Positions 1 to 64,000 of a stretch of DNA of 64,000 nucleotides are shown piece by piece. The position numbers were made by a program, and so were the translations under genes. The notes below the pieces were generated by a model, which saw only the letters and a program-made list of their open reading frames with translations, made no database searches and was not told where the DNA came from. This stretch comes from a virus, in the UHGV virus genome UHGV-0371537. One strand, given 5' to 3'. Positions within the stretch are counted from its first letter, which is position 1. Each line of letters opens with the position of its first letter.

Positions 1-1
1 C

Positions 2-439
2 AAGGGCTACCTCAATGACGATGAATTTAATCGAGGCGGAATGGAGGCTGGCGATTTGATCATGACTGGCCGAATGGGCACCCAAGGCCGAATGACAGTC
101 AGACAGTGCCGTTCGCTTCCTTCTCCGGCATTACAGAAGGGTGTGCAGATAGGCCGCCGTCACCTGAACCTCATCAACGATGGCAACCAGTGCATCAAAG
201 TATTCGAATACAGCGCTACACAGACCTCTGATCGCGTCCTGAAGAAGGAATGGCGTACTCGCGCTCTTGGTCTCAGAGCCTGGCTGGTTGAGAACGATCA
301 TTATTTTGAGGATCGTGTTCAGAACGGTCTGAAAGACCTGGCCACGAATCTGAGCGTGAACCTTGATGATCCTCGCATGTCGCGCGAACTTCAGCAGACT
401 CGTGTTGACTGCGACAATATGATGAAGGAGAACGAGTGA
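2..439 (+). CDS. hypothetical protein, 3' portion (gene starts upstream of window)
   Basis: Open frame runs from window edge to stop at 437-439; no family recognised. Confidence 0.4.
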   Translation, partial: KGYLNDDEFNRGGMEAGDLIMTGRMGTQGRMTVRQCRSLPSPALQKGVQIGRRHLNLINDGNQCIKVFEYSATQTSDRVLKKEWRTRALGLRAWLVENDHYFEDRVQNGLKDLATNLSVNLDDPRMSRELQQTRVDCDNMMKENE

Positions 440-753
440 TGAAAGGTAAAATCCTACTCCTGCTGTTACTGATGACCGGGTGTGTAAACGCTACACCACC
501 GTCTAAACTGAATACCTGCGCCGCCTGGATGGAGACGTATCAGCAGTTCCACCCAGATGACAAAGATACATCTATCCTCCTGTCTGACTTCGAGGGGGAG
601 CTGAAGCGCCTTGATCTGTTCAGTGTTGATCAGATAGAGAATGCGCTGGATCTTCCCATGATGCTGACTGCGGCTGATAACAGCCCACAGACGAAGAAAG
701 ATCTGATGTATTGCCGGGGGATTGCCCAAGACTTTGTTGGCGTTTCAAAATAG
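439..753 (+). CDS. putative lipoprotein
   Basis: N-terminus MKGKILLLLLLMTGC = signal peptide with lipobox L-x-G-C; ATG overlaps upstream stop (gTGATGa). Confidence 0.5.
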   Translation: MKGKILLLLLLMTGCVNATPPSKLNTCAAWMETYQQFHPDDKDTSILLSDFEGELKRLDLFSVDQIENALDLPMMLTAADNSPQTKKDLMYCRGIAQDFVGVSK

Positions 754-803
754 ATTTCAGGGTAAAATTTAACCCTCCATTGAAATTGAAGGAATACATT
801 GTG

Positions 804-1751
804 ATGCTCCTGACGAAAACAATCGCTGCGGCGATCATCGAAAAGAATAAATCATTCGCTCCAAACTCAGCGCGGGTGATGCTCGTACATGATGACGCCC
901 GTGTCATCTTCGCCGAGAAGTTCGAGCAAGGCTCTACATTCTGGTTCGCTGACACCATGCGTGAAAGCAAACTGCAGGGCATCATCCACAAACTGACTTT
1001 GGTTGCCAAGCGCAATGATCAGGGCGACTGGGTGGGTGTTTCCGACTTCAGTACGAAGATCACACCAAAGGCTCCGCTTTCTCGTCAAGAGCGCATTCTG
1101 GAAGCCCAGGAAAAGCTGCGTGCGGCTCGGAGCACACCGAAGGCGAAACCAGATGCAAGTCCGGTCATAACTCCTGCCACCAAACTGCCTCCCGTGAGCG
1201 AAAAGTCTGTTGAGCAATATGCGGAGAAGCGCAAGGGTGTGGTTGTGGAATCACAACGTCTGGTGAAAACAGAGAATGGTCACGCAGTTGTCAAGACCGA
1301 AAAGACTGTAGAACCCTTTAAGGATTCTTCAAAATCAGCTGTTGAAGTCGTGTCCGCAGTAACTGAAGTTGTCAGTAAAGTTCGCGAAGACATGATCGCC
1401 TTGGGTGCCTTGAGCGAACCCTCTGAATTCATTTCCCTGCGCGAACTTGAACCGCCTGCCCGCCGCCGGGTTGCCAATGAGATGTTTGTATCATTCAGGC
1501 CGGATGGAAAGATCATTCTGTGTAAAGCCCTGCGCGATGCACTCCCTTGGACAACTCTGAACATGATGGTGACCCGCGACTTCAAACGTTTCGGTGTCTG
1601 TGCTGGAAAGGACTACAACGTCAACCAGAGCGGGACTTATGTCAACCGCGCCATGTGCTCCAAGCTGACCTTCCCAGAAGATTCCGGAACTATCCGTGTC
1701 GTCGTAGAGTGGGATGACAAGCTGAACATGTATGTTGGCGATTTCCAATAA
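804..1751 (+). CDS. hypothetical protein
   Basis: ORF track 711-1751; ATG 804 preceded by aagga; Lys/Glu-rich central region. Confidence 0.5.
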   Translation: MLLTKTIAAAIIEKNKSFAPNSARVMLVHDDARVIFAEKFEQGSTFWFADTMRESKLQGIIHKLTLVAKRNDQGDWVGVSDFSTKITPKAPLSRQERILEAQEKLRAARSTPKAKPDASPVITPATKLPPVSEKSVEQYAEKRKGVVVESQRLVKTENGHAVVKTEKTVEPFKDSSKSAVEVVSAVTEVVSKVREDMIALGALSEPSEFISLRELEPPARRRVANEMFVSFRPDGKIILCKALRDALPWTTLNMMVTRDFKRFGVCAGKDYNVNQSGTYVNRAMCSKLTFPEDSGTIRVVVEWDDKLNMYVGDFQ

Positions 1752-1807
1752 TCAATAACCTCGGGCGGCTTATCATAAAGTCGCCCTTTCATTTGAGAGA
1801 CTATATC

Positions 1808-2470
1808 ATGGAAAAACTTTATTCTATTATCGTCGGTCCTGATCCCGACGGATTATTCTTCGCCCCGTTGTCCTATGTCGCCCACGCCCGTATCGGCAGT
1901 CATTACGCGTATTGCACACATGGTCACGACGGTTCCAATGTGCTCCATTATAGTCGCCTGAACGATTTCCTGGCACTTCAACCAGAAGACGTTGTGCTGG
2001 CGCGTCGCGTGTTCATTGATTTCAACGCGATGCACAACAACGAAATCGACGCTCGCTACCATGCCATGCGTTCTATGGAAGGGCGAGACTGCATTTATCG
2101 TATCGACCATTTTGGTGAGTTTACCCAATCGATCGATTGGTTCGTTTCGGACAAGACATTGGGCGAAAGAATTGTCACGACTCCGTGGGTGCATGCGGAA
2201 CAACTTCGTGTGTCTACCGATGCGTACAAAGAAGTCGACAATCTGTGCAACAAGTTCCGCATCTCGGTGACCTGTAATCAAGACCTGGGAGAAGAGATCC
2301 AATGGACAGCTGAGTCTCCTCATTTCAGTGACCTGGTGATGACAGCAGAAACCCGTTCCCGCGCTGTCGTTCAGTTGGTTCTATGGGCGTTCTACCAGCG
2401 CACCCCGTTCTCCTACATGGGGCAGAAAGCGATTGACGAACTCCTGAAGTCTCACGCGGTGGAGGTATAA
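1808..2470 (+). CDS. hypothetical protein
   Basis: ORF track 1793-2470; ATG 1808 in context ctatatcATG. Confidence 0.5.
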   Translation: MEKLYSIIVGPDPDGLFFAPLSYVAHARIGSHYAYCTHGHDGSNVLHYSRLNDFLALQPEDVVLARRVFIDFNAMHNNEIDARYHAMRSMEGRDCIYRIDHFGEFTQSIDWFVSDKTLGERIVTTPWVHAEQLRVSTDAYKEVDNLCNKFRISVTCNQDLGEEIQWTAESPHFSDLVMTAETRSRAVVQLVLWAFYQRTPFSYMGQKAIDELLKSHAVEV

Positions 2471-2471
2471 C

Positions 2472-2759
2472 ATGGCTGGCGTATGGTGTGATGTCTTGCT
2501 GGTTCGATACAGCGTAAATGGGTGCGCCCAAGTGCGTTCCACCTTCTATCCGGTTCCATTCTCTTCCGGCGGCCTGACAATTCAAAGAGTTCTCGACATA
2601 GAGTCAGAACTGAACAAACGATCTTGGGGTGTGCGTGGTGTACAAGTCCTGGGGTACGATCTTCTGAATGAAATGATGGTTGAAGAAGACAAAGTTGAGA
2701 CTGTCATTGGTCGCCCGGAGATGGAATTGTTAATCTCCAAATCGGAGGTCAAATCATGA
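2472..2759 (+). CDS. hypothetical protein
   Basis: ATG 2472 preceded by ggagg (2461-2465). Confidence 0.45.
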   Translation: MAGVWCDVLLVRYSVNGCAQVRSTFYPVPFSSGGLTIQRVLDIESELNKRSWGVRGVQVLGYDLLNEMMVEEDKVETVIGRPEMELLISKSEVKS

Positions 2760-3004
2760 GTCCCAACATGGCAATAATCTGGGTTGGTGAATCGTCAATA
2801 CGTTGTCTTCACAAGACGATCACCTTCTTGGATGATGAGCGCCTGGCCGAACAACGGGTTGAAGTCCGCGAAATGCAGGTTTCTTCAAAGGCGGTGAACG
2901 TTCCTGTGTCTAATGTTCAGACTTTTAAGCCTTGCGTCAGAGTGATTTGTGAACGCTGTGGATGTTATGGCACGATGACGACTGAAGACGTGGCGAAAGG
3001 CTAA
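2756..3004 (+). CDS. hypothetical protein
   Basis: ATGA overlap with upstream gene; Cys-containing C-terminus. Confidence 0.4.
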   Translation: MSPNMAIIWVGESSIRCLHKTITFLDDERLAEQRVEVREMQVSSKAVNVPVSNVQTFKPCVRVICERCGCYGTMTTEDVAKG

Positions 3005-3097
3005 TAATTTCGCTTTATTCAATATGTTTTGTTAGGTAAGCTGTAGTCCTCTTGTAGTGAACATGAAAGTAAACATTAACCCAACGGAGAAATCCAG

Positions 3098-3376
3098 ATG
3101 AATCGTACTGAATTTGTTGCCCACATTGCTTCGACCCAGAACATCACCAAAGGCGAAGCGGAGAAAGTAGTGGCATCCTTTATCGACGGCGTTAAAACTG
3201 CAGTTGCTGCAGGTGCGTCTGTACAGCTGGTCGGCTTCGGCGCGTTCGAAGTTAAAGCGCAAGAAGCGCGTGAAGGTCGCAACCCTCTGAACGGCCAGAC
3301 CATTCAGATCGCGGCGAAAAACGTTGTGAAATTCAAAGTGGGCGAAGGTCTGAAGAACGCTGCCAACGGCAAGTAA
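3098..3376 (+). CDS. HU/IHF-family DNA-binding protein
   Basis: 92 aa; MNRTEFVAHIA...VQLVGFGAFEV...EGRNPLNGQTIQIAA matches the HU signature (GFGxF, RNPxTG-like arm). Confidence 0.9.
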   Translation: MNRTEFVAHIASTQNITKGEAEKVVASFIDGVKTAVAAGASVQLVGFGAFEVKAQEAREGRNPLNGQTIQIAAKNVVKFKVGEGLKNAANGK

Positions 3377-3427
3377 TTCTATCTGACGCGCGGCCTGGCT
3401 CTGCGACGCAGGGTATGGCAAAAGAGA

Positions 3428-3454
3428 AAGCCGGGGCAAACGCTCCGGCTTTTT
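3428..3454 (+). terminator. rho-independent terminator after HU-like gene
   Basis: 10-bp GC-rich stem, loop aaac, then TTTTT. Confidence 0.7.
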
Positions 3455-3504
3455 CGTTCCTGGGAATCGGTTAAACTAAAGGCGAATCCCATAGGAGGAA
3501 GCAA

Positions 3505-5223
3505 GTGACAGCATTCAATCAATATACCAAGGCGCTTGATGGCGTCGGACCAGTTAGCATAGACCGCATCAAGTCTCTTGCCACTGAGTTCTTCCCATAC
3601 GACACCGCCAACCCCGGCCAGATGGAGTGCATCGTTGAAGCCGTTGATGCCCTTGTGAATAAGAAATTCAAACACGTGATCATCGAGGCTCCAACTGGTG
3701 TGGGCAAATCCCTCATTGGCACGACCATCCATAACGTGCTTCGCCATCTGGTTCTTGAGCGCAACCCATATGGTCAGTTCCGCACGTCTATCACGACGCC
3801 GACCAAAGGGCTACAGGATCAGTATGCGGCGGAGAAAGCCGTGGCGATAGACATCCTGAAGGGTAAGAAAAACTATCGTTGCCATATCAGTCCCGACCTG
3901 TACTACAACGCCATTCAGTGTCGTATGGCATGCCGTGACGGCCACTGTAGTAAGAATCGTTGCCCATATGTTCAGGCTCGTCGTCTTTGGACGGATATCT
4001 CCTCCCTGCGCTGCACCAACGCCGCCATGATGGTGGAGATGTGCACGACGATCTGTATGAAGCCCGAAAACCGCGCCGATATGCTGATCCTTGACGAGTG
4101 CCATAAGATGCCCTCTACGCTCCTAGAGCACACGATCATGGAATACAGTATAAATGCTGTAAGAGGGTTGCTTACAATCCCCGAGGGAGTGCCTATCGTG
4201 GAGACCATCACGGATATCATCAGGCGCACAGAAAACTATGAGCTGGGCAAGCTGTACTCACTAACAGGTGAGATGCATGCGATCTTTGACGACCTGCATG
4301 ACAAGGTTGAAGCCCTCTTAGAAACCCTTGAGGAACTGGTAGAAGACGAGCGCCTGACGGAAGCTCAGGTGATGAAGCTGTCTGACATCATTGACACCCT
4401 TCACAACCTCAGCGACTACTGTGGCATCATGGGTCAGACCAACGCCAGCACCTTCATCGTTCAGGAAAAAGACAAGGGTATGATCCAGTTCAAGCCTGTC
4501 ATCGCATCTGATGTGTCTCAGTTCGGCCTGTTCCGCAAGGGCGATTACCATGTTCACATGTCAGCGACCATCTGCGGGATTGAGTCCTATGCTCGTTCTC
4601 TGGGTATCCGTGAGGGCGAATATCACAAGATTCAAATCGGCAACCCCATCCCGATTGAGAATCGTAAGGTCAACTACATGCCCGTCATGAAGATGTCGGC
4701 CAACATGGGCGACTACGAGATGAAGAAGCTGGCCGAGTACGTGGATGAGATCATTGCATTCCATCCAGGACAGTCTGGCATCATTCACACAGTCAGTTAT
4801 GACCGCGCTCTGGCTCTACAGAAGTTCAGCAAGTACCGGAATATGATTCACGTTCCTCGTACTCGTAAGGCTCTGATGGATATCATGGAGCAGGCGTTCA
4901 GGACGAAGACGCCTTGTGTCATCGCCAGTCCGGCTATGGAAGAGGGGTATGACTTCAAAGGCGATTACAGCCGCTTCCAGATCCTGATCAAGGTTCCATA
5001 CGATTACCTTGGTGACCCGCTTGTGGCTCATGTAAACAGTGTAGACCCTTCGGCATACTTCAGGATGGCGGTACTGCGTATCGTGCAGATGTGCGGGCGC
5101 TCGGTCAGGGGTGTGAATGACTGGGCTGCGACATACATCCTTGATTCTTCATTTGAATCATTAATGATGCGCAACCCAGAGTTCTTCCCCGCATGGTTCA
5201 CCGATGCTGTGTTCGAGGTTTAG
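3505..5223 (+). CDS. SF2 helicase with DinG/XPD-like features (possible Fe-S helicase)
   Basis: GTG start after aggagg; Q-motif PGQM, Walker A EAPTGVGKS, DECH box, cluster of Cys (RCH..QC..AC..HC..RC) between Walker A and B as in XPD/DinG Fe-S domains. Confidence 0.7.
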   Translation: MTAFNQYTKALDGVGPVSIDRIKSLATEFFPYDTANPGQMECIVEAVDALVNKKFKHVIIEAPTGVGKSLIGTTIHNVLRHLVLERNPYGQFRTSITTPTKGLQDQYAAEKAVAIDILKGKKNYRCHISPDLYYNAIQCRMACRDGHCSKNRCPYVQARRLWTDISSLRCTNAAMMVEMCTTICMKPENRADMLILDECHKMPSTLLEHTIMEYSINAVRGLLTIPEGVPIVETITDIIRRTENYELGKLYSLTGEMHAIFDDLHDKVEALLETLEELVEDERLTEAQVMKLSDIIDTLHNLSDYCGIMGQTNASTFIVQEKDKGMIQFKPVIASDVSQFGLFRKGDYHVHMSATICGIESYARSLGIREGEYHKIQIGNPIPIENRKVNYMPVMKMSANMGDYEMKKLAEYVDEIIAFHPGQSGIIHTVSYDRALALQKFSKYRNMIHVPRTRKALMDIMEQAFRTKTPCVIASPAMEEGYDFKGDYSRFQILIKVPYDYLGDPLVAHVNSVDPSAYFRMAVLRIVQMCGRSVRGVNDWAATYILDSSFESLMMRNPEFFPAWFTDAVFEV

Positions 5224-5987
5224 TAACCCGCCACGAAGGACAGATGGCATTTGACATTAGGTTCCAATGATGTCACTGAAATTGTCATGCTGTCCGAATC
5301 TTGGCTGAAACTAATGTTGGCGAGAGGTTTGGTCTGTATGTGATTGTAGATGCTGTAGAACAGATCCTCGCCACGATACCCGACCTTGCCATCGGTGTCC
5401 TGCCAATGCCCCAGGGTTTCATCGTATACATGCACACGAAACTCGATCATGTGGAAGAGTGCCTTGGGGATGTCTTTGAGTATACTGGTGCCAACCACCG
5501 GAATCTCAATAGCTGAATCATTAGAATTCCCTTCATAGACCGAAGCCCATGCGAAGGTAGGATCACCGCCTGCAACAGGTGTACGCTTCCAGTATTGGAA
5601 CTCAGGGTTGCCTGAAGTGTTCTTCTGAAGTAGAATGACTTCGCCACCTGTGAAGTTCGTGGTGTCAATGTCATCTCTCTCAAGTACATCGGCCGGAGAC
5701 CCAATAAATTTCCAGCCTTCGCGATCCAGAAGAGACTTATAATAGTCGGTGAACACGTTGCTATCGCCAGCGGAGTTGATGGCGTCTTTGAGGCCTTGGC
5801 CTGTCACCATCTCATTCAGGCGAAGCCACATGTCCTTGACGGCAGACGCAGCTGCGACCTGCCCGACAGTCCCACCTGCAGTGTAATCATAGATGATATC
5901 TTCGAACTTGATAGCATCATTGATGGACAAGAGCAGTTGCTCAATCTGCGGTGCGGTGAGACTGAAACGATATGCGCGGGGTGCCAT
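5220..5987 (-). CDS. late-expressed protein, probable virion component (unassigned)
   Basis: ATG at 5987 with AGAGGA RBS; TATAAATA late-promoter box 35 nt upstream on minus strand; no family recognised. Confidence 0.55.
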   Translation of the reverse strand: MAPRAYRFSLTAPQIEQLLLSINDAIKFEDIIYDYTAGGTVGQVAAASAVKDMWLRLNEMVTGQGLKDAINSAGDSNVFTDYYKSLLDREGWKFIGSPADVLERDDIDTTNFTGGEVILLQKNTSGNPEFQYWKRTPVAGGDPTFAWASVYEGNSNDSAIEIPVVGTSILKDIPKALFHMIEFRVHVYDETLGHWQDTDGKVGYRGEDLFYSIYNHIQTKPLANISFSQDSDSMTISVTSLEPNVKCHLSFVAGY

Positions 5988-6022
5988 AGTTTCATTCCTC
6001 TTTCTATAAAACCAGTTTGGGA

Positions 6023-6030
6023 TATTTATA
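6023..6030 (-). promoter_or_regulatory. T4-type late promoter box TATAAATA
   Basis: Plus-strand tatttata 6023-6030; 35 nt upstream of minus-strand ATG 5987. Confidence 0.5.
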
Positions 6031-6032
6031 TC

Positions 6033-6560
6033 ATGATAGAAATTTATTCTGACGGGGGTTCTAACCCGAAGACCAACCAGGCCGCAGGCTGGGCATTTGC
6101 CATTAAGCCGATGTCGGGTATGCAATGGAAAGTGTTCTTTGGGCACCTTCCGCCGCCATCGACGAATAATATCGCCGAGTTGTTGGGAGTCACGAACGCA
6201 TTGAAATTACTGTGGGCATTCTCTAGAAAGGGTGAGCGCAGCATACCGGACGTCCGCATCTGGTCCGACAGCCAATACACCATCAATAGCGTACTGGAGT
6301 GGCGAGCGAAGTGGGAGTATCAGGGGTTCCCGGAAAAGAACGTTGAACTCATAAAAGATCTGTTCAGGATCTATGATCTCGTTAGTTCAATTTGTGAAGT
6401 TGAACTAAAATGGGTCAAAGGTCATGCGGGTGTTGAAGGTAACGAACTCGCAGACACGTGGGCTACTGCAGCCAAGAATGACAGCAACTTCCTGATTGAG
6501 AACGACAAGATCTCTGTGAAGAAAGTTGTTGGATCTTTTGATGAATTTATCGGTATCTGA
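6033..6560 (+). CDS. rnhA: ribonuclease HI
   Basis: MIEIYSDGGS...AELLG...KWVKGHAGVEGNELADTWA = RNase H type 1 catalytic motifs; start at internal ATG 6033 of ORF 5796-6560. Confidence 0.85.
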   Translation: MIEIYSDGGSNPKTNQAAGWAFAIKPMSGMQWKVFFGHLPPPSTNNIAELLGVTNALKLLWAFSRKGERSIPDVRIWSDSQYTINSVLEWRAKWEYQGFPEKNVELIKDLFRIYDLVSSICEVELKWVKGHAGVEGNELADTWATAAKNDSNFLIENDKISVKKVVGSFDEFIGI

Positions 6561-6571
6561 GGGTTCCCACA

Positions 6572-7300
6572 ATGGGTATGAATTATGTTGATCGTGGCGA
6601 GAATGTCGTCAAATATTTTACGGACGAAGATAACGAGCGTGTCATCAGTATCCTTCGTGACTGGATCCCCGCCCGTAAGAAAGCACTGGCCGAAGGAACA
6701 AGACTTCCAAAGATCCCCAACTATGTTGCTGTCCAAGTCCAGCGCATCATCACCAAGATGAGCACCCGCTACAATTATCGTGACTATCCCTTCCGTGAGG
6801 ACATGGTCTCTGAAGCCGTCGTGAACATCCTTCGTTACCTCCACACGTTTGACGTCGGCCATGTGGGCAAGAAAGGCAAAATCAATTTCTTTTCCTGGGT
6901 GACCATGTGTGCTGATCGTTCCTTCGCTCGCAAACTGAACATTGAAGAAGAACACACTTACATCAAGTTGCGCTCCTTTGAAGAGGCAGGCGGTTTCGCA
7001 GGGCTGGCTGATGACCCAGATTTCCAACAAGAGGTCTTCGTTGATGCTACTGGGATTGGTATGGACTTCCGCGAGCGCATCGGTAACTTCGAAAACAAGA
7101 AGGACGCCCAAAGACAGCGGGAACGCGAAAAGGTAGAGACCGCCCGAGCCGCTGAATCGAACAAAAAGATAGCGAAAGGCATACTTCAATACATGTCTCA
7201 GGGTAAGAATACCCCAACAGCGCAGGCCGAAGACGATTCAGATCAGGACTTCGGTAATACCCAATTCGATCTGGAAGAAAACGAAGGAGAAACAGAATAA
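6572..7300 (+). CDS. 55: late-transcription sigma factor gp55-like
   Basis: DW..., RYNY, LHTFD, CADRSF align with T4 gp55 (DWK, RFNF, LHNFD, CFNAF); directly upstream of gp47/gp46 as in T4; acidic C-terminal tail. Confidence 0.75.
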   Translation: MGMNYVDRGENVVKYFTDEDNERVISILRDWIPARKKALAEGTRLPKIPNYVAVQVQRIITKMSTRYNYRDYPFREDMVSEAVVNILRYLHTFDVGHVGKKGKINFFSWVTMCADRSFARKLNIEEEHTYIKLRSFEEAGGFAGLADDPDFQQEVFVDATGIGMDFRERIGNFENKKDAQRQREREKVETARAAESNKKIAKGILQYMSQGKNTPTAQAEDDSDQDFGNTQFDLEENEGETE

Positions 7301-8415
7301 TGGCGATTGCTAAAATCGGCGATCTGCATATCGGGAGCCGTAATGGTTCCCGTTACGTTCGCGACTTCATTAAGAACTATCTCATCAATTATTTCATCCC
7401 CGAGCTGGTCGCCTCCGACATCTATGAGGTGTGGCAGTTCGGTGATACGTTTGATGTCCGTAAATTCATGTACGGGCGTGACAAAGACTGGATGAAGGAT
7501 GAACTCACCCCTGCGTTGAAAGCGGCTGGTATCAAGTGGAATGGTATCGTGGGCAACCATGACATCACCCTGGAAGAGTCCAACCGCATCAACTGGCCAT
7601 CCTACCTGAACGAACTCGACCCTGACGTCTACCACTACTACAGTGAACCGACCGAAGTGATGATTGAGGGTGTTAAGACCCTGCTACTGCCGTGGATCAA
7701 CAAGGAGAACTATGATGCGTCTATTAAGGCGATACAAAATACAGACGCCAAGTACTGTTTTGCGCATTTGGAGTTGGCAGGGTTCAAAATGTACCAGTCC
7801 TCTACTTGTGATCACGGTCAGATCGACGTTACTCTCCTTTCCAAGTTTGACCGGGTCGATACGGGGCATTTCCATACCCGTTCGATGGAAGGTAACATTC
7901 AGTATATTGGGACTCCGTATCACCTGAACTGGGAAGACTACAAAGACGGCACCAACCGTGGCTTCTATGTAGACGACATGCGTGGCGGTGAAGTCTTCAT
8001 CCCTAATGCCGAGCACCAGACGCTGTTCCGCTACGTGGAATATGACTACACCAAATTGTCCTCCGATGACGAAGGCAATTGGATCGACCCGGAATGGCTG
8101 AACACAGGCTTGGGTATTGAAGGACAGATCGTTAAGGTAATCGTACAGAACCGCGACAACGCCAAGCATTATGAGAAGTTCTGTGATGCGATGAAGCGTT
8201 GCAAGTGTATTGACTACAACTTCATCGACCGGACGATTACCGTGGCGGCCGAGAAGGTTGAGGTCACCGAAGAGATGGTGGCAACCGATGCGGTGGAAGT
8301 CCTGAAGAAGGATATCCGCGCCGGGAACAACATCCAGCGCCCAGAAAATGTCTGCAAGCTGGCTGAGTACTTCTACAACGCTGCCCAACAACGCCTGAAC
8401 AAACTGGACGCATAA
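7300..8415 (+). CDS. 47: recombination endonuclease subunit gp47 (Mre11/SbcD-like)
   Basis: Calcineurin-like phosphoesterase motifs GDLHIG, GNHD, GHFH; immediately upstream of the Rad50-like gene. Confidence 0.85.
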   Translation: MAIAKIGDLHIGSRNGSRYVRDFIKNYLINYFIPELVASDIYEVWQFGDTFDVRKFMYGRDKDWMKDELTPALKAAGIKWNGIVGNHDITLEESNRINWPSYLNELDPDVYHYYSEPTEVMIEGVKTLLLPWINKENYDASIKAIQNTDAKYCFAHLELAGFKMYQSSTCDHGQIDVTLLSKFDRVDTGHFHTRSMEGNIQYIGTPYHLNWEDYKDGTNRGFYVDDMRGGEVFIPNAEHQTLFRYVEYDYTKLSSDDEGNWIDPEWLNTGLGIEGQIVKVIVQNRDNAKHYEKFCDAMKRCKCIDYNFIDRTITVAAEKVEVTEEMVATDAVEVLKKDIRAGNNIQRPENVCKLAEYFYNAAQQRLNKLDA

Positions 8416-8416
8416 C

Positions 8417-10753
8417 ATGACCCAAAGTACAGATATCCTGGCCAAATTTGGCAATCTTCTGAAGGAAGCTGACACCCCGGTAGAGGTGGAAGTCCCATTC
8501 GAAGTGCGTGATAACATTACGCACAAACTGACCTTCCGCAAAGGCCGCGCCAAGAACTTCCGCTCCATCGGCAATCAGTTCATGGAGATTGATTACCAGC
8601 GCAACCCGGCTACCCTCGTCACGTCCGATGACAACGGCGCGGGTAAATCCACGATGCTGGTGTGGCTGTTGTTCTTCGTATTGTACAACGACACGTACAG
8701 CAAGAAGGAGAAGAAGGCAGGTCTGGTGAACTCACAGAGCCGCAAGGAATGTGTGGGCGAGGTGGAGTTTGCCTGTCGCGGCAGCGAATGGAAGGTTCGC
8801 CGTGGCATTAAACCTGACTTTGTTGAAGTCTACCAGATGGCGGACGGCAAATGGATGCAGATCGATAATGAAGCAGCCAAGGCCGACATGAACAAGTACA
8901 TCGTGAACCTCATCGGCGTGGACCAGAAGATGTTTGAGAACTCTCTGGTTCTGGGTAAAGAGAAGTTCATTCCGTTTACGGAGATGTACACTGCCGACCG
9001 CCGCGCCATGGTGGAGACGATTTGGGACTTGGGCTTCTTCAGCCTGATGAACGAAGATGTCAAGGCCGCCATCAAGAAAGCAAACGAAAAGCTGGACACA
9101 ATCGCAAATGAATGTGCTTTGAAGGTTGTTGACCACACCAACAAGAAGACGCAGCTGCAGCAGATAGAGCAGTCCAATGCCCTTATCCAACAGCAGTCGG
9201 CTGATATTCTTGTGCAGCAACAGGAAGCACTGACTTCCCTGGACGCTGACATCGCCACCCAGAATGAAGAGCGCACCCGCCTCACAGCTGTGGAGTTTGA
9301 AGCCACCCAGGAAATGAAGACGGTGGAAAGCCGCCTGCATGATGAATCCATGGTTGAGATCGAGGCTGTGAAGAAAGACTTTGAAGCCAAGATCCAAACC
9401 GTGAAGAATGCTGCTCAGGACAAGGCTGACGATTATGAACGCATCGAAGTGTCTACCGCCGAGCATGATCTTCAGGTCTTGCGTGACCGCGCCTTTACAG
9501 TGGCCGAAAGCAAGAACACTCTACTCACCGAGCGCAATGCAAACCTGGATGCCCTGAACGCTGCTATCCAACGCCGCCAGCAGGGTGAGAACTTCCGCAT
9601 CAAGTTCCAGACCGAAATGGACGGACATCAGTCGGCCATCAAGCGCTTCCACGACATGGGGACTTGCCCTACCTGTACCCAACTGGTCTCCGATGACACC
9701 AAGGCGCGGATTGAGAGTGAGTACAATCCTCAGATCCAGGAACTGCAGTCGAAGTTAGATCAACTGGACAAAGTTACCGCCGATATCAATGTCCTGATCG
9801 ATGACCACAAGGCTCAGGACGATAAGTTGGTTGCCGATATTGCTGTGTTGGACGCTGAACTGGATGCAATGCGCAAGCAGGCCGACGAAATCGTTGACAA
9901 CATCAAACAGCTGCGCCGTGACATTCAGGGGTTCCATGACGCCGCCACGATCGAGTGTAACTCTCTGAACCGTGAATGTCAGCAGAAGATCCTTGACATC
10001 CGTAAGGCGTTGAACGTTCGTTTTGAAGACATCACTGCATCGCTGCAACAGACGCGGGAGAACGCCGTTAGCGGGATTAAAGCCGTCGATGATAAGATCG
10101 CCGAGCTGAAAGCCCGTCGTGCTCCTCTCGTGGCGTCGATTGCCGATCTGGAGCGTAAACTGTCTATACAGCCGACACCCACAGCCGACCTGGAGAATGC
10201 CATCTCCTCGATTGAGGGTGAACTGGAAGATCTATACCAGCGCCGCGAGGATGCTGACCAGGAACTTCAAGACTTACAGCACCTGTTGTTCTTCCTGAAG
10301 GATGACCAGACCAAGGCGCGCATCATCGCCCTGTACCTGCCATTCCTCAATAGCAAGATCAACGAGTATCTTGAAGCCCTTAACATGTTCCTGGACATCG
10401 TTGTTGACGATACCTTTGAGATCACCATGAGTGCAGCAGGTCGCAAGGGGCAGAGCATCTTTTCCTTGTCTACTGGCCAACGCAGTCGTCTGAACCTGGC
10501 TGTGACATTAGCCCTGCGTGATGTGGCTAACCTCAAGGCATCAGTGCAGTGCAACCTGTTCGTGCTGGATGAAATCCTTGAGAACATGAGCGAGCGCGGG
10601 GTGCAGGAATCGGTTGAGATGCTGAAGCATAAGTTCGGCGGGAACAACCTGTTTGTCATCAGTCAGCGTGAGCAGGAGTTCCAGGAATACTTCCAACACA
10701 ACATCCGTTATGGCCTGCGAAACGGCCTGACCGAAGTTATCAAGAAGGATTGA
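8417..10753 (+). CDS. 46: recombination ATPase gp46 (Rad50/SbcC-like)
   Basis: Walker A GAGKST, long coiled-coil, CPTC zinc-hook motif, ABC signature SGQRSR, Walker B LFVLDE. Confidence 0.85.
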   Translation: MTQSTDILAKFGNLLKEADTPVEVEVPFEVRDNITHKLTFRKGRAKNFRSIGNQFMEIDYQRNPATLVTSDDNGAGKSTMLVWLLFFVLYNDTYSKKEKKAGLVNSQSRKECVGEVEFACRGSEWKVRRGIKPDFVEVYQMADGKWMQIDNEAAKADMNKYIVNLIGVDQKMFENSLVLGKEKFIPFTEMYTADRRAMVETIWDLGFFSLMNEDVKAAIKKANEKLDTIANECALKVVDHTNKKTQLQQIEQSNALIQQQSADILVQQQEALTSLDADIATQNEERTRLTAVEFEATQEMKTVESRLHDESMVEIEAVKKDFEAKIQTVKNAAQDKADDYERIEVSTAEHDLQVLRDRAFTVAESKNTLLTERNANLDALNAAIQRRQQGENFRIKFQTEMDGHQSAIKRFHDMGTCPTCTQLVSDDTKARIESEYNPQIQELQSKLDQLDKVTADINVLIDDHKAQDDKLVADIAVLDAELDAMRKQADEIVDNIKQLRRDIQGFHDAATIECNSLNRECQQKILDIRKALNVRFEDITASLQQTRENAVSGIKAVDDKIAELKARRAPLVASIADLERKLSIQPTPTADLENAISSIEGELEDLYQRREDADQELQDLQHLLFFLKDDQTKARIIALYLPFLNSKINEYLEALNMFLDIVVDDTFEITMSAAGRKGQSIFSLSTGQRSRLNLAVTLALRDVANLKASVQCNLFVLDEILENMSERGVQESVEMLKHKFGGNNLFVISQREQEFQEYFQHNIRYGLRNGLTEVIKKD

Positions 10754-10755
10754 TT

Positions 10756-10920
10756 ATGAACTACGAACAAATTAAACTGGCTATTCTGATCTTTGCATGC
10801 ATCATTGACATCATTGCATTTTCTCGTGAAACCGAAAGGAAAAACTACCTGAAAGCACTGGGGTATCTCGGGTTCTCTGCCTGGTTCTGTTATCTACTTG
10901 CAGGTCAAATCCTGAAATGA
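10756..10920 (+). CDS. small hydrophobic protein (54 aa)
   Basis: Unlisted ORF MNYEQIKLAILIFACIIDIIAF...; two hydrophobic segments; stop overlaps next ATG. Confidence 0.3.
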   Translation: MNYEQIKLAILIFACIIDIIAFSRETERKNYLKALGYLGFSAWFCYLLAGQILK

Positions 10921-11246
10921 AAGTCGTCCACTTCAAGAAGGAGCCATATGACGTCTACATCGGGCGTCCCGGGAAATGGGGAAACCCGTTCGAGGTCAAA
11001 GACCACGGGCGGGGGAACTGCATCGAGTTGTTTGAAGACTACTTGTATGTGCGCCTGATTGAAGGGGATATCACCGAGGATGAACTCCTTGAGCTTGATG
11101 GGAAGATCTTGGGGTGTTGGTGTAAGCCGCGCCCCTGTCACGGAGATGTTTACGTCAAAGTCATTGGTCGTATTAAACTATTCCGCAAGCTGGGTAAATC
11201 CTTTACTGAACACCTGAGACAAACATATGTCAGAATCAAAAGATGA
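10917..11246 (+). CDS. DUF4326-like protein
   Basis: YDVYIGRPGKWGNPF ... GKILGCWCKPRPCHGDV pattern as I recall for DUF4326. Confidence 0.55.
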   Translation: MKVVHFKKEPYDVYIGRPGKWGNPFEVKDHGRGNCIELFEDYLYVRLIEGDITEDELLELDGKILGCWCKPRPCHGDVYVKVIGRIKLFRKLGKSFTEHLRQTYVRIKR

Positions 11247-11511
11247 AATCCAAGACTCCTGTGACATTGCGGTTGAAATCTGGAACCGTCGGAACCCGCA
11301 TTACCAGGTGACCGTCACGCCAAATCGCTACCTTGAGCAGGGTGGTTTGATTGTTGTTGATGCTGTGGTTGCGTTCAACAAGTACGCCGACATGCAAATC
11401 CTGGACGGCAACTTCACTGTCGCGACCAAGACGGCTTGGGATGACCCGATGGAGTTTGTCTACGGCTGGCTGGAGTGTATCGAAGAATCCTACCACCTCA
11501 TCTACGAATGA
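11227..11511 (+). CDS. hypothetical protein
   Basis: ORF track; followed by hairpin gggcac...gtgccc plus T-run. Confidence 0.4.
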   Translation: MSESKDEIQDSCDIAVEIWNRRNPHYQVTVTPNRYLEQGGLIVVDAVVAFNKYADMQILDGNFTVATKTAWDDPMEFVYGWLECIEESYHLIYE

Positions 11512-11610
11512 GGCTGAAGGGCACTAAATATCACGTGCCCTTTATCTTTTAACCCCTGTCAGGAGGCTCAATCGAGCTGCAAGTCGACAAACCACATAAG
11601 GAACGCCATC

Positions 11611-12225
11611 ATGACGATGACAACGTTGAAGGCCATGGCCTTGTCCGTGACCTTTACCATTGCCAGCGGGAATGTGCACGCTTCCCAAAATACAAGTCAA
11701 TGTGTTTATGATTTCTCTGAGCAACAACTTAATACGCTGGCAACTGCCTATCACATAGGCAAGACACAAGATCTTGGTTACACTCTGGCCGCCATATCTT
11801 GGCGAGAGAGCCGCGCTGGTGAAGATGTAGTGTCAATGCGCTATGGACTCAAGGCGGCCAACATGGGAGCCTTTCAGAACAAGGTGAAGACAGTTGGTGA
11901 TCGCGAAGGTTGTAAGAATCGCAAGTGCTATGCCAATGTCGCCATAAAGTTGCTGACCGACCAAGAATATGCCGCGCAAGCCGCCCTCGAAGAGATGCAG
12001 TTCTGGCTGACCTATCACAAGCAGAATGTACGCAAATCCCTCTCCTCTTACAATGCTGGCTTCGCCCGTAATCCCGCATCGAACGCTTATGCCGCTGACG
12101 TCGTGAAGAAAGCTAAATATCTTCAGAAATGTGTGTCCTTCAAAGGCCGGACCATCTCCGAGGTAGATCCTCAGGTGATCGCCATGAACAAGCGCACGAT
12201 AGAGAAACTGAAGAGGACAAGATAA
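11611..12225 (+). CDS. secreted lytic transglycosylase-like protein (SLT domain)
   Basis: N-terminal signal-peptide-like MTMTTLKAMALSVTFTIASGNVHA; AISWRESRAGE...GAFQ...YNAG resemble SLT catalytic motifs (E-S, GLMQ, AYNAG). Confidence 0.55.
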   Translation: MTMTTLKAMALSVTFTIASGNVHASQNTSQCVYDFSEQQLNTLATAYHIGKTQDLGYTLAAISWRESRAGEDVVSMRYGLKAANMGAFQNKVKTVGDREGCKNRKCYANVAIKLLTDQEYAAQAALEEMQFWLTYHKQNVRKSLSSYNAGFARNPASNAYAADVVKKAKYLQKCVSFKGRTISEVDPQVIAMNKRTIEKLKRTR

Positions 12226-12863
12226 TGAACATCACTCCATCTCAGACCGGATATGAACATATCTTGGTCTTCATCGCTCTACAGGGCGCGAAGGAAGGCA
12301 TCATCGTATCCGAGTACTCGGGGACTGTGCGCCTTGCCGATTACGTCGCACCCGAGGCGTTCATTAAGAAGTGTATTGATGCGTGGTGCCTCTATGCCCT
12401 CGGCACGTATCCTGCCCCTCCTGAGGGCGAGCTGTTGTTTACTGTACCGACTCCGGCTGCTGGCGATACGGACGCGATCTTTGCCGATATGCTGGCCAAG
12501 GGGTATCTGGTGTATGATATCACTCACGATGTCTACTCCTTCACCTCGCTGAACACCGTGTTTGGGTTCACCATCACGTCTGAAGCCAACATCCCTGACT
12601 GGGGCATCTTGGCGTGGGGCGTTGACGGCCTGGGCGCAACCTATGCATCGTCCGATGTCGGTCCTGTGTTGATTGATGAGGGTGTAACCATGGAGCAGTA
12701 CCTTGCTCAGTTCCCTCAGCACAATATCACAGGCAGCGACATCATTTTAGTTCAGCCTGGTGCTATCGCTCTCCCCCGTTTGGTGGATGGATGGAAGCCT
12801 CAGCTGAAGGATATCATCGCCGGGATCAGATTCCATATTCCTGTGGTGAACCCAACGCCGTAA
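12225..12863 (+). CDS. hypothetical protein
   Basis: ATG 12225 with gaagagga RBS; TAATG overlap with upstream gene. Confidence 0.45.
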   Translation: MNITPSQTGYEHILVFIALQGAKEGIIVSEYSGTVRLADYVAPEAFIKKCIDAWCLYALGTYPAPPEGELLFTVPTPAAGDTDAIFADMLAKGYLVYDITHDVYSFTSLNTVFGFTITSEANIPDWGILAWGVDGLGATYASSDVGPVLIDEGVTMEQYLAQFPQHNITGSDIILVQPGAIALPRLVDGWKPQLKDIIAGIRFHIPVVNPTP

Positions 12864-12879
12864 AAATAATTCAATAAAA

Positions 12880-12899
12880 GGGGCTTTCGCCCCTTTACT
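12880..12899 (+). terminator. rho-independent terminator (hairpin ggggc-tttc-gcccc plus T-run)
   Basis: Read directly; T-run overlaps the -35 of the following promoter. Confidence 0.5.
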
Positions 12900-12922
12900 T
12901 CTTCAATATCCTTCCCTATACT
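12894..12922 (+). promoter_or_regulatory. early-type promoter TTTACT-N17-TATACT
   Basis: Immediately follows terminator hairpin; identical architecture at 26635-26663. Confidence 0.5.
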
Positions 12923-12970
12923 TCATTCCATAAGCAGTACGACACCAACTTGAAACGAAGGAACTATATT

Positions 12971-13330
12971 ATGGCTATCACCACAAAAACTGAATTGAAC
13001 GCGATCCTGAAAGAAGCTGGCTTCGGTAGTATCAAACGCCAGGGCAAGGTTTTACGCGATGGCGGTAAAATCGTAAAGGGCATCATGTTGGGAAGTACTG
13101 GCCCGTTGAGCATCAGCTCCCCTCAGTATGACAATCTTCGTAAACTGGCGCGTGAACTTCTCCAAGAAGACCTCCATATCACGACGCAAGAAACCAATTA
13201 TGTGGTTTTGGAATGCAACAAATTCATCGTCAGCCTTTACATCTGCAGCACCCGCTCATATCCGGTGTCTGAAGGTTATGACCCAATGTATCTGACCCAT
13301 TATGCTCAGGTTACTGTCAAAGCAAAATAA
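12971..13330 (+). CDS. hypothetical protein
   Basis: ATG 12971 in context ggaactatattATG downstream of promoter cassette; terminator follows. Confidence 0.5.
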   Translation: MAITTKTELNAILKEAGFGSIKRQGKVLRDGGKIVKGIMLGSTGPLSISSPQYDNLRKLARELLQEDLHITTQETNYVVLECNKFIVSLYICSTRSYPVSEGYDPMYLTHYAQVTVKAK

Positions 13331-13341
13331 TCAAATTCAAC

Positions 13342-13368
13342 GGGGAGCTTCGGCTCCTCTTTTGTTTT
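13342..13368 (+). terminator. rho-independent terminator
   Basis: Stem with ttcg loop followed by ttttgtttt. Confidence 0.6.
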
Positions 13369-13414
13369 CGCTAATTAAGGAAAACCGCACCGATTTATTA
13401 TCAGGAGAATTACA

Positions 13415-15403
13415 ATGGCCACCCCATCTTTCTTAAATTTCCTTGAAGAGTCTAAACAATTAGACGAAGCGTTCAACTCCGCTCCGTATGAGCTGACCAT
13501 GGGTAAGAAGAACGCAGGCGATGTGTTCTTCACCTTCATCGACGAAGATGAAAAGGAATACCGTATTCAGTTCTATACCCCACAGGGGCTGGGCAAGAAC
13601 GTTCGTCAGGTCTTCATCGGCCAGAAGCGCGGCTCCGTCTACCCTGATGCCATCGCTCGCTTCAAAAACCCAATGCGCGTCATCGCCTCCATGATCGAAG
13701 CGACCAAGCAGTTCCTGGCGACCCCTCTGGGCAAGACCATCGATGGTTATGCTGTCAACTTCTCTAAGAAAGCGCTGGAACGCGGGATGACCCTGATTCC
13801 TAAGATCATCCGCCAGTCCGGCCTGAAGCAGAAACTGAACGTCATGGACCTGACTTACGCGCCTGTCCCTGACCGTGGTTATGTGTGGTTGGTCCGCAAG
13901 GGCAAAGATCCGGCTCAGGTATTCGACGGTCCGAAGATGCAGGGCATCACCTGGGATGATCCAGACAAGGTCGGTGACGTTCCGGTTCAGAACAATACCC
14001 CAGATGTGGGGACTTCATCTTCTGTTGATGATTCCAACGGATGGAAATTAACTTCAAACGGGGATCAGCCTATGTTGATCTGGGTTGGCAAAGAGAGAGG
14101 CCGCATGAACACGGCAAATATCGCTCCCCACTACAATGAGCCAGGCGTGTATGTTGGCGCATACATGAATGAGAAATCTGTGCGTGGGCAAAGTGCTGAT
14201 TTCATTGCTCGTCAGTTGAAATTACCGCAAGTCCCTATCAGTATCCTGAATGATTTCACCACGGCGTCCACAAAATTTTGGAAAGGTTCTCAGCAGAAGT
14301 CTGCGCCAGCTGACTCCAACACCACTATTGGTGCTCGGGGTGTGGGAACTGGGTCTGGTTCTTCTGAAATCGAAATCAACCGCGACTGGTACAACAGCTC
14401 AGACACTGGTCTGGTGTTGAAGAGCGGGCGCGACCCGATTCGCGGAAACTACACCCGCTTGATGAGCGGTTCGAGAGAAGTAGCCACATTCTATGGCTAT
14501 GATTTTGACAAATACCCAGACGGAACTGAAGTATCTTGGAATATGAAGCGCGGCTTCACCAACCAAGACTTGGTCGGTGCGTCCATGACCAAACAGAAGA
14601 AAGGCATGTACGATCAGTACACTTTCAAGAAAGGTGCTCAGTTAATTCTGGTGGTGGACGTTGATACCAGCAACAATACCAACACCCTCAGTTCTAACGA
14701 CCTAAAAATCCCGCGCAACGCCGAAGTATTCGGTGAAACTGGTAGTGGTTTCTCCGTTCGGTGGGCTGTCAATTTCCCCGAAACGGGAAAATATGCCGGT
14801 ACTTCTATGATAACCAACGTAACCTATTATCATGACAAAGGCAAAGTTGCATTCACCCCAATTGTCTCTCAGAAAGGGCGTACCCTGAACAATCCGAAGA
14901 CATATGAACTTCCTTTGAACAAAGATTTGGTCCAGAGTGTGATTGATGAGATTTCATCAAAAATGGTATATCTTTCCAGAAACCTCCAACAGTTGAAAAG
15001 TCAGACATACAACCCAAACCAGGTTTTCTTGAATGATATAACCATCACGGATAAAGGTGAAGTGATTTGGAACGATTACAACTTGTCTGACGGCAAAGTT
15101 ACACAAATTATGCTGTCCATGATAAGCGCAGAAAATAAACGCTTGGAGAAAGTGACAAACAGGCCGGATATCACATTACCAAAGAAACAAGCCGAAGTAG
15201 TAGAATTTATAAACCGGATGATTGATATTGATCTCGGACCTTATTTGAGAGAACCCAAAAAACGTGATGTGGTATTATTCGACTCTTCTGAATTGTCGAT
15301 AAACCAACTCAACAACATAGAACGCCTGGGAAGAGAAACAGGAAAATGGTCTCTTCAGTCAAACGGCGGTATGGGTCATGCACTATTTCTGAATGTTTGG
15401 TGA
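13415..15403 (+). CDS. large protein with capsid-targeting-like N-terminus (candidate encapsidated effector)
   Basis: aggag RBS; N-terminus MATPSFLNFLEE resembles T4 internal-protein/Alt targeting sequence; 3' part markedly A+T-richer. Confidence 0.65.
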   Translation: MATPSFLNFLEESKQLDEAFNSAPYELTMGKKNAGDVFFTFIDEDEKEYRIQFYTPQGLGKNVRQVFIGQKRGSVYPDAIARFKNPMRVIASMIEATKQFLATPLGKTIDGYAVNFSKKALERGMTLIPKIIRQSGLKQKLNVMDLTYAPVPDRGYVWLVRKGKDPAQVFDGPKMQGITWDDPDKVGDVPVQNNTPDVGTSSSVDDSNGWKLTSNGDQPMLIWVGKERGRMNTANIAPHYNEPGVYVGAYMNEKSVRGQSADFIARQLKLPQVPISILNDFTTASTKFWKGSQQKSAPADSNTTIGARGVGTGSGSSEIEINRDWYNSSDTGLVLKSGRDPIRGNYTRLMSGSREVATFYGYDFDKYPDGTEVSWNMKRGFTNQDLVGASMTKQKKGMYDQYTFKKGAQLILVVDVDTSNNTNTLSSNDLKIPRNAEVFGETGSGFSVRWAVNFPETGKYAGTSMITNVTYYHDKGKVAFTPIVSQKGRTLNNPKTYELPLNKDLVQSVIDEISSKMVYLSRNLQQLKSQTYNPNQVFLNDITITDKGEVIWNDYNLSDGKVTQIMLSMISAENKRLEKVTNRPDITLPKKQAEVVEFINRMIDIDLGPYLREPKKRDVVLFDSSELSINQLNNIERLGRETGKWSLQSNGGMGHALFLNVW

Positions 15404-15475
15404 AACAAGCTGAACTTGAACAGAATAAAGCCCCTCCGGGGGCTAATTACATCTAAATCCCCGAGGAGAGATCCA

Positions 15476-16048
15476 ATGAAACCTTTTATCGAATATTTTA
15501 AAGAGCAAGCTGCACAGCCTCAGACCCATGCTGGTGTCCAGGGTAAGACCGTATCCATCACCAAGCAAGCTGACGGCACCCAGTGGTGTTCCGGCGCTAC
15601 CGTGACCCAGATCACTCCTGACAATCAGGCGGATGTCTACAACCTGGAGTTAACCAACGGCAACACCATCAAGGTGAAGCTGACCCCAGACCAGACTCAC
15701 GGTATCTCCCAAGGTCAGGAAGTTGTTGCTGTCCACGATGGCTTCGAATTCTTCTTCTTCGGCAAGTCCGCCGACAAAGGCCAGGTGACTGAAGCCTATG
15801 CCCAGGAACTGGCGAACATGGACAAGATGATCGGTAAAGCACTGGGTGTTGGCAAGTCCCGCAAGAGTGGTCGCACTGAGTTCGAATACTCTGGCATCCC
15901 TGGCATCGGCAAGGCGATCACCGTGAACTTCGGCGGCGAAGATGACCCATATGTGATCGTCACCTGCAACGGCAAAGAGCAGGACATCAGCAAGGGTAAA
16001 AACCTGGCTGCTGACATTGCCAAGTTCCTCGGTGTTAAGCCTGTGTAG
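15476..16048 (+). CDS. internal-protein-like (capsid-targeting N-terminus)
   Basis: gaggag RBS; N-terminus MKPFIEYFKE resembles T4 CTS MKTYQEFIAE. Confidence 0.6.
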   Translation: MKPFIEYFKEQAAQPQTHAGVQGKTVSITKQADGTQWCSGATVTQITPDNQADVYNLELTNGNTIKVKLTPDQTHGISQGQEVVAVHDGFEFFFFGKSADKGQVTEAYAQELANMDKMIGKALGVGKSRKSGRTEFEYSGIPGIGKAITVNFGGEDDPYVIVTCNGKEQDISKGKNLAADIAKFLGVKPV

Positions 16049-16083
16049 AAGGGTGAACTTTGCAACCGGGTGAGTCGTAAAAT

Positions 16084-16108
16084 AAACCCCGCTTTTCGCG
16101 GGGTTTTG
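16084..16108. terminator. bidirectional rho-independent terminator between convergent internal-protein genes
   Basis: aaaccccgc-ttttc-gcggggttt: 9-bp stem flanked by A-run and T-run. Confidence 0.7.
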
Positions 16109-16714
16109 TTATTTCACATACATACTGACTTGTACTTTCTTACCTTTTTCGTTTTTGACGTCCATCAGCTTGGATGCACCATTCAGTTTCATGACGGTTC
16201 CGCGTTCTTTGCCGCCATTCGGTAACTCGTATTCAATATCTTCCCCAGGAGATGGCATACCCGCATGAGGTCCCATAACCATGGCGATCTTATAACGAGC
16301 CAAGCCGGGGCGACCGCCTTTATACGCATACCAACCACCTTCAGTCATTTCTTTCCATTGCTTGTTACCGTCAATGGAGATAAAGGAATTGCCCATACCT
16401 GATTTGACATCCAACAAGTCAATATATTTGCCTGATTTGTTGTACTTGACAGCGGTGTCAGTATCAACCTTGTCAATCATCTGGGCGCTGGCAAACTGTC
16501 CATCTTTCAATCCAGATGCTGAGATGATGTCTTTGGCATTGGCCAGGATTATCTTGCGACCGTCAGGGGTTTCAAAGGTGGCTTTGTCGCCACTAACACT
16601 AACTCGCAAGAAAGTGCCGATATTGTCTTCGGTGGACTTGCCGATCTTGTCTGACTTGATATGAACAGACATCGGTGGCGCGGCTTCGGTCAAAAAGTCT
16701 TGAAAAGTTTTCAT
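16109..16714 (-). CDS. internal-protein-like (capsid-targeting N-terminus)
   Basis: N-terminus MKTFQDFLTEA nearly identical in pattern to T4 CTS MKTYQEFIAEA; GGAGAA RBS. Confidence 0.65.
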   Translation of the reverse strand: MKTFQDFLTEAAPPMSVHIKSDKIGKSTEDNIGTFLRVSVSGDKATFETPDGRKIILANAKDIISASGLKDGQFASAQMIDKVDTDTAVKYNKSGKYIDLLDVKSGMGNSFISIDGNKQWKEMTEGGWYAYKGGRPGLARYKIAMVMGPHAGMPSPGEDIEYELPNGGKERGTVMKLNGASKLMDVKNEKGKKVQVSMYVK

Positions 16715-16803
16715 TTTCGTTCTCCAGTTATATTATTCTATATAGTACCTCATGGACCCATTAACACTAAATACTAGATGGTTCACAATACAGGAAACAA
16801 ATC

Positions 16804-17157
16804 ATGGTTAACGCGAGTATTTTCATCAACCGTGGACTGCTTGCTATAGCCCACTCTCATGCCCTGCACTTCGTTACAACGTCCTATGCCAAGCACAAAG
16901 CTCTCGGGGAGTTCTACGGGGAACTGGAGGACTTGCTGGACACGTTTACCGAAGCATACATCGGTGCGGGTGGCCAGTACGTTCCGTCGTTTGAGAACAT
17001 CAAGCTCTATAACCCAGACCCTATCTCCTATGTCAACAGCGTGGTGATAGACGTCGATGGCATCTACAGGCAGTGCGACTCCCACCTTCAGAACACGCTT
17101 GATGAAATCAAGACGCTGTGCTATCAGACGATCTACAAACTGAAGCAGCTGTCGTAA
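16804..17157 (+). CDS. hypothetical protein
   Basis: ORF track; divergent from 16109-16714. Confidence 0.45.
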   Translation: MVNASIFINRGLLAIAHSHALHFVTTSYAKHKALGEFYGELEDLLDTFTEAYIGAGGQYVPSFENIKLYNPDPISYVNSVVIDVDGIYRQCDSHLQNTLDEIKTLCYQTIYKLKQLS

Positions 17158-17214
17158 GTCAATACGAAATAAAGGCATATAATTTTGCTCATTATTCACC
17201 GAAAGGAAAGGACA

Positions 17215-17826
17215 ATGAGCAAAATCTTTACCCCGACACATCGTGAAGGATGTGAGATCGCGGCCAACTACCTGCGCGGTCGCATGAACTGCGGCGCAGT
17301 CTTCATCGAACCAAACTCCTTCGACAACAAAGAATCGCCAGATGCCATCGGGTTTCGTTCAGGCGGGTGCTCTGTCCTGATGGAAGTGAAGGTGTCCCGC
17401 GCCGACTTCCTCACCGACAAGAAGAAGCCCCATCGGATGGACCCCACAACAGGGATGGGCGCATACCGCTTTTATGTCTGCCCTCAGGATGTGATCAGGG
17501 TTGAAGACCTGCCACCAAAGTGGGGGTTGTTCTACTTCACACCTCGCAAGTCCCTGATGCCCGTTCATGTGCCGGACATGCAATACTCCTCGTTGTCATC
17601 ACCAGAGCATTATCAGAAGTATCTTGATGAACAGATCAAGAGAGGAAGAACCGTCACCCGGCATATGCGCAGCTACATGGAACTTCTCGACGGCTTCGCC
17701 CACTTTGAGCGCAACACGGCTGGAGAACAGAATATCCTGTATGGGGCTTGGCGGCAACTGTGTATAGCTCAAAGTCGTGGTGTAGACTATACTGTGACCG
17801 AAGTGTTCCAGAGGCCGAAGATCTAA
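17215..17826 (+). CDS. PD-(D/E)xK nuclease-like protein
   Basis: ESPDAIGF...VLMEVKVSRADF matches D...E-x-K restriction-endonuclease-fold core; start at internal ATG 17215. Confidence 0.45.
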   Translation: MSKIFTPTHREGCEIAANYLRGRMNCGAVFIEPNSFDNKESPDAIGFRSGGCSVLMEVKVSRADFLTDKKKPHRMDPTTGMGAYRFYVCPQDVIRVEDLPPKWGLFYFTPRKSLMPVHVPDMQYSSLSSPEHYQKYLDEQIKRGRTVTRHMRSYMELLDGFAHFERNTAGEQNILYGAWRQLCIAQSRGVDYTVTEVFQRPKI

Positions 17827-18884
17827 TGAAATTTCTTGACGAGCAATTTATCAACAACGTGTCGCCCCGCCTTGACAAGTTCAAGTGGGAGCGCGTTGGT
17901 ACTGTCGCAAACTTCCGTTGTCCCCTGTGTGGTGACTCCACGAAGTCTGCCAACAAGCGCCGTGGATACTTCTTCTATGATCGGGATCATGACTGCTTCC
18001 GGTTCAAGTGCCACAACTGCAACCAGATGAATGGCTGGTCATTTGAGTTCTGGCTGAAGAAGTTCGATGAGCGCCTCTCAACCGAATACAACATGGAGAA
18101 GTTCCGTCTGCTGGGCGATACATCAGGCAGACCGCTTCCTTCCCTGAAGCCGTTACCAAAGCTGACACAGACCGCCCGTATTGGATCAGTGGCGGCGAAA
18201 CGCGACGAGAGCCTCCTCGGCAATATGCTGCGCCTTGATCTGCTACCGCCTGACCATAAGGCTCGACAGTACGTACAGTGGCGAGGACTACCGGAGAGCA
18301 CGTGGTCTTTGCTGTATTACACGCAGCACTTCCGACAGGATCTAAAACAGTTCGAAACAGATCCTGAAAAGCAGCTGAAGATCCCTGATGATGAACGGCT
18401 GGTGATTCCATTCTGGACGCAAGACGGGCGCATGAAGATCGTCCAGGGGCGCGCATTCGACGAAACAGCCACATTGCGTTATGCAACAGTCAAACCCAAG
18501 GACGAAGACACGAAGGTGTACGGTGAAGACCGGGTTAACTTTCACAAGACCAAGCTGGTCGTGGAAGGTCCGATTGACAGCCTCTTCCTACCCAATTGCA
18601 TGGCATCAGCTGATGCGGATTTGCTGAGTGTGAAGGGTGACATCTATATCCCTGATAACCAGTACCGGAACCCGCAGGTGTGTGACGGCATTCAGAAGAT
18701 GATAGATAAAGGTGTCAAGGTCGTGTTGTTCCCGCCGAGTATGCCATGGAAAGATATCAACGACATGGTCATGCCATCGAAGGGTAACATGGCCATACGA
18801 GACCTCCTGAAGCTGATTGCCCAGAACGTCTACCAGGGGATGGCCGCATCACTGCAATTTGCCGAACTGAGGAAAGTGAAATGA
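17826..18884 (+). CDS. 61: DNA primase gp61
   Basis: Zinc-binding CPLCGDS...RRGYF...CHNC and VVEGPIDSLF match the T4 gp61 pattern. Confidence 0.8.
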   Translation: MKFLDEQFINNVSPRLDKFKWERVGTVANFRCPLCGDSTKSANKRRGYFFYDRDHDCFRFKCHNCNQMNGWSFEFWLKKFDERLSTEYNMEKFRLLGDTSGRPLPSLKPLPKLTQTARIGSVAAKRDESLLGNMLRLDLLPPDHKARQYVQWRGLPESTWSLLYYTQHFRQDLKQFETDPEKQLKIPDDERLVIPFWTQDGRMKIVQGRAFDETATLRYATVKPKDEDTKVYGEDRVNFHKTKLVVEGPIDSLFLPNCMASADADLLSVKGDIYIPDNQYRNPQVCDGIQKMIDKGVKVVLFPPSMPWKDINDMVMPSKGNMAIRDLLKLIAQNVYQGMAASLQFAELRKVK

Positions 18885-19087
18885 CGTTAGAAGAACTGAA
18901 CAAGCTGGACGACGGGGAGATCGTGCGGGGGTACTTGAAATCCCGTGAGGGTTATGTCCTATCTGGGGAAGAGTCTCCGAGTTTCATCCACGGCTGGAAG
19001 AATGGTCAGGTGGACTTCCATGGTGTTCCCATCAGTCCTGAGCAGGCCGAATTGGCTCGCGAGTTTGTAAGATTTCGCCCGAGCTAA
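18881..19087 (+). CDS. hypothetical protein
   Basis: ORF track; overlaps primase stop; terminator follows. Confidence 0.4.
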   Translation: MTLEELNKLDDGEIVRGYLKSREGYVLSGEESPSFIHGWKNGQVDFHGVPISPEQAELAREFVRFRPS

Positions 19088-19116
19088 AACTTTTTACTTC
19101 ACATCACCCTCCCTCC

Positions 19117-19140
19117 AGGCCTCGTCGAATGAGGCCTTTT
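19117..19140 (+). terminator. rho-independent terminator
   Basis: aggcctc-gtcgaat-gaggcct then TTT. Confidence 0.5.
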
Positions 19141-19181
19141 AAAATACTTCAAAAATATTTTAAAAATTTATTGAAAAAGAC

Positions 19182-19210
19182 TTTACTCTTCAATAATGAT
19201 GCACTATTAT
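19182..19210 (+). promoter_or_regulatory. early-type promoter TTTACT-N17-TATTAT followed by stem-loop 19222-19238
   Basis: Read directly; TTCAATAA lies in the spacer. Confidence 0.5.
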
Positions 19211-19283
19211 AGTTCACATAGGGCGGTAACACACCGCCGAATGAAAAGTGAAACGAACCAACTACATTATGAGGAATTACATC

Positions 19284-19772
19284 ATGGCTACTACCAAAAC
19301 TCTGATCACCAACGGCACCATCTCTTTCGAACTGAACACCGAAGTTGCTAAAGTTGAAATGTTCCGCATCGCTCAGGCAGCTGGCTTCACTGGTGGCAAA
19401 ACTTCCTTCATGAACCTGCTGAACGGCAAAGTGGAAGCGACTAACGGCTTCACCCTGGTAGAGCAGACTGTGGTTGACAAAGCCGTGGTTGCTAAGGCTG
19501 CTGACAAAGTTGGCATGCTGAAAGACCTGGGTCACGACATCCACGTTGTCGAAGCGAATACCGAAACTTACGGCACCATCGTAGTCGGTAAAGGTCGCAT
19601 CCAGCTGAACCCACTGAACAACGGTTCCTTCTCTGTGATGGTCTTCCCTAAGAAGGGCTATGACAACACAGACATCGTGAAAGCTGCTGGCGGCGAAGCG
19701 AAAGCTCAGTATGTCAAAATGGGTAAACTGAGCGCCAAAGACGTTCAGACCCTGGTGAGCAAACTGGCTTAA
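19284..19772 (+). CDS. hypothetical protein
   Basis: gagga RBS; sits behind promoter plus stem-loop cassette and before a terminator. Confidence 0.5.
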   Translation: MATTKTLITNGTISFELNTEVAKVEMFRIAQAAGFTGGKTSFMNLLNGKVEATNGFTLVEQTVVDKAVVAKAADKVGMLKDLGHDIHVVEANTETYGTIVVGKGRIQLNPLNNGSFSVMVFPKKGYDNTDIVKAAGGEAKAQYVKMGKLSAKDVQTLVSKLA

Positions 19773-19826
19773 TCGAAAGGGGGAGGAAACTCCCCTCCTT
19801 ATTCAGATTTTTGGTAGGAGACCATC

Positions 19827-20015
19827 ATGTCCCGCGCTGTCATTCAAGCCTCTCCAGGCGCTCTCTGGGTTGTCAACCGCATTCCGAACAAAGTCTTTCC
19901 TCAGTTTCAAGAGGAACTCGAGCAGGCGATGTTAGCAGTCCTGGAAAAATACGGGTACGACACTGAAGTTCGTACGTCCTTCAACGAAGTCATGCCAGTG
20001 GTGGTAGCAAGATGA
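19827..20015 (+). CDS. hypothetical protein
   Basis: ORF track only. Confidence 0.35.
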   Translation: MSRAVIQASPGALWVVNRIPNKVFPQFQEELEQAMLAVLEKYGYDTEVRTSFNEVMPVVVAR

Positions 20016-20311
20016 AACTGAGCAGCTCAGAAGCGACCAAGATTGCGGAAGAATCAGCACAACTGCTGGCTTCACATACTTCAAAACCCTGGGTAATAGA
20101 CACATGTTCTTTCTCCCAAGTTATCCTTTCTTGCGGGGATGTTTACGTTCAGCATCTACTAACCACGGGATCTTGGTTTGCTGGTTTTAAAGAATATGAT
20201 GATAGTATTACCAGTCGTTATGTTGGTTCTGCAATAATGGCATATGAAGGTTTAAAGTCCGCTGTCGAAGATTACATTACCCAGTTGAAAGAAATCCACG
20301 ATAATATGTGA
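20012..20311 (+). CDS. hypothetical protein
   Basis: ORF track; A+T-rich. Confidence 0.35.
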   Translation: MKLSSSEATKIAEESAQLLASHTSKPWVIDTCSFSQVILSCGDVYVQHLLTTGSWFAGFKEYDDSITSRYVGSAIMAYEGLKSAVEDYITQLKEIHDNM

Positions 20312-20380
20312 CACGGCAGTTCCTCAAGTAGTTCACTTTCACTTTAAATACCTTCGCATTCATTGCGGAGGTATTTTCTT

Positions 20381-21175
20381 ATGGCCATTCTAAAACTTGG
20401 CAACCGTGGCACTGAAGTGAAGGCACTTCAGGATAGCCTCAACAAAATCGGCTTCACCCTCGTCGCCGACGGCATCTTTGGTAAGGCAACAGAGAACGCT
20501 GTCAAGACTGTTCAGGCGGGTGCGGGGCTTGTCATCGACGGTATCGTGGGTCCAAAGACCTCCTATGCTATTCGCAACGCTGGAGACGCCCATCAAGATC
20601 ACCTGACCGAGGCTGACCTTATCGATGCGGCTAATCAGCTTGGAGTTGATCTCGCCTCTGTAAAGGCGGTCAACCAGGTGGAATCCCGTGGCACTGGCTT
20701 CACCAAGTCAGGTAAGATCAAGACATTGTTCGAACGCCACATCATGTACAAGAAGCTCATGGCGAAGTTCGGCCAGGCTCGGGCGAATGCTATAGGGCAG
20801 ATGTACCCGACGTTGGTCAGTCCTTCTGCAGGTGGGTACACGGGCGGCGATGCAGAACTGGATCGACTTCATGCGGCCATCAACATCGACGAGGATTGTG
20901 CGTACGAGAGTGCCTCATACGGTCTCTTCCAGATCATGGGCTTCAACTGCCAGGTCTGTGGGTATGCCAATGCCAAGGAGATGTTCAATGACTTCCTGAC
21001 AGGCGAACGTGCTCATCTGATGGCATTCGTGAAGTTCATCAAGGCCGATGCCAAGCTCTGGCAGGCTCTGAAGGACAAGAACTGGGCTGAGTTTGCGCGG
21101 CGCTATAATGGTCCGGCGTATGCCAAGAACCAGTACGACACGAAGCTCGCTGCTGCATACAAGAGTTTCAGTTAA
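20381..21175 (+). CDS. endolysin: peptidoglycan-binding domain plus N-acetylmuramidase-like domain
   Basis: N-terminus LKLGNRGTEVKALQDSLNKIGF...DGIFGKAT...GIVGPKT = PG_binding_1-like; C-terminus WAEFARRYNGPAYAKNQYDTKL typical of the DUF3380/muramidase family; ggagg RBS. Confidence 0.8.
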   Translation: MAILKLGNRGTEVKALQDSLNKIGFTLVADGIFGKATENAVKTVQAGAGLVIDGIVGPKTSYAIRNAGDAHQDHLTEADLIDAANQLGVDLASVKAVNQVESRGTGFTKSGKIKTLFERHIMYKKLMAKFGQARANAIGQMYPTLVSPSAGGYTGGDAELDRLHAAINIDEDCAYESASYGLFQIMGFNCQVCGYANAKEMFNDFLTGERAHLMAFVKFIKADAKLWQALKDKNWAEFARRYNGPAYAKNQYDTKLAAAYKSFS

Positions 21176-21178
21176 CTC

Positions 21179-21204
21179 AAAGGCCGGAAACGGCCTTTTT
21201 CTTT
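21179..21204 (+). terminator. rho-independent terminator after endolysin
   Basis: aggccg-gaaa-cggcct followed by tttttcttt. Confidence 0.75.
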
Positions 21205-21279
21205 ATCCGCCCCTCGGGTATGCTGGGTGTGTCGCCTTAATTAAGGTTGATGACACCCCTGAGATATAGGAAGGTTCCC

Positions 21280-22122
21280 ATGCAATCTGCCACCAAAGTT
21301 GTAAGTATGAAGCCAGCGGGCAAGACCAAGTCAGCACGTAAGAAGGAGACTGTTCAGAAAGAAGATGACTGGATGAAGTTCTCCAAAGGCGACTTTAGAA
21401 TCGCTCCGTTCAATGGCCTCTCAGAGAATCAGAACCTCGCATATCAATCTGCTCTTGAAGAAAACCTCACCATCGCGATTGGTCCGGCAGGCACGGGTAA
21501 ATCGTACTGCGGTGCCTCAGCCGCCGCCAAGCTCCTGATCGATAAAGTTGTCAGTAAGATCGTCATCACACGCTCTCCGCTGCCAACAGGCCAGACAGCA
21601 GGCTTCCGTCCTGGCGACACTTACGAAAAGCTCATGCCATACCTGATGCCCCTGATTCAGACGCTGAAAAAGGTGCTGAAGACCGATACTGGCAGCGACG
21701 GGTTCTTCAACTATCTGTGGGAGAAACGGATCATCGAGATCCAGGATCTGGAGACCATCAAGGGGATGACCTTTGACGACACCTTCCTGATTATCGAAGA
21801 AGCGCAGGAATGCGATATGGAGCAGCTGAAGAACCTGCTGACCCGCGCATCCGACTCGACTTACATCTTTGTCAACGGTGACATCAAGCAATCCAACAAG
21901 CGCCTGCGCGACAGCGCTCTGGAAAAGTACGTCGGTTCCTTCCGCGACTTCAACGCCAAGCTGGAGGCCGGAACTCTGAAGATCGATGGTGTTGGAGTCG
22001 GTGATGAATACCCTGAATGGGTACAACCGTTCAGTATCATCGAATTCAACAAGACCGACCGCAACGGGCGCGGCGACTTCACTCGCCTGATGCTGGAAGT
22101 CAACGATCTGTACGACATTTAA
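21280..22122 (+). CDS. phoH: PhoH-like ATPase
   Basis: Walker A GPAGTGKSY and PhoH-like Walker B region FLIIEEAQ. Confidence 0.8.
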   Translation: MQSATKVVSMKPAGKTKSARKKETVQKEDDWMKFSKGDFRIAPFNGLSENQNLAYQSALEENLTIAIGPAGTGKSYCGASAAAKLLIDKVVSKIVITRSPLPTGQTAGFRPGDTYEKLMPYLMPLIQTLKKVLKTDTGSDGFFNYLWEKRIIEIQDLETIKGMTFDDTFLIIEEAQECDMEQLKNLLTRASDSTYIFVNGDIKQSNKRLRDSALEKYVGSFRDFNAKLEAGTLKIDGVGVGDEYPEWVQPFSIIEFNKTDRNGRGDFTRLMLEVNDLYDI

Positions 22123-22191
22123 GTAACTCACCAACACTCCCCGCCGCCTTCAATCTACGAGGGCGGCGTATAATATGTTCCGAGACTAATC

Positions 22192-22851
22192 ATGAATTAT
22201 CAAAATATCTATGACTCTCTGATACAAAGAGCCAAGACCCGTTCATTGGTTGGTTATTCTGAAACCCACCATATTATCCCTAGATGTATGGGAGGGAAAG
22301 ATGACAAACATAATCTGGTGGAGTTGACACCAGAAGAACATTATTTAGCACATCAATTGTTAGTCAAAATATATCCCAAAAATTTCAAATTAGCATTTGC
22401 AGCTAATGCTATGTGCGTAAACAATGAATTCTCCGGTAGATCTTGTAACAAATTATTCGGTTGGTTGCGGAGAAAACTTTCTCATTCCAATAAACAGATG
22501 TACAAAGACAACCCTAATTTGAGGAAAATTCGTTCCGATCAAATGAAACAGACACATGTAAAGTATTCTCATTTGCGGGAAATACAGTCTAAACGTTTGA
22601 AGGAAAACAATATATGCGTGATAAAACAACCTTGGGAAAGTAACCATGCCACCAAAGAGTCTTTGGATATATGGAAACGCGCCGACGAATATTATGATTG
22701 GTGGTTGTGCAACCAAAAAGGTTGCACGTTCATGGCGAAAGCGTTTGGGTTCAAAAACAAGACGACTCCGCATTTCACAATGATTAATAAATTTAAATCT
22801 GGGTGGAATCCCAAAGCCGACCCAGAGTGGTTAGAGTTTGTAAGTCAATAA
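22192..22851 (+). CDS. HNH homing endonuclease (free-standing)
   Basis: ETHHIIPRCMGGKDDKHNLVELTPEEHYLAH = HNH motif; A+T-rich island between phoH and nrdA. Confidence 0.75.
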   Translation: MNYQNIYDSLIQRAKTRSLVGYSETHHIIPRCMGGKDDKHNLVELTPEEHYLAHQLLVKIYPKNFKLAFAANAMCVNNEFSGRSCNKLFGWLRRKLSHSNKQMYKDNPNLRKIRSDQMKQTHVKYSHLREIQSKRLKENNICVIKQPWESNHATKESLDIWKRADEYYDWWLCNQKGCTFMAKAFGFKNKTTPHFTMINKFKSGWNPKADPEWLEFVSQ

Positions 22852-22910
22852 GCCCCGAAGAGTTTATTATTGGGGTGGAGTTCATTCACCAATAAATCCA
22901 GGAAATATAA

Positions 22911-25199
22911 ATGAGCGAAATTAACGTCATTAAGCGGGACGGATCTTCTGTCCCCTTTGATATTGAGAAACTACACGCAGTCGTAGACCGCGCATGTGAC
23001 GGCCTGCCTGGTGTATCAATGTCAGAGGTGATCGCTGCATCGAAGATTCAGTTCACCGACAACATGAGAACAGATCGCATTCAGGATATCCTCATCCAGG
23101 CTGCGGCTTCGCTGATCTCTGTAGACAAACCCAATTACCAGTATGTGGCTGCTCGCCTGAAGTCATATGATCTGCGCAAGGCTGTCTATGGCCAGTACAA
23201 GCCGCCTCACCTGCTGGATATCTTCGTCAAGAACATCAAACAGCGTGTGTATGATCGTGAGTTCCTTGATCTCTACACGACCGAAGAGTTCAACGAGCTG
23301 AACGATGTTATCAACCACAAACGTGACAAGAACTTCACCTGGGCGGCCATGGGTCAGCTGACAGAGAAGTATCTGCTGCGTGACCGTTCCAAGAAGGACA
23401 GCAAGATCTTCTATGAAACCCCACAGGTCATGTACATGGGCATCGCCATGGCGTTGTTCTCCAACTGGGACAAAGACAGCCGCCTGGATATGGTGAAGAA
23501 GTTCTATGAATATGCCAGCACAGGCAAGTTCAGTCTTCCAACCCCGATTATGGCAGGCGTTCGTACTCCTACCCGTCAGTTCAGTTCCTGCGTGTTGATC
23601 AAAACTGGTGACACCCTGGACTCTATCAACGCAACAGCCAAGACCATCGTTGACTATGTGTCCAAACGTGCGGGTATCGGCTTCGACATCGGGGCGATAC
23701 GTGGGATTGGTAGTCCTATTCGCGGCGGAGAGATGGTTCACACAGGCCTGATCCCATTCATCAAGTATCTCACTGGGGCGCTCAAGTCTTGCTCCCAGGG
23801 CGGCATTCGTGGTGGTGCAGCAACAGCTTATATCCCTCTGTGGCATTACCAGTTCGATGACGTCGTTGTACTGAAGAATAACCGTGGCACTGAAGAAAAC
23901 CGCGAACGCCGTATCGACTACGGTATTCAGATCAACCGCGTGATGTTTGAGCGCCTGGTTGCCAAGCAGCCTCTGTATCTGTTCGACCCGAAAGACAACC
24001 GCGAAATGTACGAAGCATACTTCTCCGACGTCGACAAGTTCCGTACTCTGTATGAGAACATGATCAAGGCCGCCGATGCTGGTCTGGTACGTTCTAAGAA
24101 GCTGCAGGCTGAAGAAGTGTTCCAGATGCTGTTAGACCAGCGTTCAGACACAGGCCGCATCTACATCGCATTTGTCGATCACATGAATGAATACAGCCCA
24201 TTCAACCTCGACACGATCTACAGCTCCAACCTGTGTCTTGAAATCGCCCTGCCGACCCGTGAGTTTGAGCAGTACAACGATGAAAACGGGCGCGTGGCTC
24301 TGTGCACCCTGGCTTCCTTTAACCTGACGGCGTTCGAAGACCCGACTGAGATGGAAGACGTGGCGTTTGTGTTGGTGTCTGCGCTGGACATGCTGTTGGA
24401 ATATCAGGACTATCCGGCAATCCAGGCTCGTAAGGCTGTTGAGGATTATCGCCCTCTGGGTGTTGGTATCGTGAACGTGGCTCACTTCTTGGCCAAGAAC
24501 TTCACAGGCTATGGTTCTCCGGCTGGTCTTGAGATGTTGGATGCGTGGATGGCACACCTGCACTACTATCTGGTCAAGGCATCCAACCGTCTGGCGATGA
24601 AGTTCGGTGCATGCAAACGTGGAACCATCCACAATAATGGGCAGGTCACTGCCGATCTTCAGCCGCTTCCACTTGATATCCTGCCGAATGGTAAGAAACC
24701 GGAAGGCATGGCATACGGCCTGGATTGGGAAGAACTGAAGGATGATCTGAAGACCTATGGTATCCGCAATGCCACCCTGCTGGCAGTAGCCCCTACCGAA
24801 AGCTCCTCACAAGTCCTCAACGCAACGAACGGCATTGAGCCACCGAAGGGCTTGGTAAGCATTAAGGGCAGCAAGGACGGCACGTACAAGCAGGTCGTTC
24901 CGGATGTAGAGACCCTTGGACCGCTGTATGACCTGAAGTGGGACCTGGAATGCATCGAGTACCTGAAGACCGCTGCTGTCATCCAGCGCTGGGTTGACCA
25001 GTCCATCAGTACCAACACATGGTATGACCCAGAGAAGTACCCTGACGGCAAGATCCCTCGTGCTAAGATGATGCAGGATATCCTGTCGTTCTATATGTGG
25101 GGTGGTAAGACTCTGTATTACAACACGAACAAGGACGCCAAGGAAGACGAAGAGCTGAAACAGGCTGATGCCGTGGAATGTGAAAGTTGTATCGTGTAG
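22911..25199 (+). CDS. nrdA: ribonucleotide reductase class Ia alpha subunit
   Basis: 762 aa; N-terminal ATP-cone VIKRDGSSVPFDIEKL; active-site region NLCLEIALP; C-terminal CESC redox pair. Confidence 0.95.
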   Translation: MSEINVIKRDGSSVPFDIEKLHAVVDRACDGLPGVSMSEVIAASKIQFTDNMRTDRIQDILIQAAASLISVDKPNYQYVAARLKSYDLRKAVYGQYKPPHLLDIFVKNIKQRVYDREFLDLYTTEEFNELNDVINHKRDKNFTWAAMGQLTEKYLLRDRSKKDSKIFYETPQVMYMGIAMALFSNWDKDSRLDMVKKFYEYASTGKFSLPTPIMAGVRTPTRQFSSCVLIKTGDTLDSINATAKTIVDYVSKRAGIGFDIGAIRGIGSPIRGGEMVHTGLIPFIKYLTGALKSCSQGGIRGGAATAYIPLWHYQFDDVVVLKNNRGTEENRERRIDYGIQINRVMFERLVAKQPLYLFDPKDNREMYEAYFSDVDKFRTLYENMIKAADAGLVRSKKLQAEEVFQMLLDQRSDTGRIYIAFVDHMNEYSPFNLDTIYSSNLCLEIALPTREFEQYNDENGRVALCTLASFNLTAFEDPTEMEDVAFVLVSALDMLLEYQDYPAIQARKAVEDYRPLGVGIVNVAHFLAKNFTGYGSPAGLEMLDAWMAHLHYYLVKASNRLAMKFGACKRGTIHNNGQVTADLQPLPLDILPNGKKPEGMAYGLDWEELKDDLKTYGIRNATLLAVAPTESSSQVLNATNGIEPPKGLVSIKGSKDGTYKQVVPDVETLGPLYDLKWDLECIEYLKTAAVIQRWVDQSISTNTWYDPEKYPDGKIPRAKMMQDILSFYMWGGKTLYYNTNKDAKEDEELKQADAVECESCIV

Positions 25200-25270
25200 G
25201 TTAGGTCTAAACCTGCTACCGTTATATCATCAGGGGTGAGAGATCACCCCTTATTCATCAGGAAAGAAAC

Positions 25271-26374
25271 ATGAGCGAACAGAAACAATTTTCCGTATTC
25301 GACCCAAGCTCGGACAACACTGGCCTGCCGTTCTTCGGCGACCCAGTGAGCATCCAGCGCTATGACATCGTGGCTTGGCCATTCGTACAGAAGTGGTATG
25401 AGAAAGGCCTCAGCCAGTTCTGGCGTCCGGAAGAAGTAGACATCACCAAGGACAAGGCCGACTATGCCACCCTCACACCTGCTGAAAAGCGCATCTATGA
25501 GAGCAACCTGAAGCGCCAGACCATGCTGGATTCTATCCAGGGCGCGGCTCCGTTCGAGGCGTTTGGTCCATGGGCGTCTACCCCTGAAATGCAGTTCGCC
25601 GTCCTTGAGTGGACGCGCCAGGAAGCCATTCACTCCCTGTCGTACACCCACATCCTGCGAAACACTGTGAACGATCCTGGTATCGTGTTTGACCACGTGT
25701 TGGACGTTGCAGAGATCGTGGATTGTGCTCATCAGATTAGTACTCACTATGACGATATGGTTCGTTACAGTGGCATGCGTATGGCTGGTCGCGCCTTTAC
25801 CCGTGAAGACATGATGAATGCCAAACGTGCATTCTGGCGTGCTCTGTTTGCTGCCAACACACTGGAAGGCATCCGCTTCTACGTGTCCTTTGCATGCTCT
25901 TGGGCGTTCACGCAGTTCCAGAAGAAGATGGAAGGTAATGCTAAAATCATTCGCCAGATCGCCCGTGATGAGCAAGATCACCTGATCCTGACTCAGACGC
26001 TGCTGAACCGTCTGCCTGGCATGGACCCTGACTTCGAAATCATCCGTGAGGAACTGCGTGGTGAGATGACCCAGATGTTCTTGGACGTGGGTAATCAGGA
26101 GAAGCAATGGGCTGACTATCTGTTCCAGGACGGCTCCATGCTTGGCCTGAACGCGAAGATCCTACACCATATGGTAGACTGGTTGCTCACCCACCGCATG
26201 GGCGCTATCGGACACCCATATCCTGGGGAACCACGTAAGGAATGCCCAGTGCCATGGATCAACGAGTGGCTAAATAATAAGACAATGCAGTACGCGTTGC
26301 AGGAAGCTGAAGCTCCTGATTATCTTATGGGTGTACTGACTGGTTCAGTATCCGACGGCCTCAAATTCGCTTAA
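25271..26374 (+). CDS. nrdB: ribonucleotide reductase class Ia beta subunit
   Basis: 367 aa; ferritin-like di-iron motifs (EAIHSLSY, EGIRFYVSF); adjacent to nrdA. Confidence 0.9.
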   Translation: MSEQKQFSVFDPSSDNTGLPFFGDPVSIQRYDIVAWPFVQKWYEKGLSQFWRPEEVDITKDKADYATLTPAEKRIYESNLKRQTMLDSIQGAAPFEAFGPWASTPEMQFAVLEWTRQEAIHSLSYTHILRNTVNDPGIVFDHVLDVAEIVDCAHQISTHYDDMVRYSGMRMAGRAFTREDMMNAKRAFWRALFAANTLEGIRFYVSFACSWAFTQFQKKMEGNAKIIRQIARDEQDHLILTQTLLNRLPGMDPDFEIIREELRGEMTQMFLDVGNQEKQWADYLFQDGSMLGLNAKILHHMVDWLLTHRMGAIGHPYPGEPRKECPVPWINEWLNNKTMQYALQEAEAPDYLMGVLTGSVSDGLKFA

Positions 26375-26383
26375 AGGTGAGAA

Positions 26384-26608
26384 ATGATTACGATCTATTC
26401 CAAACAAGGTTGCGCTCAGTGTGTTACAGCTGAAAATCTGTGTAAGATGAAAGGGCTGGAACACAAGATCCTCAAGCTGGACAAAGACTACCAGCTGGAA
26501 GAACTTCAGAAGTTGACGGGTAAGCAGCGCATGTCTATGCCTGTAATCGTCCTCGCTGACCAGACCGTGACCGACGTTACTGGACTCGCCGCCAGCCTCA
26601 AGCGCTGA
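26384..26608 (+). CDS. glutaredoxin-like redoxin (NrdC/NrdH-like)
   Basis: 74 aa; CAQC active-site motif near N-terminus; immediately downstream of nrdB. Confidence 0.7.
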   Translation: MITIYSKQGCAQCVTAENLCKMKGLEHKILKLDKDYQLEELQKLTGKQRMSMPVIVLADQTVTDVTGLAASLKR

Positions 26609-26616
26609 TCTGTCAA

Positions 26617-26640
26617 AGCCCCTCAATGAGGGGCTTTACT
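26617..26640 (+). terminator. rho-independent terminator after nrdC-like gene
   Basis: agcccctc-aatg-gaggggct then tttactttt. Confidence 0.55.
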
Positions 26641-26663
26641 TTTGAAACACCCTCCCCTATACT
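26635..26663 (+). promoter_or_regulatory. early-type promoter TTTACT-N17-TATACT
   Basis: Overlaps 3' arm of the nrdC terminator hairpin; paralogous to 12894-12922. Confidence 0.5.
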
Positions 26664-26713
26664 TCCCAATAATTCATTGGCATTCGCCACAAATTGAAAG
26701 CGGGAACTATATC

Positions 26714-27175
26714 ATGACAAACAAAGTGCTCACCAACCCACTGCACAACTTCGGTTACATTCAGCTTCCTCTGGTGATTGATACCCTATACGCTGATGAC
26801 AAAGAGGAGATCTGTTGGTCTCCAACCGCTCTGATTGAACGCGAAATCTTCAAGTCTGTTGTTGATGTTATGTTCCGTATCGGTCGCAATGCACCTCTGG
26901 TCTACCTCGGCAAAGCAACTGAACTGAAGACAAGCCACAACGAACGCTTCCTGCGCATTGATACTACCGGGTGCTCCCAGCAAGACTTCAACACACTGCG
27001 CAATTATGTTCTGGTCAACCGCCCGGTATCCCAGCATCGTCCTTACCTGACGTCAATGCACATAGACAGTTTCATCACTGACGTACACCTGCAGGCTGAA
27101 ACCCTCCATGAAGAGGAAACAGGCCGAGCTATCGACACTGTCTTAAATATGGTTGTGATCACCCTCGCGGAGTAG
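26714..27175 (+). CDS. hypothetical protein
   Basis: ATG 26714 in context ggaactatatcATG behind promoter cassette. Confidence 0.5.
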   Translation: MTNKVLTNPLHNFGYIQLPLVIDTLYADDKEEICWSPTALIEREIFKSVVDVMFRIGRNAPLVYLGKATELKTSHNERFLRIDTTGCSQQDFNTLRNYVLVNRPVSQHRPYLTSMHIDSFITDVHLQAETLHEEETGRAIDTVLNMVVITLAE

Positions 27176-27180
27176 CCATC

Positions 27181-27570
27181 ATGAACTATCCTCTTGACGC
27201 GAAATTTATTCTTCCAAGGAAGGAACTAGACACCTTCCGGGTTCTGCATCAACTTTTGGCCGCCGGGGAAACAATCCCGCTATACGAAGGTGGAAAGAAG
27301 GTAGGAAAAGGAATTTCGTGTGCGATCGATGACAGTGAATACTGGGCATTTGATTTCAATCGCACCGAGAATTTCAAGCCAAGGGATTCATCAATGATGA
27401 TGAGGTTCATGATTGACAAACCAATTGACCTACAGAAGTATGATCTGTTCTTGGACGCGATCCCATACGAATTCAGGGAGGAGGGTCTGAAGTACAGATT
27501 TGCGTTGTTGGTGTGCTTCAAAATGACTATCGTCCTGAAGCCTATGTTCACACCGCCCAACGCAAGTTAA
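27181..27570 (+). CDS. hypothetical protein
   Basis: ORF track. Confidence 0.45.
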   Translation: MNYPLDAKFILPRKELDTFRVLHQLLAAGETIPLYEGGKKVGKGISCAIDDSEYWAFDFNRTENFKPRDSSMMMRFMIDKPIDLQKYDLFLDAIPYEFREEGLKYRFALLVCFKMTIVLKPMFTPPNAS

Positions 27571-27951
27571 TCAGTTCGTCCTTTTCAACCACACGGTGTC
27601 TGTTATTGGATCTGGGTTGTTGACCACATAGAAAGTGATGGTCACGCCCAGAGAGTGGTAATCTTCCGACAGACTGACCGTGACTTCCTCCACCTCGGCT
27701 CGTGGTTCATACAGAGCAATAGCATCTTCAACTTTGTTCTTCACATCTACCTGAATCGTCGGGTTCGTGTTCTCCCCGAGTAGATTGTAAAGCCCCGCTC
27801 CGATCCCAGGGTATGTCGGCCAATCTCCAACCGACGACATGACGATATTCCTCACAGATTGTAGGACAGCGTAAATCCCAGATTTCATGGTGACATCTTT
27901 GGTCACAGGGTGCATGCCGAACTTCAGATCGACATCTTTGTATTCTTTCAT
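27571..27951 (-). CDS. 25: baseplate wedge protein gp25-like
   Basis: 126 aa; size and YEPR-containing central segment as in T4 gp25; adjacent to gp5-like gene; gagaggag RBS. Confidence 0.65.
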   Translation of the reverse strand: MKEYKDVDLKFGMHPVTKDVTMKSGIYAVLQSVRNIVMSSVGDWPTYPGIGAGLYNLLGENTNPTIQVDVKNKVEDAIALYEPRAEVEEVTVSLSEDYHSLGVTITFYVVNNPDPITDTVWLKRTN

Positions 27952-28025
27952 TACAACACTCCTCTCAGGGTGCCTAGAAGGAGCAGAGAGGAGCGTTGCC
28001 CCTCTGCCACTAAACTTATACCAAC

Positions 28026-29636
28026 TTACTCTTCGGTGCCGAAATTACCACCATTGTCTTTTAATTCTGCCTTGATATCAATCTCACCTGGACCCGTAGG
28101 GGATGCAGGGGTTGCACCTGACAGAGAAGAGGCGCGACCAGCACCTTCCGCATATTTGATGTTGCCATTAATCGTCTGGGCCACAGTCAGTTTGTCGGCG
28201 ATGATCTCTGTTGCCAGAATCTTAGGAACCTTCAACGTCCCGCCGACCTCCAGAGTCTCACAGATAATACGCAAAATATTCTGCGCCTGCAACTCAGCCA
28301 GGTTGCTGAATTTCATCAACGCTGTGCCAGCAACAACATTAGAATAGTTGTTGGAATGCAAATGATAGACTTCACCAGTCTTGCGCTGCACTTCCGTTCC
28401 TTTGATCGTCAGGTTGTGATCGCCGCCAACATAATAACGTTTGTTGAACATCGTCAGATCATAATGATCTTTCACAGACTTGTTCACAACGTCACCGTCT
28501 GGCAGCATTTGTTTGTACGACCCGGACATGTGCATCCAGTGAAGACGTTCGCCCCCCGGTGTGTCATCCACTTCCATGATGTGGCCAGCCCGAGAAGCCA
28601 TGACGTTGTTGTACGGATACTTGGACCCACCCGCAGCCGGAACCATAGTTTCGCCAGTGTTGTCAATGTCCTGAACACGGCCTGTTGGTGCTGGCGTTGC
28701 CTGCTCTTTCGGAGTCCGATCTGGAATTGGTTCTGACCATTTACCGTTCTGTTGGGCGGGGGCAGCCGCAGCTGTGTTTGCAGGTCCAGGCCAGCGATAG
28801 CCCAAGACCGAAGAACGGCTGAAACGACTGACCTTCACTGAATCGGATTGGTTGCCCCCGATACACCAGACATAGTTGGCATCGAACTTCTGCACGAACG
28901 CCACATGGCCGAATGTCGGGTTGTTACCGCGCCGGAAGACCACGATAGCGCCATACTGAGGTGCCGACAATGGACTACCCCACGTCAGGTAAGATCGGGC
29001 AAGAGCGGAGCGTGTGGAAGTGTATCCGGCCTTTAACATAACCCAACCAACAAACGCAGCGCACCAGGATACTTCATCTTCAGATGCACCAAGCGAGGTT
29101 GTCTTGTGATACTCAACGATGCGGGGGTTGTTGTTGAACTTGCCAGCATATTCTTTGACGCCAAGTTCACCACGGGCGATAGTCATCCATTTTTCAGGAT
29201 CATACCCACCCACAGGAGGCTGAGGGTCTGGCTGAGGTTCGTCTTCTTGCTTTACAGGTACATCAGTGACAGCATTGTACGCCTGACGTTCAACAGACAT
29301 GACGACCTGCCCCAGAGCCAGGGGGTTTGTGTCCGCCCCATCAGTCGGGGTCGCACCCGGCCAGGTCCATGCGATTCTGAGATTCTGGTATGCGTCATCC
29401 AGCGCGAACCCCATGACTTCCGTGCCGACAATGATACCCGTAGGGGACCAACCTAAACCTGCCGAGGAGGCATTCGACGCAGGCATCATCACTTTTGCCC
29501 ATGGGAGTTTATCCGTAGGCAAGAGGACGGGATCATCTGTATGTATGCCGTGTATGCGAACGGCCACGCGCCCGTTTTCATCAGGATCATTGACGTCTTC
29601 AACGGTGCCATAAAACCATCTCATTTTGTCTAACAT
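28026..29636 (-). CDS. 5: baseplate central spike/hub protein gp5-like carrying a CHAP peptidase domain
   Basis: N-terminal OB-like RWFYGTVEDVNDPDENGRVAVRIHG; central Cys/His pair SWCAAFVGW...GHVAFV (CHAP-like); C-terminal repetitive region. Confidence 0.65.
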   Translation of the reverse strand: MLDKMRWFYGTVEDVNDPDENGRVAVRIHGIHTDDPVLLPTDKLPWAKVMMPASNASSAGLGWSPTGIIVGTEVMGFALDDAYQNLRIAWTWPGATPTDGADTNPLALGQVVMSVERQAYNAVTDVPVKQEDEPQPDPQPPVGGYDPEKWMTIARGELGVKEYAGKFNNNPRIVEYHKTTSLGASEDEVSWCAAFVGWVMLKAGYTSTRSALARSYLTWGSPLSAPQYGAIVVFRRGNNPTFGHVAFVQKFDANYVWCIGGNQSDSVKVSRFSRSSVLGYRWPGPANTAAAAPAQQNGKWSEPIPDRTPKEQATPAPTGRVQDIDNTGETMVPAAGGSKYPYNNVMASRAGHIMEVDDTPGGERLHWMHMSGSYKQMLPDGDVVNKSVKDHYDLTMFNKRYYVGGDHNLTIKGTEVQRKTGEVYHLHSNNYSNVVAGTALMKFSNLAELQAQNILRIICETLEVGGTLKVPKILATEIIADKLTVAQTINGNIKYAEGAGRASSLSGATPASPTGPGEIDIKAELKDNGGNFGTEE

Positions 29637-29670
29637 ATTGAGTTCCGGTTGTCAAACAAGGATTTGAAGG

Positions 29671-29678
29671 TATTTATG
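29671..29678 (-). promoter_or_regulatory. late-promoter-like box CATAAATA upstream of gp5-like gene
   Basis: One mismatch to TATAAATA; 35 nt upstream of ATG 29636. Confidence 0.3.
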
Positions 29679-29972
29679 CGCAGCGGATTTTGCCTTATAT
29701 ACTATAGGAAGCTCTGCTTCCGTTCAGTTATTGTCTTATTCGATCTTATTCGCTTCGCTCATCACACCGCCTTATGCAGGCAGCACCATTCCAATGCCAT
29801 GGAGGCATAAGGGCGAGGCAATAACTGTACACCTCAGAACATCCCTTGAAAAATGGTTTTTAATTGACAATCTGATTCAAAATAGACGATCCCCAACAAT
29901 GACTCAGGAACAAGCCCATTATAACAATTTCAGGTAAAGAGAGCGCGTGTTAACCTGTTTTGCAGTTAAGCC

Positions 29973-29997
29973 AATAAAAATCCCGCCGAAGCGGGAT
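29973..29997 (-). terminator. rho-independent terminator on minus strand
   Basis: atcccgc-cgaa-gcgggat; on minus strand the hairpin is followed by TTTTTATT. Confidence 0.6.
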
Positions 29998-30145
29998 TAT
30001 GGTTTCTTAGACAACCTGACCTTGAGGGCTTCAGTTAACAAGTCAAGGTGCCATGGCATCGATTCATTGATTTCAAATATGTTATAGCCGTGTAACTTCA
30101 ATTCATCACACATCACGAAATAGGATAATAAATCAGTTTCAAACA

Positions 30146-30952
30146 TTAAATGAAAATTTCATTAATGCTATTGAACTCAATAGGATGCTCTTTACCACAT
30201 TTAGGGCATTTGATTTTGTTCTTGTAGTGGATGCGAGGAATTTTATGGAAGAAGTTCTTCGTAATATCCTCGATAACATCCGATTCAAGATTGTCTTTTA
30301 CCCATTCAATGAAAGCGTCTTTGACACGACGACGCTCAATAGATTCTTCGGGCGTGATGCCCGGTTCATCCGGGTTCTCTACACGCCATACTTGTCCATC
30401 GTCATCATACAGACAATCAATGAAAGTCGCCAGCATTTCTTCAATGCTAGATGATTCAGACAGAGCCGTGGCATCGGCAAAGGAGGGCTGGCGCATCTTC
30501 AGATGATAACCACCCGGCAGGTCAAAGATTTCTTTAAACCCTTCCTTCGCTACACACTTGACATTCAGTAGAGGGATAGGCAGCACCAGTTCCTGCTTAC
30601 AAGGAACCATGGTTTTCTTCTCGATTCCTTCCCCGACGTCTGTCGTTTCTTCGATTTGGTTGTTGCATTCATAGCGGATTTTCATCAATTCGCCAATAGC
30701 GATGCTACGCATGCGGATGAACACTTCTTCAACAACACCGATCGGCAGTTTGTTAAACGGTGCCCCGGCTTCAACACAATCTGCAAACAGGCTTTCCATA
30801 ATCGCAGCACGCTCTTCAACCGGAGTCTGAGGATCCGCGACCTGTAGCATGAGAGTTTGTTGCCCGGCAGTGAAAGCGCGATATCTGATGACACTCGGCC
30901 AAAAATCGCTTTTGAATGTCTTTTCTGTTCTGGGCAATGAAGGTAATTTCAT
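30146..30952 (-). CDS. late protein with C-terminal zinc ribbon (baseplate-associated?)
   Basis: ATG 30952 with GGAG RBS; TATAAATA late-promoter box at 30981-30988 (minus); C-terminal CPKCGKEH. Confidence 0.5.
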   Translation of the reverse strand: MKLPSLPRTEKTFKSDFWPSVIRYRAFTAGQQTLMLQVADPQTPVEERAAIMESLFADCVEAGAPFNKLPIGVVEEVFIRMRSIAIGELMKIRYECNNQIEETTDVGEGIEKKTMVPCKQELVLPIPLLNVKCVAKEGFKEIFDLPGGYHLKMRQPSFADATALSESSSIEEMLATFIDCLYDDDGQVWRVENPDEPGITPEESIERRRVKDAFIEWVKDNLESDVIEDITKNFFHKIPRIHYKNKIKCPKCGKEHPIEFNSINEIFI

Positions 30953-30980
30953 AATGTATCTCCATGGTATATTGTAAGGA

Positions 30981-30988
30981 TATTTATA
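30981..30988 (-). promoter_or_regulatory. T4-type late promoter box TATAAATA
   Basis: Plus-strand tatttata 30981-30988; 29 nt upstream of minus-strand ATG 30952. Confidence 0.5.
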
Positions 30989-31001
30989 ACGAGGAATGAA
31001 A

Positions 31002-31526
31002 ATGCGCGGATTCTGTTTTAGCGAAATTGGCAAAGAACTGTCGATACAATATCCAGACCCCAATACAGACTTCTTTATTTTCTTGTCTGACTATGCCCAG
31101 AAAGAGAATATTAGTCACATTGCGATGAAGTACGAAGATTATAAATTTTGTCGATTGGGTGTTAAGGATCTCTTGCGCTTCGGACTGTGTGTCATTATCG
31201 TAGATCAAACCTATAGCCCCATTGATGATGAAGAAGTCCTTCCTGTTTTCGTACATCGCAATATCAACACTCTGGATACACATTTTCCTGGGTGTGTGGT
31301 CGTTGGTGAGCTGGTTCCTTATTTCCACCGTTTGCGGAAGTTGGAACAAATTAAAAGTTATTTTCAAGATGGCGTGGGTCAATATAAGATGAACGTCCTC
31401 GGTAGTGGATGGAAAGTGTTGTCAACAGCTGGTGGCACCGACTATATCAAAATGCGGGTCTATGGTTATGACGTGGACCGCGATTATGAACTGGAGAAAA
31501 GTAATGCAAAAAGAAAACGCCGTTGA
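31002..31526 (+). CDS. hypothetical protein
   Basis: Second ATG chosen for RBS spacing (gagga); divergent from 30146-30952. Confidence 0.45.
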   Translation: MRGFCFSEIGKELSIQYPDPNTDFFIFLSDYAQKENISHIAMKYEDYKFCRLGVKDLLRFGLCVIIVDQTYSPIDDEEVLPVFVHRNINTLDTHFPGCVVVGELVPYFHRLRKLEQIKSYFQDGVGQYKMNVLGSGWKVLSTAGGTDYIKMRVYGYDVDRDYELEKSNAKRKRR

Positions 31527-31995
31527 ACGTACTCCTATTGAGGAAGTACAACAATATGTGTTGGATCTGTTGAAACACACCGTATCCGACGCCGACGGTA
31601 AAGTACCGGATGAGTTTGTCGGTGCATTCGAAGAAGTCGCTCACGATACCGAAGGTGTTCCTCTGATCCAGACGATTGGTGGCCTGTTAATGTTTGATGA
31701 AAAAGCACTGGCTGATGGCGCTGTGCTGTACTCTGCAAACATTGGGGTTGATGGTGAGTCATTGTCTATCGAAGTGTGTAACCTCGCCAAGTACCTGCTG
31801 CAATGCGGCTATGATCTGCGTGTCGTTACAGCTCATTACATCGATCCTCAGGGGCAGATCTCATATGGCGATGAAGGTCGCAAAGTAAAACGTCATATCG
31901 AAACGTCGTTCATTTTGCAGAACATTCAGCAAATGCAGAAGAATTTGGACCACCCGGCGTTGATCCTGCCTGAAGGCAAAATCATCACCCGTTAA
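31504..31995 (+). CDS. hypothetical protein
   Basis: Internal ATG 31504 preceded by ggag. Confidence 0.45.
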   Translation: MQKENAVERTPIEEVQQYVLDLLKHTVSDADGKVPDEFVGAFEEVAHDTEGVPLIQTIGGLLMFDEKALADGAVLYSANIGVDGESLSIEVCNLAKYLLQCGYDLRVVTAHYIDPQGQISYGDEGRKVKRHIETSFILQNIQQMQKNLDHPALILPEGKIITR

Positions 31996-32046
31996 TCCGG
32001 CGTAAATAGCCCATACACCAATGAAACTTCGTTATGGGCTATTTAC

Positions 32047-32637
32047 ATGAAATATTGCGGAATCGACTACTCATATGGTTGTCCATCCCTGTGCTTCTGG
32101 GATGACAAAGACCCTCTTGATTTTGACCACCTGCGCTTCTACGCATATTACACTGTGGAGAAGTACTGCTCTCAAATCCGTCAGAACATCCTTATCATGA
32201 AACAGCCGAAGTGGGAGACTCCAGAAGAGCGCTTCTACAACATCTGTAAATGGGCTGAGGCTGTCCTGTTGACCGAGAAACCGGATGTGATCACTCTTGA
32301 GGGGTATGCTATGGGCAACTCCAAGAACTCCAACAACATCTGCCAGACAGCAGAGAACACTTCTCTATTGAAGCAAGTTCTGCGTCGCCATAACCTGGAG
32401 TTTCAGATTGTGACACCTTCTCATGTTAAGAAGATGTTTACAGACAAAGGCAACGCCGATAAGATCGCCATGATCGCCCACTTCGAAACCCTGTTCAATG
32501 TTAATATGCGCGGTATAATGGATATGTTGGAAGTTAAGGATCCCAAGCCTATCGATGACCTCGTGGATTCGTTTGCAATCATGTCTTGCGGTTCTTACTT
32601 CATTGAGAATAATCCAGACTTCAACAGAGGTGTATGA
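32047..32637 (+). CDS. RuvC-like (RNase H-fold) nuclease, candidate Holliday junction resolvase
   Basis: N-terminal MKYCGIDYSYG (GID catalytic Asp), ITLEGY, DDLVDSFAIM resemble RuvC/YqgF catalytic arrangement. Confidence 0.45.
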   Translation: MKYCGIDYSYGCPSLCFWDDKDPLDFDHLRFYAYYTVEKYCSQIRQNILIMKQPKWETPEERFYNICKWAEAVLLTEKPDVITLEGYAMGNSKNSNNICQTAENTSLLKQVLRRHNLEFQIVTPSHVKKMFTDKGNADKIAMIAHFETLFNVNMRGIMDMLEVKDPKPIDDLVDSFAIMSCGSYFIENNPDFNRGV

Positions 32638-32948
32638 TGGTCGATTACTGGTTGTTGGCGAATTTCTTCACATTCGCTTTGTTGTTGGTGTTTGTACTGA
32701 TATGGGTGAAGTCATTGTTGACTCTCGTCCATGCGTACATGTATCAGATCAACTTCTATACGTTGTCTCCCCACCGGGACACAAACGTCCGTGCGGATCA
32801 ACAGGCCGAAGCCATCATTTCATACCAGTTCATTCACATTCGCGATAAAATGATCAAGCGAGTTGTGTTTTCTACAGCAGTGTTACTGGCTATCATTATG
32901 GTTCGTTTTGTGCTGACAACTGTGGGGGTGTTCCATGCCGCTGTATGA
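32634..32948 (+). CDS. small membrane protein
   Basis: Hydrophobic segments LLANFFTFALLLVFVLIW and VVFSTAVLLAIIMV. Confidence 0.4.
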   Translation: MMVDYWLLANFFTFALLLVFVLIWVKSLLTLVHAYMYQINFYTLSPHRDTNVRADQQAEAIISYQFIHIRDKMIKRVVFSTAVLLAIIMVRFVLTTVGVFHAAV

Positions 32949-33180
32949 TTATCAGTGCGGGGAATGCGGGAATGCGATGACGCTGCGGAAATCAATTGCA
33001 GACCGCCATGAACCAGAATCTAACCCTTGCGCTGAGTGCGGAGGGGAGATTAAAATGGTGGTGGGCGCTCCTAAGATCGTGTCTGGGGTTAAGGGACCAC
33101 AATCTGCACCGGATGGTTTCAAGGACGTTCTGCGCACGATTAAGAAAGGCTCTGGTAAGGGGAACACAATCGATGTCTGA
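32935..33180 (+). CDS. FmdB-family zinc-ribbon protein
   Basis: MPLYDYQCGECG...CAECGG: two CxxC pairs with the MP(L/I)YEY start typical of the family. Confidence 0.5.
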   Translation: MPLYDYQCGECGNAMTLRKSIADRHEPESNPCAECGGEIKMVVGAPKIVSGVKGPQSAPDGFKDVLRTIKKGSGKGNTIDV

Positions 33181-33418
33181 TGATAAATCACCCACACAGG
33201 TGCTGACTGCAGACTCCTTCTCAGAAGCCGTTCTGCTCCGCGCCGCCCGTACCAGAGAAACTATCCTTGAGACACTCGTGGCTGTCTGTGAAGAAAACGA
33301 CATAGATGAAACGAAGGTCAGAAAAATGATCACAGCACCTCTACTGTCCCGACTAACAGCAGAGTGCTCCGATGCGCGTCTTATCAAAGACGTTCTGAAG
33401 TCGAAGAAATTAGTGTAG
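33173..33418 (+). CDS. hypothetical protein
   Basis: Internal ATG 33173 of ORF 32996-33418. Confidence 0.4.
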   Translation: MSDDKSPTQVLTADSFSEAVLLRAARTRETILETLVAVCEENDIDETKVRKMITAPLLSRLTAECSDARLIKDVLKSKKLV

Positions 33419-33425
33419 GTCTATT

Positions 33426-33665
33426 ATGAGCAAAGAATCAATTTACAGTGCAATGAAAGCCCAAGAGTTTCTGCCAGGCTCAATGCGCTGGCGTGTGGGT
33501 AGTCTGAACGAACATGCCGATCAGACGGATCGTATTCGTTATGTCACCCCTGATGGTCGCTCATATGTTGTTGAGTACCACACCCACGTAGAGAGCAAGA
33601 AGACGTTCTCCGACGTGTACGATATTATTGAAATTGACCCAGCATTACAAATGCTTAAAGGTTAA
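33426..33665 (+). CDS. hypothetical protein
   Basis: ORF track. Confidence 0.4.
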   Translation: MSKESIYSAMKAQEFLPGSMRWRVGSLNEHADQTDRIRYVTPDGRSYVVEYHTHVESKKTFSDVYDIIEIDPALQMLKG

Positions 33666-33762
33666 TTCAGTGCAGTAACGGGGTATAATTACCCCGCTTT
33701 AAAGTAAATCGATAATACATGCAACAGAATAGCCCTGAGGGGCGGAAACAGAGGAATTAGAA

Positions 33763-34800
33763 ATGGGTAATTTATTTGATCGTCTGAAGCAGTCCCGTGG
33801 TCAACAGGCCGACGCAATGCAGGCGCGTCTGGCACAGCAAGGCCAGAAGTCCGGCTTCCAGAAGGATCCTCGCATCTGGAAATGGACTTGGAATAAGGAA
33901 GGTATTTCTCAGAACACCATCCGCTTCCTGCCAGTTCCGCTGGTAGACGTCAAGGCACAAGAAGAAGGAACGATCGATAAAGATCAGATCCTGACTCCTT
34001 GCGCCATGATCATGAAGCATCAGTTCCAGGGACCTGGTGGTTGGTACATCGAAAACTCACCTCAGACGTTCGGCAACGACGACCCGGTGCGTGACCATGA
34101 CCGTCCGCTGTGGGCGCAACAGAAAGAAACGAACGACGAAAAGCTGAAGGACGTGCTGAAGAAACGTCTGCCAGACACCAAATACTACGCCAACATCCTG
34201 GTGATCGAAGATGTCAACGTACCGGAAAACAACGGCAAGGTCTTCCTGCTGGAGTTTGGTAACGCCATCAAGAAAATCTTGGACCAGGCGCAGAATCCTA
34301 AGTTCCCGACCGACCCTAAATTCGACCCGTTCGATCTGTGGGAAGGTGCCAACCTGAACCTCAAGCTCTTCGGTGAGCAGAAGAAGTTCGGCAACTGGGA
34401 AGGTCTGGTGGCTAACTTCTCCAACGTCAGCTGGGCGGCTCCGGCTCCGCTGAGCGAAGACGAAGCCTACATGGAAGACGTGTGGTCTCGTGAACATAGC
34501 CTGTTTGAATTCTTCAACCCGGCGAATTTCAAGAGCTACGATGACCTGGAGAAACGCCTGCGCAAAGTGCTGGCGATTCCTGATGGTCAGCCTCTGGTTG
34601 AAGGTGGTGCGGCTACTATGGCGCATGCCCCTACGAACCAGGCTCCAGCACAACAGCCTGTTAAACAACAGCCAACTGCTCAAGACAGCCTGAACCAACA
34701 GCAATCACAACCTTCGCAGTCTGCTGTTAATCATCAGACGCCGGATCCTAAAGCAACAGGGTCTATCGAAGACTTTGAGCAGTTCCTCAAAGATAACTGA
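33763..34800 (+). CDS. 32: single-stranded DNA-binding protein gp32
   Basis: IRFLP, YYANILVIEDVNVPENNGKVF, LWEGANLNLK match T4 gp32 (VIRFLP, YWANILVV...PENEGKVF, PWEGANF); acidic/Gln-rich C-terminus. Confidence 0.9.
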   Translation: MGNLFDRLKQSRGQQADAMQARLAQQGQKSGFQKDPRIWKWTWNKEGISQNTIRFLPVPLVDVKAQEEGTIDKDQILTPCAMIMKHQFQGPGGWYIENSPQTFGNDDPVRDHDRPLWAQQKETNDEKLKDVLKKRLPDTKYYANILVIEDVNVPENNGKVFLLEFGNAIKKILDQAQNPKFPTDPKFDPFDLWEGANLNLKLFGEQKKFGNWEGLVANFSNVSWAAPAPLSEDEAYMEDVWSREHSLFEFFNPANFKSYDDLEKRLRKVLAIPDGQPLVEGGAATMAHAPTNQAPAQQPVKQQPTAQDSLNQQQSQPSQSAVNHQTPDPKATGSIEDFEQFLKDN

Positions 34801-34804
34801 TTCA

Positions 34805-34828
34805 AAAGCCCTCTTCGGAGGGCTTTTT
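34805..34828. terminator. bidirectional terminator between gene 32 and convergent minus-strand gene
   Basis: aaagccctc-ttcg-gagggcttt: 9-bp stem with A-run and T-run. Confidence 0.7.
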
Positions 34829-35771
34829 ATTTCCCCATCACGTCGCGCAAAATGCCGAGCAGATTTGTCTTTTCGGCTGCTGTCAAATTGTCATTTCCCA
34901 TGATGTCTCGTGAGATACCAACTGAGATGCGCTCGAAGTCCTGGAGACTGATTCCAGCAAGGTTGTTCACCAATTGGTCCAGTTGTTTGTAAGCCAGGAG
35001 AGCCTCTCCTGTGAAGTTCCCTTCCTTCACCTTGCGATAAAGCTGTCCGGCTTTGGAGGCCGCAGTTTCCCAGTCACCACTGGCAAGAGCATCAGCAATC
35101 CCAAGAGGAAGAAAATCGCTGGCAAGGCTGCGTGTTTCATATTCTGTCTCCGATAAGACTTTGTTGTAAGAGAATGTGATGTTGTATTGGTTGAACTGGT
35201 CTGTGGCTCCCTTGTCCAGTTCGATTGTACTGAAGTTGATCGGATGCGCTTCAACGATGTAGACGCGATGGACAACCTGATCTTCCGTATCCATCTGCTC
35301 GATACAGATATCGGTTACGAAATCTTCGTAATAACCCATCTTGGTCGTGTACGGATCAAAGATCAGATTCTTCCACTTGTCCATCACAGACTTTTCATAA
35401 TAATCGTTTGCCAAGAGGAATGTCAGATCCAAGTCCACGTTGGACTTGTTGTTCGGCATCTTGATGTGGTTGCCGTTGTTGGTCATTGGAGTCGTGTCGA
35501 TACCAACCCCTGGCATTCCAGCAACCATACACATCATTTGCAAGGAACGGGACGTTTGGTTTGTCCCTCCAAAGAAAGCGTTTACAATACGGGCTGTCTG
35601 TTTGAACAAATCACCAAACGAAGATCCGGTTGCATATGCCTTCCCGTCGTTGGCGAGAGTGGCATTGCTGTCGAATATGCCTGGTGGCAGGGGGATGGTG
35701 ACCCGGAATCGGTTCTTCCGTGATATCCCGCGCTGTAATAATTCGGTGATGAAATTGCGATAGTCTTCCAC
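34827..35771 (-). CDS. putative virion structural protein (tail/baseplate-associated, unassigned)
   Basis: GTG start with GGAG RBS; shares bidirectional terminator with gene 32; weak resemblance to tail-tube-family N-termini. Confidence 0.4.
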   Translation of the reverse strand: MEDYRNFITELLQRGISRKNRFRVTIPLPPGIFDSNATLANDGKAYATGSSFGDLFKQTARIVNAFFGGTNQTSRSLQMMCMVAGMPGVGIDTTPMTNNGNHIKMPNNKSNVDLDLTFLLANDYYEKSVMDKWKNLIFDPYTTKMGYYEDFVTDICIEQMDTEDQVVHRVYIVEAHPINFSTIELDKGATDQFNQYNITFSYNKVLSETEYETRSLASDFLPLGIADALASGDWETAASKAGQLYRKVKEGNFTGEALLAYKQLDQLVNNLAGISLQDFERISVGISRDIMGNDNLTAAEKTNLLGILRDVMGK

Positions 35772-35825
35772 GATGAGGACTCCACTTAAATATGATATCT
35801 GTTGTTACTTATAAGGAGTTGACAA

Positions 35826-36527
35826 ATGGCAAAGAACACAGCTGGTGAAGAAGATCCGTTGCTGTTCCCGGCCGAGATGGACGCCCCCGAGCTGGTCAAG
35901 CGTTACATCCGCAAGTACCGTCAACACTTCGGTCCAGAGGCGAAGCGTAACATTCGTCGTTCCCATACGTGGTTCATGGAGCGTGTGTCCAAAGACGCCA
36001 ACTTGTCTCCGAACCATATGAAGCAGGCGTTTGCCGACCATAAACGCCCGGTACAGGGTGTGAGATATGTGGTGGGGCGTATGTTCTATTTCAAATATGA
36101 CGCCCTGACCAAGAATGAACTTCCGTACTGGGATATGTACCCTCTTGTGTTCTTCTTCAACTTTGCCAAGGGTGATGGTATTACATTCGGGGAGAAGGGT
36201 GTAACTTATCTGTGGGGATTGAACATGCATTACTTGCCACCGAAGCTCAGGCTGCTGGTGTTCGAAGATCTGATTAAGTTACGTAACGAAAGAGCGTATC
36301 GTTCAAAGACGCGCCTGAAACTCACTTGGGCTGCTCTGAAGCGTTTCGCCAACCACCCATTGTACAATCACTGCGTGAAGTTGTACCGTGCTGACCAGTT
36401 CCGTTCACAGTTGTATGAGATCGAACCACAGTACTGGGAAATCGTTCTCTTCATGCGCACTGCCCGCTTCCAGAAACAGAGTCAGATGTCTGTCTGGAAA
36501 GATGCCCGCCGAGTACACAAGAAATAG
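35826..36527 (+). CDS. hypothetical protein
   Basis: aaggag RBS; basic protein. Confidence 0.5.
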   Translation: MAKNTAGEEDPLLFPAEMDAPELVKRYIRKYRQHFGPEAKRNIRRSHTWFMERVSKDANLSPNHMKQAFADHKRPVQGVRYVVGRMFYFKYDALTKNELPYWDMYPLVFFFNFAKGDGITFGEKGVTYLWGLNMHYLPPKLRLLVFEDLIKLRNERAYRSKTRLKLTWAALKRFANHPLYNHCVKLYRADQFRSQLYEIEPQYWEIVLFMRTARFQKQSQMSVWKDARRVHKK

Positions 36528-36591
36528 TTCTATAACCCGTTCCGGGTGATAATTCGCGAACGGGTAATTCCTTCAACAATGAGGCTATATC

Positions 36592-37335
36592 ATGTCACAA
36601 ATCTATCGTCTGTTTGGGCTGGATTTCACACCAGCTCGTCTTGATGTGAAACTGACCACCTTCGAACCAACCGGATTTGAAGTGGGGTGCGCTCTGGGGT
36701 TTAATCGCCAGGGTAAATCTGTCCGTGAACAAAACATCTTGGATGTCTTGGGCGTTGAGTGGGATAGCCCTACCGCCTTGGATTTAGAAGATCAGGTCAA
36801 GTATGGGAATCAAGAAATCGCAGACTTCTTGCGTGATGTCTTGGCTGGCTACGAACACGCAAAATCCCATGTGAAAATGGCACAAGAAGCGTGTCTCAGA
36901 CTATCACATTGCCTGTATTACCTTGGCCGCCACCGCAGTGATATGCAAATCGATTTCCCTGTCAATGTTCTGGAGCAATTCTCCAAGACTGAGTTTTACC
37001 TGGCGCAGGCTGATGGTGTGGTCATGAAAGCGAGTGATGTGTTCAAGCACACCGCGAACGTGTCCAACGGGCATTTGCTGGTTGGGTGTGATCAGGTTGA
37101 ACTGAAGATTGACCCAGACATGGAATATGACCAGAACACCTGTCGGGCGATTCACAATTACATCAGCGTGATTGTTGAAACTCTGTACAGTGCGATTGAA
37201 GAAGTCATGGCCACTGAACAAAGGGAAGAAGTGATTCGCAGAGTTCGGGAAAACGTCGAAGCCAGAGTGAAACTGCAGTTCACACCATCTGAATATTCAG
37301 AAGACATCCCCAACTTCTACTTGCTGGATAAGTGA
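36592..37335 (+). CDS. hypothetical protein
   Basis: ATG in context ctatatcATG. Confidence 0.5.
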   Translation: MSQIYRLFGLDFTPARLDVKLTTFEPTGFEVGCALGFNRQGKSVREQNILDVLGVEWDSPTALDLEDQVKYGNQEIADFLRDVLAGYEHAKSHVKMAQEACLRLSHCLYYLGRHRSDMQIDFPVNVLEQFSKTEFYLAQADGVVMKASDVFKHTANVSNGHLLVGCDQVELKIDPDMEYDQNTCRAIHNYISVIVETLYSAIEEVMATEQREEVIRRVRENVEARVKLQFTPSEYSEDIPNFYLLDK

Positions 37336-37448
37336 ATAAAACTTGTTTTCAATACTGACGTTGAAAGTTAATATTCACGCAAGTTCGCGCTCCGCTTGGC
37401 GGGGCGCTGTTTAACATGAAGGTGTTAACTTCTTTTCAATAAAAAGTG

Positions 37449-37477
37449 GTTTACATCTATGAAAAATGCAGTATATT
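37449..37477 (+). promoter_or_regulatory. T4-early/sigma70-type promoter GTTTAC-N17-TATATT
   Basis: Read directly: GTTTAC 37449-37454, 17-nt spacer, TATATT 37472-37477; about 70 nt upstream of ATG 37548. Confidence 0.55.
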
Positions 37478-37547
37478 ATGTTCTCACTACACAGTCAGAA
37501 CAGCAATATGCCGCGAAGACGGTCTTAATAACGAAAGGGTTTTTATT

Positions 37548-38444
37548 ATGTCATATATTCTTCATGTAGAATCTGGTTCTAAATTTGATATTGAAGGCAA
37601 AGACGTTGCGGCTATCCAGGCCGAGATCAAGGCCGCAGGCCTGCTGATTGGCAACGTTACCCTGCGCCGTATGGTTGAAGGTGCTCTTGAATCTGCTAAC
37701 GGCTTCGAACTCATCGAAGGTCTGAGCGAAGAAGAGCGACAGGAAACTCAGGAAGCTCTGGCGCAAGCACAAGAGCAGGCTGAAGCCGTGGAAGCACTGA
37801 ACGTAGCCGACACCGTAGCCGATGAAGCGCCGATTTCTGCTGACGCCACTTCTGGTATCGTTGTCGATTCTCAGGACGTGAAACCTGCCGAAGGTGATCA
37901 GGCGGCTGACACTGGCGCAACCACCGCATCCTCCGATGCTATCAAAGATGCCGTTGCCGAAGCCCTGAAAGAAGGCGATCAACCGTCCGACGCGAAAGTG
38001 AGTTCCCTGGCGTCTTCTATGCTGAAAGAAGCGGCGAAGGGTAAAACCCTGACACCTATGGCATCACAGGAAGAGCGTAAGCGCCGTCACACCAAACGCG
38101 AAGAAATGGTAGAAGCCGCTCGTGCGTCCAACCACGGTCCAATCCTGGCTGCCATTGAAGCAGGCGTCGTGCCGGGTGTGTTCCTCAGCTATGTTAACCC
38201 TGATATGCGCTGGTTCCAATTCCCAGTCACAGAACTGGCAGACCCAGAGAACCTGCATGCCCGCACTAACACATACGTTGACGTCGCGCCTATCGTTTCC
38301 GGCGGCTGGGGCTTCAGTCTGTACGTGAACGGCAAATCCTTCACTAAGCGTCAGAAAATCAAAGAGGCCGATGCCGAGTCTCTGGTGAACGCAATCAATG
38401 CCTGGTTGCCTCAGGCGCTGGCCGAAGCGAAAGCTGCTGCTTAA
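37548..38444 (+). CDS. acidic early protein (unknown function)
   Basis: Behind strong promoter GTTTAC-N17-TATATT; long Asp/Glu/Ala-rich low-complexity linker; terminator follows. Confidence 0.55.
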   Translation: MSYILHVESGSKFDIEGKDVAAIQAEIKAAGLLIGNVTLRRMVEGALESANGFELIEGLSEEERQETQEALAQAQEQAEAVEALNVADTVADEAPISADATSGIVVDSQDVKPAEGDQAADTGATTASSDAIKDAVAEALKEGDQPSDAKVSSLASSMLKEAAKGKTLTPMASQEERKRRHTKREEMVEAARASNHGPILAAIEAGVVPGVFLSYVNPDMRWFQFPVTELADPENLHARTNTYVDVAPIVSGGWGFSLYVNGKSFTKRQKIKEADAESLVNAINAWLPQALAEAKAAA

Positions 38445-38474
38445 TTTAAGTTCAGAATCTGTTCAATAGATGAA

Positions 38475-38505
38475 GGGGCTGCTATAATAGCAGCTCCTTT
38501 TGTTT
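38475..38505 (+). terminator. rho-independent terminator whose loop contains TATAAT
   Basis: 8-bp stem (one G-U), loop tataata, then ttttgtttatt. Confidence 0.6.
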
Positions 38506-38518
38506 ATTGGAGCAGTCT

Positions 38519-39184
38519 ATGTCCTACTCCCTCAAGGGGTTGCTCAAGCGCCCCGTCCACACATTCATTAAACCGCCTGTCGTAAAGGGGATATACCCGG
38601 CACGAGGGCAAATCTATTACGTCAAAGGCTCGAATGGTAGCGGTAAATCTACCGTGCCTTCCCAGCTGGCGGAGAGGGATCCTCAGGCGTATGTCGTGAC
38701 GCATGATAGCAAGATCATGCTGACGGTCTGTCCGTCATTCAACGTGGTCTGCATTGGCAAATATGATAAGTCAAAGTCCAAGGGGGTTGATTCTCTGAAG
38801 GATACTGAACAAATGCTATTCGCCCTGAGCATCGCCGATCTACCTGAATATCAGGTATACGATGTGATCTTTGAAGGCATCATCCCGTCAACACTGCTGA
38901 GTTCCTGGATTCCCCGCCTGACGCGCCCACCGCGCGAACTGGTTGTCCTCTTCATGGACACCCCTCTTGAAACCTGCATCGCCCGTGTTAAATCACGTAA
39001 CGGCGGTGCGGACTTCAATGAGAGCCTCGTGGTAGAGAAGTGGGGGCGCGTTCAAGACCACCGCCAGCGCCATAAGGGCTTGTTCCCTACGGTGGCCGCA
39101 GGTATGATGAAGTCTCACGGTCTAACAGTAGACCAGGCTGTAATGGCATTCCTCTGTCGTGATTTTGGGGATATTGATGACTAA
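38519..39184 (+). CDS. P-loop NTPase, kinase-like
   Basis: Walker A YVKGSNGSGKST (close to polynucleotide-kinase-type GxxGSGKST); ggag RBS. Confidence 0.55.
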   Translation: MSYSLKGLLKRPVHTFIKPPVVKGIYPARGQIYYVKGSNGSGKSTVPSQLAERDPQAYVVTHDSKIMLTVCPSFNVVCIGKYDKSKSKGVDSLKDTEQMLFALSIADLPEYQVYDVIFEGIIPSTLLSSWIPRLTRPPRELVVLFMDTPLETCIARVKSRNGGADFNESLVVEKWGRVQDHRQRHKGLFPTVAAGMMKSHGLTVDQAVMAFLCRDFGDIDD

Positions 39185-39749
39185 GAAATTGGTCTATGGG
39201 GTTGGTCACAACGACATGCCCTATGGCACAGCTACGGTAAATGGAAAGGCAACCGACGAATATTCTGCTTGGTCGGGGTTGTTACAAAGGGCGTATGATC
39301 CAAAATACCATGCCAGAAATCCGACTTATGTTGGTTGCTCTGTCGTGGAAGAGTGGCATTTTCGATCGAAATTCGTTAAGTGGTTTGGTGTGAACTACGT
39401 TAAAGGATGGTGTCTAGACAAGGATATTTTGAATCCTGGAAACAAAGTTTATGGCCCAGACACATGCATCTATGTGCCCGTTTGGATCAATACATTTGCC
39501 AATGATAGCGGCGCAATAAGGGGTGGTCTCCCAATAGGAGTTTCATTAAACAAGACAACCGGAAAATATCTTTCTCAGTGTAAATCCGGTGGTAAAGTGA
39601 TAAATCTGGGTTATTACGACGACCCCAAAGAAGCGCACGAGGTTTGGTTGAGATTTAAGCTAAACCTGGTTTTGGAAAGGAAGAAAGACATGGATAGTAT
39701 AGACCATCGTATTTATCCAAATCTGGTTCATATTTTGCAAAGTAAATGA
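39177..39749 (+). CDS. homing-endonuclease-like protein with AP2-like DNA-binding motif
   Basis: A+T-rich gene; KVINLGYYDDPKEAHEVWL resembles AP2/HNH_3-associated DNA-binding motif. Confidence 0.4.
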   Translation: MTKKLVYGVGHNDMPYGTATVNGKATDEYSAWSGLLQRAYDPKYHARNPTYVGCSVVEEWHFRSKFVKWFGVNYVKGWCLDKDILNPGNKVYGPDTCIYVPVWINTFANDSGAIRGGLPIGVSLNKTTGKYLSQCKSGGKVINLGYYDDPKEAHEVWLRFKLNLVLERKKDMDSIDHRIYPNLVHILQSK

Positions 39750-39765
39750 TTATTGGAGACCAATT

Positions 39766-40812
39766 ATGGAAATCAAAGCAATTAACAACAATGACATGCT
39801 GAAAAAGGCTGTCTTGGCTATCCGCGAATACGGGATTGAGTCAGACCCTGGCAACGCGGAGATTAACACGGACGGCACCCGCTTCCTTGATGGTGTGACG
39901 ATTACCGTGGATGATATCCGTGACCGCTGGCTGTCTGTTGAAGGTCGTAACTCATCGGCTATCGCTGCCATCGGCGAGACCTTCTGGGTTCTGTCCGGGC
40001 GCGATGACGTTCGCTTCCTGTCCCGTGTGTTGCCCCGCGCCGCCAACTTTTCCGACAACGGCCACACATGGCGAGCCGCTTATGGTCCGCGTCTGTACGC
40101 CCATGGCCAGCTGGATAGCGTCATCAACCGCCTGCGTAAGAACCCAAACACTCGCCAGGCGTACCTCACCATCTATGACCCGGCTCTGGATTCAGATGCT
40201 GGCCTGGCGAAGTTCAGCGAGAGTGGCGAAGCGAAGACTAAAGACATGGTGTGTAACCTGGCTCTGTTGTTCGCCATCGTTGAAGGTCGTCTGAACCTGA
40301 CGGTCATCAACCGCTCGCAAGATGTTCTGTGGGGTATGAGTTCAATCAATTTCATTGAGTTCTCTATCCTTCAGGAAGTGATTGCTCAGGTGCTGGATGT
40401 TGATGTCGGTCAGTACAAGCTCTTCTCCAACAATCTTCATTACTACAACAATGAAGTCAGCCAGAAGCAGCTGGGCAAGATCACGAAGGACACCAAAGTA
40501 GAAGCTGGGTTCATCAACTCCATGATTCACTTCAAGAACGTGACCAACCAGAACCATATCCGGAATCTGTTCACTGGTGTGCTTCATCATTGTGATATCG
40601 GTAGCCCTTGGGAAACTGTGGTCGCCCACCTGAAGGAATATGATGCTGATCGCGGCCTGATTGTACAGATGGCATACTGCCTGTATTGTAAGCTGAACGA
40701 CAAGCTCATCAACATGAACCTGATTCAGGATCATGGTCTGAACATCGCGCTCACCCATTCCCCGGTTGACCGCAAGATCGTTGATCCTAAGTTCCTGGAA
40801 GGTGCAGCATGA
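39766..40812 (+). CDS. thymidylate-synthase-superfamily enzyme, probable pyrimidine-nucleotide hydroxymethylase (gene-42 position)
   Basis: TDGTRF, catalytic-Cys region DMVCNLALLF, INRSQDVLWGMSSINF align to TS motifs (PCH..., YQRSxDVFLGxPFNIASY) but lack the PCH His; about 80-aa C-terminal extension. Confidence 0.65.
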   Translation: MEIKAINNNDMLKKAVLAIREYGIESDPGNAEINTDGTRFLDGVTITVDDIRDRWLSVEGRNSSAIAAIGETFWVLSGRDDVRFLSRVLPRAANFSDNGHTWRAAYGPRLYAHGQLDSVINRLRKNPNTRQAYLTIYDPALDSDAGLAKFSESGEAKTKDMVCNLALLFAIVEGRLNLTVINRSQDVLWGMSSINFIEFSILQEVIAQVLDVDVGQYKLFSNNLHYYNNEVSQKQLGKITKDTKVEAGFINSMIHFKNVTNQNHIRNLFTGVLHHCDIGSPWETVVAHLKEYDADRGLIVQMAYCLYCKLNDKLINMNLIQDHGLNIALTHSPVDRKIVDPKFLEGAA

Positions 40813-41378
40813 TGTACCCAAACCTTGAATTCTTTACGGGGCGCAAGCGCTCTGGTAAGGACTTCTGTTTGGAGTCCCTCATCAGCTATCACCATCTACA
40901 GGGCGATATGGATATCCAACGCCTTTCGTTCTCGGACGAACTGCGCCGGGTTGCCAACTACATCTACCCATGGCTGCCAGCGGAGGTAGAGGATGCCGTG
41001 AAGGACGTTCCTTACGTCCACCCTGATAACCCCAAGGGCTTAACCCCAAGGCAGATCTGGCTCCATCTCGGCAGCGATACGGGCTTGCGTTACGTACAGC
41101 CTGATCTGTTCCTGGCGTTCTTCAAGCGCTTCCAGCTTCCTCTGGTAGAGCAGAACCCTCACGTCCATTATATCGTGAGTGATCTGCGCACCCCTCAGGA
41201 ATATGAATGGGCGCTGAGTACGAAATGTCCTATCACCCGCATTTCAAAGGCCGACCGCGCTGGTATCATAGAGGACGATATAGAGGCTTTCATTGACAAG
41301 ATGGAAGTCGACTACGAATTCCTCAATCCATTTGATGGTTGGGCACCGTTCGTTAAATTCTACGGAGAACGTAAATGA
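40809..41378 (+). CDS. 1: deoxynucleoside monophosphate kinase (gp1-like)
   Basis: N-terminal FFTGRKRSGKD matches T4 gp1 FLSGVKRSGKD. Confidence 0.7.
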   Translation: MMYPNLEFFTGRKRSGKDFCLESLISYHHLQGDMDIQRLSFSDELRRVANYIYPWLPAEVEDAVKDVPYVHPDNPKGLTPRQIWLHLGSDTGLRYVQPDLFLAFFKRFQLPLVEQNPHVHYIVSDLRTPQEYEWALSTKCPITRISKADRAGIIEDDIEAFIDKMEVDYEFLNPFDGWAPFVKFYGERK

Positions 41379-41914
41379 TCACAGCAGGGCATATCAAAAG
41401 CCTGCTCGAACTCCAAAAGGCCACTAATGTGGCCTACTTTGGCGACGAGTGGCGAAACCACTGGACTGAAGTCGCGGTGGTGAACTCTGTATACCGCGAG
41501 TGGGCTGAGTTCCTTGACGAAGTATCCAGCAGCTGGAAGATATATGGCAGCGACCAGAAATGGCACCAGGTGAACGCGATTTACGAATTGGTGGACGTTG
41601 TTCACTTCATGCTGTCGCGTTTGCTACTGTCCAATCAGGCCATAGAAATTGAAATGCGTGACGAATACTTTGGTGTGGAAATTACTAAAGTCAATAACTT
41701 CAATGTCGTCACCACTATGTTCACAACGTTCATGACAGCACCGACCTGTCAGAATCTGGCGTACTTTATTGCGTATGCTTGTCCCTATTTGGGTATCGAC
41801 TTTGAAACCTACATGCTGGCACACAAGCGCAAGAACGATCGCAATCGTCTGCGTGCTGCTGGCGGTGCGGATTACGATAAGTCCGCCGAAACCCCTCTGA
41901 CCCTGGAGTTCTAA
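41375..41914 (+). CDS. 56: dCTP/dUTP pyrophosphatase gp56-like (all-alpha NTP-PPase)
   Basis: AIYELVDVVHFMLSRL resembles T4 gp56 FELVDIFHFVLNMF. Confidence 0.6.
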   Translation: MITAGHIKSLLELQKATNVAYFGDEWRNHWTEVAVVNSVYREWAEFLDEVSSSWKIYGSDQKWHQVNAIYELVDVVHFMLSRLLLSNQAIEIEMRDEYFGVEITKVNNFNVVTTMFTTFMTAPTCQNLAYFIAYACPYLGIDFETYMLAHKRKNDRNRLRAAGGADYDKSAETPLTLEF

Positions 41915-42456
41915 TGTTTACAGTCGTCGTTTCATATCATGCAGACAACGCGGCGAACGCATCCGCTAATTTCACCGAGCACATCATCGGCGGCGGCCAT
42001 AATGTATTCCTCACCGAATACACCAGGCCTGTTAAACCGGGCGACGGTCTTTCGGCGACTGTTACACACAAGATCGCCAGCGAAGAACCTGAATCTCTGT
42101 TCCGGATGATCGAAGAGTATGCAGGCGGCGGGGTAGAAATACCCGAAGCGCTGCTGGACGTGTACTTCGAAGGAGCGATCTATTACATCCACGCCATACC
42201 GAAGGATGTATCTACGGAGCAGTTGATGTATATCCTGAACATTGCGCTGAATTGTGCCTGCATCAACCGCACGAACTACAACAATCTGCGCAATATGTAC
42301 CTAACCGACCGACATAATGAAGCGGCTTCGCCTGTTGAGATGATGTCTCTGAAGAGCATCCAAGAGGCGGTCAACATTTTGTCCCAGAAGGTTATGGGTG
42401 TAGAATTATTAACGACGATCAACAATAAAGAGGAAGTGAAATGGCCAGTTCATTAA
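41914..42456 (+). CDS. hypothetical protein (occupies the position of beta-glucosyltransferase in T4)
   Basis: 180 aa; no recognisable motif; too short for a GT-B glycosyltransferase. Confidence 0.5.
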   Translation: MFTVVVSYHADNAANASANFTEHIIGGGHNVFLTEYTRPVKPGDGLSATVTHKIASEEPESLFRMIEEYAGGGVEIPEALLDVYFEGAIYYIHAIPKDVSTEQLMYILNIALNCACINRTNYNNLRNMYLTDRHNEAASPVEMMSLKSIQEAVNILSQKVMGVELLTTINNKEEVKWPVH

Positions 42457-43526
42457 TGGACCGCATGCTGAAGGTTGCCAAGAAACATGACGACCAGGCT
42501 TCAGTGCTGTCTCAATCCGAAGCCCTGGAACCAAAGATCATTTGTTCAACTGGTATTCCCCTGATTGACATCGCCTGGTCTGGACGCGTCGATGGTGGGC
42601 TGATCTCCGGCATCAAGATGATGGTGGGCGACTCCCGTACATTTAAAACGATGTTTGGTCTGGTAGACGTCAAGGCGTATATGGACAAGTTCTCTGATGC
42701 CCTGTGTATCTTCGCGGACTCCGAGAAGGGTGCCAACGCCGACTACTGGACGTCCATGGGGATCGATATGGACCGCGTACTGTACGTGCCGATTGACAAC
42801 GTTGAGCAGACCAAGATCCGCCTGCTGCAAATCCTTCAAGAAGTTAAGAAGGGTGACCATGTCATCATCTTTATTGACTCTATCAGTCAGCTTCCCTCCA
42901 CCAAGGAAGTTGAAGATGCGATCAAAGGCAATGACACCCAAGACATGACCCGCGCCCGTGCCCTCAACAGCTTCTGGCGCGTTATGACTCCTGAAATCAA
43001 CAGCAAAGAACTCGTGTGTGTTTGGATCAACTCATATTACGACGAGATCGGAAACCAGTATGCCGAGCCTAACATCAAAGGCGGCAAGCAGGGCTTCTTA
43101 TCCTCCAACCTGATCTGGTTCATCACCCGTTCGCAGGTGAAGGAAGACAAAGATCTGCTAGGTTGGAACTTCAACATCGGCATCATGAAAGGCCGCCATG
43201 TGAAAGAGAAAGCCAAGCTCCCTGTGACAGTGCTGTACGACGGTGGTATCGACCGTTGGAGTGGCTTGCTTGAGATCGCTCGTGCTCTGGGTTACGTTGA
43301 TATGCCGTCTTCCGGCTGGTATGTGCGTACAGCCAAGGGTGGCTTCGATCCTGAGAAGGAAAAGAAATACCAGAAGCGTCAGATGGATGATGATTTCTGG
43401 TATCCACTTCTGGAGAATGCCGACTTCGCCGATGACGTGAAGAAGATGTTTGGTGTTTCTAACGGTACTGTTATGCCTGCAAACATGCTGGAGCAGATGG
43501 ACCATGTTATCAACACATCCGAGTGA
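42441..43526 (+). CDS. uvsX: recombinase UvsX (RecA-like)
   Basis: IPLIDIAWSGRVDGGL, FIDSISQLPSTKEVEDA, DMTRARALNSFWRV, LYDGGIDRWSGLLEIA match T4 UvsX segments. Confidence 0.9.
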   Translation: MASSLMDRMLKVAKKHDDQASVLSQSEALEPKIICSTGIPLIDIAWSGRVDGGLISGIKMMVGDSRTFKTMFGLVDVKAYMDKFSDALCIFADSEKGANADYWTSMGIDMDRVLYVPIDNVEQTKIRLLQILQEVKKGDHVIIFIDSISQLPSTKEVEDAIKGNDTQDMTRARALNSFWRVMTPEINSKELVCVWINSYYDEIGNQYAEPNIKGGKQGFLSSNLIWFITRSQVKEDKDLLGWNFNIGIMKGRHVKEKAKLPVTVLYDGGIDRWSGLLEIARALGYVDMPSSGWYVRTAKGGFDPEKEKKYQKRQMDDDFWYPLLENADFADDVKKMFGVSNGTVMPANMLEQMDHVINTSE

Positions 43527-43528
43527 CA

Positions 43529-43833
43529 ATGGAGGGGGAGGCAACTCCCCCAATAACTACACACTCATCGACCTTGGTCCTGATCAGCTGGCGATCGTCA
43601 AGATCACTTCTGGCAAATTCCGTGGTGTTCAATTCCGGTTCGGCAAGGTTGCCATCAACGAAGTGGACGGTGAACCCCGTTTGTCTTTCGTGACTGATAT
43701 ATTGAAGAAACCATTGCGTCTGATGTTTGTGAATTTGAAAGAAAATGACTTGTTCACTGAGGTGTCAGGGGATATCCTTGTAGACCTTATGCAGCGTAAT
43801 GCTCAGGAATACAATAAATTTTTGGTGGGGTAG
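43529..43833 (+). CDS. hypothetical protein in gene-40 position; start/frame unresolved
   Basis: ATG 43529 two nt after UvsX stop is in a different frame from the long coding frame that ends at 43833; G5 and C5 runs in between. Confidence 0.3.
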
Positions 43834-43838
43834 TGCCA

Positions 43839-45263
43839 ATGTTACTCGAATCTGTCGTGCTTTCACAGTTGATTTACAATGAAGATTACCAAAGAAAGAT
43901 CCTGCCGTATCTGAAAGCCGATTATTTTGACAACGAAGGCGAAAAGGTCATATTTGGCCTGATTGACAGTTATGCCGCAGAGTACAATGCCCGCCCGTCT
44001 ATCGAAGCGCTGTCTATCATTCTTGAACGGACAAAGCTGAACGAATATGTGTTTGACCAGGCAGTATCTGCCCTGGAGAACATCAACGACAACACCTTCA
44101 ATGAAGAGTGGCTGGCGAAGGAAACGGAGACCTGGGCGCGGCAAAAGGCCGTACACAATGCTATCAAGACCGCCGTCAACATCTATGGGGACGAAAAGCG
44201 CAAGGATGAGATGAACAACATCCCGACCTTGTTGCAGGAAGCCCTGGCTATCCGGTTCGATTCATACCTCGGACACATCTATTGGGAGATGGCGGCTGAG
44301 CAGTATGACCATATGAACTCCAACGAGGCCAAGATCCCGTTTGCTGTTGAGATATTCAACAAGGCGACCCGTGGTGGTGTTGGCAAGAAGACCCTGAACA
44401 TCGTGACAGGTGCGATCAACGCAGGTAAGACAACAACTCTGATCGACCTGACTGCAGGATATGCTGAGCAGGGTTTAAACGTCTTTGTATTCACGCTCGA
44501 AGTGGCCGAGAACGTCTGGCGTCATCGCCTTGATGCCCGTATCATGCGCAGAGACTTTGAGTCCTTGGAGAAGCTCCCAAGGCACGAGTACATCGCCACG
44601 ATAGAGAAGCTCCGACACAAACAGGACGGCTCTCCCAAGGGTGATATCGTCATCAAGGAATATCCGTCTGGCGCAGGCCATACAGGTTTGTTCCGCCGCG
44701 ACATCCTTGAGTACATTCAGGCAACCGGGCGCTCCCCAGATGTTATCGTTATCGACTATCTTGGTGAAGCTGCTTCCTCGCGCTTGCCTGCTCACCTGAT
44801 GCAGAACACGAACGTCTATTACACGTCTGTGGCTCGTGAGTTTCGCGCTCTGGGTTTCGAATTTGACGTTCCTGTTTGGACTGGTATGCAGTTCAATCGC
44901 GAGAACCAGAACACAACAGATGGTAGTATCAGTGACCTGGCAGATGCTATCGGTATCCCAAAGGTCGCAGATTTCATCATGGCATTTTATGCTCCTGATG
45001 AATTGGCGGCGGTCAAGAAAGCCCGAGCCTCAATCCTCAAGAACCGTTATGCCAACAAGCAGAAGCTCAAGTCATTCCTGTTTGGTATGGACCAAGACAA
45101 GCAGATCCTGTTTGATCTTGACTGGAACGAAGTGAAGAAGGACCTGACTGAAACCGAGGCGAAGTATGTTGAGAATGTCCATATCAAACATGACCTCAAC
45201 AAGTCCGGGTCCACTGTCAGTGATGAGCAGAAAGCCCAAACAGTTAATAACTGGAAATTCTAA
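43839..45263 (+). CDS. 41: replicative DNA helicase gp41 (DnaB-like)
   Basis: 475 aa; Walker A GAINAGKTT; T4-like order uvsX-40-41. Confidence 0.85.
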   Translation: MLLESVVLSQLIYNEDYQRKILPYLKADYFDNEGEKVIFGLIDSYAAEYNARPSIEALSIILERTKLNEYVFDQAVSALENINDNTFNEEWLAKETETWARQKAVHNAIKTAVNIYGDEKRKDEMNNIPTLLQEALAIRFDSYLGHIYWEMAAEQYDHMNSNEAKIPFAVEIFNKATRGGVGKKTLNIVTGAINAGKTTTLIDLTAGYAEQGLNVFVFTLEVAENVWRHRLDARIMRRDFESLEKLPRHEYIATIEKLRHKQDGSPKGDIVIKEYPSGAGHTGLFRRDILEYIQATGRSPDVIVIDYLGEAASSRLPAHLMQNTNVYYTSVAREFRALGFEFDVPVWTGMQFNRENQNTTDGSISDLADAIGIPKVADFIMAFYAPDELAAVKKARASILKNRYANKQKLKSFLFGMDQDKQILFDLDWNEVKKDLTETEAKYVENVHIKHDLNKSGSTVSDEQKAQTVNNWKF

Positions 45264-45277
45264 GTAATTCAATAAAG

Positions 45278-45306
45278 CAGATCATAGGGTATAATTCTAT
45301 GATCTG
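45278..45306 (+). promoter_or_regulatory. perfect 10-bp stem-loop with TATAAT in the loop
   Basis: cagatcatag / ctatgatctg; loop ggtataatt; not followed by a T-run. Confidence 0.4.
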
Positions 45307-45328
45307 AATGTTAAACCAGGAGCACATC

Positions 45329-45664
45329 ATGTTACACAATGATTTTATGGCTGGCCTGGTGCAGGCCGCCAAACAGGTGTGCCACACCAAACAAGCGATT
45401 GAGCTGAGTCCGGAGCAGACTCTGGAGTTCTTTGACAATCGTAAAATCTGGGAGGAATATGGCATCGGCATGATCTGCCAAGAGGGTGAACTCGTACAGC
45501 TGGATCTGCCGTCATTCCCCCTTCCAGTGCGCACCAACACAGTGGAATGGTATACGACGGAAGACGGTGTTGAGATCATCCCGAAGTTCCAGTATCACTC
45601 CATCGTAAACTTCTTTTTACGCCGTCGTGGGGCTAATCTGATCCCACAAGGCATGAGATCTTAA
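45329..45664 (+). CDS. hypothetical protein
   Basis: ATG 45329 with aggag RBS (ATG 45308 lies just after a hairpin and lacks an RBS). Confidence 0.45.
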   Translation: MLHNDFMAGLVQAAKQVCHTKQAIELSPEQTLEFFDNRKIWEEYGIGMICQEGELVQLDLPSFPLPVRTNTVEWYTTEDGVEIIPKFQYHSIVNFFLRRRGANLIPQGMRS

Positions 45665-45679
45665 CAAGAGGAACAACAA

Positions 45680-46000
45680 ATGTCTGTAGAACAAATCGGC
45701 TTTTATGCACTACCGTCTGATCCTGAGTCTCGCCGCAAGCTGATGGGCGCGATTGAAAACTGCCGCGCCGCCCAGGTCCGCATCAAATCGGAACAGACCT
45801 TCATTACAGAAACCCTGGCCGAACTGGCGAAAGATACTGGCATCAAAGCCTCCGACCTGCGCAAGGTTGTGTCTGACCGTGCCAATGGCACCTACCAGAA
45901 AACGATCGAAACGAGCGAGAAGTATCAGGATCTTTACGAATCCCTGTTCCCGAACGCCAAGCCTGATCGTGATCCAAACGTTACAACGTCTGACGAATAA
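45680..46000 (+). CDS. hypothetical protein
   Basis: agagga RBS; terminator follows. Confidence 0.45.
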   Translation: MSVEQIGFYALPSDPESRRKLMGAIENCRAAQVRIKSEQTFITETLAELAKDTGIKASDLRKVVSDRANGTYQKTIETSEKYQDLYESLFPNAKPDRDPNVTTSDE

Positions 46001-46017
46001 GTTGACCAAACACCAAG

Positions 46018-46045
46018 AAGCCCAGTCAAGTACTGGGCTTTTTAA
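46018..46045 (+). terminator. rho-independent terminator
   Basis: aagcccagt-caagt-actgggctt then tttaattt. Confidence 0.6.
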
Positions 46046-46055
46046 TTTCAATAAC

Positions 46056-46084
46056 TTTACTTTCAAGAATAAAGCGCCTATTAT
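46056..46084 (+). promoter_or_regulatory. early-type promoter TTTACT-N17-TATTAT
   Basis: Flanked by TTCAATAA (46047-46054) and TATTGAAG (46093-46100). Confidence 0.5.
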
Positions 46085-46115
46085 TTAATCTCTATTGAAG
46101 AGTTGTTACTAAATC

Positions 46116-47321
46116 ATGAGGCTGGAAATGAACGCCAAAACATTCAACATTCCGATCGACAATGAAGGGCTAGTGGTTGAGCGACTGAAAAAGCTCGAGC
46201 GCACTGCTGTCCGTCTGGGTGTACCATTCCCGACTGTGACTTATGGTGAACCCTTCAAGACCCACACCCGTGACTTCACTGGTGAGATCCTCACTCACTG
46301 GTGGAAGCCCGTCACCCTCGAAGGTGAAGGCATTGACCGCCCGGTGTCATACGGTGGTTGGAAAATCATTGGTCAGTTCAATCACGAATACCCAAAGGTC
46401 ATTCTGAACCGACTGTCCGACAATATCAATGCTGACTTCATCCGTCGCTTCGAGACAGAGAATGTCTCTTGGTGCCAGCATTGCAACCTGCTCATCAATC
46501 GCAAGAACACATATGTGATTGAAAACGAGGAAACGCACACTCAGATGCTGATCGGCAGCACCTGCATGCATCATTATGTGCCTCATCAGAAGTCCCTTGA
46601 CGCGATCATGTCTTACTATCTGGGAATCCAGGAGTTCTTCATGCCGGATGAAGATGATCCAGAGGGCATCTATCGCGTTCGTAACGAACAATTCACAGAT
46701 ACCCACAATTACCTGCGTGCGTGCTTCCAGGTGATGCTGTCTGGCGTAGACATCAAGTCTGAACTATTTGACAAAGTCCTGGGCTATGTCCGGTCTTATC
46801 AGAAACCAAAAGCAGGTTCCGATGAAGAGCATTTCGTATACAAGGCACACGAGTACCGTGAAGACGCCGAGTCAGAAATGTACCACATGAAGCTCTTCAT
46901 CAGTGCGCTGTCTGAATCCAATGAATTCAACGTTCGCCTGAAACGCATGTGTGAACCGGGCTACCACCTGATCAAGGACGATAACACAGTCCGCTGGGGT
47001 GCCAAGAAGTATTACGATTACATCCATCGCCCTCGCGCCGACCGCAAGACAGAGAACAAATGGGTGGGCGAAGTCGGGGAGATGCTGGAAGTACAAGTCA
47101 GGTTCGACAAGCGCGTCTTCCTCTTCTCCAATGAATACGGTGACAGCTACCTGTTTACTTTCAAAACAGTAGAAGGCAATACAATTACCTGGAAGACCTC
47201 TTGTATGGATACAGAGTTCTTGCAGGGCGATATGATCATCCGTGGTCGTGTCAAAGAACTGACTGAGTACAACGGTGTTAAACAAACTCAGGTCACCCGA
47301 GCCAAATTGAGGAAATTATGA
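46116..47321 (+). CDS. hypothetical protein with Cys/His cluster and C-terminal OB-fold-like domain
   Basis: WCQHC...STCMHH cluster; C-terminal VGEVGEMLEVQV...ITWKT...GDMIIRGRVKE resembles OB-fold; alternative start 46128. Confidence 0.5.
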   Translation: MRLEMNAKTFNIPIDNEGLVVERLKKLERTAVRLGVPFPTVTYGEPFKTHTRDFTGEILTHWWKPVTLEGEGIDRPVSYGGWKIIGQFNHEYPKVILNRLSDNINADFIRRFETENVSWCQHCNLLINRKNTYVIENEETHTQMLIGSTCMHHYVPHQKSLDAIMSYYLGIQEFFMPDEDDPEGIYRVRNEQFTDTHNYLRACFQVMLSGVDIKSELFDKVLGYVRSYQKPKAGSDEEHFVYKAHEYREDAESEMYHMKLFISALSESNEFNVRLKRMCEPGYHLIKDDNTVRWGAKKYYDYIHRPRADRKTENKWVGEVGEMLEVQVRFDKRVFLFSNEYGDSYLFTFKTVEGNTITWKTSCMDTEFLQGDMIIRGRVKELTEYNGVKQTQVTRAKLRKL

Positions 47322-47431
47322 ATTTGATTGAGTTTGTTCTGAAGTCGTTCGCCTTTGGTCTGATAGCATGCGGAGTGATTACAGCTATGCTTGTCATCAT
47401 AGCTCTGATCATCCCCTTTAAGAGGAAATAG
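47318..47431 (+). CDS. small hydrophobic peptide (37 aa)
   Basis: Unlisted ORF MNLIEFVLKSFAFGLIACGVITAMLVIIALIIPFKRK; ATGA overlap with upstream stop. Confidence 0.3.
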   Translation: MNLIEFVLKSFAFGLIACGVITAMLVIIALIIPFKRK

Positions 47432-47433
47432 AG

Positions 47434-47595
47434 ATGAAACGTGAAATCATGGATGTGTATGATCCAGGGTCTTGTTGTCCCGGTCATGACAAGTATCCAT
47501 CCGATACTTACAAGAATCGACGTTCCAAAGCGCAACGCTCCAAGAGTATTAAGAAGGAGCATCGCCACGCTCGTCGTGTAAGCGTCTGGGGCTGA
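47434..47595 (+). CDS. small basic protein (53 aa)
   Basis: Unlisted ORF MKREIMDVYDPGSCCPGHDKY...; aagagga RBS; Arg/Lys-rich C-terminus. Confidence 0.35.
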   Translation: MKREIMDVYDPGSCCPGHDKYPSDTYKNRRSKAQRSKSIKKEHRHARRVSVWG

Positions 47596-47632
47596 AAGCT
47601 GGCCTGAATACCATTACGTGGGAGGACTTTTG

Positions 47633-47845
47633 ATGGAATGTTCATGCGGAGGGCAGGGCACAAGTGCTTACCTGCCATTTACCACCGTGAAGGAAGCCGA
47701 AGCCGCCGGGTTTGCCGTGGACAAGGCTCCCTGTGTAATCGCCACGAAGGATTGCCCGTGCTGTAAGAGGCACTCTCAGGACGTCTTCTACGCCCCTGAC
47801 GCGCGCCCAGCTACGGTCAACCTGCTTTCACTGATGAGGAAGTGA
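47633..47845 (+). CDS. small Cys-rich protein (70 aa)
   Basis: MECSCGGQG...CVIATKDCPCCKRH; gggagga RBS. Confidence 0.4.
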   Translation: MECSCGGQGTSAYLPFTTVKEAEAAGFAVDKAPCVIATKDCPCCKRHSQDVFYAPDARPATVNLLSLMRK

Positions 47846-47907
47846 AATGCGCAAGTATTTCAACTGGTTGTTGGCAAGATCCCGCAGCCAATAATCTATT
47901 GAAGTCC

Positions 47908-47940
47908 CCAGGGTTATAATAGCAACACATATAACCCTGG
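47908..47940 (+). promoter_or_regulatory. stem-loop with embedded TATAAT that pairs the ligase Shine-Dalgarno
   Basis: 11-bp stem ccagggttata/tataaccctgg; TATAAT 47915-47920; GGAG 47939-47942 half inside the 3' arm; ATG 47950. Confidence 0.45.
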
Positions 47941-47949
47941 AGACATTAC

Positions 47950-49374
47950 ATGATCCCTATCCTTGCAACAGTTCACCGACTTCGAGAAGCCAAAGGCAGC
48001 AATGCGAAGAAATCTGTGTTGACCGAAGCGTTCAAGAATTGTCCAGACATGGCAGACTTCCTGCAATACGTCTATGACCCAATGACGTCGTTCTATCGGA
48101 CCGAGTTGAAGCTCAGCGCGTATCCTCGCATGCTCGTCCGTGAGAAGACTGATGACATCAGCGAAGTCTATGACGTCCTCGATCAGATGGCGCAGCGTCT
48201 TGTCGGTGGTCAAAAGGCTGATGCCCTGCTGGCCTCTGTTGCTCTGAAGATGGACCCACAGTACCACGAACTCATTCAGATGATCCTGGACCGTGATATC
48301 AAGGCGGGTATTGCTGAGAAGGGCATCAACGCTGCATTCAACGCTGCTGGGGGTACAGGTCGCCTGATCAACATTCTTCCGTATCATCGTTATGACAACA
48401 TGACGATTGACCTGCTGAAGAAGATGGACTTCAAGCGCGGTGTCTACAGCCAGCTGAAGTCAGACGGTATGTTCGCCAACATCATCTGTCGGTACAACAA
48501 AGAGCCTGAGATTCGCTCACGCTCCGGTTCCCTTATCGCAGGCGGTTCGGTCGACAATCTGTCACTGGTGTTCAAGGACATCATCTATGATACGGGGATT
48601 GGTGAGAGTGTATTCCATGGTGAACTGCTCGTTGTTGACCTCAAGTCGAATTCTATCCTACCTCGCGCTGTCGGCAACGGTAAACTCAATAGCGTGATTC
48701 AGACTGGCGAACCCCTGGAAGATCGTTATCAGGTGATCTACCGGGTGTGGGATGTCGTACCTTATGAGAAGTGGTTCAACGCCGAGCGCGTGGGCACCCC
48801 GTATGAGCGCCGCTTCGATATCATCCAGCAACTGTTTTACGAAGACGATGGTCTGGTGCAGGTGCAGGAAACTCGTGTTGTTCACTCATTTGCCGAAGCC
48901 GTCGACCACTTCAAAGACGCGCTGGCTCGTAAAGAAGAAGGCACGATCTGTAAGGCTGCTGACATGCCGTGGGAAGACGGGACTTCCTCGGAAGGTCTGA
49001 AGCTGAAGATGGAAGTGGAGTGCGACCTTGAAATTGTTGGTTTCAACGAGGCCGACAAGAAAGGCAAACACGCCAAGACCTTTGGCTCACTGCTTTGTAA
49101 GACTTCCGATGGCTTGCTTGTTGTTGGCGTCTCAGGGATCTCAGATGAGCTGAGACTCCGTATGTGGGAGAACCAAGGCGACTACATTGGCAAGATCGCC
49201 GCAGTGCTCTCCAATGGCGTGCAGGATAAGACAGACGATGCACTGAAGTCGCTGTTCCTGCCTCGCCTTGCTGAAATTCGTATTGACAAGAAAGTGGCCA
49301 ACACGCTGGATGAAGTCTATGCGATTCAGAAAGCATACATCGAAAACATCGTATTCCTGTTGGAGTCTGCATAA
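47950..49374 (+). CDS. 30: ATP-dependent DNA ligase (gp30-like)
   Basis: 474 aa; adenylation motif I YSQLKSDGMF (KxDG); size as T4 ligase. Confidence 0.85.
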   Translation: MIPILATVHRLREAKGSNAKKSVLTEAFKNCPDMADFLQYVYDPMTSFYRTELKLSAYPRMLVREKTDDISEVYDVLDQMAQRLVGGQKADALLASVALKMDPQYHELIQMILDRDIKAGIAEKGINAAFNAAGGTGRLINILPYHRYDNMTIDLLKKMDFKRGVYSQLKSDGMFANIICRYNKEPEIRSRSGSLIAGGSVDNLSLVFKDIIYDTGIGESVFHGELLVVDLKSNSILPRAVGNGKLNSVIQTGEPLEDRYQVIYRVWDVVPYEKWFNAERVGTPYERRFDIIQQLFYEDDGLVQVQETRVVHSFAEAVDHFKDALARKEEGTICKAADMPWEDGTSSEGLKLKMEVECDLEIVGFNEADKKGKHAKTFGSLLCKTSDGLLVVGVSGISDELRLRMWENQGDYIGKIAAVLSNGVQDKTDDALKSLFLPRLAEIRIDKKVANTLDEVYAIQKAYIENIVFLLESA

Positions 49375-49589
49375 TGAAAGTGTATTTGCTGCAGTATCAT
49401 GATGGGTGTGACGGTCTACAGGTTCAATCCGTGTCCGGGACGCCAGAGGCCGCCCAAAACTCCTTTCTTGAGAAAGCAGAGGCCTGGGGATTTACCCCAA
49501 AAGTGGCGACCCAGCATTTCAGTATTGAGATCTGGGACACAGAGACGGGTTGTTATGTTGATGACCTGAAAATCGAACTGAAGGGGTGA
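49374..49589 (+). CDS. hypothetical protein
   Basis: ORF track; ATGA overlap with ligase stop. Confidence 0.4.
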   Translation: MKVYLLQYHDGCDGLQVQSVSGTPEAAQNSFLEKAEAWGFTPKVATQHFSIEIWDTETGCYVDDLKIELKG

Positions 49590-49593
49590 TCTG

Positions 49594-49851
49594 ATGGACG
49601 AGCTATTCGCATTGGTGTGGTCATTAACGTTCTTGCTGTCCCTGGTTGTCAGCTCGCTTGTGATGGTGCTGGTGTGGATAGCTATTCCCGACATTAAGAA
49701 CCACAGGGTGCTCATTGCCGTGATGATCCTCGGCCTGAGCACTTCCCTTACTCTTCACTATTCCAAACAGGAGTATAATCCTGACAAACATTACAAGACA
49801 TTAGCGGAACGATATCATGATTTCAAAACTTCGAGAAGTCAAGGAAAATAA
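49594..49851 (+). CDS. small membrane protein
   Basis: Two hydrophobic segments (LVWSLTFLLSLVVSSLVMVLVWIAI; VLIAVMILGLSTSL); aagggg RBS. Confidence 0.4.
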   Translation: MDELFALVWSLTFLLSLVVSSLVMVLVWIAIPDIKNHRVLIAVMILGLSTSLTLHYSKQEYNPDKHYKTLAERYHDFKTSRSQGK

Positions 49852-50158
49852 TGACTCTCTGTTCCTATTGAAATTCTTGAAGATGATGGGGATGAACCAG
49901 AGCGCATTGACCAGGGCGTTGTCGTGCTCTAACGTGGTGAACCATTGGGCGATGGGTTATCGCCAGATTCCTGTTTCCTTCAAGCGGTTCATGCTGGTGT
50001 TGCGGTTTATTCACGAACTGGACCTCATGCCAGAGTTGATGAAATACATCAAACACCATGAATCCGAGGGCTGGGGGTCTTCTGATATCAAGGAGACCAA
50101 CTGGCTGAAACTAAACGATGTAGACACTGGGCGAAATAAGAGGAAGCGCGAATGCTGA
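49817..50158 (+). CDS. helix-turn-helix (XRE-like) DNA-binding protein
   Basis: GMNQSALTRALSCSNVVNHWAMGYRQIP resembles Cro/CI-type HTH; overlaps upstream gene. Confidence 0.45.
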   Translation: MISKLREVKENNDSLFLLKFLKMMGMNQSALTRALSCSNVVNHWAMGYRQIPVSFKRFMLVLRFIHELDLMPELMKYIKHHESEGWGSSDIKETNWLKLNDVDTGRNKRKREC

Positions 50159-50811
50159 CAGAGTGGCAGAAGATGGAATATGAACGGGCATTCAACGTTT
50201 ACTGCGTCTTCATGGCGATCAAGCTACACTTCACCACCAAGGACTTCGACTACAGCTTGTATGGACCGATGAACTACAAGTTCGAGACGTTCTTGGCGAA
50301 GGAAGCCGTGTGCAAACAGTTTGCTCGCCTTGCCCGTCGGTTCGAGTCATCACAGGGTGAGGTGGTGGAGAACTACATCATTGCCAACTTCATCAAATCA
50401 CCCAAGACCTGGGTCACGACATTGCTTACCCGCCAGGCGCAATCGAATTATGATGAATACCGCAAGTTGTATGAAAACTTCACGTATAACTTCCTTGAGG
50501 AGTTCGAGCGGGAGATGATCCCGGCTATCAAAGAGCGCAACCTGACGTTCATTGATTATGTAAAGGGTACAGGCCAGGGGCACCCGGCGCTGCTAACAGA
50601 CATCATCACCAAGCGATTCCCGATGTGGTTCCTGGTAGGGCTGAATAAGATCGTGGGGTTCATCCATCTGTATGACACAAATCTGCGGGAGGATATCTAC
50701 TGGAACTCTAAGGCATTCCTGCTCAGGAAGACTAATGCTGTGGTTCCTGATGATGACACAACATACTCGAAAGTGAAACTCCGTGAGCTAATCCAAGCCC
50801 ACGGAATCTAA
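50152..50811 (+). CDS. 59: helicase loader gp59-like
   Basis: N-terminal VYCVFMAIKLHFTTKDFD and IIANFIKSPKTW resemble T4 gp59 (VYKLYLMIKQHMNGKYD; ISNLVANQDAW). Confidence 0.5.
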   Translation: MLTEWQKMEYERAFNVYCVFMAIKLHFTTKDFDYSLYGPMNYKFETFLAKEAVCKQFARLARRFESSQGEVVENYIIANFIKSPKTWVTTLLTRQAQSNYDEYRKLYENFTYNFLEEFEREMIPAIKERNLTFIDYVKGTGQGHPALLTDIITKRFPMWFLVGLNKIVGFIHLYDTNLREDIYWNSKAFLLRKTNAVVPDDDTTYSKVKLRELIQAHGI

Positions 50812-52764
50812 TCACCATTCCCAGAGGATTCGACCAGTGTCTGTCTTATTGGTCGGCTCCAGGCTGTTGCTGTTGAAGTTGTTTGTCGTGCTGACCTTCT
50901 TGGATGCATCGACGTTCTGTTGCACAGGCATGACAACGCTTGCCGGAGGCGGAGCGTATCCACCCTGAACCTGCTCAATGTTGGATAGCGCTCTGCCTTG
51001 TGTTGGCATGGCCGCCCCCAGGGAACCCCCGCCGATGGACCCATACGCTTCTTTCAACTGCGAGGTGCGATCATCAGTCACATTCTTGTAATCTGAGGAC
51101 ACAACAGATGGCATCGGGGTCAGCGTTTGTGGATCGATGTTTGGCTGAGGCGGAATTTGCGGCTGGCTCTCAGCAGGTGTGTTCGGTGAAGGATTTTCAT
51201 CCACACCAATCTGCATCGACTTGCGCGCTTCATCCATCTTCTGCTTCGCCGCCTGGCCGCCGAGAGCGTCTGGAATAATACCGACAAACTTGTCCACTAT
51301 GTCAAACATGGCGTTTGTGATAGCATTCAGCATATTGAAGAACGGTTTCTTCACGTTCTCGGCGAATCCTTTTTTGATATCATCAATCACTTTGTTGGCG
51401 ACACCGATACCTTCGTCAACAAAAGAACTGATACCTCCAGATATCCAATCCACGAGTTTCATCAGTTCTGATTGAAGATTGTCCGCCAGTTTACCAGGAA
51501 TATCCGTGAGCGACGTATTCCTGGTAATACCCGCAAAGAGATCGTTACTAATCCAGTCTACAATACCATTCAGCCAGCGAGCGGGAGCCTCAGTAAGCAT
51601 GAGAGTGTATTTCCGCAGGGTTTCTCCAGCCTCTGTGTCGAAGCCAAAGATCTTGGACACCCAATCAAATAGGTCACCAAATCCGCCCACCAGTTCTGAT
51701 ATCCCAGCCCGGACGCGGTCAACTATGGTCACAGCACCCTTACCCAAGATCTCTTTAGCATTGATGAACCCTTTGCCGAAGTCCCAGATCATAGAGAGTA
51801 GAGCTAATGGACCAACTTTCAGGAATTTGAACACCTTCCCAAATGGACCCAGCAGTTTGGTGATACCTTCTCCCAGCTTGCCAAACATGCCGAAGAACAC
51901 TCCGAGAACTTTGCCGATAGCCGAGAATGGCTTTAGCAGAAATCCTTTCAGAGCGTTCAGGCCGAGCATTGCGGCCACTGCCGCGCCAATCCCGGAAGAA
52001 TCATCTTTCTGGTCATCATCTTTCGGGATGACGGATCCAGCCTGTGGATGCCCGCCAATCTCTTTATCTGTTTCACCCCGGCGCATTTCTTCTTTTTCTC
52101 GTGACTTCTCATCACCTTCAAAAATGCGAGTCAGAGCGCTAACGATGTGACCGCCGACGCGACCGATTTTACTCTCAATGCTGGATAAGCGGACGAGACT
52201 CTCTTCAGAATTCTTCTTGACATCGGCAGTGTCATCTCGTATCTCTATGAGTACGCCGTCCATCATATTCAAGAATGAACCCACACGTACCAAAGACAAC
52301 CCCTGTTCATCCATACGCTTCAAAGAATCGTCATTCGCCGACTTGAGCTGGTCTGAAATCAGGTTCAGGTATTCCAGAGACGTGTCATCCGTAGGCATGC
52401 GTGTGATATCACCCAGGCGATCAATCTTGCCTGCAATGTTCTCCAGTTCGCGATTACCTTCGGCACTGAGGTCTGTGGTGTCTTTCATCCACACACCGAA
52501 GTCCCTGGTGAAGATAGGAGACATGCGCGAGAAACCCGACACAATCTCAGCGACAGTCGGGATACGGATCTCAAACGGTTTTTCAGCCGCTTTCTTATCC
52601 TGTTTGGAGGCCGACTCCAGCTTGGAGAGATTCTTGTTCATCCTCTCCAGTTGTTTGTTGGTCTCGTTCTGAGCACGGAGTTGCTTGCGCTGCATCATCT
52701 CCGTTTTGATTTTGTCCAGAACTTTGACCACATCGGCCTGTGAGTTCTCTGCCGGATCTGCCAT
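50812..52764 (-). CDS. tail tape-measure / hub protein gp29-like
   Basis: 650 aa; coiled-coil N-terminus; Gly-rich repeats GKVLGVFFGMFGKLGEGITKLLGPFGKVFKFL typical of tape-measure proteins. Confidence 0.5.
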   Translation of the reverse strand: MADPAENSQADVVKVLDKIKTEMMQRKQLRAQNETNKQLERMNKNLSKLESASKQDKKAAEKPFEIRIPTVAEIVSGFSRMSPIFTRDFGVWMKDTTDLSAEGNRELENIAGKIDRLGDITRMPTDDTSLEYLNLISDQLKSANDDSLKRMDEQGLSLVRVGSFLNMMDGVLIEIRDDTADVKKNSEESLVRLSSIESKIGRVGGHIVSALTRIFEGDEKSREKEEMRRGETDKEIGGHPQAGSVIPKDDDQKDDSSGIGAAVAAMLGLNALKGFLLKPFSAIGKVLGVFFGMFGKLGEGITKLLGPFGKVFKFLKVGPLALLSMIWDFGKGFINAKEILGKGAVTIVDRVRAGISELVGGFGDLFDWVSKIFGFDTEAGETLRKYTLMLTEAPARWLNGIVDWISNDLFAGITRNTSLTDIPGKLADNLQSELMKLVDWISGGISSFVDEGIGVANKVIDDIKKGFAENVKKPFFNMLNAITNAMFDIVDKFVGIIPDALGGQAAKQKMDEARKSMQIGVDENPSPNTPAESQPQIPPQPNIDPQTLTPMPSVVSSDYKNVTDDRTSQLKEAYGSIGGGSLGAAMPTQGRALSNIEQVQGGYAPPPASVVMPVQQNVDASKKVSTTNNFNSNSLEPTNKTDTGRILWEW

Positions 52765-52777
52765 GATTCACCTCATA

Positions 52778-54166
52778 TTAAACTTTCTGAGACTGCCCTT
52801 TTTCAATCGGCTTGGGAGTCGTTGTTGAAGCGGTGGTCTGATTTGTTTGTGGTGGTAGCACCTGCTCCAACATACTGTCTTTGGCGATTTCAGCGATGCA
52901 CTGATAATCTTTGGTCAGTCTAGATATCTTGTGACGAACCTTGGTCACGATATAATGACCTGTCGATAGCTTACTTAACTCTGCCAGGTTTTCATTCTTC
53001 TTGGGGCGATTAGACTGGTCTTCGATATAGAATACACGACCAACATTCAGGCGGTTGTCTCCCACTAACAACAGACGCATCGCAGTACTGCCAAGGCTGA
53101 AGTTTATCACCCGGCGCGCATAATCAATCTGCTCTGCGCCGTCCGGTTGGGCTTCAATATAACGAACGTTTTGGCGATCAAATTCGTCAGAGAACATTGG
53201 ATATGGGTCCAGGTGGGCTGTCTCTGCAAACCACTCAGTGTAGATGCGCTGTGTCGGCGTTACTGTCTTGGTCTCAAAATCATAGACGCGTTCGTTTACC
53301 GCCAAGATGTCGCGGTAGTTGGCCATGTACTGGTCACGCGCCAGCTTCTTCTCTGCCTTGATGATCGTGCGCATGAAGCGCTCAGAGTTGAAGTTGTTAT
53401 CCTGCATGAGTGGGGCGTCTTGAGGATCACGGAATAATTTGTTCTGTTGAGCCAGCTCTTGCTTCTCTTCGGCCGTCAATGACTGGCTGCCCTGATTGAA
53501 CAGAGTGGTCAGGCTCTTGAAGTGGTAGCCGTTGAAGTCTTCATAGAACACAAATGGCATGAACAACTCATCATAGGAACGGCTGGCCATGTAGTCGATA
53601 GAACGTAGCACAGGCCAGAGAGGGGTTGCGAATCTCTCTTGAATACCATATGTTGGGTCTATGTCTTCGAACTTCGTGCGCGACTCCAGCTGATTGAAGA
53701 TGGTGAGCGCCATCTCGGAGTAGGAACCACTCAGCCCAATAGAACAACGGATCATGCTGTCCTTGTAGGCATCAGTTGTCACGAGGTGAAGCCAGAATGC
53801 CTTCTTGGACGAACTGTTGGATTCATCGGCCACGCGCCCTACCCGGCTGACTCGCAGGGAGAGAGTAGTGTACTCGGAAGCTGCTGGGCTCTTGAACGAC
53901 ACCACAACTTCTTCCCCACCCAGGATAGGCATTGTGTCCAGGATATCCCAACCTTCTTTGATCAGAATGTTGGCTGTCAGAGAAGGAGAGGCCTGACCCT
54001 CAAGACCCAGATCCTGGAAGACGTTGAATTCTTCAAACAGCGCCGTCAGGTCATACGGCGTGGGTGTGCCGCCCTGTGGGGTGTGAGGAAGGATCGCCAT
54101 GTACTTCAGGTCAAATGTTGTCGACGGTGTTACGATACCGTCTTGGGTCTCTCTGTTTTCGATCAT
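52778..54166 (-). CDS. baseplate hub subunit, gp27-like (tentative)
   Basis: 462 aa; weak segment similarity to T4 gp27 as I recall it (FVFYEDFNGYHFKSL vs FVFVWQDIMGVNMMDY); context in hub block. Confidence 0.4.
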   Translation of the reverse strand: MIENRETQDGIVTPSTTFDLKYMAILPHTPQGGTPTPYDLTALFEEFNVFQDLGLEGQASPSLTANILIKEGWDILDTMPILGGEEVVVSFKSPAASEYTTLSLRVSRVGRVADESNSSSKKAFWLHLVTTDAYKDSMIRCSIGLSGSYSEMALTIFNQLESRTKFEDIDPTYGIQERFATPLWPVLRSIDYMASRSYDELFMPFVFYEDFNGYHFKSLTTLFNQGSQSLTAEEKQELAQQNKLFRDPQDAPLMQDNNFNSERFMRTIIKAEKKLARDQYMANYRDILAVNERVYDFETKTVTPTQRIYTEWFAETAHLDPYPMFSDEFDRQNVRYIEAQPDGAEQIDYARRVINFSLGSTAMRLLLVGDNRLNVGRVFYIEDQSNRPKKNENLAELSKLSTGHYIVTKVRHKISRLTKDYQCIAEIAKDSMLEQVLPPQTNQTTASTTTPKPIEKGQSQKV

Positions 54167-54717
54167 TTCGCCAACTCCTGCTCAAGCTGATTCACGAAGC
54201 TGGATACATAATCCGGATCCAGAACTTTGATGGATCTCTTGGCTTCGTTCTTGCTGATTGCGTCATCATGATATGAAACTGCCGTCAGACCATAGTTAGC
54301 AATGATGGACGGCTCATCCAGATCAAGTCCATATGCGAATTTGATCGCTCGAGCGTCAGTTACGTTGTTGAACTGGTCTACATAATAGGCAGTATCCCAC
54401 ATTCCATCAATGCCATAATCTGCCATCAATTCTTCAACGATGCGCTGTTCTGGTTTTGGCCAATCCTTGTTGATATCCATAATGCCATTGATCAGGCATG
54501 GTATCCAAAACAGCTCGAAGGAACCGTAGACACGCTCTGCAAATGACCTTGGGGTTTCCCCCTCTTGGACAGTATAAGGCAGGAGAAGTCCTTCGATGTC
54601 CTTAATTTTCTGTATGATCATGACCCGCCGAGTTAAGTTCTGCAGCAGTATAGTGTCTTGTTTCTGTGCATCCACCAACTGATGCCATACGAGCGGGAAT
54701 TTCTCAAAATATTTCAT
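54163..54717 (-). CDS. baseplate-associated protein (unassigned)
   Basis: ORF track; within late hub block. Confidence 0.35.
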   Translation of the reverse strand: MKYFEKFPLVWHQLVDAQKQDTILLQNLTRRVMIIQKIKDIEGLLLPYTVQEGETPRSFAERVYGSFELFWIPCLINGIMDINKDWPKPEQRIVEELMADYGIDGMWDTAYYVDQFNNVTDARAIKFAYGLDLDEPSIIANYGLTAVSYHDDAISKNEAKRSIKVLDPDYVSSFVNQLEQELAK

Positions 54718-54728
54718 GGCATCCTCTC

Positions 54729-55697
54729 TTAGAAGCTATCACCTTCGGTGTCAAAGCGCCCTTTGTGCAGAGGCTCCAGTTCGATGAACGTCATGTCAAC
54801 CTGTGTGGACACGATTCCATCGTCCTTGTGAACGGCGTATGAACTGTCTGGTGTTTCGTTCACAAACATGTTCGACAGAACGCAGGTAGAAATGCGATGC
54901 AGCCATTGGTTACGTTCGCCATTGACCATGAAGGTGATGTCAAATGTCGATGGGTGCAGATAGAACGCGCTGGAGTTCTTGTTGTACTTGTACTCTGGGT
55001 ACATGTGCATCTTGAACAACCGGATGATCTCACGGACCATCTTGGCTTCCTTTTGAGAGCGCGGTGTGAATTTAAACGTGAATGGGATCTCACGGTTGCG
55101 AACCCCCTGGAAGATCATCTCAACATAGGGGTTGGTCATCGTGCCCGTGAACAACTCAAGGGTGTCATGGGCGTTAATGGTCGGTAGGAACGGGATAGAC
55201 TCCGAAGCGGACTGGATTGCCTTGGTTGCCGCGAATCGACCCATCTCCTTTCCGACGTTCAGAGCATCACCCAGCTTGAACTGAGTCATGTCCTGGGCGG
55301 CACGTGAAAGGAATTGTGCTCCCATACCAGCCAGTCCCAGCTCGCTGCCGTTCCAGCCAACACCATAGTTGGTTGTAATAGACTCTGGCATACACAGGAC
55401 TATGGATTCGTTTGAACGAACGTGACGCGCCCAGGCATACTTGGTGATAGAACCGGACTTGGCTCCATAGACCACAGGAGTGTTCCCAATCGGGTTCTTG
55501 ATCGGGTTCTCAACAGTCTGGGTAGCCGTGTCACCGTAAGATGAACCGGAGATGCGGTTGATGTTGAATAGGACATAGTGTCCGAGCGTTTTACCGCCCG
55601 TGACGTCCAGGGGATAAGCCAATTGCTTCTGAGCCTGGGACAATCCCTTCGTGTTCAGAACTTTGATCTTATCGATTGTCTTCTTGAAGTCGGCCAT
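54729..55697 (-). CDS. virion structural protein, tail-tube-family-like (tentative)
   Basis: 322 aa; first gene of the minus-strand hub block. Confidence 0.4.
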   Translation of the reverse strand: MADFKKTIDKIKVLNTKGLSQAQKQLAYPLDVTGGKTLGHYVLFNINRISGSSYGDTATQTVENPIKNPIGNTPVVYGAKSGSITKYAWARHVRSNESIVLCMPESITTNYGVGWNGSELGLAGMGAQFLSRAAQDMTQFKLGDALNVGKEMGRFAATKAIQSASESIPFLPTINAHDTLELFTGTMTNPYVEMIFQGVRNREIPFTFKFTPRSQKEAKMVREIIRLFKMHMYPEYKYNKNSSAFYLHPSTFDITFMVNGERNQWLHRISTCVLSNMFVNETPDSSYAVHKDDGIVSTQVDMTFIELEPLHKGRFDTEGDSF

Positions 55698-55747
55698 GGT
55701 CTCAGCCCTTAAATAGATAGAGTGTTATGGCTATTTAGGACTAAATT

Positions 55748-56362
55748 ATGAGCAACTATCTTCAGGGGAAATACACCCCGGTTAATCCCAAGAAGTACCA
55801 GGGGAATGTGAACAACATCATCTTCCGCTCTTCGCTGGAGTTGGTGGCTTTCAAGTTCTGTGATATGAACTCCGCGATAGTGAAGTGGTCGTCTGAAGAG
55901 ACTGTAATCCCTTACGTGTCTCCGGTTGACGGTCGGACCCATCGTTACTTCATGGACCTCAAGGTGTGGACACACCGTGAAGGACAGGAAGAACTCCAGG
56001 TCACCCTCATTGAGATCAAGCCCAAAGACCAGATTAAGCAGCCGAAGAAGACTCCGTCTATGAAGGAATCAACCTTCAACAATGCGATGCGAACCTGGCT
56101 GGTCAACTCCGCCAAATGGGAAGCCACCCGCGAACTGTGTGCCAAGAAGAACTGGAAGTTCATTATCTGGACTGAAGAGCATCTTGTCCCAGGCGAAGAT
56201 CCCGATGTTCGCAAACAGTTCGAACTGAAGTCGAAGAAGAAACGGGATATGGAGATGGAAGACCGCCGTCGTGCCGAACGCGTCAGATTCTTGAAAGAAC
56301 AGATGCGGAAGGAGATTCATCCCGCCCCAACGGAACGGGATGATGGGCTGTTGCTTCCCTAA
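55748..56362 (+). CDS. 4: head completion protein gp4-like
   Basis: FRSSLELVAFKFCD...VKWSSEETVIPYVSPVDGRTHRYFMD...IEIKP matches the gp4 family pattern (YRSSWEL...WSSEE.VIPY...RYF.DF...EIKP) as recalled. Confidence 0.55.
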   Translation: MSNYLQGKYTPVNPKKYQGNVNNIIFRSSLELVAFKFCDMNSAIVKWSSEETVIPYVSPVDGRTHRYFMDLKVWTHREGQEELQVTLIEIKPKDQIKQPKKTPSMKESTFNNAMRTWLVNSAKWEATRELCAKKNWKFIIWTEEHLVPGEDPDVRKQFELKSKKKRDMEMEDRRRAERVRFLKEQMRKEIHPAPTERDDGLLLP

Positions 56363-56571
56363 CTTCTTTTGTGCCCAGGGGCGTAACAGGTATGTCTGTC
56401 GCGCCCAATTTGCCAACCATCAGCCCGAGCCAATCTGACACACTCACCCCAAGTCTCACCAGTGTACTGTTTGAATCCACATTTGGGGTGATGCTCTTCC
56501 CAAGCCCAACTGCATGATTTACAGTCAGAGCATTCACAATACAGGTCGATGGTGTAGCCTGAAGTAATCAT
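56359..56571 (-). CDS. small Cys-rich protein
   Basis: CECSDCKSC...HPKCG...CYAPGH. Confidence 0.4.
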   Translation of the reverse strand: MITSGYTIDLYCECSDCKSCSWAWEEHHPKCGFKQYTGETWGECVRLARADGWQIGRDRHTCYAPGHKRS

Positions 56572-56573
56572 GA

Positions 56574-56933
56574 TCAGTCACCAACCAAATGAAGGTCCGG
56601 GGGTAATTTCTTCAACATGGACTCCACATCTTCCACTTTAAAGAAATCCGTTTTCTCTCCATCTTGAATTCTTATCATTTCCCCTCTGATGTTGGGCACA
56701 TTGATATAAACATCAGATCCTTCTATTTTGAAAGCCACGGTGTAGAATATAGCATCTGCATCGAATCTGGCTCCGGTGATGATGCCCTTCAACCACACGT
56801 CTTCTTCAGAATCGGAGGTTGGGTCACCCAATTTCAGTTTGATGGCGTCACCAGGGTTAAATTGGGTGCTTGGGACTTCGTTCCGGCGTCTGGCTTCCAT
56901 TTCCGTGAGGAATGTTCTATTTTGCCAGCTCAT
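56574..56933 (-). CDS. hypothetical protein
   Basis: ORF track. Confidence 0.45.
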   Translation of the reverse strand: MSWQNRTFLTEMEARRRNEVPSTQFNPGDAIKLKLGDPTSDSEEDVWLKGIITGARFDADAIFYTVAFKIEGSDVYINVPNIRGEMIRIQDGEKTDFFKVEDVESMLKKLPPDLHLVGD

Positions 56934-56935
56934 GA

Positions 56936-57343
56936 TCAGTCGTCCAGGTGGTCGTAGATCTTCTGACGGAATGCATTACCGCCAGCACAGCCCGTGGCCA
57001 GCAGGCGAGTGCCGCCTGTACCGATGACACTGATGGTAGAGAAGCCCAGGATGCGGCCTGTGATGGACTGGTCGACCTTCACTGTTTCCACCTTGCCGAT
57101 GCGCAACTCATCAGCATCACGACGGATGAATCCGCGCTTGACGATGACACGTTTGTTGGTCACAGCGAATTCAGTGGTCAACACGTTCAGCACAGTCGGG
57201 ATCAGGAACAACAGACTGACACCGAAGGTCGGAACAAACAGCAGTACAACCAGCACATACATCCAGAAACCACTCCACCAGGTCGGGCGGGTGAAGGCAA
57301 TAACGTGCTCGTCTTTGCCGAGCATACGATCTACATAACGCAT
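56936..57343 (-). CDS. membrane protein with bacterial PH-like (bPH_2) domain
   Basis: Two N-terminal TM helices then NKRVIVKRGFIRRDADELRIGKVETVKV pattern. Confidence 0.5.
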   Translation of the reverse strand: MRYVDRMLGKDEHVIAFTRPTWWSGFWMYVLVVLLFVPTFGVSLLFLIPTVLNVLTTEFAVTNKRVIVKRGFIRRDADELRIGKVETVKVDQSITGRILGFSTISVIGTGGTRLLATGCAGGNAFRQKIYDHLDD

Positions 57344-57353
57344 GATAAATTCC

Positions 57354-57863
57354 TTACTTGTCAGGGTTCACTAAAACAGGGTTAGATACCAGTTCGCCGT
57401 TCTTCACAGAATGCTGAACCACAGCAAACTGATCGACCATGCGATACACTTCAATCCCAGCAGCCAACATTTCAATAATACCGTCTGTGATCCGGTACGG
57501 TACATTGTATATGACCTTACCAATCTTGCCACTGTCGATAATACGACGGGTGCATTCCGGACACGGACTGTGGGTGACAAACATCACCAGACCACACCAG
57601 TCTTCAGCCCACTGGGGGAGTTTGTTTAAGGCATTCTCCTCAGCGTGGATAACGCCCACCGATACCAGTTGACCGTCCACTTCTTTCTCGCAAACATTTG
57701 GAGCGCCGGGGGCTGTCCCGTTCCAGCCGATAGATAGGGGCTGGTCAACACGTGGGTCAACGATAACACAGCCGACCTTCAGGCGCTGGGCATAGCTGGA
57801 CAGAGCGTATGCATGAGCAGAGCGCATATGCGCAAACATCATACGGGGTTTGATAGCCATCAC
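57354..57863 (-). CDS. cd: dCMP deaminase
   Basis: Zinc-binding HAEENAL and PCPEC motifs of cytidine/deoxycytidylate deaminases. Confidence 0.85.
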   Translation of the reverse strand: MMAIKPRMMFAHMRSAHAYALSSYAQRLKVGCVIVDPRVDQPLSIGWNGTAPGAPNVCEKEVDGQLVSVGVIHAEENALNKLPQWAEDWCGLVMFVTHSPCPECTRRIIDSGKIGKVIYNVPYRITDGIIEMLAAGIEVYRMVDQFAVVQHSVKNGELVSNPVLVNPDK

Positions 57864-58174
57864 ATCACCAGTTTCTTTTCAAGGAGGAAGATCATGTCGT
57901 CCTGGTCTGCGCGACCGAAGATCTGACCCATGGCGACCATCTGGTGAACTTCTCTGGTAATGATTTCTTTGCCAGGAGTAACTTCATCCAGGTCCATGAT
58001 AGTGCTGACGCGGTCTACCATGCGCGGCGGGTGATTAATGTAGCGCTGCAGGTACTTCTCACGAGTGGCAATCAGGTTGTTCAGCTCGGCGATTTCAGAC
58101 TCTTCTTCTGAGAAGCGCTTTTCCTTCGCCTGTAGTTCAGCCAGACGCTCATACATTTCTTTTAATGGGGTCAT
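57860..58174 (-). CDS. hypothetical protein
   Basis: ORF track; AAGAGGAA RBS. Confidence 0.45.
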   Translation of the reverse strand: MTPLKEMYERLAELQAKEKRFSEEESEIAELNNLIATREKYLQRYINHPPRMVDRVSTIMDLDEVTPGKEIITREVHQMVAMGQIFGRADQDDMIFLLEKKLVM

Positions 58175-58244
58175 TTCCGGTTCCTCTTAATAAACTAAGG
58201 GGAAGTATATACTCCCCCTTCTTCAATAACCGCTGAATCTTTAT

Positions 58245-58583
58245 TCAGAGATAAGATTTACCGAGTTCGGTCAGGCGATAGAACGTCACCTCAGTGTTCG
58301 GCCAGTTCACGTAAGAACCGTCATGAACCATTGAGCCAGCTGGTTCGATCAACCCCTTGGCGAGCAGGGAAGCCCCTGTGCGGGTGTCCCATGGGTCGCC
58401 TTTGACGGAGGTGAAACCACCAGCGTTCGGGCATACCTGGAACGTCCAGACGGTGTTGCCCTTGTCATTTGTCCAGGATTTGGGTTGCAAGTACCGTTCA
58501 CCATAACGGCAATGACCTTTCTCAAAGTTCTCTATCCCGTAGAGAACTAAGAGTTGGTGTCCTGTAATACGCGGCTTTTTCAT
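58245..58583 (-). CDS. hypothetical protein
   Basis: Internal ATG 58583 with AAGGAG RBS; ATGA overlap with upstream gene. Confidence 0.4.
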   Translation of the reverse strand: MKKPRITGHQLLVLYGIENFEKGHCRYGERYLQPKSWTNDKGNTVWTFQVCPNAGGFTSVKGDPWDTRTGASLLAKGLIEPAGSMVHDGSYVNWPNTEVTFYRLTELGKSYL

Positions 58584-58897
58584 GACAATACTCCTTTCAG
58601 AGCTAAAACGGAAAGCACACCAATAATCAACCATGTCGGGATAATCGGCTTGCAGTTCATGTGGGTTTCTCCACCTTCGATGTTTGGACTTCCTTGTATA
58701 AGAACGTGTTCACAGGAAGCTCTGAACGTCATTACACAGCCCATCAACACAATCGGCCTGATATAATAACCCGTTTTAGTTTGCTTCACGATACATGGAG
58801 AGGAGAAGCGCAGATATGGATCCCCTTTCCGGTAGCCTGTGATTGTGACCTTCTGCACTTCAGAAGGCACCTTTTGGCCAGGAAAATAAATTTTCAT
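58580..58897 (-). CDS. hypothetical protein with C-terminal hydrophobic segment
   Basis: ORF track; C-terminal TM-like [20 protein letters not shown]. Confidence 0.4.
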
Positions 58898-59454
58898 ATT
58901 TCAATCCCCAGATTGGTGTATAACAACTCAGACAGGGTTACAGGACGCTTGAATTGTTCCCAACTACAGTTCAGGTATTCACGTTCTTCACGCATTTCAC
59001 TGTGAAGATGACCATGGATATTATACGCCCAGCGGTCCAATTGATAAGGAACGTGAGTGGTCAGCACACGACCAACCGGAGTATCACGCTCATACATCGC
59101 ACCAAAGGAGCTAATCCATCCCTCTTGATACAGCTGCATCAACATCTTGAATCTGTCATGGTTGCCTTGCGCCACCCTGATGATAAAGTTCGGTCGCCAG
59201 TCATCGGGAACCGGGCGGCGCTTGAACTCATCAATATTCCTCTTGGCACCCTCGCGCATCAGGCGAATGAACCCCTCAGCCCCGATGAAGCAGATGTCCC
59301 CAGCCAGTTCAAGGACGTCTCGGGACTTCAGCCCCTGAAAGATACTGTCGATAACTGCAGCATCATGCGCCTCTTGGGTATCGAACCCACGGGGCTTGAA
59401 GACCTTCTTGTGTCCGAGGTGGGTGTCGCCCAGATATTTTACAATTCCTGCCAT
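58894..59454 (-). CDS. calcineurin-like metallophosphoesterase
   Basis: GDTHLGH, GNHD, GHLH metal-ligand motifs; ATG 59454 with GAGGAG RBS. Confidence 0.6.
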
Positions 59455-59882
59455 TATGGTCTCCTCAACCATTCTAAAATCGATACGTTCACAAACCCCT
59501 TATGCCAGCGATGGGGTTTATGGCCTCTGTTGTGTTCGAGCAAACACGTGTCCGGTGGGACACTGAAGTGGATGCCGTCGATGTCGTAGTAATGCCCATC
59601 AATCAGAGTATACACATGACCTTCGGTCTGACTGTAATGGATCTCTGCTTGAGGGTACACGTGCTTCAACAACAGAGCGACCTGGTAACACTTCCCGTTC
59701 TTCCCCACGTACTCGACATCCACCTGTTGTGGAAACACATCTTTGACAAGGTTTATCAATCTCGTGATGTCATTTACAACAACCGAACGTTTCATATCGC
59801 CTCTCCCGAGGATTCGTTGGTGAACCAATGATACTCTATCCCGGATATAGAAAAGCCCCTCACGGGGCTTGATCATCTTCAT
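59454..59882 (-). CDS. hypothetical protein
   Basis: ORF track. Confidence 0.45.
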
Positions 59883-60162
59883 CAGGGAATATACGCCATC
59901 GACCTATTCCATACCACTCACCGATAGAGTTCCATGTCCTTTCCCCAGGCCAGCCACCGACCGAGTAGTAATGCGCCACCAGCCGCCAGTAAGGAAGAGA
60001 GGCCGTGTTCACGCCGCCGTCGGCCTTTAGGCAGGCCAAGTACCAATTCGTGAGACTGAACGCCTGAAATAACGGATGAAGGAACATGAAGTACAGGTAG
60101 CCCAATATGGCTGTGAACACCCCAGCTGTTACGATCACACCGATGACAGTGAATACAATCAT
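59860..60162 (-). CDS. small membrane protein
   Basis: N-terminal TM MIVFTVIGVIVTAGVFTAILGYLYFMF. Confidence 0.4.
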   Translation of the reverse strand: MIVFTVIGVIVTAGVFTAILGYLYFMFLHPLFQAFSLTNWYLACLKADGGVNTASLPYWRLVAHYYSVGGWPGERTWNSIGEWYGIGRWRIFPDEDDQAP

Positions 60163-60791
60163 CCCACAACCTCCAGCCCCATCAGATCTTCCATGGTCTT
60201 CTGAATACGCAGCCAGTCAAGCGCAGCGTCATAACGAGGGTCATGATAGACCATACCTTCCAGTTCCCACGCCTTGATACCAGCATACCGATCCTGCTGT
60301 CCAACACCCTTCAGCCAACTCACGATGTCGAAGGTGTGGTGGTAATCCCAAGGCTCGTTGGAATCCTGCTTACACGTCACCTCAATGATGTGCTGAGCCT
60401 TGCGCAGATCGAACAGGTTGCGATCACACCAGTCAACCGAGCGCGGGTCTACCCCAAGACGATGACAACCCTTGCGGATTTCATCGGCCAGCTGGAAGAT
60501 AGAGATGTCATCTTCCTTGGGGTACAGACTGACTGCGCGAGCCGCATCACACGGGTTACGTTTACCCGCCCCCAACCACCATTCTACCGTCCCAGCGTCC
60601 TTCACGCGACCAAGTTCGAGCTGCTCTTTGACATTCAGCTTAATGAACGTCGTGTGCTCCTCAACCAGCTGCTGAAGAGTATAACGCTTGGTCAGGTCGG
60701 CGATGGTGTGCGCCCAAGACAGCATGACTGCATCATCCCAGCGCCCCAAGGTTTCACTGTCGGCCACAGCCAAAAAATTTGATTTATACAT
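60159..60791 (-). CDS. 3'-5' exonuclease-like protein (DexA-like, tentative)
   Basis: N-terminal FLAVADSETLG (D-x-E) suggests DEDD-type exonuclease. Confidence 0.45.
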   Translation of the reverse strand: MYKSNFLAVADSETLGRWDDAVMLSWAHTIADLTKRYTLQQLVEEHTTFIKLNVKEQLELGRVKDAGTVEWWLGAGKRNPCDAARAVSLYPKEDDISIFQLADEIRKGCHRLGVDPRSVDWCDRNLFDLRKAQHIIEVTCKQDSNEPWDYHHTFDIVSWLKGVGQQDRYAGIKAWELEGMVYHDPRYDAALDWLRIQKTMEDLMGLEVVG

Positions 60792-61035
60792 GCTTATTCT
60801 CCCAACACTTTATTTTGGCTTTTACTGTATAATAATTTTCATCAATGAACTTTTTGTTGACGCGCTTAATTTCTATCTCTGGGCAAAGTAACCCTATAGT
60901 TTCCCTCAAAATCTGGCTCACCCTGGCCTGTGAAATACAATAAATTTCTGATACTTCTTTCGAACTAGTTCCAGACATGACAAGTTTTAGAATATTGACC
61001 TTTTTATAAAATTCTTGATCAAACGCGCATATCAT
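60784..61035 (-). CDS. small HTH protein (sigma-70 region-4-like)
   Basis: SKEVSEIYCISQARVSQILRE resembles region-4/LuxR-type HTH; strongly A+T-rich gene. Confidence 0.45.
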   Translation of the reverse strand: MICAFDQEFYKKVNILKLVMSGTSSKEVSEIYCISQARVSQILRETIGLLCPEIEIKRVNKKFIDENYYTVKAKIKCWENKHV

Positions 61036-61038
61036 TAT

Positions 61039-61638
61039 TCACCCCTCCTCGTCGATGATTTCTTGCTCATCTTCGACAATCATGATACCTTCTGTGTCCA
61101 GATGAGAAAGTTCCATCAGATCATCATCGAATCCGTCTCCTTCCCTGATATAGAAGACTGGGACGACACGACGGCGGGTCTCTTCATACACGCTTTCAGA
61201 GATTCGATTGATATGGCGCACTACACTGTAGAGGTTCAGGCCACCAATACCACAGCCGATAGCAGGCAGGCCGACATAGACAGTTTCGTCTTTAGTTGCT
61301 TCCACAATTTCATGCACCTGCTCAAACAGGGTCTGAACAGAACTGATGACTGACGGCATGCGAGCGTTCGGACCTGGATAAAACTGAGTGTAGAGATTCG
61401 CACCCCAAACGCCCTTGCTGTGGTCAAATGCATAGGACATACCACCCAGGCGTTGCTCTGGACCACGAGGGTCGTTCGCATCGACTTCGCGCAGCGCTGG
61501 GAAGTTGTTGCCGATGTGCAGGGCAATACCCGCGCCCATGGTGGACCAGCAGTTGGCACCGTGGGCAAAGATGTTTATCAGATTGAAGCTGCAGGCGGCT
61601 TTCAGTAAATCACCGCCATTGATTACATAAGTGGTCAT
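61039..61638 (-). CDS. macro-domain-like protein (ADP-ribose binding/processing)
   Basis: VINGGDLL...INIFAHGANCWSTMGAGIALHI...GLPAIGCGIGGL parallels macro domain motifs (GDIT...NAAN...GGGV..AI...FPAISTG); internal ATG with GGAG RBS. Confidence 0.55.
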   Translation of the reverse strand: MTTYVINGGDLLKAACSFNLINIFAHGANCWSTMGAGIALHIGNNFPALREVDANDPRGPEQRLGGMSYAFDHSKGVWGANLYTQFYPGPNARMPSVISSVQTLFEQVHEIVEATKDETVYVGLPAIGCGIGGLNLYSVVRHINRISESVYEETRRRVVPVFYIREGDGFDDDLMELSHLDTEGIMIVEDEQEIIDEEG

Positions 61639-61877
61639 GCGTACTGTCTCCATTCAATAATGCTGTTGTCAACACACAACACCTGAAAGATGCCCGTGCG
61701 GTGGCGATAATCGGTTATCTGCAGGATAAAGTTGTTCCCATTGCGGATAATGGTGTTGACAACGATACCCTTGGCAGCAAGGCGTGTTACTATCTCAGTG
61801 CAAAGGCGGTCCATATAACCGGACACAGAACCTGGTTCAAAGCAGCGCTCGAACAGATTTTCAAATTCTGGATTCAT
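61635..61877 (-). CDS. hypothetical protein
   Basis: ORF track; candidate promoter hairpin upstream. Confidence 0.4.
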   Translation of the reverse strand: MNPEFENLFERCFEPGSVSGYMDRLCTEIVTRLAAKGIVVNTIIRNGNNFILQITDYRHRTGIFQVLCVDNSIIEWRQYA

Positions 61878-61927
61878 TTGTTGTTACCAAACAAGGGGTC
61901 GAGGCGGTAATAATACCGCCTTTTTCT

Positions 61928-62311
61928 TCAATAGAGGTCTTCGGAAAAGAGTTCACGGAAAGGATTGGTTTTGAGGCGGACCTGGTTGATCTGTCCGGCT
62001 TCACGGGCTACGACGCAAGCCTCTTCACGAGTGAGGAAGTTCCCCTGATTGTCGATGAAGCCCTGCTCACGAGTATGAGTAGATTTAATGACGCCAGCCT
62101 CCTTCAGAATCTTGAGCTGGCTGTTCATGAATCGGCTATGGTGTCGGTCAGCAACAACGATTACATCACCATATTTGTTTGCAGCAGCGACCACACGGCG
62201 CTCCCAAGCCCCTTCCGCAGGGAGGTCACGGGTGTACAGGGGAATCACAGTATCACCGATGGAGTCGCCATTCACCTGGGAGAATAATTTACCATCAGTG
62301 CCTGTTGGCAT
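61928..62311 (-). CDS. hypothetical protein
   Basis: ORF track. Confidence 0.45.
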   Translation of the reverse strand: MPTGTDGKLFSQVNGDSIGDTVIPLYTRDLPAEGAWERRVVAAANKYGDVIVVADRHHSRFMNSQLKILKEAGVIKSTHTREQGFIDNQGNFLTREEACVVAREAGQINQVRLKTNPFRELFSEDLY

Positions 62312-62340
62312 TCACGAAAATAACCAAGTAATTTCATAAT

Positions 62341-62661
62341 CTAGTCAATCCATATTTCAGGTTCAGGAATGTCGACCATATCCACTGTCTGGTTCTTCAG
62401 ATCATGGAAACAGTCGCCGAGGAATTGTATTTTGCCGTCGGTCAGGAACAGATGGCAACGTGACGCTGGGTCAGATGCATTCACAAGCAGGCTCGGCGTG
62501 AACGTAGGCTCAACAACATTGTTGTTCCACGTCCACACTGGACCTTGTTCTGGAGATCCCTTCACGCGGTATGGGTGAAGCATATCACACCCAGGACAAT
62601 GAAAATACAGGGAATCACCCATGGACAGAAGTTTAGGACTCAGAAGATGCGACATGATCAA
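62341..62661 (-). CDS. hypothetical Cys-containing protein
   Basis: FHCPGC...WTWN...PTFTPS...CHLFLTDGKIQFLGDC conserved-looking pattern, family not named. Confidence 0.45.
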   Translation of the reverse strand: MIMSHLLSPKLLSMGDSLYFHCPGCDMLHPYRVKGSPEQGPVWTWNNNVVEPTFTPSLLVNASDPASRCHLFLTDGKIQFLGDCFHDLKNQTVDMVDIPEPEIWID

Positions 62662-62945
62662 CCCTCCACGCTTGCTTCAGGATCGTATGGGCGCAGTTCA
62701 CCAATCAGTTTCGGGAAAAGAGCGAACCCAAACAAGTTGAAAGAACGCATGGTGCCGACCATTGCAACATCTTCCCCTTCCTCGATATCTTTCAGGGCGC
62801 ACATTGGGTAATATTCATCGACCTCCGGGTCTTCGGTTTCACCATAGAGGCCAAACGCCACCTCTTCTTTGATAAAGCGAGGAACCAGGAAATCAAATAG
62901 GAAAATGATGAATACCACAGGCGCTGCAGAACGGAGATAGAACAT
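62658..62945 (-). CDS. small membrane protein
   Basis: N-terminal hydrophobic APVVFIIFLFDFLV. Confidence 0.4.
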   Translation of the reverse strand: MFYLRSAAPVVFIIFLFDFLVPRFIKEEVAFGLYGETEDPEVDEYYPMCALKDIEEGEDVAMVGTMRSFNLFGFALFPKLIGELRPYDPEASVEG

Positions 62946-62987
62946 AGCACAATCCTCGCAGGTGAGGAGGGGCGAACCCCTCCGATG

Positions 62988-64000
62988 TTATAGGCCAAGA
63001 GCCTTTTCAAGGTCATCAAGATCTTCAGCGTACAGATCAATGTCCTCTTTCTTACTTAATTCCTTGTGTTGTGCTTCAAGGTTCTCAATCTGCTTGAGTA
63101 GGCGCTCACGGGCATCCAAGGTGATGGATGATAGAGGCATCTTGAACAATTCGTCAAGGTCACCATCAAAGTCTGGGTAGTCTGTCTGGAACAATGCCTT
63201 CAGCTCATCAAGACTGCGTCGTAGGTCAGTCACCACAGCCCATGCAATAAACAGGGCACGATTGTTCAGCTTACGAATTCTGTCGGCCATATCCTTCAAC
63301 AGATACTGGCGACGGTCTTCATACCGTGACAGGCGATAGTTGAAGAACGGCAACAACATATCCTGCCAACCAGCATAACGATGGATTACCCCGTCTTCAT
63401 CCCATGCTGTCCAAACAGGCTTGTTGGCAGAGTACAACTTGAACATCTGCTCAACCTGTTCATCACTCAGCTTAGAGAGTTCACCCCGCTTGAATACAAC
63501 CGTGATATCCCAGCCGTCTTCGGTCGTGTCGTTGGCGTACTCGGTCAGGATACCAGCCTTGTACAGAGGCAGCAACACCTTGGTCTCATAGGTCTTGGCA
63601 AACCAACCCACTGGGACTTCGGTGATATGCAGGGTGGTGGCATTGACGCGACGGAAGATGCCGCGACTGTATGCCCTTCCTTCCTCAGTATAGCCTGTCT
63701 CCCCTTTGTAGCCGTTCCAGTACGGTTTTAAGTCTTTCGGGTCTTCGCCACGGAGAAGCGCTCTCAGGGCACTGAGCACGGACTTAACGCAATGACAAGG
63801 GGTGTCGGTGGAATATCCGGTGCCGATACCATTGATCCCATTCACCAGGAACATGGGTAGGATGGGCAGGAAGAACTTCGGCTCCAGTCTTTCTTCACCA
63901 AGGTAATTGTATTCTAAAATACCCTCATCCTCCTTACGGAAGATCTTGCGGATAACATCAGACACAGCCACCGAAATGTAACGTGCCGACGACGCGTCGC
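62988..64000 (-). CDS. 52: DNA topoisomerase II GyrA-like subunit (gp52-like), partial; N-terminus beyond window
   Basis: FLVNGINGIGTGYSTDTP matches GyrA/ParC motif [21 protein letters not shown]; frame open to window end. Confidence 0.6.
   Translation of the reverse strand, partial: DASSARYISVAVSDVIRKIFRKEDEGILEYNYLGEERLEPKFFLPILPMFLVNGINGIGTGYSTDTPCHCVKSVLSALRALLRGEDPKDLKPYWNGYKGETGYTEEGRAYSRGIFRRVNATTLHITEVPVGWFAKTYETKVLLPLYKAGILTEYANDTTEDGWDITVVFKRGELSKLSDEQVEQMFKLYSANKPVWTAWDEDGVIHRYAGWQDMLLPFFNYRLSRYEDRRQYLLKDMADRIRKLNNRALFIAWAVVTDLRRSLDELKALFQTDYPDFDGDLDELFKMPLSSITLDARERLLKQIENLEAQHKELSKKEDIDLYAEDLDDLEKALGL

What the first reader, a model, noticed from the sequence alone, without database searches (positions are those of the whole stretch)
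12864..12973. Duplicated terminator-promoter-start cassette (copies at 12864-12973 and 26609-26716)
Both regions have the same layout: a GC hairpin (ggggc-tttc-gcccc; agcccctc-aatg-gaggggct), a T-run reading straight into TTTACT, exactly 17 nt, TATACT, then about 50 nt later the start context GGAACTATAT(T/C)ATG. Related promoters TTTACT-N17-TATTAT occur at 19182-19210 and 46056-46084. This resembles the promoter-early-stem-loop modules proposed to shuffle accessory genes among T4-type phages, and marks 12971-13330, 19284-19772, 26714-27175 and 46116-47321 as cassette-borne genes.
Basis: seen in the sequence. Interest (0 to 1): 0.45.

Follow-up and report, generated by a model that had tools for sequence, protein, structure and literature searches.

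The report
Gene-swapping terminator–promoter cassettes in a phage
The two look-alike stretches are real copies of a small "stop, restart, translate" control module that recurs in ViI-like (Ackermannviridae) phages and marks places where small genes have been swapped, as already described for T4-like phages.

Summary
The window comes from an Agtrevirus-like Ackermannviridae phage. Both regions have a GC hairpin whose T-run is the start of TTTACT, then exactly 17 nt, TATACT, a 48-50 nt unstructured leader and GGAACTATATYATG. From -35 to ATG they are 77% identical (local score 51; null 15.6±2.5).

They belong to a tighter subfamily, 77-90% identical, within about 9-10 TTTACT/TTTACA promoter-like sites in a related genome.

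- Homology in most relatives stops exactly at ATG 12971-12973 and resumes at hairpin 13342.
- At least five unrelated ORF families occupy this slot.
- The window's ORF family also occurs behind the tail-sheath gene (phage maane, identical 31-nt promoter) and behind the capsid gene (phage T751). There it is flanked by 26-27 nt terminator repeats.
- SW16-7 has an insertion flanked by duplicated hairpin/-35 sequence.
- SKML-39 has a homing endonuclease gene inserted at copy 2's -35.

The genes at 19284, 26714 and 46116 are conserved residents, not mobile cargo. The start context is a genome-wide preference.

This is a new member of a known kind. Promoter activity is untested. The same extended motif in Pseudomonas phage YuA is annotated as needing a phage cofactor.

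The parts
12877..12896 (+). Copy 1 stem-loop (AAAGGGGC tttc GCCCCTTT). Putative intrinsic terminator of the upstream operon; its 3' TTT is the start of the -35 hexamer.
   Evidence: -13.5 kcal/mol, z -4.67. The loop is inverted or varied in relatives.
12894..12922 (+). Copy 1 promoter-like element, TTTACT-N17-TATACT.
   Evidence: It is identical in SKML-39, Gloob, Ag3, SW16-7 and maane at the orthologous site. An identical 31-mer also sits at a second locus in maane.
12923..12970 (+). Copy 1 leader, unstructured, with AAGGA at 12958-12962 and the spacer ACTATATT. The predicted transcript start is near 12929-12930.
   Evidence: z -0.25, no structure; about 93% identical to the maane second-locus leader. 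The transcript start is inferred only.
12971..13330 (+). Cargo ORF, 119 aa, phrog_13016, function unknown. This is the swappable slot.
   Evidence: homology in most relatives ends at 12973; homologues in other contexts; no functional assignment.
13342..13359 (+). Downstream terminator hairpin GGGGAGC ttcg GCTCCTC plus a T-run. This is the right-hand boundary of the swapped slot.
   Evidence: -12.5 kcal/mol. Homology with relatives resumes at 13342-13345.
26615..26637 (+). Copy 2 stem-loop (AAAGCCCCTC aat GAGGGGCTTT). Putative terminator after the glutaredoxin-like gene 26384-26608.
   Evidence: -17.2 kcal/mol, z -4.04. Listed as terminator Torf088 in the Ag3 paper.
26635..26663 (+). Copy 2 promoter-like element, TTTACT-N17-TATACT.
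   Evidence: The hexamers and spacing are kept at the orthologous site in SKML-39, Gloob, Ag3 and SW16-7. Hexamer-matching copies also occur at orthologous sites in Kuttervirus and a third group, with varying spacers, but those were retrieved by a pattern that fixed the hexamers and spacing. SKML-39 has a homing endonuclease inserted after TTTACTTT.
26664..26713 (+). Copy 2 leader with GGGAAC and the spacer ACTATATC.
   Evidence: z -0.51; aligned with the copy 1 leader.
26714..27175 (+). Conserved resident gene, 153 aa, phrog_3902, driven by copy 2.
19117..19137 (+). Terminator hairpin upstream of the 19182 promoter. A 44-nt AT-rich stretch separates them.
   Evidence: -13.6 kcal/mol, z -3.49. 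Listed as Torf101 in the Ag3 paper.
19182..19210 (+). Related promoter TTTACT-N17-TATTAT. The leader holds a degenerate copy of the subfamily start region (GTGAAACGAACCAACTACATTATG, 19248-19271) before the real start at 19284.
   Evidence: (69% to copy 1).
46015..46043 (+). Terminator hairpin upstream of the 46056 promoter.
   Evidence: -16.8 kcal/mol, z -5.48. Listed as Torf057 in the Ag3 paper. The loop is inverted in fGh-Ecl02.
46056..46084 (+). Promoter-like TTTACT-N17-TATTAT upstream of the conserved 401-aa gene 46116-47321. It shares only the hexamers and spacing with the two copies.
   Evidence: 56%, which is background.
37450..37477 (+). A further family member, TTTACA-N16-TATATT (Porf069 of the Ag3 paper). 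It lies upstream of gene 37590-38444, the kinase-like gene and the dUMP hydroxymethylase-like gene.
   Evidence: The relatives carry an extra 288-nt ORF about 105 nt upstream.

Best explanation
The two regions are paralogous members of a family of compact regulatory cassettes in an Agtrevirus-like Ackermannviridae phage.

How each cassette works (inferred):
1. A GC-rich stem-loop ends transcription coming from the upstream genes.
2. Its U/T-run doubles as the first bases of a -35 hexamer. A T4-early-like promoter (TTTACT, 17 nt, TATACT) therefore restarts transcription with no spacer.
3. The transcript has a leader of about 41-46 nt without stable structure. It ends in a preferred translation start (A/G)GGAACTATAT(T/C)ATG.

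Role in gene exchange: stretches of 30-100 nt of the same cassette recur at several loci and in co-infecting relatives. They can therefore serve as portable homology for the phage's recombination machinery. Small ORFs are inserted, deleted or exchanged between the cassette, or its start codon, and the next terminator. The neighbours' regulation is not disturbed.

Shown here: the anatomy, the paralogy, conservation at orthologous sites, sharp homology breakpoints at the ATG and at the next hairpin, five unrelated ORF families in the copy 1 slot, the same promoter-leader-ORF unit in three genomic contexts, and direct repeats of cassette or terminator flanking insertions.

Inferred: termination, promoter activity and timing, the sigma factor used, and that recombination occurred within the cassettes rather than merely next to them.
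For: Anatomy and statistics.

Family structure:
- Identity from -35 to ATG is 77% between copy 1 and copy 2.
- Copy 1 is 86-90% identical to the SKML-39 27370, maane second-locus, T751 and LHE287 copies, against a background of about 55%.
- The SKML-39 genome has 9-10 TTTACT/TTTACA sites, all on one strand. Four are of the tight subfamily, with the ATG 49-51 nt after the -10.

Breakpoints at copy 1:
- Against four relatives the left break lies at 12966-12991 and the right break at 13342-13345.
- Among 146 phage records, only 11 carry the window's ORF here. Many alignments end at query position 274, which is window 12973, the G of the ATG.
- The first ORFs in the slot fall into five unrelated groups. 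Four were scanned and match different PHROG families: 13016, 9866, 31745 and 5704.
- Identity to maane jumps from 92% (10909-12991) to an unrelated ORF and then to 81%.

Mobility:
- Maane carries the exact 31-nt promoter twice.
- Its second copy drives a 120-aa homologue of the window ORF: 31% amino-acid identity, E 9e-17. The -35 to ATG stretch is about 93% identical.
- That unit is flanked by an exact 27-nt terminator repeat.
- The same unit lies after the capsid gene in Taipeivirus T751, with 26-nt repeats at 92%.
- It also lies after the tail-sheath gene in LHE287, with the promoter variant that Ag3 uses at another gene.
- Only 8 of 182 records hold the maane-type unit.
- SW16-7 has a 356-nt insertion flanked by a repeat of hairpin + TTTACTTC: 73 nt at 84%, identical over all but one of the first 47 nt.
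- SKML-39 has a homing endonuclease inserted right after TTTACTTT of copy 2.
- SW16-7 has a chimeric copy 2 spacer.

The recombination genes gp46/gp47 are encoded in the window's counterparts.
Against: - No transcript data exist for any Ackermannviridae phage in the searchable literature.
- A generic sigma70 scan is not enriched in this region: 13 sites against 17.5 expected. The tool's terminator rule does not list the two hairpins on the + strand, because the T-run after the longest stem is interrupted (TTTACTTC).
- About 17 indel or replacement sites separate the window from four relatives over about 41 kb. Most are not at cassettes: homing endonucleases at 22192 and 39159, and replaced ORFs at 16039-16796, 20016-20319 and 27183-27575. 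If indels are assumed to be confined to intergenic DNA, 2-3 hits at cassettes is not statistically significant.
- Three of the four 'cargo' genes are conserved.
- The same extended motif in Pseudomonas phage YuA is annotated as a sigma70-like promoter requiring a phage-encoded cofactor. It was inactive in a promoter trap.
- From my own knowledge, the DNA of these phages carries hypermodified thymidine, whose effect on the T-rich hexamers is unknown.
Confidence: 0.62

Rival explanations
1. This is ordinary regulatory punctuation only. Each site is an independently maintained terminator followed by a promoter. They look alike because selection keeps the same consensus signals. Gene turnover nearby is caused by homing endonucleases and illegitimate recombination, and the cassettes are passive boundaries that merely survive because they are needed.
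For: - Orthologous cassettes are conserved across genera together with their downstream genes: copy 2, 19182 and 46056.
- The start context is genome-wide.
- Many indels in the window lie away from cassettes and several are homing endonucleases.
- The window-level enrichment of breakpoints at cassettes is not significant.
Against: - Similarity runs through the spacer and the leader, not just the hexamers.
- An identical 31-mer and a ~93% identical 80-nt stretch sit in front of ORFs that are only 31% identical at non-orthologous loci.
- Insertions are flanked by direct repeats of cassette or terminator sequence.
- Chimeric promoters exist: the SW16-7 copy 2 spacer, and LHE287 combining the Ag3 Porf138 promoter with the copy 1 leader.
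- Five unrelated ORFs all join at exactly the same ATG.
Confidence: 0.22
2. The promoter part is not a plain host sigma70 early promoter. It belongs to a class that needs a phage-encoded cofactor, or thymidine-hypermodified template DNA, as proposed for the near-identical motif of Pseudomonas phage YuA/M6. The cassettes would then mark a delayed (middle) transcription class. This rival concerns only the promoter step and is compatible with the recombination role.
For: - YuA and M6 carry multiple copies of CTTTACTTCTTCGG-N-C-TATACT-T. The type A cassettes read CTTTACTTCTTCAATA-N-C-TATACT-T, so 20 positions are shared at the same 17-nt spacing.
- The YuA GenBank record calls these 'putative sigma70 promoter requiring phage-encoded cofactor'.
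- Nine YuA promoters with a conserved motif have mapped transcript starts. The four known earlier showed no activity in a promoter trap.
- YuA and the window phage share the kinase-like and dUMP hydroxymethylase-like genes of the thymidine-modification pathway, and a small protein of unknown function.
- The CBA120 authors could not find early promoters and noted the absence of MotA/AsiA.
Against: - The hexamers are good sigma70 matches and equal the T4/PST early consensus TTTACW-N17-TAYWAT.
- I could not see the YuA motif figure or table. The identity of the nine-promoter motif with this sequence therefore rests on the four annotated repeats.
- The shared motif could be coincidence. My scan pattern fixed 17 of the 21 shared positions.
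- No candidate cofactor was identified.
Confidence: 0.25
3. The resemblance between the two regions is chance.
For: None beyond the shortness of the motifs.
Against:: 0 of 100, 0 of 100 and 0 of 2000 shuffles reach the observed values. The elements are also conserved at orthologous sites in many genomes.
Confidence: 0.01

Closest known systems
PeSLs (promoter-early stem-loops) of T4-like phages RB49/phi1, T4/PST and KVP40/nt-1 (Arbiol et al. 2010, PMC2839356; Comeau et al. 2014, PMC4122927)
   Same: - Same order of parts: GGGG...CCCC-type stem-loop, -35, 17 nt, -10, Shine-Dalgarno, ATG.
- The same -35 as the T4/PST set (TTTACW).
- Several mutually similar copies per genome.
- ORF replacements, insertions and deletions that join at the cassette, including insertions flanked by two cassette copies and 'half' cassettes (SKML-39 27370, the SKML-39 homing-endonuclease junction).
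   Different: - The host family is Ackermannviridae, not Straboviridae. None of the 8 PeSL-citing phage papers in the searchable library concerns this family.
- In copies 1 and 2 there is no AT-rich spacer: the hairpin's T-run is the -35 itself.
- The -10 is TATACT.
- Crossovers often sit exactly at the ATG, and a 17-nt start region (CGAAGGAACTATATCATG) is itself repeated between stacked ORFs.
- Mini-circles and terminator or promoter activity, shown experimentally for RB49, are untested here.
- There are few copies per genome (about 10, of which 4-5 are closely alike) and no tandem pair inside this window.
Morons of lambdoid and other phages (Hendrix and colleagues; named from my own knowledge)
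   Same: The maane, LHE287 and T751 units are a promoter + single ORF + terminator inserted between two genes of a late structural operon. They have their own transcription signals and are present in only a minority of close relatives.
   Different: Morons are defined in temperate phages and are often expressed from the prophage. Here the phage is virulent, and the inserted unit shares its promoter and leader with resident cassettes elsewhere in the genome.
Repeated 'sigma70 promoter requiring phage-encoded cofactor' motif of Pseudomonas phages YuA/M6 (Yuavirus)
   Same: The extended sequence C-TTTACT-TCTTC ... C-TATACT-T at 17-nt spacing, with multiple copies per genome on one strand ahead of early/middle genes. 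Both phage groups encode the 5-hydroxymethyl-dU pathway genes.
   Different: - The phage family and the host are unrelated.
- The YuA copies have no hairpin abutting the -35 and have short leaders of 19-34 nt.
- Outside the motif, leader identity is at background, 51-61%.
- No gene-swapping role has been described for them.
T4 early promoters and intergenic terminator-promoter junctions
   Same: The -35 TTTAC(T/A), the 17-nt spacing, a TAT-type -10 and AT-rich upstream stretches (19182, 46056, 37450).
   Different: T4 uses Alt/Mod ADP-ribosylation and MotA/AsiA to time its promoter classes. ViI-like phages lack recognisable homologues.

Membership tests
PeSL (promoter-early stem-loop cassette) | GC-rich stem-loop immediately upstream of the promoter | tested here: met
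   Hairpins at 12877-12896, 26615-26637, 19117-19137 and 46015-46043. Energies are -13.5 to -17.2 kcal/mol, z -3.5 to -5.5.
PeSL (promoter-early stem-loop cassette) | Sigma70-like -35 / 17 nt / -10, close to the family consensus (TTTACW-N17-TAYWAT for T4/PST) | tested here: met
   TTTACT-N17-TATACT twice and TTTACT-N17-TATTAT twice: 4 hits against 0.01 expected. TATACT departs from TAYWAT at one position.
PeSL (promoter-early stem-loop cassette) | Shine-Dalgarno and start codon of the downstream ORF at the 3' end of the element | tested here: met
   AAGGA/GGGA 9 nt before ATG 12971 and ATG 26714.
PeSL (promoter-early stem-loop cassette) | Several mutually similar copies within one genome | tested here: met
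   There are 5 in the window. SKML-39 has 9-10, with a subfamily 73-86% alike. Maane has two copies with an identical 31-mer.
PeSL (promoter-early stem-loop cassette) | Association with insertions, deletions and replacements between close relatives, with junctions inside the element | tested here: met
   The copy 1 slot, the SW16-7 duplicated cassette, the maane/T751 units and the SKML-39 homing-endonuclease gene at the -35. Window-wide enrichment is not significant on this small sample.
PeSL (promoter-early stem-loop cassette) | Stem-loop terminates, and promoter initiates, transcription early in infection | not testable with these tools
   No transcript data were found.
PeSL (promoter-early stem-loop cassette) | Recombination between copies, producing mini-circles detectable by inverse PCR | not testable with these tools
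   Only indirect evidence: direct repeats and chimeras.
PeSL (promoter-early stem-loop cassette) | Described host range: T4-like myoviruses (now Straboviridae) | tested here: not met
   The window is Ackermannviridae: 91-95% identical to Agtrevirus phages. It is in the same order, Pantevenvirales. This is a taxonomic limit of the descriptions rather than a mechanistic criterion.
Moron | Autonomous unit of promoter + ORF + terminator lying between two genes, present in some relatives and absent in others | tested here: met
   The window unit 12877-13359 has its own promoter and terminators on both sides. Its homologues in maane and T751 are inserted in late operons, and only 8 of 182 records hold the maane-type unit.
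YuA-type cofactor-dependent promoter | Motif CTTTACTTCTTC-N11-CTATACT | tested here: met
   Copy 1 matches all fixed positions. Copy 2 matches apart from TTGA in place of CTTC.
YuA-type cofactor-dependent promoter | Inactive without a phage factor, active in infection | not testable with these tools
   Known only for YuA.

The most novel reading that the evidence does not exclude
The cassette promoter belongs to a distinct promoter class shared by two unrelated phage families, ViI-like Ackermannviridae and M6/YuA-like siphoviruses. Both families replace thymidine with 5-hydroxymethyl-dU-derived hypermodified bases. On this reading the common extended motif (C-TTTACT-TCTTC...C-TATACT-T) reflects recognition of hypermodified DNA, or a shared phage-encoded RNA polymerase cofactor. 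In Ackermannviridae the same elements have additionally become mobile linkers that move small genes between the replication, capsid and tail modules and across genera.
Probability: 0.12. Interest if true: 0.7.

Novelty: new member of a known kind. Interest (0 to 1): 0.45.

Why it matters
ViI-like phages (Kuttervirus, Agtrevirus, Limestonevirus, Taipeivirus) are widely used candidates for biocontrol and therapy. Their early transcription signals have been called unidentifiable by informatics.

This analysis contributes three things:
- A concrete, testable set of promoters and terminators.
- Evidence that the PeSL style of modular gene exchange extends beyond T4-like phages to another family of the same order.
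- One well-defined, highly permissive insertion slot (ATG 12971 to hairpin 13342). It has accepted at least five unrelated ORFs in nature and would be a natural site for engineering payloads.

The link to the YuA motif, if real, would connect promoter recognition with thymidine hypermodification.

Tried and rejected
- Rfam scan of the whole window found no family.
- Folding the two leaders showed no structure beyond shuffles, z -0.25 and -0.51. A riboswitch or small-RNA reading was dropped.
- The generic sigma70 scan was not enriched and did not discriminate.
- The function of the cargo ORF 12971-13330 remains unassigned. Pfam and PADLOC gave nothing. The word-indexed search gave 1 homologue. 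The exhaustive search gave 16 small representative clusters. The AlphaFold model is confident (pLDDT 89.6) but has no PDB fold match with E ≤ 0.001.
- The alternative slot ORFs and the three resident genes have PHROG families of unknown function only.
- A simple count of indel sites near cassettes in the window is suggestive but not significant once indels are restricted to intergenic DNA.
- Literature searches found no transcriptomics of Ackermannviridae and no report of the exact motif strings.
- The supplementary tables of the YuA transcriptome paper are not held.
- The window's homing endonuclease at 22192 sits just after the PhoH-gene terminator, not in a cassette.
Full report
**What the window is.** Megablast of 12000-20000 finds 272 phage records. 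The best are Agtrevirus members of the Ackermannviridae: Shigella phages Gloob and Ag3, and Salmonella phages SKML-39 and SW16-7, at 91-95% identity. The gene order matches the replication and nucleotide-metabolism region of these phages: gp46/47-like nuclease, primase, NrdAB, baseplate genes, SSB, dUMP hydroxymethylase, ligase. GC content is about 50%. Ackermannviridae now sit in the order Pantevenvirales together with T4. 'T4-type' is therefore right only in the broad sense.

**The observation.**
- Copy 1: hairpin 12877-12896, TTTACT 12894-12899, 17 nt, TATACT 12917-12922, ATG 12971.
- Copy 2: hairpin 26615-26637, TTTACT 26635-26640, 17 nt, TATACT 26658-26663, ATG 26714.
- In both, the TTT closing the hairpin is the TTT of the -35 hexamer. 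Terminator and promoter are fused without a spacer.
- TTTACT-N17-TATAMT occurs twice against 0.00 expected. TTTACT-N17-TATWMT occurs four times against 0.01 expected. All four are on the + strand and intergenic.
- The hairpins fold at -13.5 and -17.2 kcal/mol with z-scores of -4.7 and -4.0.
- The similarity does not disappear in a proper alignment. The local score is 51 against 15.6±2.5 for a Markov null. Each copy is the other's best partner among 52 upstream regions.
- From -35 to ATG the two copies are 77% identical. Unrelated promoters of the same window, and YuA promoters, score about 50-60%.

There are three qualifications.
- The hairpins themselves are not homologous.
- The start context ACTATATYATG is a genome-wide preference: 10 sites against 1.5 expected, at many gene starts.
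- The 46056 and 37450 promoters share only hexamers and spacing with the two copies. The 19182 promoter is intermediate and carries a degenerate relic of the subfamily's start region at 19248-19271.

**The family.**
- The assembled SKML-39 genome has nine or ten TTTACT/TTTACA-N16-17-TAnnnT sites, all on one strand.
- Four of them form a tight subfamily: TTTACT followed by TCTTCAATA or TTTGAAA, a TATACT -10, the ATG 49-51 nt further on, and GAAGGAAcTATAyC before the ATG. The window's two copies are the orthologues of two of these.
- The site at SKML-39 27370 lies in the small-ORF cluster behind the capsid gene. It is a close paralogue of copy 1 (86%) that keeps only half of the hairpin.
- The Ag3 genome paper listed some of these elements singly: Porf100, Porf069 and Porf138, and terminators Torf088, Torf057 and Torf101. 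It did not list the two TATACT promoters and did not treat any of them as composite cassettes.
- The CBA120 paper stated that early promoters could not be identified by informatics.

**Gene-content breakpoints at copy 1.**
- Against SKML-39, Gloob and Ag3, homology runs uninterrupted through the upstream gene, hairpin, promoter and leader. It stops at 12966-12991 and resumes at 13342-13345, the first base of the next terminator hairpin. SW16-7 carries the window's ORF.
- Among 146 phage records matching 12700-13420, only 11 cover the ORF. Many alignments end at query position 274, which is window 12973, the G of the start codon.
- In twelve genomes, the first ORFs found in this slot fall into five groups with no detectable similarity. 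Four were scanned and match different PHROG families: 13016, 9866, 31745 and 5704.
- Where two ORFs are stacked (Ag3, L031, L054), the second is again preceded by ...CGAAGGAACTATATCATG. The start region itself is repeated at the joints.
- Identity between the window and the Kuttervirus maane is 92% over 10909-12991. It drops to an unrelated ORF and then to 81%. A mosaic boundary therefore coincides with the cassette.

**The cargo moves with the cassette.**
- An exact-match scan of IMG/VR for the 31-nt copy 1 promoter found it twice in one 159,128-bp contig. That contig is Salmonella phage maane, 100% identical.
- The second site lies just after the tail-sheath gene. It drives a 120-aa protein that is 31% identical (E 9e-17) to the window's 119-aa product.
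- The 80 nt from -35 to ATG are about 93% identical between the two loci, while the ORF bodies have diverged strongly.
- The maane unit is bracketed by an exact 27-nt direct repeat of the tail-sheath terminator, ACCCCGCTTCGGCGGGGTTTTTATTTG, 495 nt apart.
- Only 8 of 182 related records carry the unit. In most, homology ends right after the first terminator.
- The same terminator, AT-rich spacer, promoter, leader, ORF and terminator unit lies after the major capsid gene in the Taipeivirus T751, with 26-nt repeats at 92%.
- It also lies after the tail-sheath gene in LHE287. There the promoter is the variant TTTACTTCTTCAATAACTCACGTATAAT, which Ag3 uses in front of a different gene.

So one ORF family sits behind the same control region in three contexts. 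Promoter variants and ORFs are combined in different ways.

**Further junctions inside cassettes.**
- About 2 kb upstream of the window's left end, SW16-7 has a 356-nt insertion with one ORF, relative to SKML-39 and Gloob. It is flanked by a repeat of hairpin + T-run + TTTACTTC: 73 nt at 84%, identical over all but one of the first 47 nt. Ag3 has a different ORF at the same place with its own hairpin and promoter.
- At copy 2, SKML-39 has an 817-bp homing endonuclease gene inserted immediately after GGGGC-TTTACTTT, with TTTACTTT present on both sides.
- SW16-7 has a copy 2 whose spacer has been replaced while -35, -10 and the 17-nt length are kept.

**What is not supported.**
- The genes behind copy 2 (26714-27175, phrog_3902), behind 19182 (19284-19772, phrog_3764) and behind 46056 (46116-47321, phrog_2319) are present at the same positions in every relative examined. 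For copy 2 this holds across three genera. They are resident genes.
- The variable stretch near 46056 lies downstream of the 401-aa gene, before the ligase.
- Of about 17 indel or replacement sites between the window and four relatives over 41 kb, only two fall inside the two tight-subfamily cassettes and one lies about 105 nt from the 37450 promoter. The rest include homing endonucleases at 22192-22851 and 39159-39749 and ORF replacements without a cassette.
- If indels are assumed to be limited to intergenic DNA, this count alone is not significant. The case rests on junction anatomy rather than on counts.

**How it most likely works.** Transcription from the upstream genes ends at the hairpin. 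RNA polymerase re-initiates at the fused promoter about 7 nt after the -10. The leader has no stable structure and no Rfam match. It ends in a strong, stereotyped start region.

Because 30-100 nt of nearly identical sequence recur at several loci and in related phages, homologous recombination can exchange whatever lies between a cassette and the next terminator. These phages encode the T4-type recombination genes. This is the PeSL model of Arbiol, Comeau and Krisch, and the inserted units also fit the definition of morons. The anatomy, paralogy, breakpoints and repeats are shown. Termination, initiation, timing and the recombination pathway are inferred.

**A caution about the promoter class.**
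- A degenerate scan (CTTTACTT-N15-CTATACTTC) of IMG/VR returned the Ackermannviridae loci and also about 30 sites in 46-60 kb contigs. These have the consensus CTTTACTTCTTCGG...C-CTATACTTCTTCACACG. One contig is Pseudomonas phage M6.
- In the related phage YuA, the GenBank record annotates four such repeats as 'putative sigma70 promoter requiring phage-encoded cofactor'.
- A recent ONT-cappable-seq study reports nine YuA promoters with a highly conserved motif. Four of them were known before and were inactive in a promoter trap. I could not see the motif figure or table.
- YuA and the window phage share the kinase-like and dUMP hydroxymethylase-like genes. From my own knowledge, both groups carry hypermodified thymidine.

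The shared extended motif may be coincidence, because my pattern fixed 17 of the 21 shared positions. It still means that 'host sigma70, immediate early' should not be taken for granted.

**Novelty and verdict.** The mechanism is the known PeSL/moron kind. The new point is its presence in Ackermannviridae. No report of this was found among the eight PeSL-citing phage papers in the searchable library. Also new are the zero-spacer fusion of terminator and -35, and the very sharp ATG junction. I rate it as a new member of a known kind, of moderate interest.

Noticed in passing
window 12880-12893, 13342-13359, 26617-26634, 46018-46040; L004 5833-5852 vs L001: In five different terminator hairpins, the loop is the exact reverse complement in a close relative while the stem is unchanged. 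The pairs are tttc/gaaa (window vs maane), ttcg/cgaa (window vs SKML-39), aat/att (window vs Ag3), caagt/acttg (window vs fGh-Ecl02) and aaac/gttt (SW16-7 vs SKML-39). Recurrent loop inversion suggests these palindromes are recombinationally active, by template switching or cruciform flipping.
   Followed up: partly
window 12893-12924; L011 (M6), L081 (YuA 10500, 22639, 29058, 31098): The extended promoter motif CTTTACTTCTTC-N11-CTATACT of copy 1 is also the multi-copy motif of Pseudomonas phages M6/YuA. In the YuA record it is annotated as a sigma70-like promoter needing a phage cofactor. Both phage groups encode 5-hydroxymethyl-dU pathway genes.
   Followed up: partly
window 22176-22919: A window-specific 744-bp insertion carries a homing endonuclease gene (22192-22851, phrog_655) immediately after the PhoH-gene terminator. 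It is 67% identical at the DNA level to the endonuclease that SKML-39 carries at copy 2. Ag3 has another endonuclease at about 21244.
   Followed up: partly
window 39159-39749: A window-specific 587-bp insertion encodes an HNH endonuclease (phrog_953). It lies between the kinase-like gene (38507-39184) and the dUMP hydroxymethylase-like gene (39766-40812). It is absent from all four relatives compared.
   Followed up: partly
window 16078-16797: A minus-strand ORF (16109-16714, 201 aa, no Pfam or PHROG match) lies behind a bidirectional terminator (16084-16106). It is shared only with Gloob. SKML-39, Ag3 and SW16-7 have a different 240-nt plus-strand ORF there.
   Followed up: no
window 27181-27570 and 20012-20311: These two small ORFs have no DNA-level homology to the ORFs at the same positions in the relatives compared: all four relatives for 27181-27570; SKML-39 and Gloob for 20012-20311, which Ag3 shares and SW16-7 lacks. 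No TTTACT cassette lies at the junctions, so ORF swapping also happens without cassettes.
   Followed up: no
window 1763-1810: A terminator hairpin (GGGCGGCTT atcata AAGTCGCCC) is followed after 13 nt by GAGACTATATCATG. This is the stereotyped start region directly behind a terminator with no recognisable promoter, possibly a 'half' cassette.
   Followed up: no
window 10917-11246: This small ORF (NrdA.1-like, phrog_464) shares a 36-aa stretch, 55% identical, with the 65-aa YuA gp22. It is one of only four proteins shared between YuA and the window.
   Followed up: no

Follow-up and report, generated by a model that had tools for sequence, protein, structure and literature searches.

The locus that we analyzed lies in a 64,000-nucleotide stretch of viral DNA (the window) from an Agtrevirus-like phage of the Ackermannviridae and comprises three adjacent genes, which we call g1 (13415-15403, plus strand, 662 aa), g2 (15476-16048, plus strand, 190 aa) and g3 (16109-16714, minus strand, 201 aa). 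Their N-termini read MATPSFLNFLEE, MKPFIEYFKE and MKTFQDFLTE, and the three open reading frames are exactly as an earlier note on this DNA had described them. All three start with ATG and carry a GGAG Shine-Dalgarno sequence 7-8 nt upstream. A terminator-like hairpin precedes g1 (13342-13359, plus strand), a GC-rich hairpin occupies the gap between g1 and g2 (15429-15444), and the convergent genes g2 and g3 are separated by a terminator hairpin (16084-16106) that would work in both directions. In phage LIMEstone1, an exact T4-type late promoter, TATAAATA, follows the equivalent hairpin 5' of the g2 homolog; in this window, exact TATAAATA is absent upstream of g1, g2 or g3. The loci of related phages hold three to four such cassettes, among which fusions and swaps are seen.

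The N-termini of the three proteins share the motif M-x(1-4)-[FY]-x-x-[FY]-[LIMF]-x-E, always at the extreme N-terminus from Met1, with predicted propeptides of 10 aa in g2 and g3 and of 12 or 18 aa in g1. A random N-terminus of the window's composition matches the regular expression ^M.{1,4}[FY]..[FY][LIMF].E with a probability of about 3e-4. Of the 2348 candidate starts that the six frames of the whole window contain, 4 match it, and three of these matches are g1, g2 and g3. The remaining match is to a gp54-like baseplate gene (34827-35771) that starts with GTG, and it is not kept in a relative. Across 96 kb of phage aagejoakim, the expression matches three syntenic genes only, and a slightly relaxed version matches just the three to four cassette genes in each of four related loci. 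A profile built independently from seven T-even leaders only ranked g3 first among the 2348 candidate starts (z=7.2), g2 8th (z=3.7) and g1 16th (z=3.1). The g3 leader is thus unmistakably T4-type; the g2 and g1 leaders are diverged versions that convince only jointly with the family-level evidence.

Could the N-termini be alike by chance, or reflect a signal at the level of nucleotides (for instance a context for translation initiation, or a hotspot of recombination), with no role in targeting? The motif is short, the unrelated gp54-like gene is a chance match, and conserved 5' ends could favor the exchange of cassettes by recombination. Yet three adjacent genes match at these odds, as do three to four syntenic ones in every relative, and the pattern survives at 30-40% identity. 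Paralogous leaders are identical at just 9-15 of 21 nt and use different codons, so selection on the leader acts at the peptide level, and its conserved residues are those that are functionally important in T4. We therefore give this explanation practically no credence.

The T4 capsid-targeting sequence (CTS) has been dissected experimentally: residues 4 and 7 govern targeting, residues 8 and 10 govern processing, and the protease gp21 cleaves after L/I-x-E to remove propeptides of 10-19 aa (PMC9026906). These same positions (4, 7, 8 and 10) are the conserved ones in the leaders described here. The g3 leader (residues 1-10; 16685-16714, minus strand) is followed by AAPP, has M1, K2, F4, L8, E10 and A11 invariant, and resembles T-even leaders such as MKTYQEFIAE, MKTFKEFINE↓AAAP and MKTYQEFISE↓AA (arrows mark cleavage after Glu, which is predicted in g1-g3 and their homologs). 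BLASTP aligned g3 residues 1-21 with RB15 Ip7 (48% identical, E=5e-5), and the g3 leader is almost identical to that of T-even Ip7. The earlier note had compared all three N-termini with MKTYQEFIAE as the start of the T4 internal proteins (IPs), which is right for IPII and IPIII; IPI, whose propeptide is longer, starts with MKTFKEFTSTTTPVSTITE↓A. Across 20 homologs, the g2 leader (residues 1-10; 15476-15505, plus strand) does not vary at M1, F4 or E10 and hardly does so at K2, with Y, F or H at position 7 and F, L, M or Y at position 8. F4 is thus invariant in both the g2 and g3 families, and position 7 is F or Y (or H).

The g1 leader (residues 1-18; 13415-13468, plus strand) reads MATPSFLNFLEE↓SKQLDE↓A, in which the core F6-x-x-F9-L10-x-E12 is followed by an invariant L-D-E18↓A19 site. 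Counted back from the Glu, F6 and F9 correspond to CTS positions 4 and 7. F6, L7, F9, E12 and E18 do not vary among 29 homologs, 28/28 have the LxE sites at positions 12 and 18, and E18 is invariant even in a diverse alignment with sequences down to 29% identity. The family pattern F-L-x-F-[LM]-x-E plus L-x-E18↓A is retained, and it is still present in Vibrio phage VAP7 at 42% identity. An AF2 model of g1, of low confidence overall, places a helix at residues 3-21. The L/I-x-E site that the earlier note had proposed to look for is therefore complete in g3 (L8, E10, then A11) and in g1 (L10-E-E12 and L16-D-E18↓A), and g2 fits it partially, with an invariant E10 in a noncanonical F-K-E site. In all three families, the leader is kept across homologs while the mature parts are diverged or exchanged.

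Behind its leader, g1 is a mosaic in which a near-invariant N-terminal domain is followed by modules that are shuffled among homologs. Clustered at 90% identity, the g1 family falls into 279 groups, and its members are 541-1105 aa long. Module A (residues ~19-205; 13469-14029, plus strand) has nearly all columns invariant across genera and was found by tblastn in 356 phage records, including phages of Vibrio, Aeromonas and Ralstonia. Its 93 representative clusters carry it always at the N-terminus, in proteins of 279-1686 aa, and a site of the form hydrophobic-x-E↓(A/S)F(N/D)SxPY is nearly universal among these representatives. A Pfam search with module A gave no match; the hint of a GNAT-like fold comes from the low-confidence model only. 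Modules B (~206-310) and C (~311-425; together 14030-14689, plus strand) are variable and permuted in order, with low-complexity linkers between them and a pLDDT of 21-32 for module C; BLASTP mapping of the modules onto 120 homologs revealed permutation, loss and insertion. Module D (~426-580; 14690-15154, plus strand), a beta-rich domain with a long helix (pLDDT 57-75), is present in all homologs examined, with a coverage of 108-120 out of 120. At the C-terminal end, module E (residues 586-659; 15170-15391, plus strand) aligns with residues 17-89 of the 90-aa RB15 Ip9, nearly all of the mature protein (BLASTP E=4e-12, 36% identity over 74 residues). A tblastn search with module E returned 153 further records at <60% identity, which are Ip9 or "internal head protein" genes and of T-even type among all matches listed, and g1 also matches phrog_7673, "internal head protein", at 2e-8. 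Module E is a true homolog of Ip9, an internal head protein of T-even phages.

The protein encoded by g2 consists of two domains and belongs to phrog_4048; 27 clusters of its homologs were found. At the junction of its domains lies V104-T105-E106↓A (15785-15793, plus strand), a candidate second protease site: E106 is invariant, and homologs P0028-P0032 exchange their entire C-terminal half right after it; cleavage may occur there too. As an accessory cassette, g3 is present in no more than 15 records of related phages and in five clusters among 5.8 billion proteins. Its AF2 model (pLDDT 79) is built of small SH3/Tudor-like barrels, and the C-terminal one (residues 151-198; 16121-16264, minus strand) is common to the gp216-type cassette. 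In relatives, a 79-aa cassette is either replaced by g3 or found beside it, and Sajous1 gp216 starts with MKGFPDFLKE↓A. Mature g1 (pI 9.1) and g3 (pI 9.3) are basic like the T4 IPs, whereas mature g2 is slightly acidic (pI 5.9), unlike them. The earlier note had recognized no family in the mature parts of the three proteins. Domain searches indeed gave no confident match to a housekeeping domain, but the Ip9-like end and the widespread N-terminal domain of g1 as well as the barrels of g3 had been missed.

The machinery that a T4-type leader would need is encoded by a complete relative, phage aagejoakim, in the form of a T4 gp21-type prohead protease (Peptidase_S77, 3.6e-28), a gp22-type scaffold (T4_CASP, 2.8e-45) and a gp23-type capsid protein (Gp23, 3.1e-122). 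Because the head module lies outside the window, we infer the protease of the source phage from these relatives. Homologs of g1 and g2 are found in purified virions, as the packaging proposed in the earlier note would demand. Mass spectrometry of LIMEstone1 virions detected ORF080 (homolog of g2) and ORF081/082 (homologs of g1), with 23 peptides, 55% coverage and both halves detected for ORF081, and in Sajous1 virions gp214 (homolog of g1), gp215 (homolog of g2) and gp216 were represented by 196, 32 and 20 spectra, respectively. These are whole-virion data that cover homologs of g1, g2 and the gp216-type cassette and pool head with tail.

The virion data bear on two readings in which the proteins are not delivered from the head into the host. 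One would make them accessory proteins of the prohead core or scaffold, similar to T4 gp67 and gp68, that enter the core, assist in assembling the head or setting its size and are largely degraded and expelled. Leader-like N-termini are indeed present on core proteins of this family (MKPELQKLFE on the scaffold, MKLLREITAIG...IGE↓A on the protease), and in g1 [LIVM]-x-E is conserved at several places (E44, E95 and E512). However, coverage of both halves of ORF081 in mature virions is hard to reconcile with such a fate, neither g3 nor the gp216-type cassette is indispensable, both having a patchy distribution, and the head morphogenesis module is far away from the locus; we regard this reading as very unlikely.

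The other is the published one. The LIMEstone1 homologs had been labeled "unknown structural proteins", and the Sajous1 paper names gp214 a tail completion protein and reads gp214-217 as an operon for "ferrojan horse" entry with molybdate-binding and ferritin components, which would make the proteins structural parts of the tail or baseplate. This idea came from Phyre2 matches of 27-97% confidence; a sub-threshold match of g2 to Pfam TOBE (E=0.0096, 16.6 bits against a cut-off of 22.3 bits) and a Dps/ferritin-like neighbor that is likewise present in virions are in keeping with it. Against it, Pfam, NCBIfam and PHROGs yielded no tail completion family resembling these proteins, the tail and tailspike modules are located elsewhere, the leaders match head-targeting sequences, and g1 carries the domain of an internal head protein. 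The Sajous1 authors' own host tests with TonB and FeoB showed no dependence, and whole-virion mass spectrometry, which does not distinguish head from tail, lends a tail location no particular weight. Taken together, this makes the tail or baseplate reading most improbable. The "undescribed" module of the earlier note is new as a locus of this type for the Ackermannviridae, although homologs of its proteins had already been listed under other descriptions.

We therefore consider it likely that the locus corresponds, within the Ackermannviridae, to the polymorphic T-even IP loci and to Alt, with leader-loaded cargo that is injected into the host. For the packaging part, the earlier note's proposal of three adjacent genes with T4-type capsid-targeting leaders is supported by leader conservation, the agreement with CTS positions, the head machinery, the virion data and the Ip9 homology. 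The leader would be a short, amphipathic, CTS-like segment with an aromatic residue at -6, an aromatic or hydrophobic one at -3, L, M or F at -2 and Glu at 0, which would tie each protein to the gp22-type scaffolding core during prohead assembly. The gp21-type (S77) prohead protease would then cleave after the Glu (predicted sites: g2, E10↓Q; g3, E10↓A; g1, most likely E18↓A), and the mature proteins would remain in the DNA-filled head and exit with the DNA upon infection. In this model, g1 would be an Alt-like carrier composed of a near-invariant N-terminal domain, shuffled modules and an Ip9-like end, g2 a two-domain protein whose second half is exchanged among relatives, and g3 a patchily distributed small beta-barrel cassette. 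The variable cargo would most likely act on the host at entry, in counter-defense or host takeover.

To our knowledge, host-directed functions in T4 are limited to IPI and Alt; being packaged thus does not imply being an effector. The proteins might instead be loaded via their leaders and serve as DNA-associated or structural components that aid genome condensation, organization or ejection, and T4 IPII and IPIII are often assumed to be of this kind. The basic charge of mature g1 and g3 would suit such a role, as would the small Tudor/SH3/KOW-like barrels of g3 and the gp216-type cassette, whose fold is frequently a nucleic acid-binding one, the high abundance of g1 homologs in virions and the near-invariance of module A. 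Moreover, an enzyme domain was recognized in none of this window's cargo: the PF03496 ADP-ribosyltransferase domain of T4 Alt was not found in g1, g2 or g3, and we recognized no effector fold (small barrels only in g3; a low-confidence model for g1). Yet the permuted mosaicism of g1 across its 279 clusters, the swaps in g2 and the patchy occurrence of g3 are hard to square with a structural task, and more distant module A proteins do carry recognizable cargo, with PF03496 in 6 of 67 scanned, as in T4 Alt (5.8e-36), and a DinI-like domain in one of these 67. In T-even phages, the IPs are diverse proteins with the CTS as their sole common part, and this diversity is ascribed to host defense pressure (PMC3012670). 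On balance, we think a purely structural role unlikely, albeit a reading to be taken seriously.

Among known systems, T4 Alt, an ADP-ribosyltransferase that is packaged and injected, resembles g1 in build. The two are similar in size (682 and 662 aa), both have an N-terminal domain of ~180 aa followed by cargo, and both propeptides end in hydrophobic-x-E (MELITE↓LFDE in Alt, ...LTE↓AFDS in the g1 family). Nevertheless, homology between the Alt N-domain and module A is not demonstrable: BLASTP gave E=3.5, hhalign E=0.62 with a colinear alignment over 156 columns, and a diverse profile E=0.032 at a probability of 1.6%, so that hhalign probabilities stay below 2%. The cargo of g1, shuffled beta-rich modules and an Ip9-like domain, also differs from that of Alt.

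In the giant phages phiKZ, 201phi2-1 and SPN3US, many head-internal proteins are cut after Glu by a diverged gp21 homolog, and their abundant ejection or inner-body proteins are delivered to the host and have a short cleavage motif (PMC9026906). The giant phages' motif and propeptides, often long with redundant sites, differ from those of g1-g3, we detected no sequence relationship between the inner-body proteins and g1-g3, and an inner body as in giant phages is not reported for Ackermannviridae. The polyvalent proteins, which Iyer et al. 2017 reportedly described as mosaic proteins of phages and conjugative elements that are delivered by virions, likewise unite in one large protein a constant part tied to delivery and interchangeable domains related to conflict; the g1 family differs in that recognizable cargo is confined to the ADP-ribosyltransferase and DinI-like domains of g1's distant relatives.

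The nearest parallel to the locus as a whole is found in the T-even IPs, that is, T4 IPI, IPII and IPIII and Ip5, Ip7, Ip8 and Ip9 of RB15 and its relatives. These belong to Straboviridae rather than Ackermannviridae and lie in another genomic neighborhood, Ip9 is a free 80-aa protein there and the last module of a 662-aa protein here, the F-K-E↓Q site of g2 departs from their L/I-x-E↓A, g3 is encoded on the opposite strand, and the mature parts of g1, g2 and g3 show no resemblance to IPI, IPII or IPIII. What the two have in common is a leader of the form MKT[FY]x[ED]F[IL]xE↓A (10-19 aa), small clustered genes with mature parts that are mutually unrelated and differ even among close relatives, a protease of gp21 type and a scaffold of gp22 type (here encoded by a complete member of the family), and homologs in virions. 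Seen in this light, the locus encodes a rapidly changing group of proteins, probably injected, which had previously been filed as unknown or tail proteins.

The genes g1, g2 and g3, three neighbors whose products begin with a short leader peptide, lie exactly at the coordinates that the earlier note had assigned them: g1 at 13415-15403 (+; 662 aa, N-terminus MATPSFLNFLEE), g2 at 15476-16048 (+; 190 aa, MKPFIEYFKE) and g3 at 16109-16714 (-; 201 aa, MKTFQDFLTE). All three start with ATG, preceded by a GGAG ribosome-binding site, and they are set apart by hairpins or terminators; g2 and g3 converge on a terminator hairpin that is presumably bidirectional. The exact T4 late promoter TATAAATA occurs at 2 sites in the window and at none in the g1-g3 locus, it is found upstream of the g2 homolog in phage LIMEstone1, and a sigma-70 promoter scan gave matches at chance level. 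The locus region is in parts 85-96% identical to the Ackermannviridae phages SKML-39, SW16-7 and Gloob, and such relatives cover 54-70% of a 4-kb locus query, leaving the middle of g1 and g3 uncovered. The genes of the locus vary more than any others in a region that is conserved apart from them, which makes them candidate determinants of host range and counter-defence. Two unrelated genes have an upstream reading "...RNYIMA(I/T)TTKT" in common (12950-12990 and 19248-19290), possibly owing to a shared 5' sequence context.

All three leaders fit the pattern M-x(1-4)-[FY]-x-x-[FY]-[LIMF]-x-E, which has a probability of ~3e-4 per random N-terminus. Of the window's 2348 candidate starts, only one other, that of a GTG-started gene, matches it. 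In 96 kb of the genome of aagejoakim, a complete relative, only the three syntenic genes match, and a slightly relaxed motif finds only 3-4 leader-bearing genes per locus in four related loci. A leader profile built from real T-even leaders only and scored against the same 2348 starts ranked g3 first (z=7.2), g2 8th and g1 16th. Second place went to the GTG-started gene, which encodes a gp54-like baseplate tail-tube initiator (34827-35771, -; MEDYRNFITE); since its match is absent from aagejoakim, it is probably due to chance and was rejected. Likewise, p119 (12971-13330, MAITTKTELNAILKE↓A, where the arrow marks a known or putative cut) was rejected as a fourth leader-bearing gene because its glutamate is not conserved in gp213 of phage Sajous1. 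Paralogous leaders are identical at 9-15 of 21 nucleotides and differ in their codons, so the constraint acts on the peptide.

The earlier note had likened these N-termini to a T4 start MKTYQEFIAE, which is correct for IPII and IPIII, while IPI starts MKTFKEFTSTTTPVSTITE↓A. According to a review from the Black laboratory, in the T4 capsid targeting sequence (CTS) of IPIII residues 4 and 7 serve targeting and residues 8 and 10 processing, and the protease gp21 cuts after L/I-x-E to release propeptides of 10-19 residues (PMC9026906). The positions conserved in the Ackermannviridae leaders are these same positions 4, 7, 8 and 10, so that the suggested comparison of N-termini and cleavage sites came out on the very residues used for targeting and processing in T4. 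In the g3 family M1, K2, F4, L8, E10 and A11 are invariant, and a cut after E10 is predicted to leave AAPPMSVHIK. The g2 family keeps M1, F4 and E10 (predicted mature N-terminus QAAQPQTHAGVQGK) together with a second invariant glutamate, E106 in VTE↓A (predicted second N-terminus AYAQELANMDK), the exact point at which five homologs change to unrelated C-terminal halves. The g1 family begins M-[SA]-x-[PL]-[SN]-F-L-x-F-[LM]-x-E, followed by an invariant L-x-E18↓A-F-N-S, for which we predict a mature N-terminus AFNSAPYELTMGK or, with a cut after E12, SKQLDE... as an alternative. Even in Vibrio phage VAP7 (42% identity), tandem g1 paralogs starting MSNSFINMLNE... and MTKSFLELLSE... both keep ...ITE↓AF(D/N)SEPY. 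These paralogs measure 663 and 1207 aa (L014 3930-9627), and g2- and g3-type genes are absent from that locus. In several database entries and in Gloob (L012 6253-8682), the annotated start of the g1 homolog (MVSLIRRNRHNSIR...) is placed 17 codons too early, and the true one is likely the leader-bearing ATG (MSKPNFLQFMQE).

The head genes lie outside the window. Those of aagejoakim include a Peptidase_S77 protease (3.6e-28) and a T4_CASP scaffold (2.8e-45), alongside a portal and a small core protein, and its Gp23 capsid protein has an N-terminal extension ahead of the Pfam domain, which begins at residue 62. T4-type machinery for reading a CTS is therefore present in the family. Homologs of g1 and g2 were found in purified virions of two relatives: in LIMEstone1 as ORF081 and ORF082 (g1 type, 55% coverage) and ORF080 (g2 type), and in Sajous1 as gp214 (g1 type; 196 spectra, third most abundant) and gp215 (g2 type; 32 spectra), where the 79-aa gp216 was also detected (20 spectra). 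The LIMEstone1 g1 homolog (L013 4416-6012, -) is split near codon 102 into ORF082 and ORF081 by a frameshift, either genuine or due to a sequencing error; both halves were seen by mass spectrometry. The Sajous1 homologs have been published as a tail "ferrojan horse", a reading that has no sequence support and for which the host tests of its own authors were negative; assignment of the locus to T4-type internal proteins speaks against it and would reinterpret several abundant "unknown structural proteins".

Neighboring genes also have virion-associated homologs. The 117-aa DUF5856 protein (16804-17157, +; Pfam 8.8e-30), annotated as Dps/ferritin-like and homologous to T4 rI.-1, carries no CTS-like leader at its N-terminus (MVNASIFINRG...), although its homologs LIMEstone1 ORF078 and Sajous1 gp217 occur in virions. 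Upstream, an SLT-domain transglycosylase (11611-12225, +; Pfam 2e-4, just at the cut-off) has a signal-peptide-like N-terminus (MTMTTLKAMALSVTFTIASGNVHA↓SQ), is annotated "RegB" in relatives and corresponds to Sajous1 gp211 (31 virion spectra). The following DUF7270 protein (12225-12863, +; 1.4e-113) lacks the leader motif, and its homolog LIMEstone1 ORF085 is a confirmed structural protein. Adjoining the locus, a conserved 203-aa protein without Pfam match (17215-17826, +) keeps its syntenic position as far away as VAP7 (gp182); its annotation as "adenylosuccinate synthase" in Gloob looks doubtful.

Direct homology connects the locus to T-even internal proteins. The C-terminal ~80 residues of g1 match nearly the whole of mature Ip9 (BLASTP E=4e-12, 36% identity), a polymorphic internal head protein first sequenced from RB15, and tblastn with this domain returned 153 further records (<60% identity), of which all those listed are T-even-type. 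In addition, g1 matches the PHROG "internal head protein" (2e-8), and the g3 leader aligns with RB15 Ip7 (MKTFKEFINEAAAPKTF, E=5e-5). Sajous1 gp216 (MKGFPDFLKE↓A) sits in the slot taken by g3 in the window, and the small barrel domain of gp216 is found again at the g3 C-terminus (E=7e-5), downstream of another domain in Gloob gene 90, and in fusion homologs of g2, while g2 in SKML-39 is lengthened by a further domain. Between g2 and g3 themselves no relatedness was detectable, except for the gp216-type barrel brought in by one fusion homolog. From these recurring domains we conclude that the locus holds 3-4 leader-bearing cassettes whose domains are swapped, fused and replaced. Fusion junctions keep leader-like x-T-E↓(A/G) sites, namely VTE↓A in g2, GMKTE↓G in SKML-39 ("...GVKGMKTE↓GEIG", L003 5118-6038) and LKTE↓G in Gloob gene 90 ("...KNLKTE↓GVDH", L012 5135-5617), and those of the latter two phages suggest in-frame fusion of neighboring cassettes. 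The protease may still cut fused cassettes apart, which would free them within the capsid as individual injected proteins.

Mapping of 120 homologs divided g1 into five parts: module A (residues 1-~205) and module D are present in all of them, modules B and C are variable and at times swapped in order, and module E, the Ip9-like domain, occurs in about half. Even between genera, module A has stayed nearly invariant; in an exhaustive HMMER search its family comprised 93 representative clusters, in which it is always N-terminal, in proteins of 279-1686 aa, and nearly always preceded by a leader of 4-45 residues ending hydrophobic-x-E↓(A/S)F(N/D)SxPY, with E18 invariant in the diverse alignment. 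Many Vibrio phage records hold two copies. Searches of Pfam, NCBIfam and PDB sequences with the g1-g3 proteins and the modules of g1 produced no match above threshold. Among 67 distant module A members scanned, six carry the ADP-ribosyltransferase domain PF03496 and one a DinI-like domain. PF03496 also supplies the catalytic domain of T4 Alt, where it scores 5.8e-36, and from Alt, too, a short propeptide is removed, at MELITE↓LFDE (database record note; PMC9026906); in its design the g1 family therefore resembles Alt. Direct comparison of g1 with Alt (BLASTP; hhalign with thin and diverse profiles) gave a colinear alignment that was not significant, and tblastn of the Alt N-domain (E<=1) revealed no demonstrable homology to module A, so we keep Alt as an architectural analogy only. 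We would give only a small chance to the broader proposal of a modular delivery chassis, distinct from Alt and widespread among T4-related phages, in which a protease-removable leader and a near-invariant, possibly GNAT-like and itself injected N-terminal domain carry an exchangeable string of cargo, with modules and cassettes fusing and separating over evolution.

Taken together, comparative evidence, virion homologs and Ip9 homology support the proposal of T4-type capsid-targeting leaders on three adjacent genes. The comparative evidence argues strongly that the leaders would act as CTSs, that the g1-g3 proteins would enter the scaffolding core and that the S77 protease would remove the leader. 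The mature proteins would then stay in the head, for which the observation at hand is virion presence of g1 and g2 homologs, not head location, and would be ejected together with the DNA. Ejection and host-directed activity are proposed by analogy to T4 and from the ADP-ribosyltransferase and DinI-like cargo that distant relatives carry; under the main rival explanation the proteins are packaged but serve in virion structure or DNA handling.

Biocontrol, diagnostics and therapy make wide use of Ackermannviridae, including engineered ones. Our results suggest that the leader could serve to load foreign proteins into their heads, as done in T4. With the T4 residue rules (positions 4, 7, 8 and 10) valid across the family boundary, further packaged proteins should be findable by sequence alone. 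A literature search found no paper linking a CTS to Ackermannviridae and nothing relevant on Ip7, Ip8 and Ip9, and the terms internal, injected and anti-defence do not occur in a 2024 review of the family. The internal-protein loci of T-even phages encode diverse proteins with only the CTS in common (PMC3012670), and the Ackermannviridae locus is alike in holding diverse cassettes united by their leader. Sequence comparison thus supports a locus of T4-type, CTS-directed internal proteins with an Alt-like carrier, which is of a known kind but new to, and not previously described in, this sister family.

Follow-up and report, generated by a model that had tools for sequence, protein, structure and literature searches.

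A modular gene of an Agtrevirus-like phage: compositional mosaic, cassette exchange and a proposed ejected anti-defence protein

Packaged phage proteins and the locus

The internal proteins (Ips) of phage T4 have a capsid targeting sequence as their sole shared feature and act as defence inhibitors (PMC3012670; PMC12373910), and the targets that Ip1-3 inhibit are distinct GmrSD type IV restriction enzymes (PMC12373910). A T-even Ip has a single domain, a length of about 75-200 aa and a leader of its own. T4 Alt, a packaged ADP-ribosyltransferase of 682 aa, is also a virion protein, and its short N-terminal leader is cut off after Glu by the T4 prohead protease. Polyvalent proteins (Iyer et al. 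2017, PMC5512222) are large, multidomain proteins of highly variable architecture from phages and conjugative elements; in tailed phages with portal-terminase packaging they are thought to be packaged, delivered with the DNA and active in earliest infection, and disparate biochemical activities are their defining trait.

The gene studied here lies in a window of 64,000 nucleotides, the whole stretch of DNA that was analysed, and the source of this window is an Agtrevirus-like Ackermannviridae phage. Its ORF (13415..15403, + strand) encodes 662 aa without interruption, in agreement with an earlier note on this DNA. The product is a full member of the phrog_3867 (Vi01_094c-like) family, whose profile matches it in two stretches (E 6e-259, 863 bits) and which includes Vi01_094c, CBA120 orf111, LIMEstone1 ORF081/082 and Sajous1 gp214. 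Some depositors annotate homologues as 'tail completion protein'.

Like the T-even Ips (Ip1, Ip2, Ip3 and the Tequatrovirus ip locus), the window protein has a short leader with an (L/I)-x-E cleavage-type motif and is encoded in a hypervariable locus together with other leader-bearing genes. By analogy, the expected logic would also be the same, a pre-made protein delivered with the DNA. In contrast to the T-even Ips, the window protein joins one leader to a 190-aa conserved domain and four cassettes, has relatives of up to 1124 aa and carries no cleavage site between the modules M4 and M5 described below. Its variable multidomain architecture resembles that of polyvalent proteins, as do its origin in a tailed phage with portal-terminase packaging and the occurrence of M5 either alone or within larger proteins, and a packaged, early-acting role would likewise fit it. 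However, Pfam searches of seven homologues did not find the hallmark polyvalent domains (ART, MuF, ParB, Zn-peptidase, methylase, ArdA and others), and every cassette looks like a small, non-enzymatic fold with no known relative. T4 Alt is similar in size and likewise pairs an N-terminal part with an effector at the C-terminus; kinship with Alt was rejected (best BLAST E 3.5, M1 family HMM -1 bit, no ART domain). In our view the gene product is likely to be a large virion protein of modular design, built by cassette exchange, for which we propose an ejected anti-defence mechanism.

The gene occupies a slot 3' of gp46/47-like recombination nuclease genes and 5' of a DNA primase gene (gp61-like in the annotation of Vi01), in the order SLT-like gene, DUF7270 gene, small ORF, 662-aa gene, phrog_4048 gene, Dps-like gene, primase. 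This order is identical around the gene in SKML-39, LHE287, allotria, Menlow, Vi01 and Sajous1. The locus is polymorphic in that its gene content, with other leader-bearing genes, differs among relatives. Three features flank the gene:

13342..13377, + strand: terminator-like hairpin (GGGGAGC-TTCG-GCTCC and a T run), then the conserved element CGCTAATTAAGG, as read from the sequence
15476..16048, + strand: 190-aa neighbour gene of phrog_4048 in the shared hotspot, leader MKPFIEYFKE↓Q
16109..16714, - strand: 201-aa gene in the shared hotspot, sporadic, N-terminus MKTFQDFLTE↓A

The hairpin and a CGCTAATTA(A/G) element were found at the equivalent upstream position in all 11 Ackermannviridae loci compared. 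Moreover, GCTAATTA has two occurrences in the window, upstream of the 662-aa gene and of the next gene only. The element adjoining the hairpin is therefore put forward as a candidate promoter of the 662-aa gene. The canonical T4 late promoter TATAAATA was not found upstream of the gene; a CTAATTA-type conserved element sits where it would be. The 201-aa gene is contained in only 15 Ackermannviridae records, is missing from eight syntenic loci and gave no family in Pfam and PHROG searches.

Module architecture of the gene

A module map was built from 120 homologues and architectures were counted among 131 cluster representatives. The window protein reads as follows:

13415..13468, + strand: leader, aa 1-18 (MATPSFLNFLEESKQLDE), ending L-D-E↓A-F-N
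13469..14029, + strand: M1, conserved N-terminal domain and linker, aa 19-205, GC 0.545, GC3 0.69
14030..14344, + strand: M2 cassette, aa 206-310, GC3 0.51
14345..14686, + strand: M3 cassette with S/T/N/G-rich linkers on either side, aa 311-424, GC3 0.61
14687..15151, + strand: M4, A+T-rich allele class, aa 425-579, GC 0.415, GC3 0.47
15152..15403, + strand: M5, terminal domain resembling a T-even internal protein, aa 580-662 and stop, GC 0.41, GC3 0.37

The earlier note had proposed a conserved packaging N-terminus fused to an exchangeable C-terminal effector domain and had suggested that homologues might show whether only the latter is swapped. Homologues are indeed not conserved end to end: they range from 541 to 1124 aa and show at least 28 architectures among the 131 representatives, with M1 and M4 constant and the cassettes joined by low-complexity linkers. 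The arrangement M1-M2-M3-M4-M5 of the window was found in only one of the 131. The outline of a fusion thus holds, but its two parts become M1 and four cassettes, with M2 and M3 swapped as freely as the terminal domain.

The conserved N-terminus is M1, which is present in 130 of 131 representatives and is invariably first. A tblastn search recovered it from 356 phage records, Vibrio, Aeromonas and Ralstonia phages among them. Its approximately 200 aa are 86-96% identical within Ackermannviridae and 41-55% identical in Vibrio phages, where M1 is joined to unrelated C-termini. Searches of Pfam and PDB with M1 gave no relative.

M2 (113/131 representatives) varies in position and in some members has a second copy of 32% identity; no relatives were found beyond the phrog_3867 family. 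M3 (32/131) at times stands ahead of M2, is not found in SKML-39, allotria, KE31, ChubbyThor, AV101 and Vi01, and gave a weak structure model (pLDDT about 35). M4 is present in all 131 representatives, with alleles that fall into three classes (90-97%, about 62% and 33-37% identity), and is confined to the phrog_3867 family in a search of 1.84 billion representatives. The M4 model is confident (pLDDT about 95, beta-sheet and long helices), with no solved structural relative found, and the M4-M5 model has a pLDDT of 94. The usual C-terminal module of the family is M6, about 127 aa at the end of the 787-position profile, which occurs in 254 phage records, among them those from the most divergent genera (Dickeya, Serratia, Erwinia). 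M6 is not in the window protein, where M5 occupies its place; in this replacement the protein differs from the Vi01_094c pattern. The acquired terminal domain proposed earlier is M5 alone, the foreign-looking last 83 aa; M4, which makes up about two-thirds of the A+T-rich stretch, is no optional domain but is kept in every member, as divergent alleles.

The full-length AlphaFold model was poor (mean pLDDT 53) and served for rough domain limits only. No Pfam domain scored above threshold in the window protein and six homologues, PDB yielded no significant match either by sequence or by profiles made from the M1 and M4+M5 alignments, Foldseek against PDB returned zero hits at E <= 0.001, and a BFVD structure search returned family members only.

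Virion association, M5 relatives and proposed delivery

The leader MATPSFLNFLEESKQLDE↓AFN contains two L-x-E sites and shows the hydrophobic pattern; compared with the T4 sequence MKTYQEFIAE, it is longer and not identical. Residues F6, L7, F9, E12 and Q15-N21 are invariant in 26 homologues, and (L/I)-x-E↓AFN is kept even in the paralogues of Vibrio phage K476. The leader thus resembles a capsid-targeting sequence that ends in a T4 gp21-type (L/I-x-E) cleavage motif, and may direct targeting and cleavage. Three adjacent genes of the window have similar N-termini: the neighbours begin with MKPFIEYFKE and MKTFQDFLTE, the latter a near match to the T4 capsid targeting sequence, and MKGFPDFLKE is found in relatives.

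Homologues of the protein are present in virions. Sajous1 gp214 gave 196 spectra in CsCl-purified virions, in which gp215, the homologue of the 190-aa neighbour, and gp216 were also found (PMC10892097). In LIMEstone1, ORF081/082 and also ORF080, the homologue of the neighbour, are marked 'confirmed structural protein'. A T4-type head maturation protease and proteins of the prohead core are among the gene products of Vi01-like phages (PMC10892097). Literature searches on internal proteins of Ackermannviridae gave nothing on head location, prohead-protease processing or ejection.

M5 is the only module with relatives beyond the phrog_3867 family; among them is a small T-even internal head protein, homologous in sequence with M5 over its mature part. 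M5 matched phrog_7673 'internal head protein' with E 2e-8 (aa 586-644, profile positions 17-75 of 90), and M5 of LHE287 reached E 9e-10. By tblastn M5 hit internal head protein genes of Tequatrovirus that lie beside ipI in the T-even ip locus, and the 90-aa internal head protein of UFV-AREG1 (YP_009281475) is 34% identical across its entire mature part (pairwise E 3e-14). A search of 1.84 billion cluster representatives returned, beyond the family, only small standalone proteins and T-even Ips, and conserved motifs run through an alignment of eight sequences comprising M5 and standalone homologues of 74-88 aa. One standalone copy was located on a contig with 28% GC, in a region that contains YqaJ/RecT genes and looks early. 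Kinship of M5 with T4 Ip1 (IPI*) was ruled out: ipI of UFV-AREG1 is a separate neighbour, and a PDB search gave no IPI* hit.

According to the mechanism that we propose, the protein would be synthesised late in infection, steered by its leader to a T4-type prohead core and cut by a gp21-like prohead protease after L-D-E18. It would then be retained in the head and ejected along with the DNA, and its cassettes could act at once in the new host. Their likeliest role would be the inhibition of host defences, as T4 Ip1-3 act against GmrSD-type restriction enzymes. The packaging and effector parts of this proposal are suggested by the likeness of the leader to a capsid-targeting sequence, the mass-spectrometric evidence of homologues in virions and the analogy with T4 Ip1-3. 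Motifs of the type L/I-x-E occur in the 662-aa protein only at aa 10, 16, 42, 510 and 611. Since the canonical site is missing between M4 and M5, M5 is probably not freed as a separate small protein. More generally, none of these motifs lies at a module border, and the idea of a polyprotein cut between cassettes by the prohead protease was found unsupported.

The abundance of homologues in purified virions would also suit an external structural component, such as a tail completion or neck protein, a head decoration or a host-interaction protein, in which shuffling would come from surface exposure and host-range or immune-type selection and not from ejection. In the published reading, Sajous1 gp214-217 belong to a 'ferrojan horse' operon of the tail (PMC10892097). 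The 'tail completion protein' label on homologue records points the same way, and tail spikes are also typically module-shuffled. In addition, aa 532-557 matched Pfam Tail_spike_N below threshold (E 0.027; 15 bits, cut-off 25), but this spans 26 residues only, and no tail, fibre or Ig-like family was found in the seven homologues searched. Moreover, the conserved N-terminal (L/I)xE↓A motif is of the type cut by T4-type prohead proteases, and capsid-targeting-like leaders are common to the three adjacent genes. No surface protein is among the outside relatives of any module, which are confined to T-even internal head proteins and small genes beside YqaJ/RecT in an early-looking stretch of another phage, and the gene sits among replication and recombination genes, distant from the tail-spike region. 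We thus regard an external location as rather unlikely, and ejection from the head is our alternative to the tail reading of the gp214-217 cluster.

Ejection from the head may be extended, more tentatively, to a system in which one leader and the carrier M1 deliver a shuffled set of small anti-defence cassettes, each against a different defence, with the repertoire as a host-range determinant beside the tail spikes. The pool of such cassettes, M5 among them, might, on this speculative extension, be common to T-even internal proteins and standalone early genes of unrelated phages. By analogy with polymorphic toxins it could be called a 'polymorphic ejected-protein' system, a parallel that we draw with the same reserve. 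A conceivable, if doubtful, example of a target would be type IV restriction enzymes directed against the hypermodified thymidines that these phages have.

Ackermannviridae (Vi01-like phages) are widely used in biocontrol and phage therapy, and their host range is usually credited to tail spikes alone. If the window protein is an ejected carrier of anti-defence cassettes, it would be a second, intracellular determinant of host range that differs among otherwise near-identical phages. M5 would then link three delivery routes of one small domain: a standalone early gene, a leader-tagged T-even Ip and a cassette in a large packaged protein. The link with M5 also offers a concrete handle on the function of many uncharacterised T-even Ips.

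Base composition and cassette exchange

The earlier note had read the gene as a compositional mosaic with a GC-balanced 5' part like its neighbours and an A+T-rich 3' part. Sliding 60-codon windows along the gene gave a profile far from uniform, with GC 0.53-0.58 and GC3 0.72-0.77 at aa 31-150 against GC 0.37-0.41 and GC3 0.37-0.48 at aa 480-662. The within-gene range (GC3 0.34, GC 0.19) is the widest among the 10 window ORFs of at least 400 aa. At 14900-15403, where the A+T-richness had been called clearest, GC is 0.387 over 504 bases, which ranks with the lowest 0.7% of all 500-nt segments of the window (mean 0.495, sd 0.034). The mosaic was therefore borne out; 'balanced' was not the right word for the 5' part, since its GC3 of 0.69 is somewhat above that of the average gene of the window (0.59-0.62).

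Maximum-likelihood change points place the total-GC step (0.511 to 0.393) at 14788 (aa 458). Its LLR of 11.8 is greater than in 500 of 500 codon shuffles (maximum 8.5) and in nine other long genes (<=4.2). For GC3 a first drop (0.70 to 0.49) is placed at codon 181 (13955; LLR 11.6, above 1000/1000 shuffles), near position 13990 from which the mosaic had been said to begin, and a second (0.52 to 0.34) at codon 587 (15173). These GC3 steps correspond to the end of M1 and the start of M5. The total-GC change point lies within M4, off any module border, and so the unit that arrived with M5 lacks sharp limits.

Divergence among genera separates M1 from the cassettes. In comparisons of the window with Kuttervirus, dS was 1.6-1.7 in M1 and only 0.12-0.14 in M2, 0.03-0.12 in M4 and 0.04-0.065 in M5; the overall range for M2 was 0.09-0.14. 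These low values indicate that the cassettes moved between genera recently, and horizontal exchange of the 3' part is upheld. Nucleotide identity of M1 (96% to Agtrevirus, 81-82% to Kuttervirus) parallels that of the flanking genes. For M2 it is 97-98% to Kuttervirus and Taipeivirus copies with flanks of 70-88% (mostly 71-85%), for M3 93-94% to Menlow and LHE287, and for M4 97-98.5% to the Kuttervirus phages allotria and KE31. M5 is 96-100% identical at the amino acid level to SKML-39, ChubbyThor, allotria and KE31, and 88% to LHE287. Thus, judged from sequence comparison, the leader and M1 form the vertically inherited part with the G+C-rich codon usage of the resident genome, M2-M5 appear to circulate by recombination among Ackermannviridae genera that differ in G+C content, and the uneven composition is the trace that this exchange of cassettes has left.

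The composition of M5 moves with the module and not with the genome, since its GC3 remains at 0.34-0.41 in five Agtrevirus and Kuttervirus phages whose M1 GC3 varies from 0.50 to 0.70. In LHE287 the module 3' of M5 is back up to GC 0.56. Of the 131 representatives 49 contain M5, as do 38 phage records; the full M4+M5 cassette likewise occurs in 38 records. The outside relatives of M5 are all in genomes of 28-35% GC, and M5 seems to derive from an A+T-rich gene pool. We infer the direction of its transfer from this composition and distribution.

An ancestral 3' part, A+T-rich through its amino-acid content or a local mutational or selective bias and with M5 lost in relatives but never acquired, would suit some of these values. 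GC1 of 0.44 and GC2 of 0.31 in aa 463-662 fit a K/N/I-rich domain, and M4, the bulk of the A+T-rich stretch, is universal in the family. However, GC3 drops as well: in aa 463-662 it is 0.430 (GC 0.393), and just one of 125 in-frame 200-codon comparison windows from 58 other long ORFs (0.619 +/- 0.056) is as low. The shift is thus seen at all three codon positions, which argues against a purely amino-acid effect, and amino-acid composition was excluded as the sole cause because GC3 and dS behave independently of it. Moreover, the low GC3 of M5 is constant in differing genome backgrounds, inter-genus dS in M4 and M5 is 10- to 50-fold below that of M1 in the same gene, M6 is the terminal module found in the most divergent genera (254 records, against 38 with the full M4+M5 cassette), and the outside relatives of M5 are confined to A+T-rich genomes. 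An ancestral origin of the 3' part is therefore highly improbable, and recent exchange of cassettes is the better account of the mosaic.

An assembly or annotation artefact, either a chimeric contig or two merged genes, might be suspected from the two overlapping CDS annotated for the LIMEstone1 homologue and from a second CDS overlapping the 3' end of the gene in KE31, but this was tested and rejected as almost certainly wrong, because the ORF is continuous, an independent 48-kb contig (P0001) encodes a 98%-identical 662-aa protein of identical architecture, the M4-M5 junction is repeated in SKML-39, allotria, KE31, ChubbyThor and LHE287, and omega is low throughout. For M1 against Kuttervirus omega was 0.01-0.07, and for every module it was <0.4 in most comparisons, with a single highest value of 0.54, which indicates purifying selection on all modules.

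Base composition along the gene

The ORF at 13415-15403 (+) encodes 662 aa, and its base composition is strongly uneven along its length. In 60-codon sliding windows, aa 31-150 have a GC of 0.53-0.58 and a GC3 of 0.72-0.77, and from aa 480 to the gene end these values are 0.37-0.41 and 0.37-0.48. GC of 14900-15403 is 0.387, which falls in the lowest 0.7% among 500-nt windows of the 64-kb window (mean 0.495). GC3 of aa 463-662 is 0.430, and only 1 of 125 in-frame 200-codon windows from other long ORFs (0.619 ± 0.056) is as low. Internal ranges of GC3 (0.34) and GC (0.19) are the largest among the ten ORFs of ≥400 aa in the window. A likelihood change-point scan of the gene gave three steps. Total GC falls at 14788 from 0.511 to 0.393; the LLR of 11.8 exceeds every one of 500 codon shuffles (maximum 8.5) and the other long genes (≤4.2). 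GC3 falls at codon 181 (13955), from 0.70 to 0.49, and again at codon 587 (15173), from 0.52 to 0.34. Because synonymous positions are affected too, the uneven composition is not an amino-acid effect alone. The compositional mosaic that the earlier note had read from the sequence is thus borne out by sliding windows, change points, shuffles and other ORFs.

Elsewhere in the window, ORF 22192-22851 has the lowest values (GC 0.37, GC3 0.40), at a low-GC island of 22100-22850. Windows at about 29800-29900, in the island 29700-30000, have a GC of 0.37, and GC3 of ORF 39177-39749 is 0.42. All three regions may hold further accessory genes acquired horizontally.

Modular architecture and exchange of cassettes

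By megablast, the window falls in the Ackermannviridae, nearest to the Agtrevirus phages SKML-39 and ChubbyThor and related E. coli phages. Identity of the flanking genes is 91-98% to SKML-39/ChubbyThor and about 70-88% (mostly 71-85%) to Kuttervirus/Taipeivirus phages. The 662-aa protein belongs to phrog_3867 (function unannotated; E 6e-259), and a Pfam search of it gave no match above threshold. Homologues at the equivalent syntenic slot differ widely in length across nine relatives.

Length of the homologue in the same slot
KE31: 541 aa
SKML-39: 660 aa
ChubbyThor: 683 aa
Sajous1: 795 aa
Vi01: 799 aa
AV101: 906 aa
Menlow: 925 aa
allotria: 964 aa
LHE287: 1124 aa

When the window protein was compared by BLAST with 120 database homologues and nine panel genomes, five modules could be delimited; they were counted over 131 representatives, each of at least 500 aa.

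Modules of the 662-aa protein: residues, occurrence in representatives, GC3 in the window, and dS of window versus Kuttervirus allotria / KE31
M1: aa 1-205; 130/131; GC3 0.69; dS 1.6-1.7
M2: aa 206-310; 113/131; GC3 0.51; dS 0.12-0.14
M3: aa 311-424; 32/131; GC3 0.61
M4: aa 425-579; 131/131; GC3 0.47; dS 0.03-0.12
M5: aa 580-662; 49/131; GC3 0.37; dS 0.04-0.065

Together with other inserts, M1-M5 form at least 28 architectures among the 131 representatives, and the M1-M2-M3-M4-M5 order of the window protein recurs in only one other. M2 and M3 are switched in order or absent in some homologues, and additional inserts of 100-320 aa are seen. With such architectures and lengths of 541-1124 aa, homologues are not conserved end to end. 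M4 alleles fall into three classes (90-97%, about 62% and 33-37% identity). Downstream of M4, most phages have M6, a module of ~127 aa with 254 phage records, Dickeya, Serratia and Erwinia phages among them. The window protein is without M6, and its terminal M5 occupies this place; LHE287-type proteins have M4-M5-M6. The complete M4+M5 cassette occurs in 38 phage records. Nucleotide breakpoints recur near 13994-14019, 14323, 14673-14705 and the gene end, and in the homologous database protein P0017 the crossover lies within the conserved FGET..G.S motif of M4.

Vibrio phage K476 carries two tandem paralogues of 837 and 749 aa (L014, its comparison locus, 4128-6641 and 6995-9244). They have the leader and M1 in common, with 56% identity to each other and 41-55% between their M1 and that of the window, and the ~550-620 aa at their C-terminal ends show no relationship to one another or to the window protein. 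M1 is thus a common N-terminal carrier, which agrees with the conserved N-terminal part suggested in the earlier note.

Divergence also depends on the module. Versus Menlow (Taipeivirus), dS is 0.95 for M1 and 0.085 for M2, and nucleotide identity agrees with dS (M1 81-82%; M2, M4 and M5 97-98.5%). This contrast indicates that cassettes beyond about aa 200 moved recently among genera, as expected from horizontal exchange of the 3′ part, whereas M1 and the flanking genes diverged along with the genomes. Omega is <0.4 for every module in most comparisons (single highest 0.54; M1 0.01-0.07), so all modules are functional coding sequence. GC3 of M1 tracks the genome (0.49-0.57 in Kuttervirus, 0.69-0.70 in Agtrevirus), and that of M5 is constant at 0.34-0.41 in all phages compared; in LHE287, M6 after M5 is back up to GC 0.56 and GC3 0.69. 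Two of the three change points match module limits, namely the M1 fold end and the M5 domain start.

M5 and its relatives outside the family

Residues 586-644 gave a second, local match to phrog_7673 'internal head protein' (E 2e-8). As a tblastn query, aa 428-662 matched Tequatrovirus 'internal head protein' genes with the last ~80 aa only. The match in UFV-AREG1 is a 90-aa gene of GC 0.31 in the ip locus, immediately after ipI, and genes around it start MKT(Y/F)(Q/K)EFI.E. M5 is 34% identical to this protein (pairwise E 3e-14) with the entire mature part covered, and the T-even leader aligns with the M4 end. Among 1.84 billion cluster representatives, aa 425-662 found 18 proteins only. M4 was confined to large phrog_3867-family proteins, and M5 occurred in T-even-type small proteins, in leaderless standalone proteins of 74-88 aa and once within a 350-aa protein. 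Eight aligned sequences have in common a domain of ~70 aa, in which I, D, R, R, G and A positions are invariant. One standalone homologue (77 aa, leaderless; L012 6001-6234) adjoins HTH, YqaJ exonuclease and RecT genes on metagenomic contig ERR12385554_2695 (40 kb, 28% GC), which is phage-like and unrelated. This neighbourhood looks like an early accessory region, so the domain is also deployed as an ordinary gene. No relatives of M2, M3 and M6 were found beyond the phrog_3867 family. Since only M5 has relatives outside it, M5 is the one demonstrably foreign domain, and the A+T-rich genomes of these relatives agree with its composition.

The full-length AlphaFold model was poor (mean pLDDT 53). 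A model of aa 425-662 from a 22-row alignment reached pLDDT 94 and pTM 0.73, with M4 predicted as a beta-sheet followed by long helices and M5 as a small alpha/beta unit. Foldseek against PDB gave no match at E ≤ 0.001, a BFVD fold search returned family members only, and T4 IPI* was absent from all results of sequence and profile searches against PDB. The predicted fold offers no readable biochemical function.

The earlier note had suggested a two-part gene, with a packaging N-terminus fused to an acquired A+T-rich effector domain. Its outline of an inherited leader/M1 and an exchangeable 3′ part is right, but the gene is multi-cassette and not bipartite; M5 is foreign, but M4, which accounts for most of the A+T-rich stretch, is a constant part of the family. 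The mosaic is explained by history, that is, a vertically inherited leader and M1, recombining cassettes and an A+T-rich end of T-even internal-protein type. We are highly confident of mosaic and exchange.

Virion association and expression of the locus

According to the best-supported mechanism, the 662-aa protein would be packaged in the head and ejected, as a carrier of anti-defence cassettes. Its Sajous1 homologue, gp214, gave 196 spectra in CsCl-purified virions and was among the five most represented proteins, with 32 for gp215 and 20 for gp216 (PMC10892097). The N-terminus, MATPSFLNFLEESKQLDE followed directly by AFN, is nearly invariant among homologues, and (L/I)-x-E followed by AFN is retained in both K476 paralogues. 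By their sequence, the N-termini of the window protein and its neighbours are similar to the capsid targeting sequence of T4, by which internal proteins that are not otherwise related are brought into the scaffolding core (PMC3012670).

Genes following the 662-aa gene
15476-16048 (+): phrog_4048; starts MKPFIEYFKE; weak TOBE match (E 0.01)
16109-16714 (-): 201 aa; starts MKTFQDFLTEA, almost identical to the capsid targeting sequence of T4

A 79-aa neighbour present in relatives starts MKGFPDFLKE; the phrog_4048 protein and this neighbour correspond to virion-detected gp215 and gp216 of Sajous1 (L013:11080-12301). ORF 16109-16714 has no Pfam or PHROG family. It is missing from eight syntenic loci and occurs in just 15 Ackermannviridae records, among them Gloob, FEC14, MK-13 and Klebsiella T751, and probably represents a sporadic insertion of an internal-protein gene at this hotspot.

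In LIMEstone1, the homologue (L006 4001-5597; two overlapping CDS, ORF082 and ORF081) bears the record note 'confirmed structural protein', as do homologues of the DUF7270, downstream phrog_4048 and Dps-like genes. The published reading places gp215, gp216 and the Dps-like gp217 in a tail-associated 'ferrojan horse' operon (PMC10892097); the shared leaders of gp215/gp216-type genes suggest an internal-protein locus instead. Past about aa 103, the LIMEstone1 translation departs from those of all relatives, suggesting a frameshift or sequencing error in the record.

A T4-type head maturation protease and prohead core proteins are present in Vi01-like phages (PMC10892097). In T4, Ip1, Ip2 and Ip3 are inhibitors of GmrSD type IV restriction enzymes, a different enzyme for each (PMC12373910), and polyvalent proteins are a described class of multidomain proteins whose architecture varies and whose packaging and delivery with the DNA are predicted (PMC5512222). 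The arrangement proposed here would belong with such internal or polyvalent ejected proteins, and no description of this carrier-plus-cassettes arrangement was found in the searchable literature. Mosaic, exchange and ejected anti-defence carrier combined make a likely account; for the ejected anti-defence part, where we infer packaging and effector functions, the balance is only slightly favourable. The main rival explanation, an external structural role of the 662-aa protein, seems improbable to us.

A terminator-like hairpin and the element CGCTAATTAAGG precede the 662-aa gene and are kept in 11/11 Ackermannviridae loci compared. GCTAATTA occurs only twice in the window (13370-13377 and 15442-15449; 0.9 expected by chance), both times just past a terminator hairpin, with a leader-bearing gene starting about 30-45 nt further downstream. 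The equivalent site upstream of the next gene is TATAAATA, CTAAATA or CTAATTA depending on the phage; TATAAATA is the late-promoter motif of T4, and the LIMEstone1 record annotates it as a late promoter. GCTAATTA may hence be a late-promoter variant, and these upstream elements suggest late-type transcription of the gene.

Directly upstream, the 126-aa gene 12950-13330 (+; phrog_13016) is poorly conserved, as the eight compared loci gave nothing beyond short nucleotide matches; relatives have different small genes in this slot, which is thus another variable position in the locus. The product of gene 11611-12225 (+) combines an N-terminus resembling a signal peptide with an SLT lytic-transglycosylase domain (Pfam E 2e-4). 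Its homologue is labelled 'RegB endoribonuclease' in several relatives; given the SLT domain and the 31 spectra of the homologous gp211 in Sajous1 virions (PMC10892097), this label looks wrong.
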